Source of the DNA: Candidatus Hydrogenedentota bacterium
GTDB taxonomy: Bacteria > Hydrogenedentota > Hydrogenedentia > Hydrogenedentales > SLHB01
Assembly: GCA_034408725.1 (NCBI GenBank)
Contig: JAWXCN010000129.1
Location: forward strand, 1 to 36,256
Length of the DNA stretch: 36,256 bases
Direction of reading: 5' to 3'
Shown: positions 1-36,256 of the stretch, one piece after another
Numbering within the stretch: position 1 is the stretch's first letter
Layout of the letters: every line of letters begins with the position of its first letter
Program-made: the position numbers and the translations under genes
Notes under the pieces: generated by a model
Told to the model about the DNA's origin: nothing
Seen by the model: the letters and a program-made list of their open reading frames with translations, nothing else
Database searches by the model: none

Positions 1-1
1 C

Positions 2-2164
2 CGTCGATTCGAGCAGTTCCGCTGCCTGGTGCCCTCGACACTGCCGGAGCGCGTGGCGAGCGATCGCAACGCCGGTGTGCAACTACTTCCTCAGACCCCG
101 ATTAGCATTGATGTTTACGACAAGAGCAATCCGGAAGAAGGAGTCTTTCCGTTCTTCGGACCCGAACCGTTCGGTTTTGACATGATTGAAGCCAACGTGT
201 CTGGAAAAATCCTGGACGTGGCAGGGGTGAACCAGGTCGTTTCCGCGGACAGCGGGCCCGTTGCGATGCTTGGCATCGATCTCAGCACGAATCGGGACAC
301 GCAAGGCATCGCTGATCAGGGTGCAACCGGCACCGGCGGGCCGGCCACGTTTAGCGTTACGAATGCGGGATGGGCGACCGGGGCCTTCACCGGATTTTTC
401 CTGATCGACAGCCAGTACGAGCAATTTCAGATCGTGTCGAACACGTCCAACCGGTTGAATCTCGACGCGCCCACGAACGCCAGCGGCACCCCGCGCAATG
501 GGGCGTGGATCATCGCGAGAGACCCGACGTTCCTCGAACAGATCATTGTCGAGTTCTACGACAACGGAAACGACGGCGGATTCAACCATCTCGACGATCT
601 GATGCCAATGGATATCGATCCAACCGTGAGCGGTATTGCGTTATACCGCGACAACGACAACAATCCGTCGAACGAAAACGGCACATTTGACGACGGCGAT
701 TTACCAGTACGGATGAATTTCCCGCCGTACCAGATCGGTGCCGCGGGCGAAGTCGAGAACCAGTTCCTGCTCGTGTTCTCGACGCCGGGAACCGACGATA
801 TCCCGACCGATCAGATCAACCAGACACGCCGGCGCCAGTGGATACCCGATTCGTTTGGCAATGGGCTGGGTGATCCCAATGCGGGACCGGACTTCTTCGT
901 AGTCATTCAAACCTCGAATGATATACAAATCGGGGACGATTTCCGCGTGGGCATGGCCTCGTGGGGACCGAACACTCCGACCGAACCCGACCCTGACACG
1001 TTCCCGCCGCCACCCGCGACGCGGACTGGCGAGTTTGACGTGTTCAGCGAGTTCCCGTGGGGGCAACGCGCGATCGGTCTCATCACGTTCTTCCAGGATG
1101 AGACGTATTTCAAGCAGTATCCCGAAGAAGACAACAGCGGTTTCAATTGGGTCCGCTCTTCGATCAACAAGTCCGTGCAGACAGGCGTTATTCTCGCGGG
1201 AGACGACGTATCGAATCCCGATGATCTGATTATTGACGATGTTTCGCCGAACGTCCTGCCCAAGAACATTACCGGCGCCGGGTTCACGCTGACAATTACA
1301 GGCGAGAATTTTGGCTCTAGCCCGACCGTTACTCTGGACGGGGTTTCACTGACAGTCGTGACTTCGAGCGAAACCTTGATAACCGCCCTGATTCCCGGCG
1401 GGACCACATTGGATACGGATGGAGATGGCGAAGTCACACTGCGTGTCGATGATCCCTCCACCGGTAACTTCGATCGCTTCAGTGATTTCGAGATCGACAC
1501 CACTGGCACGGGCGGCGGAAACGCGCCGGTCATTATTTCGATTACCCCAGACGAGGGCAACCGCGACGTCTTCCCCGTGACGATTACGGGCGAGAACTTT
1601 AGCAACGAGCCCGTCGTGCGGTTCGAAGGCGTGCTGATGCCAATTCAAGGCACCCCGACTTCGACCGAAGTGCGCGTATCGTTCCCCGTCGGCGGGTTGC
1701 CGTTTACGGGTCCGCTCGACGTTCAGGTGCGCAACAAGAAAGGCCTTCTGGGTGTCAAGCCCAACGGCTTTAACTACATCAATTCGCCAACCGGCGGCGG
1801 TGATGGCGGCGGTGGATTCGGTGGCGGCGGCGGACTGCCTACTGGCGGTTGCTTTATCGCGACAGCGGCATACGGCTCGCCGTTCTCGGCGCACCTCGAC
1901 ACGTTCCGTTCGTTCCGCGACGGTATCCTGCTCAAAACCGCGCCCGGCACCGCCCTGGTGAATGTGTACTACACGGTGAGCCCTTCGCTTGCCGATGATG
2001 TTGCCGGGTCGCCGGTGCTTTCGTTCTTTGTCCGCGCCGTGCTGACGCCGGTTGCGTGGGCAATGGAAGCGCCAGGCATGGCGGCGATCACGATGATGCT
2101 GGTGATGTGTGGCGGACTGGGTTGGCGCGCGCGGCGGGTCAGGGCGCGCGCAACCGTCCGATAG
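2..2164 (+). CDS. Large cell-surface protein (5'-truncated) with two IPT/TIG-like domains, a Gly-rich linker and a C-terminal CFI-box-CTERM-type sorting domain
   Basis: Frame is open from base 2 (RRFEQFRCLV...), so the listed GTG at 29 is probably not the true start. IPT/TIG-like repeats LIIDDVSPNVLP..TLTITGENFG (~1226) and APVIISITPDEG..VTITGENFS (~1523). Acidic LYRDNDNNPSNENGTFDDGD loop. GGCFIATAAYGS..FRSFRDGILLKTAPGTALVNVYYTVSP from 1850, then a hydrophobic helix and an Arg-rich tail. Confidence 0.8.
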   Translation, partial: RRFEQFRCLVPSTLPERVASDRNAGVQLLPQTPISIDVYDKSNPEEGVFPFFGPEPFGFDMIEANVSGKILDVAGVNQVVSADSGPVAMLGIDLSTNRDTQGIADQGATGTGGPATFSVTNAGWATGAFTGFFLIDSQYEQFQIVSNTSNRLNLDAPTNASGTPRNGAWIIARDPTFLEQIIVEFYDNGNDGGFNHLDDLMPMDIDPTVSGIALYRDNDNNPSNENGTFDDGDLPVRMNFPPYQIGAAGEVENQFLLVFSTPGTDDIPTDQINQTRRRQWIPDSFGNGLGDPNAGPDFFVVIQTSNDIQIGDDFRVGMASWGPNTPTEPDPDTFPPPPATRTGEFDVFSEFPWGQRAIGLITFFQDETYFKQYPEEDNSGFNWVRSSINKSVQTGVILAGDDVSNPDDLIIDDVSPNVLPKNITGAGFTLTITGENFGSSPTVTLDGVSLTVVTSSETLITALIPGGTTLDTDGDGEVTLRVDDPSTGNFDRFSDFEIDTTGTGGGNAPVIISITPDEGNRDVFPVTITGENFSNEPVVRFEGVLMPIQGTPTSTEVRVSFPVGGLPFTGPLDVQVRNKKGLLGVKPNGFNYINSPTGGGDGGGGFGGGGGLPTGGCFIATAAYGSPFSAHLDTFRSFRDGILLKTAPGTALVNVYYTVSPSLADDVAGSPVLSFFVRAVLTPVAWAMEAPGMAAITMMLVMCGGLGWRARRVRARATVR

Positions 2165-2182
2165 AATAAGTTTCACACGCGG

Positions 2183-2214
2183 GTGTTGCGCCGGCCAAGG
2201 GGTCGGCGCAATAC
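2183..2214 (+). other. Intergenic 14-bp stem-loop (no U-tract)
   Basis: GTGTTGCGCCGGCC (2183-2196) pairs with GGTCGGCGCAATAC (2201-2214) with two G-U pairs; loop AAGG. Confidence 0.55.
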
Positions 2215-2267
2215 AACGCTGTGTAATGGGTGGAAGCCGTCCGGCCAACGAGAAAGGAATTCATCGC

Positions 2268-4661
2268 GTGCGCACGAGAATTCACGTCATGCCCCGCCTC
2301 ATTATAGCCTTCGCCGTATTGATGGCCCTCGCGCCAGGGGCACTGGCTTTCTATCCCTTCGGTTTCTTCAGTGCGGAGCAAGGCGGCCAATTAGAGTTCA
2401 TCAAATGGCCACTCAGTAAGTTTGATACCAATGGAGACGGCGACGTAACCATTGATGAAGGGATCGAGCTGAACTTCGAGTTCAGCGACGATATTGACCC
2501 CAATTTTTTTACTGAGATTGAAGTGGACAAGGTGCTCGCCGGATTCACGGAATGGGAACTCGTGAGCACAGCGTTTGTAGGCTTTAGACGCGGACAGGAC
2601 ATCACTGATCCTGTTGAACTAGACGCAAGTCTCAATACCATTGATGCGTTCAACGTCGTAGTGTTCGAGTCTGAAGAAGACGTAATTGAACAAGGTGGAA
2701 CCCTCACGGGCGGTTCCTATGTACTGGACTTGATCGCCAACTCCTTCGAGGACACATTCATAACAATTGGGGGGACTACAATCCCTGTGGACGGCGCGCA
2801 AATTATTGATGTCGATACAGTATACAACGCCATAAACAGGGAGCACGAGGCCGAGGAACCCGGAGTAATAAAATCCGTGTCGGTGCTTGGCGCGGGGACT
2901 TTTCTCGGACTAGGCTATAGCCCATTGGAAAATATAGATGAAGACGCTTCCGAAACCGCGGGGCGTCTGGTCGAAGACAAAGTCGTTGCTATCCGCAATT
3001 TCGACGGAGAGATTGGCCTGCGCGGTGTGACTTCGAGCATGCTCAACGCGTTCATTGCATACGATGAGGGCGGTGGTATTTTTGTGGATTCGCATCAGGA
3101 TTTGGCGCCTGATGATATCGCAGGCATCACGTTTCTGTACCCGAGAGCGGATCAGGATTTGTTTTTTAATCTTGCCCAACGCGTAAGAAGCCAGGGAAGC
3201 AATAATGTTGCGTCCACTCCGATTGGAGGCGCATGGATTCGCGCGTGGTGCGATGCGGACAATGCGGCGGGTTCGAATCGCGTCCCGATGTTCGATACTC
3301 TCACCGGACTTTACAACAACGGAATCGATTTCAATTTCCGTGGCCATTTCCAGCTAAACGGAATGTTTAAGCAACTCGAAACGCTAGACGAACAATCGTT
3401 CGCGGCAAACTACGTGGTGACGAGCAGCGAATTCCTTCCCATAGTCTTTCCAGGCGAATTCCGCAGCATCTACGACACAACCCACGGCGGATTCAATGGC
3501 GGCGTTGTTGGAGATGGCGCGATTGTTTTCGATACCCTCTTCCCTTCCGAAGTCTTCAATGAAGACGGTAATCTGTTTGGATTGCAGAGCGTTGATCAGG
3601 GCACGCCGTTGGTGTTCGATCTGATTCGGCGAAGGATCGTGAGTGAGACTTCGGACAGAACGCTCGACACCATACTTGCGGCGGGCCGGCCCATGTTTGG
3701 CGATCAGAACGAAACCTGCCCCTTGAACGTCGTCATCGGACCTCCGGTTGATGGCGGGGGAGAGGAAGCGTTGACGGCCCTTCGCGGAGTACGCGACAAC
3801 TTGTTGCTCCAGACTGCGGTGGGTGCGGCGATTACGGACGTGTACTACCGGATCGCGCCGTCGGCGGCCAGCGCGCTTACGCAGAATGCATCCCTGCTCA
3901 CTGCCGCGCGATGGGCATTTGATGGCTTGCGCTGGGTCGTACTGCATGCCGAGTGGTTACTGGTGGCTGCGTCTGCCCTGTTGTTTGGTGCACTTGCCCG
4001 AAATCGCACTGTGCGGCTCCGGGCCGCGGCACTGACGGTAGCCGTATCGTTGTTCGCATTTGCGGGAACTGCGAATGCGCAGATGTTGCCTTACGAAATT
4101 TCCGATTATTTCGCGATGGCGGATGACGTTGTTGTCGGCAAAGTGATCGAGTGCGAGAGCCGTTGGATCGAAAACAATACGCGAATCATCACCGACATTG
4201 CGGTGCAGGTGGACGAACCGATCAAGGGCAAGCAGAACTCCGGAGGTTCGGTCCATTTGCAGCTTCCCACTGGACGCGTAGGCGCCATTGGCCGGTCGTC
4301 CGCGCAGATGCCCGCGTTTGCGGTCGGCGAGGAAATCCTCGTCTTTCTGGACGCGCAGAAAAAGGGATATATGGTCGCTGGCGGCGTCGCGGGAAAATTC
4401 CGCGTCGTTCCACATCCGAAAACAGGCGAGAAATACGTGTTTGCGACATCCATGCAAGGACATCTGCTATTCGAGCGCGAAGCCGCGAAGATGAAACAAC
4501 AGGAACCAGCGGACGGCATTGAAGTGTCCAATGCCAGCGGGCCGTTGAAGATTGATTTTGAGAACCGGACGCTCGTAAAGCTCGAAGATTTTGTAAAGTA
4601 CCTCCGCGATCTCGACCGCGATCAACAGAAGCACACCCTTACCGCGAAGCAGTCCGAATAA
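2268..4661 (+). CDS. Secreted/membrane-anchored protein: inactive matrixin (M10)-like domain, internal CFI-box-like anchor, second signal peptide, C-terminal beta-rich domain
   Basis: RBS AAAGGA 2253-2258 before GTG 2268 (ATG 2289 is an alternative start). Signal peptide ..IIAFAVLMALAPGALA|FY. LGAGTFLGLGYS occupies the HExGHxLGLxHS position, followed by SSM and LAPDDIAGITFLYP. LRGVRDNLLLQTAVGAAITDVYYRIAP resembles the CFI-box of the upstream gene. Confidence 0.75.
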   Translation: MRTRIHVMPRLIIAFAVLMALAPGALAFYPFGFFSAEQGGQLEFIKWPLSKFDTNGDGDVTIDEGIELNFEFSDDIDPNFFTEIEVDKVLAGFTEWELVSTAFVGFRRGQDITDPVELDASLNTIDAFNVVVFESEEDVIEQGGTLTGGSYVLDLIANSFEDTFITIGGTTIPVDGAQIIDVDTVYNAINREHEAEEPGVIKSVSVLGAGTFLGLGYSPLENIDEDASETAGRLVEDKVVAIRNFDGEIGLRGVTSSMLNAFIAYDEGGGIFVDSHQDLAPDDIAGITFLYPRADQDLFFNLAQRVRSQGSNNVASTPIGGAWIRAWCDADNAAGSNRVPMFDTLTGLYNNGIDFNFRGHFQLNGMFKQLETLDEQSFAANYVVTSSEFLPIVFPGEFRSIYDTTHGGFNGGVVGDGAIVFDTLFPSEVFNEDGNLFGLQSVDQGTPLVFDLIRRRIVSETSDRTLDTILAAGRPMFGDQNETCPLNVVIGPPVDGGGEEALTALRGVRDNLLLQTAVGAAITDVYYRIAPSAASALTQNASLLTAARWAFDGLRWVVLHAEWLLVAASALLFGALARNRTVRLRAAALTVAVSLFAFAGTANAQMLPYEISDYFAMADDVVVGKVIECESRWIENNTRIITDIAVQVDEPIKGKQNSGGSVHLQLPTGRVGAIGRSSAQMPAFAVGEEILVFLDAQKKGYMVAGGVAGKFRVVPHPKTGEKYVFATSMQGHLLFEREAAKMKQQEPADGIEVSNASGPLKIDFENRTLVKLEDFVKYLRDLDRDQQKHTLTAKQSE

Positions 4662-4848
4662 CCGCTCCAGCGATATTCGCGGGAGATTTTCGCGGTGGGT
4701 CGGGATTTCCGCTTCGTTCCAAGAATCCACAGCGCCGGTCAGCGAATCTATCGGTTGAACTCCATCAGCGGCTTGGCCGCACTGCTTGCGGTCTTCCCAA
4801 TTATCCCCCAAAGTATGGTGTGGCAGGCACTTATTTTTCGTGCAGGCG

Positions 4849-4877
4849 TTGCATTAGGGGGTTGCGTCGAGTAGACT
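4849..4877 (+). promoter_or_regulatory. Candidate sigma70-type promoter for the gsp operon
   Basis: TTGCAT (4849-4854), 17 bp, TAGACT (4872-4877), about 200 nt upstream of gspC. Confidence 0.4.
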
Positions 4878-5081
4878 TTCGGCTGTTCCCTGCGCCGTAA
4901 AGTGGAAAATTACGCACCTGCGTCAACCGGCTGGGCAGGCCCGCCGTTAATGGTTCGCCGGAAGACCTTGCAACCGAGAGACTTGGGCATTCGGCAGCGG
5001 TTTCTTGCGGCGGCAGCGGGGAACCGGGCGGGGAATTCCGCGCCTCACATTTCCAGCGAAGGCCCACGCACGGAGGATAGA

Positions 5082-6002
5082 ATGGTTCGAGGATTATTGA
5101 TTCGGCAGGCGCTGACTGCCGTCAACTTCGTGCTTGCGGTAGGCATTGCGTACGTAATTTATTTGATTGGTACGCAACAGTTTGGCTACGCCCAAGCGCC
5201 AGCTTCCCTCGATCTTGAAGGCATTGCGGACACTGAATTGCAGATCGCCAAGGTTGGGCCCCGCGAGGAGTACAACGCAATCGTAAACGCGGGAATGTTT
5301 GGGAATGCGGGCAAGGCCGCGCCGGTCGTGGAGGAAGATCCGAATGAAGAACCAGAGCTGGTGCCAACGACCGCGCCTTTGACGCTGCATGGAACGTCTG
5401 CGTCGTATCCTTCCGATCCGCTTGCGACGGCGATCATCGAGAATCCCACGGCCGCAACGCCCATAAAGGTCGCAACATTTTACCAGGGGCAGGAGGTCAT
5501 GCCGGGGCTTATGCTGCTCGAAGTGCATCGCCGCCGCGTTATTTTGCACAACGAGTCCAAGAACCAGAACGAAGAGTTGGTTATGGCGCAGCTGGGAAGC
5601 CAGGAGTCCACTGCGAAATCGGCCTTGCCTGACCGGCGCGGACGCCAGGGCGCGGAGAAAACCGGGGACAATCCAAACCATGTCACGCTTGAACGCCAAG
5701 CCGTGCTTGATGAAGTGAATGCGTACAACTATACCGACCTCATCGCGGAACTGAATCCGCAATTGGTCGAGGACGACAAGGGCAACGTGATAGGCATATC
5801 ATCGGCGACGCTCGAGAATATTCCGCTGGCGCAGTCGGCGGGGCTGAAGAACAATGATGTCATTCAATCGATCAACGGAATGAACATCGATAGTGAACAG
5901 AAAATTGGCGAAATAGCCCAGAGAATTGGCAACGCCAATACGATTCGGCTCAGTATTACGCGCGAAGGCAAACCCCAAACGCTGACCATCAAGGTTCAAT
6001 AG
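5082..6002 (+). CDS. gspC: Type II secretion protein C with C-terminal PDZ domain
   Basis: RBS GGAGG 5072-5076 before ATG 5082. N-terminal TM helix, HR-domain-like LTLHGTS..ATAIIEN..VILHN, PDZ-like AGLKNNDVIQSINGMNI..ITREGK. First gene before the secretin. Confidence 0.85.
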   Translation: MVRGLLIRQALTAVNFVLAVGIAYVIYLIGTQQFGYAQAPASLDLEGIADTELQIAKVGPREEYNAIVNAGMFGNAGKAAPVVEEDPNEEPELVPTTAPLTLHGTSASYPSDPLATAIIENPTAATPIKVATFYQGQEVMPGLMLLEVHRRRVILHNESKNQNEELVMAQLGSQESTAKSALPDRRGRQGAEKTGDNPNHVTLERQAVLDEVNAYNYTDLIAELNPQLVEDDKGNVIGISSATLENIPLAQSAGLKNNDVIQSINGMNIDSEQKIGEIAQRIGNANTIRLSITREGKPQTLTIKVQ

Positions 6003-6012
6003 GTTTTTCTGA

Positions 6013-8739
6013 ATGAACACACCCCTCGCTCCCGCCGACCCCATTCTCCGCACGATGCCTCTGCCGCATGCCGGCCGCGTGATTGCGCGCGCGGCTATGT
6101 TTGGCATCGTAATTCTGGTGTCATGTCTTTTTGTTGCGCCCGCCCAACAGGGCAACGGCAGGTCCGTGTTCGCGGCGGAAGGCGAGGTCAAGGAAAGCAA
6201 GGAAGAAAAGGCGGCAGCGCGGGAACAACGCAAAGAAGGAAAAAAAGAACAGCGCTCCACGCAGAAGAAACAGGTTGGCGTCGAGGGTCCGGAACCCATG
6301 CCGGAAATGCCGGAGGCGACCGAAGAAAAGGGCGCCGATGAACCCGCCCCACTCGTGGACGCGGAAGAAGTCGAAGGTACGGCCCCCCCGCGGCCCCGTG
6401 TCAATATCCCGTCCCGTCCCGCGGCGCCGCTCGCGGCAACTGAAATGCCCTTGCCCGAATCGAAGCCCTCTGAAGGCGTATTGCAGGAACCGCCGCCACC
6501 GCCGGAATTAAAGCCGAACGAAGCGCGGCCCAAACTTGGCGCACCCGGCGGGTCGCCGTTATATCTTGATTTCGACAAACAATCGCTGGCGCAGGTGGTT
6601 GCGGCCATTGGCCCAATGATCGGGAAGAATTTTCTGCTCGATCAAACGGTTGCGGAACAGCCGGTCACCCTGATCACGCACGACGCGATTCCGAGCGATA
6701 TGATCCTCCCCATTTTTGAAGCAGTGTTGAATACGTACAACTTCAAAATGGTGGAGACGGCGGGCGGCAACCTGATCAAGATCGTCCCGCTTGAACAGAA
6801 CAAGGACCAGGCCGATCTCATCCTGGAGCAGAACGTAATACCGGAAGGCTACGAAAACTACATATTCCAAGTGGTCCAGATAAAGCATGCGGCGGCGAGC
6901 GAAGTTTCGCAATTGCTCACGGAAGTAGGATCGAAAGAGGCGAAGGTCACGGTCTATGAGCGCACCAACATGCTGCTCCTGTACGGCACCTCCTCCAGCA
7001 TTCGCAAAATGCTGGAATTGATTGAACAAGTGGACGCGCCAGGCTTCGAGGAGGTCGTCGAGTTTTTCACCCTCGAATTTACCCGCGCCGAAATAATCGC
7101 GGAGCAAATTACCACGGTACTGCTTGGAGACGAGGCCCAAGCCGGCGCCAGTGGCCAGCAGCCGGCGCAACCGGTCGTGCGCCAGCCGACACCCGTGGCG
7201 CGCCCCTCGCGCCCGGGCACTCCAGGGGGCACCGCAGCCACGCAACTGGTCATTGGAACGCAAGCGCTGACGCTGCGCATCACGCCGGATGAACGTTTGA
7301 ATGCGTTGATAGTCGTAGCATCGCAACCGCTCATGGAGCGGGTGCGCGACCTGATCGAAAAACTCGACACCCCGACACCGCCCGATTCCAACAATATGCA
7401 CGTGCGCGAATTGCAGCACGCCGACGCTGAAGCCGTGCAGGAAACGCTGCAACAGTTAATTGGAGGCGGCGGGGGCAGCAGCAGCCCACGTTCATCCGCC
7501 GGCGCGGGTGGCACTGGTGCGCGGCCTGGCGCCGCCGGTGGCGGCGGCGGTGGCGCGAGCGCGGTGTCAGCGGCCGGCGGCGCGGCCGACGGCGACGTGC
7601 AATTGTTCGAGAAGAGCGTCAACATCGCGATGTACGAAAAGACCAACTCGCTGCTCATTGTCGCGTCGCCGCAGGATTTCAAGCTGCTGGACTCGATCAT
7701 TTCACAAATCGACTTGCCGATGCGCCAGGTACACGTCGAAGCGATCATCATGGAAGTCGCCATTGGCGACCGCTTCAAGCTCGCCGTTGAATCCGCCGGG
7801 CTGACCGCGAACGACTATTTCGCATTGAACAACATTGTGTCGCTCGCGAACGTGTTGCAATCCGGTCCGCTCGCGGCCCTTGATACCGATGACATCACGA
7901 GCATCGGGATCATCGACGGCACCACGGAGTTGACGTTTCCCGATGGCGCGGGCGGGACGGTGACGCAGGAAGTTCCCAATGTGCCACTGTTGCTGCAGGC
8001 GCTCGAATCGCTCACTGCGCTCGACGTGATCTCTCGACCAAGTCTGATTACGGTTGATAACGAAGAAGCCAATATCGTTGACGGTCAGGACGTGCCGATT
8101 CCCACGGGTTCACAACGATCACTCGATAGTGGCGGTGGCGTAGGCGGCAGCGTGTTTACGACGACACAGCGCGAGGAAATCGGCGTCAAGCTCACCGTGA
8201 CTCCGCAAATCAGCCAGGGCAATTACGTCTATCTCGATCTCGAAGTCGAAGTATCGCGTCCGATTCAGAGCAGCGTGGGTATCGATCCGAATGACACCGG
8301 CATCACGCTTTCATTGTCCAAGGTAGTCAACAAGGTCGTCGTGCGCGACGGTTCTACGGGCATCCTCGGCGGGCTCATCAGCGAAGGCACGGACCGGCTC
8401 CGGCAGCAAACGCCCCTGCTTGGCGATCTGCCGCTTCTCGGTTGGTTGTTTGGCCGGAAAGACTATCAGCGAACCAAACGCAACCTTGTGGTGTTAATAA
8501 CCCCGACGATTGTGAAAGAAGGCATCGATTTAGAACGATTGACCGACGCGCAAACCGCGAAAGCCGCAACCGCGAACGCGGACGTGTTTTTCGAGCGCGG
8601 CATATTCAAGAAGATTCCGACCAAGGCGCGCATGCGCAGCAAGTATCGTCCGACCGAGGCGGCGCTCGACGAAGTGCGGGGCATCTCGGATGCGCCGGCC
8701 GCCAATGTCGAACGAGGAACGATCGAGGGAGCGCAGTAA
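6013..8739 (+). CDS. gspD: Type II secretion secretin GspD
   Basis: N0 domain (LDFDKQSL..IGKNFLLD), repeated N domains (YERTNMLLL, DERLNALIV, YEKTNSLLI), QVHVEAIIMEV, GVKLTVTPQI, PLLGDLPLLGWLF, KRNLVVLITPTIV. Exact start uncertain (6013 or 6055). Confidence 0.95.
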   Translation: MNTPLAPADPILRTMPLPHAGRVIARAAMFGIVILVSCLFVAPAQQGNGRSVFAAEGEVKESKEEKAAAREQRKEGKKEQRSTQKKQVGVEGPEPMPEMPEATEEKGADEPAPLVDAEEVEGTAPPRPRVNIPSRPAAPLAATEMPLPESKPSEGVLQEPPPPPELKPNEARPKLGAPGGSPLYLDFDKQSLAQVVAAIGPMIGKNFLLDQTVAEQPVTLITHDAIPSDMILPIFEAVLNTYNFKMVETAGGNLIKIVPLEQNKDQADLILEQNVIPEGYENYIFQVVQIKHAAASEVSQLLTEVGSKEAKVTVYERTNMLLLYGTSSSIRKMLELIEQVDAPGFEEVVEFFTLEFTRAEIIAEQITTVLLGDEAQAGASGQQPAQPVVRQPTPVARPSRPGTPGGTAATQLVIGTQALTLRITPDERLNALIVVASQPLMERVRDLIEKLDTPTPPDSNNMHVRELQHADAEAVQETLQQLIGGGGGSSSPRSSAGAGGTGARPGAAGGGGGGASAVSAAGGAADGDVQLFEKSVNIAMYEKTNSLLIVASPQDFKLLDSIISQIDLPMRQVHVEAIIMEVAIGDRFKLAVESAGLTANDYFALNNIVSLANVLQSGPLAALDTDDITSIGIIDGTTELTFPDGAGGTVTQEVPNVPLLLQALESLTALDVISRPSLITVDNEEANIVDGQDVPIPTGSQRSLDSGGGVGGSVFTTTQREEIGVKLTVTPQISQGNYVYLDLEVEVSRPIQSSVGIDPNDTGITLSLSKVVNKVVVRDGSTGILGGLISEGTDRLRQQTPLLGDLPLLGWLFGRKDYQRTKRNLVVLITPTIVKEGIDLERLTDAQTAKAATANADVFFERGIFKKIPTKARMRSKYRPTEAALDEVRGISDAPAANVERGTIEGAQ

Positions 8740-8742
8740 CCC

Positions 8743-10485
8743 GTGTCAACGCACCGCGGCAGTTTGCTCGGTGAAATACTCGTCCACCTGGGCCATGTTC
8801 ACGCCGATCAAGTTCAGGAAGGTCTTGATCTGCAAAAAATCAGGCAAAAGCGGACGCGTATCGGCGAGCTGCTGATGGACGTAGGTTACGTGGAAGAAGA
8901 CCATGTGCTCGAGGCGCTGAGCGAGCAGTTCGACATTCCGTTCGAGCGCGCCATCCGCCCGGAGATGGACGCATCGCTCACGACAAAGGTCCCGATCAAT
9001 TTCATTCGCGAATACCGCATGGTCCCGTTTAAGCAAAACGGAAGCGGGTTCCACGTCGCGATCAACGATCCGATGAATTTGCAGCCTCTCGACGATTTGC
9101 GCATGTTATTGGGTGGCGCGGTTGAACCGGTGCTCTGCCGGGCCGATGAAATTCAAAACGTAATCGACACGTATTTCGATCAGCAGGGCGAAAACGCTCG
9201 AGACATGATCGACAACATTGTCCTCAGCAGCGACGACGACGGCGAAATCCAGACGCTGGACAACATGGATTCCGACCGGGACCTGCTGGATCTTGCGAAC
9301 GAAGCGCCGATTATCAAGCTCATCAACCTGCTCATTTCGGGAGCGGTCAAAGAGCGCGCATCGGACATTCACATCGAACCGTTCGAGCGCGAAGTCCGCG
9401 TGCGCTACCGCATTGACGGCGTGCTGTATGAAAAGCTCATGGTTCCGAAATCGCAGCAAGCCGCCATCATCTCGCGCATCAAGATCATGGCCAACATGAA
9501 CATCGCCGAGCACCGGTTGCCCCAGGATGGCCGCATCAAAATCCGGCTGAGCGGCAAGGAAATCGACATTCGCGTGTCGGTGATTCCCATCGCCTTCGGT
9601 GAACGGGTCGTCATGCGTATTCTCGAAAAGGGCACGTTCTTGTACGGCCTGGAAGAACTTGGCCTCGAATCACACGATTTCAAGGCGTTCGACAAACTTA
9701 TTCAGAGCTCGCATGGAATCGTGCTAGTCACCGGCCCGACCGGGTCCGGCAAATCCACGACCCTGTATGCGGGACTTCAACGTGTAAGCTCTCCCGAGTT
9801 GAACATCATTACGGTCGAGGACCCGATCGAATATCAAATGGCAGGCATCAGCCAGATTCAGGTGAAACCGAAAATCGGTCTCACGTTCGCGGCGGGCTTG
9901 CGCAGCATTCTGCGGCAGGACCCCGACGTGATTCTCGTGGGCGAAATTCGGGATCTCGAGACGGCCGACATGGCGATCCAGGCATCGCTGACGGGGCACC
10001 TGGTATTTTCGACCTTGCATACGAACGACAGCGCCGGCGCGATTACGCGATTGGTGAACATGGGGATCGAACCCTTCCTGGTAAGTTCGTCGACGCTTGC
10101 GATACTCGCGCAACGCCTCGTGCGAAACATTTGCAAGCATTGCCGCGAAGAATATGAACCCGAACTCGAGAGCCTGCTCGAACTCGGCCTCACGCAGGAG
10201 CAGGCCAAGGGCAAAACGGCGTTTCGCGGGCTGGGCTGCGTCAAATGCCAGGACCGCGGCTACTACGGCCGGACGGGTATTTTCGAGTTGCTCGTCATGA
10301 CGCCCCAGGTGCAAGACCTTACGCTGCGCGGCGTCGATTCCAATGTTATCAAGCGCGAAGCGAAGAAGGCGGGCATGCGCACCCTGCGCGAAGACGGCGC
10401 GGCGAAAGTGTTCAAGGGCGTATCAACGATCGAGGAAGTCATGCGAGTTACGCGCGACGACATCCTGATCGAAGTCACGGACTAA
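8743..10485 (+). CDS. gspE: Type II secretion ATPase GspE with MshEN-like N-terminal domain
   Basis: ASDIHIEP, RLPQDGR, Walker [53 protein letters not shown] zinc motif; lies between gspD and gspF. Confidence 0.95.
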   Translation: MSTHRGSLLGEILVHLGHVHADQVQEGLDLQKIRQKRTRIGELLMDVGYVEEDHVLEALSEQFDIPFERAIRPEMDASLTTKVPINFIREYRMVPFKQNGSGFHVAINDPMNLQPLDDLRMLLGGAVEPVLCRADEIQNVIDTYFDQQGENARDMIDNIVLSSDDDGEIQTLDNMDSDRDLLDLANEAPIIKLINLLISGAVKERASDIHIEPFEREVRVRYRIDGVLYEKLMVPKSQQAAIISRIKIMANMNIAEHRLPQDGRIKIRLSGKEIDIRVSVIPIAFGERVVMRILEKGTFLYGLEELGLESHDFKAFDKLIQSSHGIVLVTGPTGSGKSTTLYAGLQRVSSPELNIITVEDPIEYQMAGISQIQVKPKIGLTFAAGLRSILRQDPDVILVGEIRDLETADMAIQASLTGHLVFSTLHTNDSAGAITRLVNMGIEPFLVSSSTLAILAQRLVRNICKHCREEYEPELESLLELGLTQEQAKGKTAFRGLGCVKCQDRGYYGRTGIFELLVMTPQVQDLTLRGVDSNVIKREAKKAGMRTLREDGAAKVFKGVSTIEEVMRVTRDDILIEVTD

Positions 10486-10489
10486 TTTC

Positions 10490-11713
10490 GTGGGCGTGTT
10501 CGAATACGAAGCGATGGCGAAATCCGGCAAGTCCGTGCGCGGCATGATCGACGCGGAGACGCCCGCGGTCGCGCGCCGGAAACTGCGCGAGCAGGAACTT
10601 TATCCGACCAAGGTCACGGAATCGAACGCGAAAGCTGGCGCCGGCAAGGCCAGCACGGAAGAGCGCGGCGGGTTTGTTGGCCGCGTTTCGCAGCGGGACA
10701 TCGCGTTGATGACGAGGCAACTTGCCGTGCTGCTTCAGGCAGGCATGCCGCTCGTGGAATCGCTCGGCGCGCTCATGGAACAGACAGCTAATGCCCGGCT
10801 GCGGAAGACGATATTCGCGGTGCGCGACAAGGTCAACGAAGGCGTTACGCTGGCCGATGCGTTGTCTGGCCACAAACGCATCTTTTCCGAGTTGTACATC
10901 AACATGGTCCGGGCGGGCGAACACAGCGGCGCGCTTGAATCCGTGTTGATGCGGCTAGCCGATATTACGGAGCGCTACGTCCGGCTTAAAAACCGGGTCA
11001 CGTCCATGCTGGCGTATCCCATTTTGATGGGCCTCGTCGCCGTCGGCATTGTCACATTTATGATGACGTTTATAGTTCCGCGCATCGTGCAGGTGTTCGA
11101 CAAGCAGGAGCGCGAACTGCCGTTCATTACAAACGTGATGATCGAGACAAGCACATTCATCCGGCAATGGTGGTTTGCCATCATCGCGGTCATTATTGCG
11201 TTATTCGTTATATGGCGGTTCTGGGTGGCGCGCCCGGAAGGGCGGCTGCGCTGGGACCGGTTCAAGATGCGACTGCCGCTGTTTGGACCGTTGTATGTGA
11301 AAATGTTTAGCACACGGTTCGCGCGCACGCTTGGCACGATGCTGCAAAGCGGGCTTACCATGATGACCGCGCTCGACGTGGTAAAATCGGTGCTTCAGAA
11401 CAAAGTCGTGGAAGCGGCGATGGACGAGGTAAAAGCCGGCGTCCGGCGCGGACGCGACCTGACAGTCCCATTGCGCGAGACCGGGCTGTTCCCGCCAATG
11501 TTGTTGCACATGGTCGAACTGGGCCAGCGCAGCGGCGAAATCGAAAACATGTTGATAAAAGTCGCAGACACTTACGACGAAGATATCGAAGTCACGGTGA
11601 ACGGCATTGTCAGTCTGCTGGAACCGCTCATGATTCTCGTCATGGGCGTATTTGTAGGGTTTCTGGTCATGTCGCTGCTATTGCCCATCTTCGATATCAG
11701 TTCGGGCATGTAG
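10490..11713 (+). CDS. gspF: Type II secretion inner-membrane platform protein GspF
   Basis: TRQLAVLLQAGMPL, YINMVRAGEHSGAL, RFARTLGTML, LLEPLMILVMG; three TM segments. Confidence 0.95.
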   Translation: MGVFEYEAMAKSGKSVRGMIDAETPAVARRKLREQELYPTKVTESNAKAGAGKASTEERGGFVGRVSQRDIALMTRQLAVLLQAGMPLVESLGALMEQTANARLRKTIFAVRDKVNEGVTLADALSGHKRIFSELYINMVRAGEHSGALESVLMRLADITERYVRLKNRVTSMLAYPILMGLVAVGIVTFMMTFIVPRIVQVFDKQERELPFITNVMIETSTFIRQWWFAIIAVIIALFVIWRFWVARPEGRLRWDRFKMRLPLFGPLYVKMFSTRFARTLGTMLQSGLTMMTALDVVKSVLQNKVVEAAMDEVKAGVRRGRDLTVPLRETGLFPPMLLHMVELGQRSGEIENMLIKVADTYDEDIEVTVNGIVSLLEPLMILVMGVFVGFLVMSLLLPIFDISSGM

Positions 11714-11731
11714 AAAGAGGAGATACATTTT

Positions 11732-12178
11732 ATGCGCGCACCACGAAAAATTTCACGCCGCCACCGGAAGGACGCCGGCTTCACCCTCATCGAGCTGATG
11801 GTCGTAATCGTCATCATCGGCATGCTGGCGGCCATTGTCGTGCCGCGGTTCATGGGGGCGGCTGATAAAGCGGCCATCACATCGGCCAAAGCGCAGATCA
11901 GTTCGTTCAAGACGGCCCTGCAACTGTACAAGCTCGATAACGGAACTTATCCCAAGACCGGCGAAGGGCTTGATGCGTTGCTCAAGAACGAAAGGGGCAA
12001 GCAGTATCTCGAACAGGACGCGATCCCGAAAGACCCCTGGGGCAATGCGTACCAATACACATGCCCCGGACAGAATGGACGGGACTTCGACATTGTCTCG
12101 CTTGGCGCCGACGGATCGGCCGGCGGTGAAGACGGGAACATGGACATTCAAAGTTGGAACTTGCAGGCGTCAAGCTAA
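11732..12178 (+). CDS. gspG: Major pseudopilin GspG
   Basis: RBS GAGGAG; G|FTLIELMVVIVIIGMLA; ALQLYKLDNGTYP, PKDPWGNAYQY, SLGADGSAGGEDGNMDI. Confidence 0.95.
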   Translation: MRAPRKISRRHRKDAGFTLIELMVVIVIIGMLAAIVVPRFMGAADKAAITSAKAQISSFKTALQLYKLDNGTYPKTGEGLDALLKNERGKQYLEQDAIPKDPWGNAYQYTCPGQNGRDFDIVSLGADGSAGGEDGNMDIQSWNLQASS

Positions 12179-12194
12179 CGACGCCCGGTGATGC

Positions 12195-13076
12195 ATGCGC
12201 TTGTTAGTCTTTATCCTCGATGGGCATGGAACGCGCACACGGCGCGCGCGGCAGGGTGAGGTCTGCCTTTCGCGCAACGCGCGGGATGGATATACGCTCC
12301 TCGAATTGATGTTCGTCGTGTTCGTGATTGCGCTCGTGCTCGCCGTCGCGATGCCACAATTGATGCCCGCGTTTCTGTTTTCGCAACATGAAGGCGCCGC
12401 GCGCCGGCTCGCGAACTACGGGCGGTCCGCTGTCGCTTACAGCGCAATGAACCGCGAACCGATCACCGTCCGGTTCGATCTCGCCAATGGCGAATACTGG
12501 TGTCTTCGCTGGAACCCCGAAGACCTTGGCGCCGACGACGGCAGTGTGACGGGCGATTTTTTCGGGGACGATGACGACGAAAAGGCGCGCACGACGGGCA
12601 AAGAGGCCGAGATGGATATTCACGAACTGATGGCAATCGGCACGCCGGAGGAGATTGAACAACAGTCTATCGAAGTCATGCACGAACTCGAGCTCGCGTT
12701 TCGCCGTTCGCTCGAAACCCAGGCCAAAAACGTGCCGCGCGACTCGATACTCGGAGAGTTCGACCCTCTGTTCGAGGCAAAGTTTTCGCTCGAAACCGAT
12801 GATGAACAGGAGCGAGAAGAGATCAGCGATTCCCTGCTGGATCACGGGCGAATTCCAGAAGATATTCGCCTGGAATCAATCCTTCTCGCCGGTGAGGAAA
12901 TTTACGAGGGGATTGTGGATGTCGAAGTGACGCCGTTGGGCTTGAACCAGTCGGTTTCGTTTTTCATCAAAGGGCCGCGGGAACAATACTACACGGTCGT
13001 TTGGGACCCGATTACGGGTGGCGCGCACCTCACGCAAGGAAAGGAGGCGCAGAATGCACTCATGTCCGCGCCATAA
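12195..13076 (+). CDS. gspH: Minor pseudopilin, GspH-like, with acidic insertion
   Basis: G|YTLLELMFVVFVIALVLAVAMP prepilin motif, AARRLANYGRSA helix, C-terminal VVWDPITG; follows gspG. Confidence 0.75.
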   Translation: MRLLVFILDGHGTRTRRARQGEVCLSRNARDGYTLLELMFVVFVIALVLAVAMPQLMPAFLFSQHEGAARRLANYGRSAVAYSAMNREPITVRFDLANGEYWCLRWNPEDLGADDGSVTGDFFGDDDDEKARTTGKEAEMDIHELMAIGTPEEIEQQSIEVMHELELAFRRSLETQAKNVPRDSILGEFDPLFEAKFSLETDDEQEREEISDSLLDHGRIPEDIRLESILLAGEEIYEGIVDVEVTPLGLNQSVSFFIKGPREQYYTVVWDPITGGAHLTQGKEAQNALMSAP

Positions 13077-13569
13077 TCCTGCGCGCGCGCGTGGTTCCGA
13101 GGCGGGTTTCACGCTGATCGAAATTATGATTGCTCTCGCGATTCTTGGATCGTCGCTCTTCATTCTGCTCGAGATGCACTACAACGCGGTGAACGCGCAG
13201 GACCGGCTCAACGGAGAAATCAGCGTTCGCAATCTCCTGTCGCAGGCCGTGGGTATTGCGGAAGTCGAGATCGCAATGGGCACGCTAAAAGATGCGCAGG
13301 ATTTCGGAGATCGTTTTCCCGGTTGGCGGTATACCTTCGACGCCGAACAGGTTGACGCGACATCGTCCACAACGAGTTCGACGGCGGTCTCCGCGTATCC
13401 CGGCCTGCACGACGTTCTGGTAACGGTTGAGGGCCCGGAGGGCGCGGTTCATGAATTGCACTTCTATACCGTCGTGCGCATGACACCCGATGGCGAAGTG
13501 GCGGGAGAAGAAGCGGCTGAAGGCGGCGAACAGCCGGAAGCGCTCAGCCCCGAGGCGGGCGCGCAATGA
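13054..13569 (+). CDS. gspI: Minor pseudopilin, GspI-like
   Basis: RBS AAGGAGG 13041-13047 before ATG 13054; G|FTLIEIMIALAIL; FPGWRY and HDVLVTV strands. Confidence 0.8.
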   Translation: MHSCPRHNPARARGSEAGFTLIEIMIALAILGSSLFILLEMHYNAVNAQDRLNGEISVRNLLSQAVGIAEVEIAMGTLKDAQDFGDRFPGWRYTFDAEQVDATSSTTSSTAVSAYPGLHDVLVTVEGPEGAVHELHFYTVVRMTPDGEVAGEEAAEGGEQPEALSPEAGAQ

Positions 13570-14606
13570 CGCGCCGCGGCTTTACCTTGCTCGAAGTATT
13601 GATCGCCATCTCGATTCTCGTGGTGCTGGTCGCGGTCGTATACGCGACGTTCGCAAGTGTGACCGACAGCATGTCGGTTTCGCGCGTGCGCACGGAAGAA
13701 ATGCGGTTGCGCCAATTTCTCGAACGCAGTTTCCGGTCGAACTTGTCCTCGGTGTATGTTGACGGCTCGTACGAGCAAGAGGCGTTTCAGTTCATCGGGT
13801 TGAACGACGAAAACACCGAGGGGCCGCGCGATTCACTCCGTTTTGTAAGCACGAACGCGCTCATGGGCGGCATGGCGTTGCCTGGTGATTTCAAGGAGGT
13901 GCGGTACGAGGTCCTCGGCGGGGAAGAAGGCCGGCTTGGCGAAGATTTTCAAATAGAAGATGAACCACGCCTGGAAGAAGTGGATTTGATGCCGGATCAG
14001 GCGAAGCTGGAAGCCACCGAGACGCCCGTCATGGCGTCCAACGCGCAGGCGGTGGATGAAACGGGCAATCTCGATACTTCGCAGGACCTGACGCAGAATC
14101 CCGAACAGACGATGTACGAGGCCCCTTCGTGGTCGGTGCCTATCCGGACGCTTGATTTTTTGTATTGGGACGGCCAGGAATGGATCGAAGAATGGGACTC
14201 GCAATCCCAGGGCCGTCTTCCCTGGTGCGTTCACGTGCGCATCAACTTCGCGCGCACTGACGAAGAAATTCAACGCGAGCGCGAAGAGAATATCGATATC
14301 GAAGAGAACCCGGATTTTGAATGCGTGATCTCCATTCCCATTGCGATGGGCCTTCAACAGGACGGAAGATCGCGGTCGCAGCTTGAAGACGCCGCCGACG
14401 ACGCGGAAGACGCGGCGGAAAACACCGATGGCGCCCAGGACAATTCTTCCGGCGATGATGATGAGGAGAAGCCGAACGCTTCCGGCACAAACAGGCAGCA
14501 GCCCAATCCTCGCGGAGGGCTACTCGGGGGAAACAGCCGGGGCAGTGGCAGGCCCTTTAGCGGGAACCGAAGCCAACTCGGTCCGAGCTCGGGTGGACGC
14601 CGGTGA
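13566..14606 (+). CDS. gspJ: Minor pseudopilin, GspJ-like, with disordered C-terminal tail
   Basis: ATGA overlap with gspI; G|FTLLEVLIAISIL; EVRYEV, FLYWDGQEWIEEWDS..LPWCVHVRI. Confidence 0.85.
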   Translation: MTRRGFTLLEVLIAISILVVLVAVVYATFASVTDSMSVSRVRTEEMRLRQFLERSFRSNLSSVYVDGSYEQEAFQFIGLNDENTEGPRDSLRFVSTNALMGGMALPGDFKEVRYEVLGGEEGRLGEDFQIEDEPRLEEVDLMPDQAKLEATETPVMASNAQAVDETGNLDTSQDLTQNPEQTMYEAPSWSVPIRTLDFLYWDGQEWIEEWDSQSQGRLPWCVHVRINFARTDEEIQREREENIDIEENPDFECVISIPIAMGLQQDGRSRSQLEDAADDAEDAAENTDGAQDNSSGDDDEEKPNASGTNRQQPNPRGGLLGGNSRGSGRPFSGNRSQLGPSSGGRR

Positions 14607-15706
14607 TACGGCCAATGCGCATGCCAGCCAATCGCAAAAAAAACGATGAAGGTGTTGCGCTGTTGCTGGCGTTGCTTTTTGTCGCGCTTTTGACGGTAAT
14701 TATCGTTGAGTACACCTACGAAACGCAGGTGGACATTGCGTTGGTCGATGCGAATCTCTCCGATTACCAGGCTTTGATTGCGGCAAAATCCGCGGTTGCG
14801 TCGGGCGTGTCACTGTTGACCGCGGATTTGATGACGCCGACCGGCGCCGAAACCGGCGAAGACGCCGAAGCCGTCCAACCTGCGACCGCGGACGCGCCGG
14901 AAGGCGCAACGGCCGGTGGCGCGGCGTACGATAGCCTGGATGAAGTCTGGGCCTATGGCGTGCCGTTTGAAAAAATCAACAACGCGATCATGCAGTGTTC
15001 GATTGATGACGAGTACGGCAAGCTGAATCTGAATGCGCTTATCAGCTCGCGGACGCAAGAACCGAATCAAACCCTTGAACAGGCCCTGCGATTTCTATTC
15101 GAGCAACGCGGCGCACAGGAAGACCCGACTGACGCGATCCTCGATTGGATCGACGGCGACGACGATCCACGTCCGAACGGCGCGGAAGCGGATTATTATC
15201 AGTCGCTCACAACGGCGTATCCGTGTAAAAACGCGCCGATGAATTCCGTCGAGGAACTTTTACTCGTCCGCGGCATGACGCCCGAGTTATTCTTTGGCGC
15301 GCCACAACAGGAACAGGAGCAATTGCCATTGCCCGAACTCTTGACCGTACACGGCCATCGCAACGGCCGCTTGAATGTCAATACCGCCGAGCCGGAAATT
15401 CTGGCGGTCATCGGCGAGGCGCTGGGCATGCCCGGCCTCGCTGATCTCGCGGTCGAAGAACGTGAACGCCTTCCGTTCAGCAGCAACCAGGACCTTGTGC
15501 AACGCGGCATCCTGCCGCCACAGGAACAGGGCGAGGGACAGGGCACGCGCCGTTCCCGTCCGTTCACGGTTTCTAGCACGTCATTTCGTCTGCATGGCAA
15601 CGGCATGTGCGGCGAGGCGCGGGTTCGCGTCGAGGCATTTCTGGTGCGCGATCTAAACGGCGGCGTGGATGGCATCCGCATCGCGGATTGGAAGGAAGTT
15701 CGATGA
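14603..15706 (+). CDS. gspK: Minor pseudopilin GspK
   Basis: GTGA overlap; G|VALLLALLFV (no Glu5, typical of GspK); IDDEYGKLNLN, DAILDWIDGDD, SVEELLLVRGM, GRLNVNTA, FTVSSTSF. Confidence 0.92.
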   Translation: MIRPMRMPANRKKNDEGVALLLALLFVALLTVIIVEYTYETQVDIALVDANLSDYQALIAAKSAVASGVSLLTADLMTPTGAETGEDAEAVQPATADAPEGATAGGAAYDSLDEVWAYGVPFEKINNAIMQCSIDDEYGKLNLNALISSRTQEPNQTLEQALRFLFEQRGAQEDPTDAILDWIDGDDDPRPNGAEADYYQSLTTAYPCKNAPMNSVEELLLVRGMTPELFFGAPQQEQEQLPLPELLTVHGHRNGRLNVNTAEPEILAVIGEALGMPGLADLAVEERERLPFSSNQDLVQRGILPPQEQGEGQGTRRSRPFTVSSTSFRLHGNGMCGEARVRVEAFLVRDLNGGVDGIRIADWKEVR

Positions 15707-17244
15707 GGCTGTCATCACGCGTTGGCGCGTTTGAGATCACGGAAGAGGAAGTCCGCCTGGCAGTGGTAAGCACGGGCGGCTCCCTGCCCACGCTGTTGGA
15801 ATTCCATACGGCATCGCTAACCTACGCGAGCGATGAGGAACGTCATTCCGCCCAGGTCGACGGTATCAAACGCATCCTCGCCGCGGTCAAGGCGCGGCCC
15901 GCACTCTACGTGCTGTGTCTGAATAGCCAGACCACCGTTGTGCGGACGCTCACTGTTCCGTTTCGCGGACGGACCCGCGTTTCCGCGGCGGTCCCGGTGG
16001 AACTCGAACCGAACCTGGCGTTTTCGATAGACGATTTGATCATCGACTACAGTGTTATTCGCGAGGGTCCAGCCGAGACCGAAGTGCTTGCGGTGGCCGT
16101 GAAACAGTCCCTCATCGAGGAGCAGATTGGCCCGCTCGCCGAAGCCGGTGTTGGCATCGAAGGAGTGAATCTTGACGCCGCGGGTCTGGCGACCCTTTGG
16201 CTTGCGGGACAACGCAAGCCCACGGGCCTTCACGCTCAACTGCACGTGCGCGACGCCAGTGCGATTCTGACTATCGTTCACAATCGGTCGCTCGTCTATT
16301 TCCGCCACGTCCCGATCACGGCGGGCCGATTCCTGTCCAACGTGCCCGCGGCGTCGCGTGACACGCGCAATACGTTGCGCGCATTCGCCACGTCGTGGCA
16401 GCGCGATGAAACCGTCGTGGACATCACGGTTACCGGTATCGATCTTGACGCAGCCGCACGCGAACAGTTTGAAGATGGGCTAAGTGTGCCGGTGATATAT
16501 GGCGACCTCGCAAACCATGTGCGTGGCGCCGAAAAAGCATTCCAAAGATTCCGGGCCGTCATTGAGGCGGCGCCACTCGAAAATGCGCCTTCCGCGCTTC
16601 TTGACCACAATCGTTGGGAAGCGGCGGCTGGCGTGGCGGTTGCCGCGGCCGGTGGCGGCATAGCGTATGAACTGCGCAAAGGCCCGCTGGCCCCGGCCAA
16701 TCCGATGCGCGGGTTGAGCGGCCGTCTGGCCGGCACCGCGGTGCTCGCGCTTGTGACGCTGGCGAGCGCCGCCGGCTATTGCGCGGCGCAATACCGGAAC
16801 AACAGGGCGGAGATCGAGCACATCGGCAATCAGGTGTGGACCATCTATACCGAGACTTTTCCGGAGCACGCCTCCGAACAGAGGCCTGATGACGATACCG
16901 GCGGCACGTTATCGATGGCGATGTTGGACGAGGCCTATACAAAAGCCGTCGAGGGCGGCACACGGGTGTCGGCGGGAATGCTGACACGGCCGCCGTTCCT
17001 CGATATCCTGCATGAGCTGTCCGAAAAATTACCCAGCGACAAAGTGCTCATCACCGAGCTAAAAGTCCTCGCGAGCCGCAGCGACGAGCAGACCCTCACG
17101 ATACTTGGAGAAGTCCTCGATTCCAACGGGTTCAACGAGGCATTCGAGAACCTCAAACAGTCAACGCTCATACACGTCGAGAACGATCCCGTCCGTCAGA
17201 CGCGCGACAACAAAACCACGTTCGCCATCACGGCAACGATATAG
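15703..17244 (+). CDS. gspL: GspL-like assembly protein (PilM-like cytoplasmic domain, TM helix, PilN-like periplasmic domain)
   Basis: ATGA overlap with the gspK stop; VVRTLTVPF..VPVELEPNLAFSIDDLIIDY; TM LAGTAVLALVTLASAAGY; FLDILHELSEKLP..LTILGE; lies between gspK and gspM. Confidence 0.85.
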   Translation: MRLSSRVGAFEITEEEVRLAVVSTGGSLPTLLEFHTASLTYASDEERHSAQVDGIKRILAAVKARPALYVLCLNSQTTVVRTLTVPFRGRTRVSAAVPVELEPNLAFSIDDLIIDYSVIREGPAETEVLAVAVKQSLIEEQIGPLAEAGVGIEGVNLDAAGLATLWLAGQRKPTGLHAQLHVRDASAILTIVHNRSLVYFRHVPITAGRFLSNVPAASRDTRNTLRAFATSWQRDETVVDITVTGIDLDAAAREQFEDGLSVPVIYGDLANHVRGAEKAFQRFRAVIEAAPLENAPSALLDHNRWEAAAGVAVAAAGGGIAYELRKGPLAPANPMRGLSGRLAGTAVLALVTLASAAGYCAAQYRNNRAEIEHIGNQVWTIYTETFPEHASEQRPDDDTGGTLSMAMLDEAYTKAVEGGTRVSAGMLTRPPFLDILHELSEKLPSDKVLITELKVLASRSDEQTLTILGEVLDSNGFNEAFENLKQSTLIHVENDPVRQTRDNKTTFAITATI

Positions 17245-17255
17245 AGGAACCGCTA

Positions 17256-17771
17256 GTGGCAGCTTCAAGACTTCAACCTCGCGAGCGCAACGTGCTGATA
17301 CTTGGCGCCTTCGCCGTCGGCGCGATGGTGGTCTGGTGGGCGTTCGATGGCCCTTACCAGGCCTATTTGAACTCCGGAATCCAGCTTTCCGAAGCGCGGC
17401 AACGGCTCATGGACGCGCAAATCAAACAGGCCGAAGTGGTTAAAACGGAAAACCGCCGCAAAGAAATTCTCGCCACACTTGGACAGGGAAGTTTTGACCT
17501 TTGGAGCCAGGTCGACAAGGCGGCAAAAGACCTGAAACTTGGCGTCCGGTGCGCGATCCGGACCGGTCGCGGCATGACGGCCCAAGGTGACAACAGCACG
17601 AGTGTCGAAGTCACACTGACCAATGTTTCTAACCAGGAACTCGTCGATCTGCTTCACAGGGTCTACGACACCGGGTCTGTGGTCGTTCTGAGCCAACTCA
17701 ACCATCTTAAGCCATCGGTGGACAAAAAAGGCCTCGATTGCCGGATGACTCTTGTCGCGCCCCGGGCCTGA
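17256..17771 (+). CDS. gspM: GspM-like assembly protein
   Basis: LQPRERNVL followed by a TM helix (the typical GspM start); VEVTLTNVSNQELVDLLHRV ferredoxin-like segment. Confidence 0.85.
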   Translation: MAASRLQPRERNVLILGAFAVGAMVVWWAFDGPYQAYLNSGIQLSEARQRLMDAQIKQAEVVKTENRRKEILATLGQGSFDLWSQVDKAAKDLKLGVRCAIRTGRGMTAQGDNSTSVEVTLTNVSNQELVDLLHRVYDTGSVVVLSQLNHLKPSVDKKGLDCRMTLVAPRA

Positions 17772-17877
17772 TGCGACCCCGCTTTTAGGGGACCATCGGC
17801 GTGGGCCACCGATACCATTTGACTTTCCAACACTTCTACGGGACAATTAGGCGCAGACGGTGTGGTTTTTCAGGGTA

Positions 17878-18027
17878 GACTGTTCACGCGCTTTTCCGTC
17901 CTAACTTTGCCTGAAACAAGCAGTTGTATTATCCGCGGGGTCGAGGGGCACTGCCGGGGGGGAGAGCGCCCTTGACCATGCGTGTTTAGGAAGGGACGAC
18001 CGTCTTGAAATGGGTCTGTGGGCAGTC
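17878..18027 (+). ncRNA. Candidate structured RNA (nested rod-like fold), identity unknown
   Basis: Four nested helices found by eye: 17878-17888/18017-18027, 17897-17902/17993-17998, 17910-17918/17983-17990, 17934-17951/17966-17982. Several G-U pairs favour the + strand. Confidence 0.3.
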
Positions 18028-18038
18028 ATTTCCCGACA

Positions 18039-18099
18039 GCAACACCCGCAGTTAATTTATTGACAAAATAAGCCGTAAGCTTAGATACTGCAACACCCG
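18039..18099. repeat. Direct repeat GCAACACCCG x2 (candidate regulator-binding site)
   Basis: Exact 10-mer at 18039-18048 and 18090-18099; exact reverse complement at 2180-2189. Confidence 0.5.
18060..18089 (+). promoter_or_regulatory. Candidate sigma70 promoter P1 of the pil operon
   Basis: TTGACA (18060-18065), 18 bp, GATACT (18084-18089), in AT-rich context. Confidence 0.55.
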
Positions 18100-18114
18100 T
18101 TAGTAGTATTTACA

Positions 18115-18143
18115 TTGACTTTTGCGAATTCTACTGGTACAGT
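18115..18143 (+). promoter_or_regulatory. Candidate sigma70 promoter P2 of the pil operon
   Basis: TTGACT (18115-18120), 17 bp, TACAGT (18138-18143) with extended -10 TGn; RBS GAGGA at 18164. Confidence 0.55.
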
Positions 18144-18177
18144 TAGGGTGCTGTAAAATGGCCGAGGAAACTATGCC

Positions 18178-20076
18178 GTGGCAACACTAACGAACCCATC
18201 TGGCTCTGCTGGTGCAGACGGGGGGTACAAGACTTTTGGGCAAAGCCTGGTTGCCCGTGGAATTGTAACCCAGAAGCAACTGGACGAAGCTGTTCACAAG
18301 CAACAGACTTCGATGAGCCACCGCAAGTTGGGCGAAATCCTCGTCCGCCTTGGTTACATCAGCAAAAGTCATATAGCCGAGGGTCTTGCCCATCAATTGG
18401 GGATTCCGATCATTCGGCTTTCGGACCGTGAAATTCCCGAACGCATCCGCAACCTCGTTGATCCCGCGATTGCGACGCTGTACAAGGTCGTCCCGATTGG
18501 TGAGGAGAACGGCGATCTGCTTTTGGCGACAGCCGATCCGACCAACGTGCAAACGATTGACAATCTCGAACGTTTACTGGATCGCCGGGTAGTGCCCCAG
18601 TTGACCACCCCAGAAGAGATTACGGTATCGCTCGCGAAATACTACAACCTGAACGAGAAGACGGTCGAGTCCATGCTGTCTACCGTCAGCAGCGCGAGCA
18701 CCCTGAGCACCTTGAGCACCATGTCCAACGTCAGTTCGCTGGCGTCCTCAATGAGCAGCATGGGCAGCAACGTGTCCGGCAGCGAAATGAGCATGAGCAG
18801 CATTTCGATGGACAGCATGGATTTGGACCAGAGCATATCCGTGCCGAAGTCCGCGGGCGGCGTTGTTACGGACGACGACGAGGACAGCGACAGCCCGGTC
18901 GTGCGCTACATCAATCATCTCGTGCTCGAAGCTTTCCGGTTGCGCGCGAGCGATATTCACGTGGAGCCCGGCAAGCGGGACGTAAAGGTGCGGTACCGCA
19001 TTGATGGTCTTCTCCATTTGATGCCGACACCGCCCAAACGCGCGCAACCCTCGATCATTTCGCGCCTGAAAATCATGTCGGGCATGGACATCTCCGAGCG
19101 GCGCATCCCGCAGGACGGTCGCATCAAGATTGCGCTTGGCGGCAAGATGGTGGACTTGCGCGTGAGCTGTCTTCCGGCAGTTCATGGTGAAAGCATGGTC
19201 ATGCGAATCCTGGACAAGAGTGCTTTGCTGCTTGGCCTTGGCCAATTGGGATTTGCGCCAGACGACCAAAAGAATTGGGAAGACCTGCTCAGCCAGGCGA
19301 CGGGCGTGGTGCTCGTGACGGGCCCGACAGGTTCTGGTAAGACCACGACGCTCTATGCTTCGTTGCACCAGCTCAACCAGCCCGACGCCAAGCTGATCAC
19401 CGTGGAAGACCCCGTAGAATACCAGTTGCGCGGCATCAACCAGGTGCAGATCAACCACGATATTGGCTGGAACTTTTCGCGCGCGTTGCGCGCTATTTTC
19501 CGCCAGGACCCTGACATTGTGATGGTCGGTGAAATTCGTGACAAGGAAACGGCGGAGATCGCCATCAAGGCGGCGCTGACGGGTCACCTGGTGTTCTCTA
19601 CGTTGCACACCAACGACGCGCCCAGCGCGATTATCCGTCTGGTGGACATTGGCATCAAACCGTTCCTGGTGGCGTCTGGCGTGCGCGCGGTATTGGCGCA
19701 ACGCCTGGTGCGGACGATTTGCACGGCATGCAAAGAAGTGTACAAGCCGGTGGACCTCGAAAAAGATCGGCTGGGGCTCAAAGTAGACTGGAACAAAGCC
19801 GAAGTGTTTCATGGCCGCGGTTGCGACAACTGCAACAACACCGGTTATTCCGGGCGTGTCGGTGTTTATGAGTTGATGCTGGTCACCGATGAACTGCGGC
19901 ACATGATCATGGACGGCGCGCCGTCAGGTCCCTTGCGCCGGCACGCGCGCCTTGGCGGCATGACGACCATGCGCGATGACGCGTGGCGCAAGGCATTGAA
20001 CGGAATCACGACGGTCGAGGAAATCAACCGGGTAACGGCTATCAACGAGCCGCTGGATCGCACGGCTACCGCGTAG
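18178..20076 (+). CDS. pilB: PilB/GspE-family extension ATPase 1 with Ser/Met-rich linker
   Basis: MshEN-like N-terminus ([13 protein letters not shown]), [47 protein letters not shown]; directly upstream of pilT. Confidence 0.88.
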
Positions 20077-20099
20077 CCGGAGCCGAAGGAGTTTCGCGA

Positions 20100-21218
20100 A
20101 TGGCGTATGAGATGGTGAGCTTGCTGCGGATGCTAATCGACCGCGACGGTTCCGACCTGCATCTCGCGGTCGAGAACCCGCCCGTGGGCCGAGTTCATGG
20201 GCATCTTCAGTATTTCGGCGAGGACCCGCTCTCTCCGGACGACACCGAGCGCCTCATGAAATCCATCGCTTCCGTGGATAACCAGCAGGAACTTCAGGAA
20301 GTTGGCGGGTCCGATTTTGGGTTTGCGTTTGAAGACATCGCGCGGTTCCGCGTTTCGATTTTCAAGCAGAAAGGATTTGTGGGTCTGGTGCTGCGCCTCA
20401 TTCCGCGCAAGATTCTGACCTTCGACGAAATCGGTCTGCCCAAGAGCCTGCAACCGATCATCACCCAGCCGCGCGGAATGATCCTGGTCACGGGCCCGAC
20501 GGGTTCGGGAAAAAGCACCAGCCTTGCGACCATGATCGACTGGGTCAACACAAATTTCGACCATCACATCATTACCATTGAAGACCCGGTTGAATATTAC
20601 CACTCGCACAAGCGCAGCATCATCACCCAGCGCGAAGTCGGCGTGGACGTGCCGACGTTCGCCGAGGCGTTGCGCCGCGCGCTGCGCCAGGACCCCGACA
20701 TTATTCTGGTCGGTGAAATGCGAGACCTGGAAACGATCAGCGCGGCGGTGACGGCGGCGGAAACCGGCCACCTGGTGTTTGGCACGCTGCACACCACGGG
20801 CGCGGTGCGCACCATCGACCGTCTAGTCGACGCGTTTCCGACGAACCAGCAGGAGCAGATTCGCACGCAGCTTGCGGGTAACCTCAAGGCGATTATCTCG
20901 CAAAACCTGGTTCCGCGGAAGAGCGGCTTTGGCCGTGTAGCCGCGTTCGAAATCATGATCACGACCTCCGCCATTCAGAACCTGATTCGCGAGAACAAGT
21001 CGTACCGCATTACCTCCGCCATTCAGACCGGTCACAAGTACGGCATGAACCTGCTCGATGAGCATCTGCTGGCGTTGTTCCGCAAGGGCATCATCAAATA
21101 CGAAGACGCGCTCGCGAAATGCCAGATGCCGGACGATTTCGAGGCGAACGCCCGCGCGTTGGCGCCTGATGGCGAGAAGATACCCGAAGCCAAAAAAGTA
21201 CAATCGGCGATGCACTGA
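20100..21218 (+). CDS. pilT: Type IV pilus retraction ATPase PilT
   Basis: RBS AAGGAG 20086-20091 before ATG 20100; [61 protein letters not shown] (PilT AIRNLIRE motif); no tetracysteine motif. Confidence 0.95.
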
Positions 21219-21239
21219 ACGAAAGCTGTTTAATTCTCA

Positions 21240-22979
21240 ATGGCAACTCTGAAAGAAAGGGCCCTCGGCGACATTCTGGTCGACCAGGGCGTCATCAGCC
21301 CGCTTGAACTCGATGAAGCGCTGCAACGCCAGCGTCTCACGGGCGACATGCTGGGCCGGGTCCTCGTGCGCATGGGCCTGTGCGAGGAGCAGGACGTTAT
21401 CGACGCGCTTGGCATGCAGGCCGGCATGGAGAAGGTGGACGTCACCAAGCTCAAGGTGTCCGACGATATCATCCGCAAGATCGGCCCCGACGTCGCCAAG
21501 TTTTATACCGTGGTGCCCATTCGCGAAAGAGACGGCAAGCTCGTCGTTGCCATGGCCGATCCGCTCAAACTCGACATATTGGACACGATATCCCAGCTTA
21601 CGGGCCAGGAAGTCGTTGGCGCGATCAGCAATCCACACGATGTCGCCGTTTTCATTAAAAACAATTACGCTTTCGAGAGCGAAAACATCGAATCTACGCT
21701 AAAAGACCTCATTGAGCGCCACGGCGACGCCGCGCTCACGCTCGAAGAGCTTGGGCAGCAGGAAATCGTCGGCGACGTCGACAACCTTGTACAGTTGGCG
21801 CAGGAGCCGGAGGTCATCAAGATCGTCAACCTCGTGTTGCTCGACGCCGTGACCAAGCGCGCGTCCGACATTCACTTCGAGGTCTACGAAGCAGATTTTC
21901 GTATTCGTATCCGCATTGACGGCGTGCTGCATGAGATTACGAGTCCGCCTAAGGCGCTTGCGCTCGCGCTGACGTGCCGCGTGAAAATCATGTGCAGCAT
22001 GGACATTGGTGAACGCCGGTTGCCGCAGGACGCGCGCATCGAGTTGAAGATCGGCGACTCCGAAGTGGATATTCGCGTCGCCACGCTTCCGACCTTGTTC
22101 GGTGAAAGCATCGTGATGCGTATTCTGGACCGGACGGCGGTCAAGATTGATATCGAGAAGCTCGGTTTCGAGCCCGTGCAAGTCAAGCAAATCCGGAACT
22201 GCATTGCCCGTCCCAACGGAATTTTTCTTGTGACGGGCCCGACCGGTTCCGGCAAGACGACGACCCTGTACGCCTGTCTCAACGAGTTGAACGAAGTCGG
22301 GGTGAAGATTATCACCACCGAAGACCCGGTCGAATTGAAGATGGACCGCATTGTCCAGGTCCAGGTGCGCGAAGAAGTGGGCCTTACGTTTGCCGCGTGC
22401 CTCCGGTCTATTCTGCGGCAGGACCCCGACATCGTCATGGTCGGTGAAATCCGCGATCTCGAGACCGCGCAGATCGCAATCGAAAGTTCGTTGACCGGTC
22501 ACCTCGTGCTCAGCACGCTGCACACGAACAGCGCGTCAGAAACCATCACGCGCCTGCTCGACATGGAAATTGAACCGTTCCTGATCACGTCCTCACTGAC
22601 CGCCGTGCTCGCACAACGCCTCGTCCGCGTTGTGTGCAGGCACTGCCGCACGTCGTATAAACCGGACGAAGAGGAAATGGAGCTGCTTGGCCTCCCGGAC
22701 GAATACCGCACTGCGACCAATCTGAAGTTTTGGAAGGCGGAGGGTTGCGCCGCGTGCGATTTCATCGGATACATGGGCCGCGTTGGGTTATTTGAGCTGC
22801 TGGTCGTGGACGAGAACCTCTGCGACCTCATTAACCAGCGCGCGATGGCCTTCGAAATTCGCAAGTATTCCCGCAAGACGGGAATGCGCACGCTTCGTGA
22901 AGAAGGCATCATCAAGTGTTTGAAAGGCGTGACCACGACGACCGAAGTGCTCGCGCACACCGACAAGTACGAAGACTAA
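21240..22979 (+). CDS. pilB: PilB/GspE-family extension ATPase 2
   Basis: MshEN-like N-terminus (RALGDILVDQGVI), [47 protein letters not shown]. Confidence 0.9.
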   Translation: MATLKERALGDILVDQGVISPLELDEALQRQRLTGDMLGRVLVRMGLCEEQDVIDALGMQAGMEKVDVTKLKVSDDIIRKIGPDVAKFYTVVPIRERDGKLVVAMADPLKLDILDTISQLTGQEVVGAISNPHDVAVFIKNNYAFESENIESTLKDLIERHGDAALTLEELGQQEIVGDVDNLVQLAQEPEVIKIVNLVLLDAVTKRASDIHFEVYEADFRIRIRIDGVLHEITSPPKALALALTCRVKIMCSMDIGERRLPQDARIELKIGDSEVDIRVATLPTLFGESIVMRILDRTAVKIDIEKLGFEPVQVKQIRNCIARPNGIFLVTGPTGSGKTTTLYACLNELNEVGVKIITTEDPVELKMDRIVQVQVREEVGLTFAACLRSILRQDPDIVMVGEIRDLETAQIAIESSLTGHLVLSTLHTNSASETITRLLDMEIEPFLITSSLTAVLAQRLVRVVCRHCRTSYKPDEEEMELLGLPDEYRTATNLKFWKAEGCAACDFIGYMGRVGLFELLVVDENLCDLINQRAMAFEIRKYSRKTGMRTLREEGIIKCLKGVTTTTEVLAHTDKYED

Positions 22980-23005
22980 CGAAGCTGTGAACAGGAGACG
23001 GCACA

Positions 23006-24244
23006 GTGGCCAAGTACGCATATAAAGCGATGAACCGGGACGGCAAGGAAGTGTTCGGCGTCATTGATTCCGAGACGAACGCGCTGGCGATCAACGACAT
23101 CAAGAACCTGGGCTTGTTTCCGACCGTCGTGCGCGAGGCCACGAAGAGCGACGAGCGCCGCGCGCGCCGCTCCAAGAAGGGCCCGGGCGAATTCTATATG
23201 GGCGGGATCAAGACCAAACATCTGGTCGTGATGACGCGCCAGCTTTCGACGCTGATTGACGCTGGCCTTCCGCTGTTGCGCAGCATCAACATATTGATTG
23301 CGCAACAGAAGGCCTCGAAGCTCAAAGACGTGCTCCGCGAGGTCGCCGGAGACATTCAGGCCGGCTCGACATTCTCCGAAGCCTTGTCGAAACACACGAA
23401 ATACTTCGATCGCCTGTACGTGAACATGGTGCGCGCGGGCGAAGTTGGCGGTATGCTCGAAGTCGTGCTGCAACGTCTCTCCATCTTCATGGAACGCCGC
23501 CAGGCGCTGAAACGCCGCGTAAAAGGCGCGATGATTTATCCCATCGCGGTGCTCTTGATCGCCGGCGGCATTGTATGGTTTCTGCTGACGTACATCGTCC
23601 CCGAGTTCGCGCAGGTGTTCGCGGACTTCGACGCGCAACTGCCCGCGATGACGTTGATGCTCATCGACATTGGAGATTTCTGCCGGTTCAAATGGTGGAT
23701 TGTCGTTTTGTCGATAACGACCAGCATTAACGTGTTGCGGATTCTCGGAAAATTCAAGACCACAAAACGGATCATGGACCGCGTGTGGCTGAAGCTTCCG
23801 CTCATCGGCGACCTGGTGACGAAAGTCGCCGTGGCGCGTTTCGCGCGCACGCTCGGCACCCTGATCACTTCCGGCGTGCCGATTCTGCAATCGCTGAAAA
23901 TCACGAAAGAGACCATCGGCAACGAAGTGATTGAAAACGCGATCATGAAAGTACACGACAGCATCAAGGAAGGCGACACCATCGCCGCGCCATTAGACGA
24001 GTCAAAGGTGTTTCCCGCGATGGTCGTGAACATGATCGACGTCGGCGAGGAAACAGGAAGCCTCGATACGATGTTGTTGAAAGTGGCGGACATTTACGAC
24101 GCCGAAGTCGAGGCGGCGGTCGAAGCCATGTTGCGCCTCATGGAACCCATCATCATCGTGGTGCTGGGCGGCATTATCGGATTTATCGTTATTTCGCTGT
24201 ACCTGCCAATCTTTTCGCTGGCAGACGCGATTAGTGGCCAGTAA
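23006..24244 (+). CDS. pilC: Type IV pilus inner-membrane platform protein PilC
   Basis: RBS AGGAG; TRQLSTLIDAGLPL, YVNMVRAGEVGGML, RFARTLGTLITSGVPIL, VGEETGSLD, MEPIIIV. Confidence 0.93.
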   Translation: MAKYAYKAMNRDGKEVFGVIDSETNALAINDIKNLGLFPTVVREATKSDERRARRSKKGPGEFYMGGIKTKHLVVMTRQLSTLIDAGLPLLRSINILIAQQKASKLKDVLREVAGDIQAGSTFSEALSKHTKYFDRLYVNMVRAGEVGGMLEVVLQRLSIFMERRQALKRRVKGAMIYPIAVLLIAGGIVWFLLTYIVPEFAQVFADFDAQLPAMTLMLIDIGDFCRFKWWIVVLSITTSINVLRILGKFKTTKRIMDRVWLKLPLIGDLVTKVAVARFARTLGTLITSGVPILQSLKITKETIGNEVIENAIMKVHDSIKEGDTIAAPLDESKVFPAMVVNMIDVGEETGSLDTMLLKVADIYDAEVEAAVEAMLRLMEPIIIVVLGGIIGFIVISLYLPIFSLADAISGQ

Positions 24245-24296
24245 AAGCAGCGGCGCGCGCTCGGATGCGCCCCGCGGCCGATAGGAGAAAGACGTC

Positions 24297-25085
24297 ATGA
24301 AACCGAAGTCAGGATTTACGCTGGTTGAATTGCTGGTGGTCATAGCGATCATCGCGATCCTCGCCGGTATCGTAATTCCGAACGTGCCGAAGTACATCAA
24401 TAAAGCCCGCGCGACGCGCGCGTTCGCGGAAATCAAGGGCATCGATCTCGCCACGACGAAGATGCTGACCGACGTGAACCGCACCGATTTCAAAAGCGGC
24501 TTTTTCGATGCCTGGCCCGCGGGCGGGAACCTGGTCGATCAGTTGGAGATGTACCAGACCACGTTTTACCTGCTGCTGCGCAAAGGCAAGTATGCCGACT
24601 CCGACGTCGAATGGAACAGCGGCATAGCGTTGAACCCCGAGGTCAAACGCAAACTTGGCGACAGTTACATGGACCTTCAGAAGGACCCGTGGGGCAATCT
24701 CTACTATGTCGTTCCGGGTCCGTTTAACTACCCGGAATACCGCAATACCGACGGTCAATACAGCGTACAGTTCCGCATATATCAGCCGGACCTTTCCGTG
24801 CCCGGCGGCGTGACGAGCGACGTGAGCTGGAACGTCGACGGCGTCACACTCGTTACCGATCCCGACGATCCGAACGCCGAACAGTTCAATGTCGGCTACC
24901 CCGCGTCGCGCAAACAGATCACGTATGTCTGGTCGACCGGCAAGAACCGCAGATCGAACCAGCAGTTTGACGATGGGTACGACCCCAGCGTCGATGCGGC
25001 GGAAGTCGGCCTTGATTTCAAGGGCGGCGGCGACGACATCAACAATTGGGACGGCGATTCGAGCTGGGTGACGTTTTACAACTAA
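24297..25085 (+). CDS. Type IV pilin, probable major subunit, with GspG-like C-terminal motifs
   Basis: RBS AGGAG 24283-24287; short leader MKPKSG|FTLVELLVVIAIIAILA; KDPWGNLY, VWSTGKN, GGGDDINNW. Confidence 0.8.
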   Translation: MKPKSGFTLVELLVVIAIIAILAGIVIPNVPKYINKARATRAFAEIKGIDLATTKMLTDVNRTDFKSGFFDAWPAGGNLVDQLEMYQTTFYLLLRKGKYADSDVEWNSGIALNPEVKRKLGDSYMDLQKDPWGNLYYVVPGPFNYPEYRNTDGQYSVQFRIYQPDLSVPGGVTSDVSWNVDGVTLVTDPDDPNAEQFNVGYPASRKQITYVWSTGKNRRSNQQFDDGYDPSVDAAEVGLDFKGGGDDINNWDGDSSWVTFYN

Positions 25086-25151
25086 ATCCGCATGCGCTCC
25101 GTGCCCGGTGCGGCGCGCGGCATGACAAGTGGTAAGAGACGAATTGACACT

Positions 25152-26024
25152 ATGAACACGCGGCGTAATAAGACGCTCGGTTATACCTTAACCGAACTGC
25201 TCGTCTCGCTTGCGATCATCGCGACGGTTTCCGGTCTGGCGCTTCCCGCGATCATCAAGATCGGCGGATTCCTGAGCAGCGGGAACGGTGAAGCCGCGCG
25301 CGAATTGTATGGCGTGTTACGCGCCGCGCGCGTGTACTCGATCACGTTTCGCGTGGACACCGCGGTCGTCTATACCGTGACTGGCCACAAAGACTCGATG
25401 GACGGCGAATGGTCGTATGTGTTGGACGGTTTCGGAATGGCGCGCCGCGCGAACCGGGATGAACTGCGCTCACTCGCTTTCTCGGGCGCTTCGGAAGCTG
25501 AAATCAATTCCGCGTTCATTCCCGTGCAAACCTTCGAAGGGCGGTTCCAGCGAATGCCGCGGGGCACCTGCGTCACTGGCCACGCCGATGCGCAGGTCGG
25601 GCTGAATGCCGATGGCACCGTCTTTGAGTTGCCGCCGCAACTTCCCAGCGATTTCCGGCTCGACGTGCCCGAAAAAGGCATGATCGAGGTGTATCTGTAT
25701 CAGTATGACGACGATATTGAGACGTGGCAGGGCGTGCCATACGTCAGCAATCCGAACGAACCTGATCTCACGCGGTTGCCGATGCACGTCGTGGATTCCC
25801 AGGTCCACAGTTACCCCGCGCACGTGTTCACCGCCAACGGCGACATGCTCGCTTCCGACGATTCGCCCGCGGCGCGCTTTGTCTTGAACGTTGGCCCCGC
25901 GCCGGACGCGCCGTTGGACAATCGATTCACGATATTGCCCGAAGAGGTGGGCGGCCCGGTAATGGCCGCGCCGGTCCGGATTGAGTTGTTCCGGACGACG
26001 GGGCGCGTGAAGATTACATCCTAG
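25152..26024 (+). CDS. Minor pilin, FimT/GspH-like
   Basis: G|YTLTELLVSLAIIA; AARELYGVLRAARVYSI helix; FTANG and C-terminal IELFRTTGRVKI. Start at 25152 preferred for the short leader. Confidence 0.8.
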   Translation: MNTRRNKTLGYTLTELLVSLAIIATVSGLALPAIIKIGGFLSSGNGEAARELYGVLRAARVYSITFRVDTAVVYTVTGHKDSMDGEWSYVLDGFGMARRANRDELRSLAFSGASEAEINSAFIPVQTFEGRFQRMPRGTCVTGHADAQVGLNADGTVFELPPQLPSDFRLDVPEKGMIEVYLYQYDDDIETWQGVPYVSNPNEPDLTRLPMHVVDSQVHSYPAHVFTANGDMLASDDSPAARFVLNVGPAPDAPLDNRFTILPEEVGGPVMAAPVRIELFRTTGRVKITS

Positions 26025-26036
26025 GAGTATCAAGCA

Positions 26037-26471
26037 GTGTTTATGCAGTTACGAAAAAAAGAAGGGTTCTCCCCGGTTGAAGTATTGATCGCGATGGCCA
26101 TTCTCGCCATCGGCATCATCGCCGTGGTGCGCCTGTTTCCCTCTGGTCTTGCATTTTCCCGCATCGCCCAGGAACGGTCCATCGCGGCCGAGCTTGCGCA
26201 GAACAATCTGTCGCGCATGCGCATGGCCGGCGCGAGCAACCTGCTCGGCGTGGCCCAGGCGGGCGCGCTGTACGGGTTCAACTCGGCGGCCAGCTCCTAT
26301 GGGCTCGGCATTGGCGGTCGCAACGACGTGGGCAATATTGTCGGCGGATACGCATCTTCCGTTCGCCGCGTCAACGGCGCGGGTGAACAGGCGTTGGTGC
26401 GCGTTACCTTCACCGTGGACATGCCCGACGGCCGGCGCGAAAATTTCGTGACCTATCTCACGGACTATTAA
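26037..26471 (+). CDS. Minor pilin, PilV/GspI-like
   Basis: RBS AGGAG; G|FSPVEVLIAMAILAIGIIAVVRLFP; LVRVTFTV strand. Confidence 0.8.
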   Translation: MFMQLRKKEGFSPVEVLIAMAILAIGIIAVVRLFPSGLAFSRIAQERSIAAELAQNNLSRMRMAGASNLLGVAQAGALYGFNSAASSYGLGIGGRNDVGNIVGGYASSVRRVNGAGEQALVRVTFTVDMPDGRRENFVTYLTDY

Positions 26472-26492
26472 TTCGTGCAGACGGCGCGCCCC

Positions 26493-28043
26493 ATGAAGAC
26501 ACGAATACAAGACGGGTTCACGCTCACCGAGCTGCTCGTCGCTACGGCGATCTTCACCATTTTGATGTCGGCGATTGCCGCGCTGTTTGTCTCGAGCCTT
26601 CACGCCGTCCGCGCGGGCTACCAGTCACAGGAGGCGTTTGAAACTGCGCGCGGCGCGTTCAACGTCATCGAGCGCGATCTCACGACCGTTTTCACCTCGC
26701 GCGATTTCGGCCAGCATTACCAGTTCTACGGCAACGAATACGGCATGACGATGGTCGGCCTTATCCGGTCGCGCGACGGTTCCGGCCGCGAATACTCGCG
26801 CATTGGCCGCATCACCTATGTCATCTATCCCGTTGTTATTGCGCGCTGGGACACAGCGGCCAACCAGCACAACTTTTTTGTCACTGAACCTTTCGCATAC
26901 GAATACGCGCGCCGCATGGGCATCACCGACGTGGGCCTTTCCAACGATGGGCTGTACAAAACGCGCGGCGTCCGGTTCACCGGCTATACCGAGTCATCCG
27001 ATGTCGGTGATTCGGAAATTTGCGTCGCGGCGCTTGTGCGCTACGTCGAGCCCGGCGTATCCGATCTGGACACGTTTCCCTTCGAGTGGAATGAGCTCGC
27101 GGATGAATATCTGGCCAATCCCGAATATCCGCCCTCGGGCAGCGGCCTTACCATTCGCGAACACCTCGATGATTCACTCGAAATAGCTTCCGTCAATCCT
27201 TCCACGGACACCCGCGTGCTCGCGCGGCTTGACAATGCGCGTGAACAGATGTTCGCGGCAAAAAAACGCGACCTCTGGCTGCGCATGCTTTCGTGCCAGG
27301 AGTTCTGGATTCCGCAATTGAACACGGGCCTCGCCGTGCTTCCCAATCCGTGGGGCCGCCTGGACCCGAATGACGCCAGTAGCACGATTGAACACTGTTG
27401 GCTATTGGGCGGCCCCAGCGCGCCCAACGGCGCAGTCATTGATCCCCGCGACTTCGTGGTCGCGGAAACGCTTGGCGTACACACGCCTCAGGGTGATTTC
27501 GGATTTCCCATGCGTCCTTATCGCGTGAACCCGCCGTTCGTGCCGTTTTTTGAATTCGGACGGGTGAACGCCGACACCGTGCCCGATCTCATGCCGATGT
27601 GGGGCGCGAACCGTTTCGCATACCTGAGTATCCCGGACGGCGTTGACAACGATAACGACGGGACAATCGACGAGAACGACGAGATATTCACGGTTGATGG
27701 CCTTGACAACGACGGGGACGGGCTCTTCGACGAAGTCGACGAGCGCGTCGTCGCGCCGCGCATCGATCAGCTCAATCCGAACCAGTTGATCAATATTCTT
27801 GCGATTGACGGGCTGGACAACGATTACGACGGCGTAATCGACGAAGCCGGTGAGACGGTGGAAAACAACCTCGCCTTCGGATCGCCGTTGCTGCCGCGGT
27901 TGCCGGAAGCGGTGATGGTGCGCCTGCCGATGGTGTATCCGCCGTCGCATTCCGGGGCGCCCGTGTTCGAGCGCAATTTGGAACAGTTAATCGACGTGCC
28001 GACCGCGTACACGCGGTCGAAACTGGCCTACGAAGGTCCCTAA
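26493..28043 (+). CDS. Minor pilin, PilW/GspJ-like, with three DGxDNDxDG repeats
   Basis: G|FTLTELLVATAIF; ARGAFNVIERDL; RLPEAVMVRL near the C-terminus; DGVDNDNDGTIDE, DGLDNDGDGLFDE, DGLDNDYDGVIDE. Start 26493 or 26475. Confidence 0.8.
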   Translation: MKTRIQDGFTLTELLVATAIFTILMSAIAALFVSSLHAVRAGYQSQEAFETARGAFNVIERDLTTVFTSRDFGQHYQFYGNEYGMTMVGLIRSRDGSGREYSRIGRITYVIYPVVIARWDTAANQHNFFVTEPFAYEYARRMGITDVGLSNDGLYKTRGVRFTGYTESSDVGDSEICVAALVRYVEPGVSDLDTFPFEWNELADEYLANPEYPPSGSGLTIREHLDDSLEIASVNPSTDTRVLARLDNAREQMFAAKKRDLWLRMLSCQEFWIPQLNTGLAVLPNPWGRLDPNDASSTIEHCWLLGGPSAPNGAVIDPRDFVVAETLGVHTPQGDFGFPMRPYRVNPPFVPFFEFGRVNADTVPDLMPMWGANRFAYLSIPDGVDNDNDGTIDENDEIFTVDGLDNDGDGLFDEVDERVVAPRIDQLNPNQLINILAIDGLDNDYDGVIDEAGETVENNLAFGSPLLPRLPEAVMVRLPMVYPPSHSGAPVFERNLEQLIDVPTAYTRSKLAYEGP

Positions 28044-28171
28044 CAGCTCGGTGGTTTTTGGGCTGGTCCGCGCGCGGCAAACGCGCGGGGCCGGATAGCG
28101 AGGCTGGCGTTACGGGGCGCCAGCCCCCGGAGATTGCTCCGGTGAAACTGGGCACAGAGCAAGGATTGCGA

Positions 28172-31100
28172 ATGAGCGAGCGGTGCACACCCGCGCTGGA
28201 CGGCCGTAGCCGTGGTCCGCGCCAGATTGTCCATGAAGAGCGCGGGGCCGCGTTGATTATCGCGGTGGCGATCTTCGTCGTACTGCTGTTTATCGGCCTC
28301 ACGTTTTATTCGCAGGCCCGGCTCGAACTGCGCACCGCCACGAACAACCAGGACAGTTTCCGCACCGATATGATCAACAGCGCGGGCACGGCCATTGCCG
28401 TTGCCCAGCTTCGTCTCGACAAACGCCAACACCCGACCGCGACCTCGCTCGACCATGGGTGGAATACCTTGTTTAACGGCGCATGGCTCGCGGGAAAACC
28501 CTGGGCCTTCCGGCAGGACAGCCACGGCATCCGCGTGCTCGATCAGACCTGGACCAGTTGGGCGGGGATCGATCCGCGCAAGCGCGTGCCCTACATTGAC
28601 TACTGGGCCGACGTAAAGGTCCTCGAAGCCGAGCTCGCGCGCGTCACGTACAATTCACTCAATGGGGTGGATCTGGACGGCAACGGCGTCATTGAACCCG
28701 ACGAAGTCGATCAAGGTCTTGGCAGCGCGCTTGCCGCTATCAAGAACCCGCTTTGGGTGCCGCGCTACCAGTTTGACCCGAACGACCGCGACAACTCCGG
28801 CCTCGACCTGCTGCTCGACGCGGACTGGCAAGGGTCGATTGATTGGCCCGTGCAGTACGCCTACGATTTCTCGAACTATAACGTCGCGTTCAACACGCCG
28901 ACAGCCATTCCCAACGGCGACTACGATCCGTTTGACGCGGCATGGCCCGCGCGCGTCACTACGCCGCAACAGAAGATCAACGCTTTCGCCGATGTCGACA
29001 GCGACAACGACGGCCTGCGCGACGCAATGTGGCTGCCCATTGCCATTGAAATTTTCTTCGGCGGCATAGACCGCAACGCGGATGGCAGGGTTGGCGCGGG
29101 CTACATCGAGATCGACATCGACAACGACGGCGACGTTGACGTCGTGAACGAGGGCAGCGACGACGAAGGCGGCGACGGCATCGACAATGATCTCGATGGC
29201 ATCGTCGACGAGCAGGACGAAGTCGCGCTGTTTGTTTACTGGGGCGGCAACGACGGCAAAGACAACGATGGCGACCACGATCCCGACGGCCTGCGCAGCG
29301 ACGGCGTCGATAGCGATAACGATGGCGCGATTGACGAAGGCAACGGCGGGAACGAGGGCATCGACGAACCCGACGAACAGCGCGTCTTCCTTACCGCGCC
29401 GATCATAGCCGATTCTTACTGGGGCGGAAACGACGGCGCTGACAACAACGGTTCTGGCTCGGATAACATTGATAACGACGGCGATGGACTGGTGGACGAA
29501 GCCGGCGAGGGAATCGATGAACCAGACGAACAACGCATCTTCCTGACGGCTGACGACCGGATCGACAACGACGGCGACGTCGATTTTGACGATCCGGGCG
29601 AAAGCATTCCGTTGCTCAACGACTTCATCGTGCGCATCAACCTGCGGACGTTAAACGAGTTTATCGGCCCGTTCGCGGCGCAATTTACGTCCGACACGGA
29701 TACGCGATTGCAGGTGACGAATCCCGGCGACCCCTTCGGCGTCTCAGTCGACCGGCTCGACAACGATTTCACCCAGATCATCAACGACGTTCACGGCCAC
29801 GCGTACTACGCGCCCGACGTGCCGGAATTGGTTGATCCGGGCGATCCCACTTCCGGCATCAGCCTTCCCTGGCTCAATTTCCTTGCCGCCGGCCAGCAGA
29901 ACCGCGCGCGCTCGTATAGCACCATCCACACGGGTTTCTATCCGGTTTCGGGCGCGATTGGAAGTATCCCCGGCCTTGCGCCCGTGCTCACGGCATCTGG
30001 CGAATCCGTCTGCGAAATTGCCGGGCGCGTCGCGATCCACATCGTTGATGAAGCTTCCAAAGTGAATCTGAACAACGCTGGCGCAATTGCGACCGTCGTT
30101 CCGCAGGAAAATCCGGGCGCGTCCGCCACCGACGGCTTTATTTACAGCCAACACCGCGACCAGTTCACCTTCGCGCGCAACGAAGGCAGCGGTTCGGGCG
30201 AATACGAAACGCGCGTGCTCCCGATCATCGGCATCGAGCGCGCGCTCGACATCGCCATGACCCGCGACGGCGAACACAAAGGTCCTGACGCCGGCAGTGG
30301 CAAGCCGCAGAATTTCCCGCTGCTCAATCCGCTCGATGACAACGACAGCGACGATGACGGGACGATTGACAACCCCGCCGAAGCCGGTTACGCCTATGAC
30401 CTTTACTTCCCCGGATTTGGCCGCGCGGACGACAACGCCAACGCGCTGCAACTGCAATTTGACGGCCTCGATAACGACGGCGACGGCATGTACTACGTCT
30501 ACGACGGGGTTGATAACGACGGCGATACCTTTACCGACGAACCAGACGAAGCCAGTTTCGGAATCGACGAACCCTTCGAGGGGATCGACGAACCCGCGGA
30601 ACTTCAGTCGTTCCGGCCGCTGCGCCACCGCATCGCAGAACTCGATGGCGTGGACAACGACGGTGACGGCGCGATCGACGAAATTGGCGAACTCGGCGAC
30701 CGCCTGTACCACACCGGCGACGAAATGCAGGGCGCGCTCGCGCTTGCGTCGAACCAGACCGGCGTCGGTTTCGTGGCCCCCCTGCGCAGTATCGTCACGG
30801 TGCAATCCACCGATCCGAATGCACGCTACCAGCGCTACGTCCGCGACGGGAACGGCGATTTTGCGCGCAACATTCCGCCGGACACCGCGCCCGTCACCGG
30901 CATGAAACTTGACCTTAACTATGCGCTGGCCAGCAGCATCGCGCCCGCGCTGCGCGAAGACTGGTCGTATCCCGCGACCAACGAACTGCTGCTGACGGAA
31001 GCGTTCTATCCACCGGACCTTGGCAACGCCGCGCTCAGCGGAAACCCGTACCTGATCGCGACGTCCAACGCCGCGAGCTTTGCGACCAACGAGGACGATT

Positions 31101-34100
31101 ACGAAGCACAGTTTGTGCTTGAAGCCGCTTACGTCGCGGGCCTGCGCCACGAATCTGTCACGCGCGTGGATACGCCTATTGGCGTGTTCGACGCGCGTCA
31201 CACCAATTTCACGAACCCGAATCCGCCCGGCAAGTATCTCGAAGCCGACGCCGGCCTCCGCGCATACCAGCTCGCGCTGAACATCACCGATGCGCGCGAT
31301 ACTGATCGCGTCCGGAACACGGAGACGTACAGACAGGGCGACGACTGGTGGAGCGCGTTGGTGCGCGATCCCGCGCTTCCGATTACGGTTCCAACGCCAA
31401 TTGTCCGCGAAATCACCTATGAATTCGCCGGCGCGGAAAGCATCCGCATCAACGAACTCATGGTCCGCGCCGTGCGCCGTGTCGAAGCGGAATCGAATTA
31501 CGAGAACACTACCCACCCGGAAAACAACACAGAATTAATGAGCGACGGTGTTGCGCTGGACTTCGATGTTGTCTCGGATACGAATTCACTCAGCACGACT
31601 GATCCAACCCAAGGTTGGGTGTTGTTCCCGGAAACAGTTCCCGTGGGACCCGGCATAACATCGGGTTTCATCACCGAAACCGCCGCAGTGGACACGGAAG
31701 AGAATGTGCTTCAATTCCTGATCGGTCCGAGCGCGCAATTGCCGCCGGGCCGCTACTACCTCATGGTCAATACCATCGGAGAAGATGGCCTGCCCAGTGT
31801 CGAAGACGCGACGGACATTGAATACCGCGTCAAATATGTCCGCACGGTAGCCGGAGAACCGGACATCCTCGCCGATCTGGCAACATTGGATCCGTTCGGT
31901 GCGAACTTGATTGCAACGACTGTTCAAGCCGATCCCGCGATCGGTTCCAGGAATGGCGCGAACGCGTTCCCCGCGACCGTTGGCGATGAAAGTGGTTTGG
32001 TGTTTCTTCCCACCGTGGATTTGCGCGTCGATCCTGCAACATTGCCTCTTGGCGCGGCGGCCTACGCAGGCATACCCGATGAAGCAGGACTTCAAAACGA
32101 GGCGTTCACGGTAATCATACCGCCCTACGCCGCGACGACTACCGAGCAATACTATCTTTGCGTGGCGATTTCAGCGAATGCATCCGCGCTCGATCCGATT
32201 GCGATCAATTTTCTTGATTTCAGCCAGGAACCCGACCACGAATGGATCGAAATCGTCAACGTCTCCGAATCGCGAAGCGCTATCGATCTTAGCGGGTGGC
32301 TGCTTGAAGTGGGTGGCGGCACAAGCGATCTGAGCAATACGATCTTTACGATTCCCAATGGCACGTCCATTGCCCCGAACGGATCGCTGCTGCTTACGGC
32401 AAACAAGTACGACCAAAATACGGTGTTCTTCGCGGACAACGCGGATGCCACGGCGCTCTTCTCCAAAAACGGCATCAGCATGACCAACGTGCCTCTTGAT
32501 CCGATTGCAAATCCCACCGTGATCGGGGCGGGAACCTCGGAAGCGCCGATTCCCCGATATGCCGCGCGAGGCGAGGCGGGTTTTGCAAGCACCATCGGAC
32601 TAGGCACCAATACGTGGACCGGCCAGTGGGGCGTACCTGTTGGATCGGCAGCGGGCGCCGAAAGCATTTTCCAGCGCGCAACTACGGCCGTGGATTTCGT
32701 GGATCGGGACGGCGACGGAGCAGCGGAAGTTGGCACGGTCGAAGACGCGGTGGTCTCGACTTTTGAAGGCGCTACTCCCGCGGGAGACAAGCCGTGGGAC
32801 CGCATCGTTCAACTGATACCGCCCTTGGCGCATCCGCTTAACCTGCGCAATTCCGCGTTACCGCTTCCCGGTACGACCGCGGGAGATCGGTTGGACGTTG
32901 TCGCCGAGATGGTGTTGCGCGGCGGAATCCTTCCCAATAATCCCGATTTCGATCTCGTGGACAACGACAACGACAACGCCGAGCTCATGCGCGATTCCGT
33001 GGATAACAATGGCAATCGCAATATGTATGTGTTCGACGGCCTCGACAATGATGGCGATGGTACGACCGACGACGCCGACGAATGGAATTGGGTAGACAAT
33101 GATGGTATCGACAATGAACCTGACGGCCTCACAGATGAAGGCTCGGACGGCATCGACAACGATGGCGATTCTCTGATCGACGAACTTGATGAACTCGAGT
33201 TAATAGACGAGCTTGATGAAGGCGTCGATGAAGGCAATCCCTTCAGCGCATTGGGTGTGCCCAAGCCGGGCAGCTTTGACCGATTCAGCCCAGTTTTTGT
33301 CAACGCGACAGAGCCGGGCTACGTGCGCGGCGTTGCGTCGTATCCAGAATGGAAGAATTTTGTCGAGCGCCGCTTCTATCCCGGCGACAATGTCCGCGTG
33401 ACGTTGTACCGCGGGTTCCCGGAAGAGGCGTATGCGGTTGATCGCGTGACGTACAACCAGAACGACGTCGAGAACCGCGCGCCGGACGACGTGCGCCGCC
33501 TCGACGAAGTGATCACGACCGCTCCTCCGGACTATCTCACCCGGTTCCGCATGCTGGATGGAAACACCGGCGGCGCGATTTCACGCGCGTGGCCCGAGAA
33601 CACGATGGGCCTGGACTTTTATCGTTCGCTCGAACGGAAGCATCCGCTTTATGCCGGCGACCGTTTTGGCCTTGCGAACCGGTGGACCGCCACCGACGGC
33701 AATTACGACGATTGGGGCCACGGCACGAACCGCTGGTTCTTTGACAATGTAACCGCCGGCTCGTCGAGCATGCTCAGCGAGCTGCAATTCGACGACGTTA
33801 TCAACGGGACCACGGTGGCGGTGTCTGGCGCGCTGTACTTTGGCCACGGTCTAAGCGGATCGCCGTTGCGCGCAAACTATTTCCAGCGCGTGCTCGAAGA
33901 CCCGCGCCTGCAACATCCGTCCGGGCCGGACCAGCCATTGCGCCTCGTGTCCAACGACGCGCCAGTAACGGAAGACCCGCTCGTCGGCGACAACACCACG
34001 CTGCTTTCCCGCGCCCGCGTGCGCGACGCGAATTTCCGGTCGCCGGGAGATCTGATGACCGTGCCGCACCTCACGCTAACGCGATCGTACCAGCTTGGCA

Positions 34101-35917
34101 ACTACGATCTGTTGGGCCGCGAAGCGTTGCAAGGGTCGAGCGTGTTGCCCGAAGACTTCATCGATGGCGGGACGCCGTCCTACGTCAAGGGCGCGTCCAT
34201 CGGCACGGACTATCCCGAGGATCTCCGCGCGCTGCTCGATATCGCGTCGCAAGACTCGATCTCGCTCAACGTCGGCCAGGCGAATTTTTACCCGTTGTAC
34301 CCCTACGTCCAGCACCTTACCGCCGACAACACGCTCGTGGAATGGGAAGCGTCGTCCAACGATTTCCGCGGGCCACGTGCTTGGTCGCCCGTGTTTTTGA
34401 CTTCCCTTGATCCAAACGGCAGCGAACCCGAAAGCGCGGACTTCACCGGCACGCAGACGATCACGATTTCGCAGACGGGCACGCCGCAGTTCCCGCACTT
34501 GCAACTGCCGGATGGCACGCCGATCGCGAATTATCCGATGCAGATGGCGTTCATTTATCGCAATACCGATCTCAGCCGCGTGCCGCCCTTTGGCAACACG
34601 CAGTGGCTGCTTCAGGAAAACGCCACCGGCACCAGCGACGCCTCCGTGCGCTGGCCGCTTGAACGCCGCGCGATGATGTACGTGTCGTCCAACCCCGACG
34701 GGTTTGATCCGAACCTTGTCTCGCATCAGCAATTACCGCCGGTGGGGATTAACGATATTCATCCCTCCGAAGCGCTCTTCGTATGGGACGGCGCGGACGG
34801 TCTGCCGAACGGCGAGTACGACGTCTATGTCGTGACGATGCCCGACACGTCGAACCTGATCGAATCCACGCGCCGGTTCGACGCAAACCGCGAAGACTGG
34901 TTGCCCGAAGCGCTCGAACGCGCGCGACGTCAATTGCCCATCGACATCATGTTCCTCACGGACAAGGACGGCGACCGGAAAGTCTGGATGGATCAGCCAG
35001 GCAACGCGCAGGCCGGGTTGCCCGACACCGTCGAGCTTGGGTTCAACTCACAGGATGCGGCTATCCCGCGCGAGAAGTATCCGCTCAAGGCGGGGCTTGA
35101 ACCTTCCTCCGACGGCATCGTGCATTACGGCGTCGTCAAAGTGGAGAACAACTACCTCGCGATGTTCGCGCGCAACTGGGCGGTGCCCGGCGTATCCAAC
35201 GTGAACGCCGTGTCCCGCGTCGTGCTCATGACGCGCGACCGTACGCCGGGCCGGATCAATGTGAACACCGCGATCACGCAACCGATTGCCGAAAATACAA
35301 CGGTGACGCCGGACTTTCACGCGTTCAATCCGATGGCCGGACTCATCGGCATGATGGCGGAATACGCGCCGGGAGCGCTGGACACCGGCACGTTCATCCC
35401 CACCCCGTGGGGCGACGCCGATAATATTGGCACCGGACCGCCGTACACATTCGTGCTCGGCCAGTGGTACGCGCGCGCGATGCAGCGCTCCAACCAACTC
35501 GTGCTCAGCCGCGGCCAACGTTTCGTTGACTACAACAACAACGGCGTTATCGACACGCTCGATCCCCAGGTGCGCTACGACGGCCGCTACCTGCTTTCGG
35601 CGGGCGAACTCGTAGTCAGCGGCGACGAGTCCGCGTTCGAGTCACGGCCCCTTGTGACCCTGCCCGACATTTTGCTCCAGTACGACGTGGGTGTGGTCAC
35701 TCCGAACGGCAAGGCGCAGGCCTTCGACGAGTTGAAAGAGCGTTACGCCCGCATGGCGAACAACGTCACTACGGTGTCCGACACCTTCGAGATATTCGTC
35801 ACCGCGCAAAGCGGCAGCGCGTTCGACGCGAACCGCGACGGAATTATCAATTGGCGCGACGACAGCGAGTTCCTGGTCACCGGCGAAAAACGTTCCCGCA
35901 CGGTGTATGAACGGTAG
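28172..35917 (+). CDS. Giant (~2581 aa) PilX/GspK-like pilin with acidic Ca-binding-type repeats and lamin-tail-like motifs
   Basis: RBS AAGGA 28161-28165 before ATG 28172; EERG|AALIIAVAIFVVLLFIGLTF (no Glu5); GspK-like motifs IVDEASKVNLNNA, GRINVNTA, TTVSDTFEI; EWIEIVN..IDLSGW..IAPNGSLLL; 20+ DxDxDG-type loops. Confidence 0.85.
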   Translation: MSERCTPALDGRSRGPRQIVHEERGAALIIAVAIFVVLLFIGLTFYSQARLELRTATNNQDSFRTDMINSAGTAIAVAQLRLDKRQHPTATSLDHGWNTLFNGAWLAGKPWAFRQDSHGIRVLDQTWTSWAGIDPRKRVPYIDYWADVKVLEAELARVTYNSLNGVDLDGNGVIEPDEVDQGLGSALAAIKNPLWVPRYQFDPNDRDNSGLDLLLDADWQGSIDWPVQYAYDFSNYNVAFNTPTAIPNGDYDPFDAAWPARVTTPQQKINAFADVDSDNDGLRDAMWLPIAIEIFFGGIDRNADGRVGAGYIEIDIDNDGDVDVVNEGSDDEGGDGIDNDLDGIVDEQDEVALFVYWGGNDGKDNDGDHDPDGLRSDGVDSDNDGAIDEGNGGNEGIDEPDEQRVFLTAPIIADSYWGGNDGADNNGSGSDNIDNDGDGLVDEAGEGIDEPDEQRIFLTADDRIDNDGDVDFDDPGESIPLLNDFIVRINLRTLNEFIGPFAAQFTSDTDTRLQVTNPGDPFGVSVDRLDNDFTQIINDVHGHAYYAPDVPELVDPGDPTSGISLPWLNFLAAGQQNRARSYSTIHTGFYPVSGAIGSIPGLAPVLTASGESVCEIAGRVAIHIVDEASKVNLNNAGAIATVVPQENPGASATDGFIYSQHRDQFTFARNEGSGSGEYETRVLPIIGIERALDIAMTRDGEHKGPDAGSGKPQNFPLLNPLDDNDSDDDGTIDNPAEAGYAYDLYFPGFGRADDNANALQLQFDGLDNDGDGMYYVYDGVDNDGDTFTDEPDEASFGIDEPFEGIDEPAELQSFRPLRHRIAELDGVDNDGDGAIDEIGELGDRLYHTGDEMQGALALASNQTGVGFVAPLRSIVTVQSTDPNARYQRYVRDGNGDFARNIPPDTAPVTGMKLDLNYALASSIAPALREDWSYPATNELLLTEAFYPPDLGNAALSGNPYLIATSNAASFATNEDDYEAQFVLEAAYVAGLRHESVTRVDTPIGVFDARHTNFTNPNPPGKYLEADAGLRAYQLALNITDARDTDRVRNTETYRQGDDWWSALVRDPALPITVPTPIVREITYEFAGAESIRINELMVRAVRRVEAESNYENTTHPENNTELMSDGVALDFDVVSDTNSLSTTDPTQGWVLFPETVPVGPGITSGFITETAAVDTEENVLQFLIGPSAQLPPGRYYLMVNTIGEDGLPSVEDATDIEYRVKYVRTVAGEPDILADLATLDPFGANLIATTVQADPAIGSRNGANAFPATVGDESGLVFLPTVDLRVDPATLPLGAAAYAGIPDEAGLQNEAFTVIIPPYAATTTEQYYLCVAISANASALDPIAINFLDFSQEPDHEWIEIVNVSESRSAIDLSGWLLEVGGGTSDLSNTIFTIPNGTSIAPNGSLLLTANKYDQNTVFFADNADATALFSKNGISMTNVPLDPIANPTVIGAGTSEAPIPRYAARGEAGFASTIGLGTNTWTGQWGVPVGSAAGAESIFQRATTAVDFVDRDGDGAAEVGTVEDAVVSTFEGATPAGDKPWDRIVQLIPPLAHPLNLRNSALPLPGTTAGDRLDVVAEMVLRGGILPNNPDFDLVDNDNDNAELMRDSVDNNGNRNMYVFDGLDNDGDGTTDDADEWNWVDNDGIDNEPDGLTDEGSDGIDNDGDSLIDELDELELIDELDEGVDEGNPFSALGVPKPGSFDRFSPVFVNATEPGYVRGVASYPEWKNFVERRFYPGDNVRVTLYRGFPEEAYAVDRVTYNQNDVENRAPDDVRRLDEVITTAPPDYLTRFRMLDGNTGGAISRAWPENTMGLDFYRSLERKHPLYAGDRFGLANRWTATDGNYDDWGHGTNRWFFDNVTAGSSSMLSELQFDDVINGTTVAVSGALYFGHGLSGSPLRANYFQRVLEDPRLQHPSGPDQPLRLVSNDAPVTEDPLVGDNTTLLSRARVRDANFRSPGDLMTVPHLTLTRSYQLGNYDLLGREALQGSSVLPEDFIDGGTPSYVKGASIGTDYPEDLRALLDIASQDSISLNVGQANFYPLYPYVQHLTADNTLVEWEASSNDFRGPRAWSPVFLTSLDPNGSEPESADFTGTQTITISQTGTPQFPHLQLPDGTPIANYPMQMAFIYRNTDLSRVPPFGNTQWLLQENATGTSDASVRWPLERRAMMYVSSNPDGFDPNLVSHQQLPPVGINDIHPSEALFVWDGADGLPNGEYDVYVVTMPDTSNLIESTRRFDANREDWLPEALERARRQLPIDIMFLTDKDGDRKVWMDQPGNAQAGLPDTVELGFNSQDAAIPREKYPLKAGLEPSSDGIVHYGVVKVENNYLAMFARNWAVPGVSNVNAVSRVVLMTRDRTPGRINVNTAITQPIAENTTVTPDFHAFNPMAGLIGMMAEYAPGALDTGTFIPTPWGDADNIGTGPPYTFVLGQWYARAMQRSNQLVLSRGQRFVDYNNNGVIDTLDPQVRYDGRYLLSAGELVVSGDESAFESRPLVTLPDILLQYDVGVVTPNGKAQAFDELKERYARMANNVTTVSDTFEIFVTAQSGSAFDANRDGIINWRDDSEFLVTGEKRSRTVYER
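29237..29551 (+). repeat. Intragenic tandem duplication (180-nt offset) within the giant pilin
   Basis: YWGGNDG(K/A)DN...EGIDEPDEQR(V/I)FLTA at 29237-29398 and 29417-29551. Confidence 0.8.
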
Positions 35918-35923
35918 AAAGAG

Positions 35924-36055
35924 TTTGTCCACAGATTGCACAGATGAAAACAGATTTTTAAGACGAAGAACACAATTGAATTGAAGATGATGAATTTTTC
36001 CGCGGATTACTTTTCTTCTTAAAATCTGCGTTCATCTGCGTAGTCTGCGGACAAA
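35924..36055. repeat. AT-rich element with ~40-bp imperfect terminal inverted repeats built from CAGA(T) units
   Basis: TTTGTCCACAGATTGCACAGATGAAAACAGATTTTTAAGA (35924-35963) versus the reverse complement of 36017-36055, TTTGTCCGCAGACTACGCAGATGAACGCAGATTTTAAGA. Confidence 0.8.
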
Positions 36056-36109
36056 ATGAATTGGATTTTGTGTTAATGGTCCGCAGTTTGACTGAGGAGT
36101 TTGTTGGTA

Positions 36110-36256
36110 ATGCGCCCACTCTATAAAACGGCCTTCCTGTTCGCGGTGGCTATTACCCTTGCTGGTTTCGCCTCCGCGCAGGAGCGGTTTGTTGCGTGTC
36201 TTGGCGGAGCGAACTGCCCCGCTGGCGACGGCAACTCTCCCTATACGAATTTACAG
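36110..36256 (+). CDS. Secreted protein, N-terminus only (3'-truncated)
   Basis: Not in the ORF track. RBS GAGGAG 36094-36099; MRPLYKTAFLFAVAITLAGFASA|QERFVACLGGANCPAGDGNSPYTNLQ. Clear Sec signal peptide; GDG..PYTNLQ resembles the start of beta-helix proteins (weak). Confidence 0.65.
   Translation, partial: MRPLYKTAFLFAVAITLAGFASAQERFVACLGGANCPAGDGNSPYTNLQ

Follow-up and report, generated by a model that had tools for sequence, protein, structure and literature searches.

Locus and gene family

The window analysed here (36,256 nucleotides; contig JAWXCN010000129.1 of the Candidatus Hydrogenedentota bacterium assembly GCA_034408725.1) carries a complete T2SS and, downstream of it, a second type IV filament cluster comprising three ATPases, a platform protein and four prepilins, followed by a giant gene as the last of five pilin-like genes (Table 1). 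The 144-aa prepilin is PilV/GspI-like and the 522-aa prepilin GspJ/Verru_Chthon C-like; behind these I-like and J-like genes, the giant gene occupies the K position. The position next to it is taken by a large secreted beta-helix/TIG protein. In all three relatives examined, genes for a beta-helix protein and a PilM fusion come next in the locus, together with a secretin frame (1082–1114 aa, 11–15 kb downstream). The genome holds one Peptidase_A24 gene, on contig C201.

The giant gene lies in an open frame (28058–35917) whose ATG at 28172 has an AAGGA motif 8 nt upstream. Its 2581-aa product (~280 kDa) is 7.0 times as long as the 367-aa GspK of the same window, in agreement with the initial annotation, which had described a GspK scaffold inflated about sevenfold. 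We found 138 relatives of 1419–4517 aa. The length distribution of homologues, proposed earlier as a check, places the giant family at 2027–3431 aa; it is present in 108 of 135 Hydrogenedentota genomes (phylum by record labels), most genomes of the phylum carrying a single such locus, and includes 98 full-length database proteins. Contigs from three other sequencing runs agreed with the window in pieces without a single differing letter, none of them spanning the whole gene, and no RNA dataset containing the gene was listed.

Table 1 Features of the giant gene and its surroundings
Feature	Position	Strand	Evidence
Canonical GspK of the adjoining T2SS, used as yardstick	14603..15706	+	NF037980 153.4 bits (cut-off 130); PF21687 E 2.6e-21
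Two PilB-like ATPases, one PilT-like ATPase and platform protein, same cluster as the giant gene	18178..24244	+	T2SSE, T2SSF matches
Four prepilin-like genes directly upstream of the giant gene (262, 310, 144, 522 aa)	24297..28043	+	N_methyl PF07963 in 4/4
Giant GspK/PilX-like minor pilin gene, 2581 aa	28172..35917	+	Single open frame; AAGGA-preceded ATG; 138 relatives
Leader, residues 1–25, ending in Gly; predicted prepilin-peptidase site between G25 and A26	28172..28246	+	Sequence; NF037980
Alpha-1 helix and SLDxxW block, residues 26–111	28247..28504	+	AF2 helix; hhalign to GspK
Insertion 1, residues 112–601, variable, acidic DxDxDG repeats	28505..29974	+	Length 247–581 aa among 98 members
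Strand block IVDEASKVNLN, residues 602–637 (GspK IxDExxKxNLN strand)	29975..30082	+	hhalign prob 71%; HMM; BLASTP E 0.005
Residues 638–1084: acidic repeats, helices, LALNITDARDTD	30083..31423	+	Family-conserved; no significant GspK match
Residues 1085–1860: module with lamin-tail domain	31424..33751	+	PF00932 at residues 1339–1439 (nt 32186–32488)
FRSPGDL block, residues 1941–1982, possible first helix-hairpin-helix of GspK alpha domain	33992..34117	+	hhalign, borderline
CBM-like beta jelly roll, residues 2027–2357	34250..35242	+	
GRINVNTA ... GLIGM block, residues 2358–2425 (GspK second helix-hairpin-helix)	35243..35446	+	hhalign
Terminal helix and beta hairpin, residues 2511–2581, with EF-hand/dockerin-like loop DANRDGIINWRDD	35702..35914	+	AF2

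A GspK-like N-terminus

The N-terminal sequence, G25 followed by AALIIAVAIF, presents the features of a GspK-type prepilin: a leader ending in Gly, a hydrophobic alpha-1 and a site of the form G-AAL(I/V)(I/V) that has no Glu at +5. Gly at −1 was conserved in all family N-termini extending to the site, and Glu at +5 was found in 0 of 102 of them, 99 of which had been chosen by a pattern fixing +5 as I/V (the remaining 3 carry M/L). Positions 1–78 of the GspK profile NF037980 matched residues 23–99 (E 7.6e-7); the match was confined to these positions, and the giant protein reached 29 bits, with the cut-off at 130. AlphaFold2 (AF2) predicted a helix at residues 22–86 (pLDDT ~80), followed by helices of low confidence. 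The alpha-1/SLDxxW block is 86 aa long in 98 of 98 aligned members. The GspK-like character of the N-terminus is supported beyond the hydrophobic helix, as judged from sequence, by the SLDxxW motif and the IxDExxKxNLN strand.

Profile comparison of the giant family with GspK

All motif strings listed in the initial annotation were found where it had placed them: IVDEASKVNLNNA at residue 624 (nt 30041), LPIIGIERALDI at 683, LALNITDARDTD at 1034, FRSPGDL at 1955, GRINVNTA at 2360 and VTTVSDTFEIF at 2532. We compared a 98-member alignment of the giant family with an alignment of 97 GspKs by hhalign, using 35 sliding windows of 140 aa. Since the GspK alignment (Neff about 3.4–4.6) was drawn from the same phylum, the sensitivity and independence of this comparison are limited.

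Three colinear blocks emerged strongly: residues 15–113 against GspK 3–120 (prob 96.5%, P 1e-9, SLDxxW included), residues 607–641 against GspK 112–147 (prob 65–71%, P 4–6e-5) and residues 2300–2420 against GspK 212–300 (prob 81–85%, P 0.7–1.2e-5). Four windows across residues 1691–2040 gave P values of 0.0035–0.012 and the remaining 26 windows P ≥ 0.033. The best P value against a reversed GspK profile serving as null was 0.0076 and the next 0.059 (36 windows). A small block around FRSPGDL (1930–1990) aligned to GspK 176–238 at a borderline level (prob 32%, P 4.9e-4), and the stretch 2340–2581 aligned to GspK 242–348 with a probability of 73.5%. The C-terminal strands alone fell inside the null range (P 0.012–0.02), and LALNITDARDTD, proposed as the counterpart of a GspK block, aligned at P 0.53, which lends that assignment no support. 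LPIIGIERALDI, proposed as an HhH-like element, came up solely in an alternative alignment of low probability (4.6%). The proposed order of K-pilin motifs was thus retained, with three of them beyond chance and one borderline; three were without individual support in the profile comparison.

Searches within the genome agreed with the strand block. Among 29,304 own-genome ORFs, an HMM of residues 596–650 retrieved a GspK-like paralogue on contig C213 (E 4.7e-6; next match 0.73), and BLASTP aligned residues 13–73 of this paralogue to 21–81 of the giant protein (E 4e-6) and 116–170 to 617–677 (E 0.005). A C-terminal HMM ranked the window's GspK top among non-self own-genome ORFs, but at an E of only 0.16. 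BLASTP between the giant protein and this GspK returned GRINVNTA only (7/8, E 1.4), which is not above chance. The helix-hairpin-helix type of GRINVNTA is also present outside GspK, and some of the signal at the C-terminus may therefore not be specific to GspK.

Wider searches gave little. The Pfam families T2SSK, T2SSK_1st, HHH_3 and PilX_N were absent from the giant protein (searched in pieces, E up to 10), and none of 45 C-terminal fragments taken from relatives matched them at E ≤ 0.5. T2SSK was likewise missing from all family members, and the giant protein stayed below the curated thresholds of the GspK family models (NF037980, 130 bits; PF21687; PF03934). The 208 proteins that the C-terminal profile retrieved from 1.84 billion representatives did not trail off into ordinary GspKs. 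Against solved structures, a single-sequence search returned nothing, the C-terminal profile, searched to E ≤ 10, gave chance rows only (E ≥ 0.14), and a profile from a 33-row family alignment (residues 1–1085 of the window protein plus full-length relatives) found no chain at E ≤ 1. The nearest named clusters in the ESM-Atlas carried T2SSK, T2SSK_1st or HHH_3 (scores 0.75–0.85), which we take as a lead only.

Modules between the shared blocks

In GspK, the SLDxxW and strand motifs are contiguous (SLDEVW...IDDEYGKLNLN), whereas the corresponding halves lie about 490–510 aa apart in the giant protein, and both flanks of the intervening stretch match contiguous GspK sequence. A natural 1303-aa member, P0220, nearly lacks this stretch but retains both ends of the protein: about 55 aa separate its helix from the IVDE strand, and its acidic repeats lie behind the strand. 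By these alignments, residues 112–601 clearly qualify as an insertion. Core blocks are of fixed length across the family (86, 16 and about 41 aa), and the stretches between them differ by hundreds of residues. The extreme C-terminus also belongs to the best conserved blocks of fixed length.

The lamin-tail domain PF00932 exceeded its gathering threshold of 34.3 bits (E 9.4e-11, 42.5 bits) and is precomputed on many relatives; it names one inserted domain rather than the whole protein. IRINELMVR (residue 1091) and FYPGD...VDRVTY...DFYRSLERK (1735–1820) were considered as a split second lamin-tail domain, which remains a guess because Pfam returned nothing in either piece at E up to 10. In the terminal region, EF-hand_5 (E 0.004) and Dockerin_1 (E 0.0075) matched, both below cut-off.

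Structure models

Within residues 638–1084, AF2 pLDDT values were mostly below 50 up to residue 912. Behind alpha-1 the model, there of low confidence, showed no compact sheet. The C-terminal 722 aa folded on their own with a pTM of 0.63, including a helix (2511–2532) and two strands (2538–2550 and 2567–2580) at pLDDT 78–92. Foldseek with the model of residues 1860–2581 returned nothing at E ≤ 0.001; the VIA-align rows for the same model all corresponded to the jelly roll, with no GspK chain among the matches listed. Across the fragment models, the fold-search lists were filled by the CBM-like domain or the long helix. Structure prediction in pieces, which had been suggested for comparison with GspK structures, yielded fragment models with no GspK match in these lists. 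A co-fold of residues 26–115, 596–705 and 2340–2581 as three chains, run without controls, reached a score of 0.04 and a mark of 0.32, which speaks neither for nor against such a fold.

Comparison with known systems

The giant protein shares with GspK its leader, its hydrophobic alpha-1 without Glu5, its place at the end of the pilin row, and the SLDxxW, IxDExxKxNLN and G(R)xNxNTA ... G(L/M)PG motifs in the same order. In GspK itself, the pilin sheet is already interrupted by an inserted domain, and a role in capping the tip with GspI and GspJ has been proposed (PMC8179133). The giant protein differs by its sevenfold length, by at least four very large stretches between the shared blocks, by its distance from the Pfam and NF037980 models, and by its location in a cluster with a PilT-like ATPase rather than in a T2SS, the ordinary T2SS GspK lying 12 kb upstream.

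Its position in the minor-pilin row of a machine with extension and retraction ATPases is PilX-like, and some family members carry a precomputed PilX_N (PF14341) match. Minor pilins and PilY1 form a complex that primes the filament and presents an adhesin at the tip (PMC7541494). By analogy, the giant protein may combine filament priming with a tip adhesin, with the difference that pilin and adhesin-like domains would reside in a single polypeptide. Pfam detected no PilY1-type domain in it and its N-terminus is of the pilin type, which sets it apart from PilY1; the calcium switch of PilY1 serves as an analogy only.

The Verru_Chthon cassette, whose make-up we take from the family description, also places a large protein (cassette protein A; TIGR02600, 1296 profile positions) beside B, C and D proteins with prepilin-type N-termini. 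The first ~60 residues of the giant protein matched TIGR02600 positions 1–63 (E 1.9e-5, 22.8 bits) and the last ~60 matched positions 1193–1253 (E 0.013, 13.4 bits), and its neighbours showed weak matches to cassette proteins B, C and D. However, the giant protein is twice as long, its middle has no match, and its scores lie far below the curated cut-off of 332.3 bits. No paper was found under the name of the cassette.

ComZ of Thermus thermophilus, a minor pilin with a large domain inserted in the pilin fold, resembles the giant protein in principle, but it has a single insertion and is a few hundred residues long. Modular pilins such as PilB and PilC of Streptococcus sanguinis and CofB carry adhesion modules expected at the tip (PMC8179133); in them the module is grafted by a short linker behind a complete small pilin module, whereas the modules of the giant protein lie between pilin-family blocks. 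Literature searches on Hydrogenedentes and pili returned no paper on such a giant pilin, judged by title, and those joining the lamin tail domain with pilins found nothing related.

Discussion

We consider the giant protein to be probably a minor pilin of the GspK/PilX class, which would cap the filament, or form its tip, in a retractile machine that resembles a type IV pilus and is encoded by the second cluster of the window. We take it for a new, giant form of this tip pilin; its nested architecture is partly supported. Sequence comparison supports GspK-like blocks that keep to the order of GspK between residue 15 and about residue 2420, so the extra mass would lie between the blocks and not behind a complete pilin module; the extension of this order to the last residue is proposed with low confidence. 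The original proposal of nested insertions rather than an appended adhesin holds firmly for residues 112–601 and stays a proposal for the C-terminal fold-back, where the strands alone aligned at chance level and T2SSK, T2SSK_1st and HHH_3 were missing.

A second explanation, unlikely yet worth serious attention, is a modular pilin with an appended adhesin, in which only the N-terminal helix, or at most the first strands, is pilin-like and a chain of independent domains follows. The GRINVNTA region and hairpin would then belong to an unrelated helix-hairpin-helix/Ca-loop domain and stay clear of the pilin core. The empty Pfam searches at the C-terminus of the giant protein and its relatives fit this explanation, as do the chance-level strands and the well-predicted hairpin obtained without the N-terminus, and pilins with grafted modules are widespread according to the survey (PMC8179133). 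However, such a pilin should have its complete sheet behind alpha-1, and none is apparent there: in the 1303-aa member only about 55 aa lie between helix and IVDE strand, with acidic repeats thereafter, and AF2 placed low-confidence helices past residue 86. Moreover, the C-terminal region aligns in the expected order with the GspK C-terminal half (prob 73–85%), GspK-like blocks continue to the C-terminus, and the last residues are among the best conserved.

A more distant alternative, which we regard as highly improbable, is a giant surface or periplasmic adhesin on an uncleaved signal anchor that merely shares the operon as a PilY1-like accessory or cargo. Its size is far above that of any pilin noted in the survey, where the most extreme modular pilin named has 860 residues, although the list in Dataset S1 may hold larger ones (PMC8179133). 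The lamin-tail domain, CBM-like domain and acidic repeats are adhesin-like, and N-terminal processing is a prediction from sequence. Against this stand the GspK-specific SLDxxW motif and IxDExxKxNLN strand beyond the hydrophobic helix, the invariant Gly at −1, the K position behind I-like and J-like pilins, and the beta-helix/TIG protein that already fills the next position. An assembly or gene-calling artefact, in which repeats joined in a metagenome bin produced a chimeric ORF, can be set aside almost entirely: the source genome consists of 280 contigs, acidic motifs recur within the gene, and contigs of other runs include short repeat-to-repeat joints whose shorter side has just 21 letters, but the same block order recurs in frames of 2000–3400 aa from 108 of 135 phylum genomes and in 98 full-length database proteins, and contigs of the three other runs agree, piece by piece, with the letters of the window.

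For the preferred reading, a tip pilin of the GspK/PilX class, the following mechanism can be envisaged. Prepilin peptidase would cut after Gly25. The 60-residue hydrophobic and amphipathic alpha-1 would associate with the I-like pilin (144 aa) and the J-like pilin (522 aa), and filament assembly would be primed by this group, which would therefore leave the giant protein at the distal tip. Its GspK-homologous pieces, namely alpha-1 with SLDxxW, the IxDExxKxNLN strand, probably two helix-hairpin-helix motifs and the last hairpin, would be arranged in GspK order, with acidic DxDxDG repeats (probably Ca-binding), the lamin-tail domain and the CBM-like jelly roll inserted between them. The C-terminus would fold back into the pilin sheet. 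Displayed at the tip, the inserted modules may act as an adhesin that binds glycans or surfaces, and the PilT-like ATPase would exert its pull on the bound target.

It is possible, though we suggest this tentatively, that the tip of a retractile type IV pilus in Hydrogenedentota is one ~280-kDa polypeptide in which a GspK frame, opened at at least four loops, is loaded with adhesin domains and closed by a last hairpin that lies 2,500 residues beyond the first strand of the pilin sheet. If so, they would exceed all known pilins in size, and their export would call for an outer-membrane passage of unusual width or flexibility, with the cluster's own ~1,100-residue secretin as the candidate, or for tip assembly outside the secretin.

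Tip subunits of type IV filaments decide what is bound and in what way assembly begins, and known K/X-class subunits measure 200–400 residues. In the giant family, a GspK-like frame is interrupted by glycan-binding-like, lamin-tail and acidic repeat domains. This raises the questions of to what extent a pilin fold tolerates nested domains, how a giant tip passes or avoids the secretin, and what the uncultured Hydrogenedentota grasp with it. The family also hints at a function for large proteins of the uncharacterised 'cassette protein A' type that are encoded beside pilin genes.

A giant putative pilin frame in a second type IV filament cluster

The giant, the 2581-aa predicted minor pilin under study, lies in an open frame from 28058 to 35917; its start is ATG 28172, with AAGGA 8 bases 5' of the ATG. 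All strings that the initial annotation had quoted for it are present where it had placed them. The protein contains 10.7% Asp, only 3 Cys and 11 DxDxDG motifs in four groups, and its sole Pfam domain is a lamin-tail domain (LTD, residues 1339-1439). The best conserved blocks of the family (top-residue share 0.81-0.85), IRINELMVRAVRRVEAE and DFYRSLERKHPLY..RFG..NRW.ATDGNYDDW, gave no Pfam match and may resemble edge strands of a lamin-tail domain.

Downstream of a complete type II secretion (T2SS) cluster, Pfam revealed a second type IV filament cluster. Directly before the giant, NCBIfam models identified the 144-aa pilin as PilV/GspI-like and the 522-aa pilin as GspJ-like and Verru_Chthon-C-like, so the giant stands in the expected place of a K-type pilin. 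Enlargement in this cluster extends beyond the K-type subunit. The J-like pilin (26475-28043) is inflated too, at 522 aa, and shares with the giant an acidic repeat, found in three stretches (NF033662, E 2.3e-6); pilin number two measures 310 aa. The three secretion ATPases are consecutive (18178-22979), both PilB-like ones with MshEN domains and the PilT-like one shorter. Two large ORFs (2-4661) upstream of the T2SS, both in a region of TIG and CFI-box-CTERM domains (NF041770 for the latter), may encode surface proteins or else cargo tied to the secretion cluster.

Features of the window discussed in the text
Feature	Window position	Strand or residues	Basis
Complete type II secretion cluster: gspC, D, E, F, G, three further pseudopilins, GspK, L-like, M		plus strand	Pfam, NCBIfam
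GspK of the type II secretion cluster	14603-15706	plus strand	Pfam, NCBIfam
PilB-like ATPase, second cluster	18178-20076		Pfam
PilT-like ATPase, second cluster	19983-21218		Pfam
Second PilB-like ATPase, second cluster	21240-22979		Pfam
Platform protein, second cluster	23006-24244		Pfam
Four prepilin N_methyl genes (262, 310, 144, 522 aa), then the giant ORF			Pfam
Best conserved blocks of the giant family	31442-31501 and 33374-33721	residues 1091-1110 and 1735-1850

The locus downstream of the giant is alike in three relatives. The next gene there encodes a secreted beta-helix(/TIG) protein (1033-2214 aa); then come an FGE-sulfatase/PEGA protein in two of them and a PilM fusion in all three. 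Each also has a secretin frame (1082-1114 aa) located 11-15 kb 3' of the giant (G092:C17:1590965, G069:C1:6574760, G082:C1:300584) and distinct from the upstream T2SS secretin (879-904 aa). The window's last ~150 bases (36110-36256) contain the beginning of the beta-helix gene, with the signal peptide of a large beta-helix/TIG protein. Over 51 aa this start shares 41% identity with the 2218-aa gene behind the giant in a congeneric genome. In the own genome, the locus continues on contig C68 with the FGE-sulfatase/PEGA protein and the PilM fusion, which implies that about 6 kb of the beta-helix gene is unassembled.

Likeness to GspK at profile level

Relatives of the giant numbered 138 (1419-4517 aa); among the 120 listed, 116 had at least 1900 aa, and the 98 of those with both termini were aligned. 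This family was compared by hhalign, in 35 sliding windows of the giant, with an alignment of GspK sequences; these were the 97 relatives of the window's canonical 367-aa GspK that measured 320-400 aa, among 120 listed. The proposal that GspK motifs keep their order throughout the giant held in part: strong matches were confined to three regions, all of which aligned with the corresponding part of GspK. These joined giant residues 15-113 to GspK 3-120 (prob 96.5%, P 1e-9), 607-641 to 112-147 (65-71%, P about 5e-5) and 2300-2420 to 212-300 (81-85%, P about 1e-5). Four windows across 1691-2040 gave P 0.0035-0.012 and the remaining 26 at least 0.033; a reversed GspK profile, used as null, reached a lowest P of 0.0076, then 0.059. 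With small blocks, FRSPGDL aligned with the 'KNAPMNSVEELLLVRG' part of GspK (32%, P 4.9e-4), residues 2340-2581 with GspK 242-348 (73.5%), and the terminal strands alone gave P 0.012-0.02; LALNITDARDTD, counted among the ordered motifs in the initial annotation, found no such match (P 0.53). The aligned text contains one further common motif that the annotation lacked, TSLDHGW in the giant versus DSLDEVW in GspK.

Judged by direct sequence comparison, pairwise likeness to the window's GspK is no more than chance; BLASTP returned GRINVNTA alone (7/8, E 1.4). No T2SSK-type Pfam domain was found in the giant, whole or in pieces. It counts against membership that none of 45 C-terminal fragments of relatives matched T2SSK, T2SSK_1st or HHH_3 (E <= 0.5). 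Residues 23-99 match the NCBIfam GspK model over its first 78 positions (E 7.6e-7), and both ends of TIGR02600 ('Verru_Chthon cassette protein A') match the first and last 60 residues (E 1.9e-5 and 0.013); the giant fails the curated thresholds of both models. A profile of its last ~280 residues also speaks against membership: in a set of 1.84 billion representatives it matched only 208 proteins, 195 with values below 1e-10, so that a tail of ordinary GspKs is lacking. Giant-family profiles found no solved chains.

HMMs of the giant's blocks were searched against 29,304 six-frame ORFs of the own genome. Block 596-650 matched a 338-aa GspK-like paralogue on contig C213 (E 4.7e-6; next match 0.73), three of the top five non-self matches to the N-terminal block were GspK-like genes, and for block 2340-2581 the window's GspK was the top non-self ORF, at only E 0.16. 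BLASTP matches between the C213 paralogue and the giant are colinear (13-73 with 21-81, E 4e-6; 116-170 with 617-677, E 0.005; 216-238 with 2362-2384, E 2.3). At sequence level, these checks agree with the profile-level likeness. Other contigs of the genome (C213, C176, C228 and C206) carry further N-termini of GspK-like or K-type character, in 338- and 333-aa proteins, a 139-aa frame and an 819-aa frame, the last matched by the N-terminal block HMM (E 0.0027). Seven secretin matches add to these; several type IV filament systems are present in this organism. Its genome has one prepilin peptidase gene.

Inserted or appended residues

The extra residues had been read as nested insertions, not as an appended adhesin. 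The stretch SLDEVWAYGVPF...IMQCSIDDEYGKLNLN is contiguous in GspK, and its halves lie ~510 residues apart in the giant; across the 98 aligned members the length of this spacer ranges between 247 and 581 aa, with flanking blocks fixed at 86 and 16 aa. P0220, a 1303-aa relative and the only short complete member found, has ~40 aa there and keeps both termini. Because GspK is contiguous, the spacer variable and P0220 nearly devoid of it, these comparisons support well that residues 112-601 are an insertion. Between the IVDE strand (602-637) and the GRINVNTA region are the other ~1,700 extra residues, which would be insertions too if the C-terminal match to GspK is true homology, towards which we lean. 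P0220 also retains the N-terminal helix, IVDE strand, LTD, KNANFSTVGELLDVP motif, G-K-ININ motif and terminal hairpin; as a naturally occurring minimal version, it lends itself to structural study.

Visible in a structural model of residues 1860-2581 (pLDDT 70.3, pTM 0.63) are the GRINVNTA region and, at the C-terminus, a long helix (2511-2532) together with the last hairpin, whose strands are 2538-2550 and 2567-2580. An EF-hand/dockerin-like loop, scoring below the Pfam cut-off, forms the turn of this hairpin. The model of residues 1-1085 was poor except for a 65-residue helix (22-86).

Spread and placement of the family

The C-terminal profile matches 108 of the phylum's 135 genomes (75/86 of good quality; 55/66 genera), mostly as one locus per genome with frames of ~2000-3300 aa; full-length members span 2027-3431 aa (median 2627.5). 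Of the named loci, 21 in all, 14 bear the label Candidatus Hydrogenedentota, Hydrogenedentes or Hydrogenedentales and 7 bear other MAG labels. Contigs from another three microbial-mat runs (2018), which may stem from one campaign, contain the giant's gene in pieces, with no sequence differences. The C-terminal fragment P0008 scored 0.92-0.94 against three ESM Atlas clusters of 299-414 aa, commonest in Planctomycetota, which may be relatives outside the phylum.

GspK is described as a pilin whose sheet carries an inserted domain and which, together with GspI and GspJ, caps the pseudopilus; modular pilins, which bear grafted modules, are widespread, and the most extreme example named there has 860 residues (PMC8179133). 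A literature search found no paper on the giant. Since it fails the curated GspK and TIGR02600 thresholds, we place it in neither model family and regard it as a giant and novel form of K-type minor pilin. In function, its closest analogue would be a GspK/PilX tip subunit joined to the adhesin that this subunit presents.
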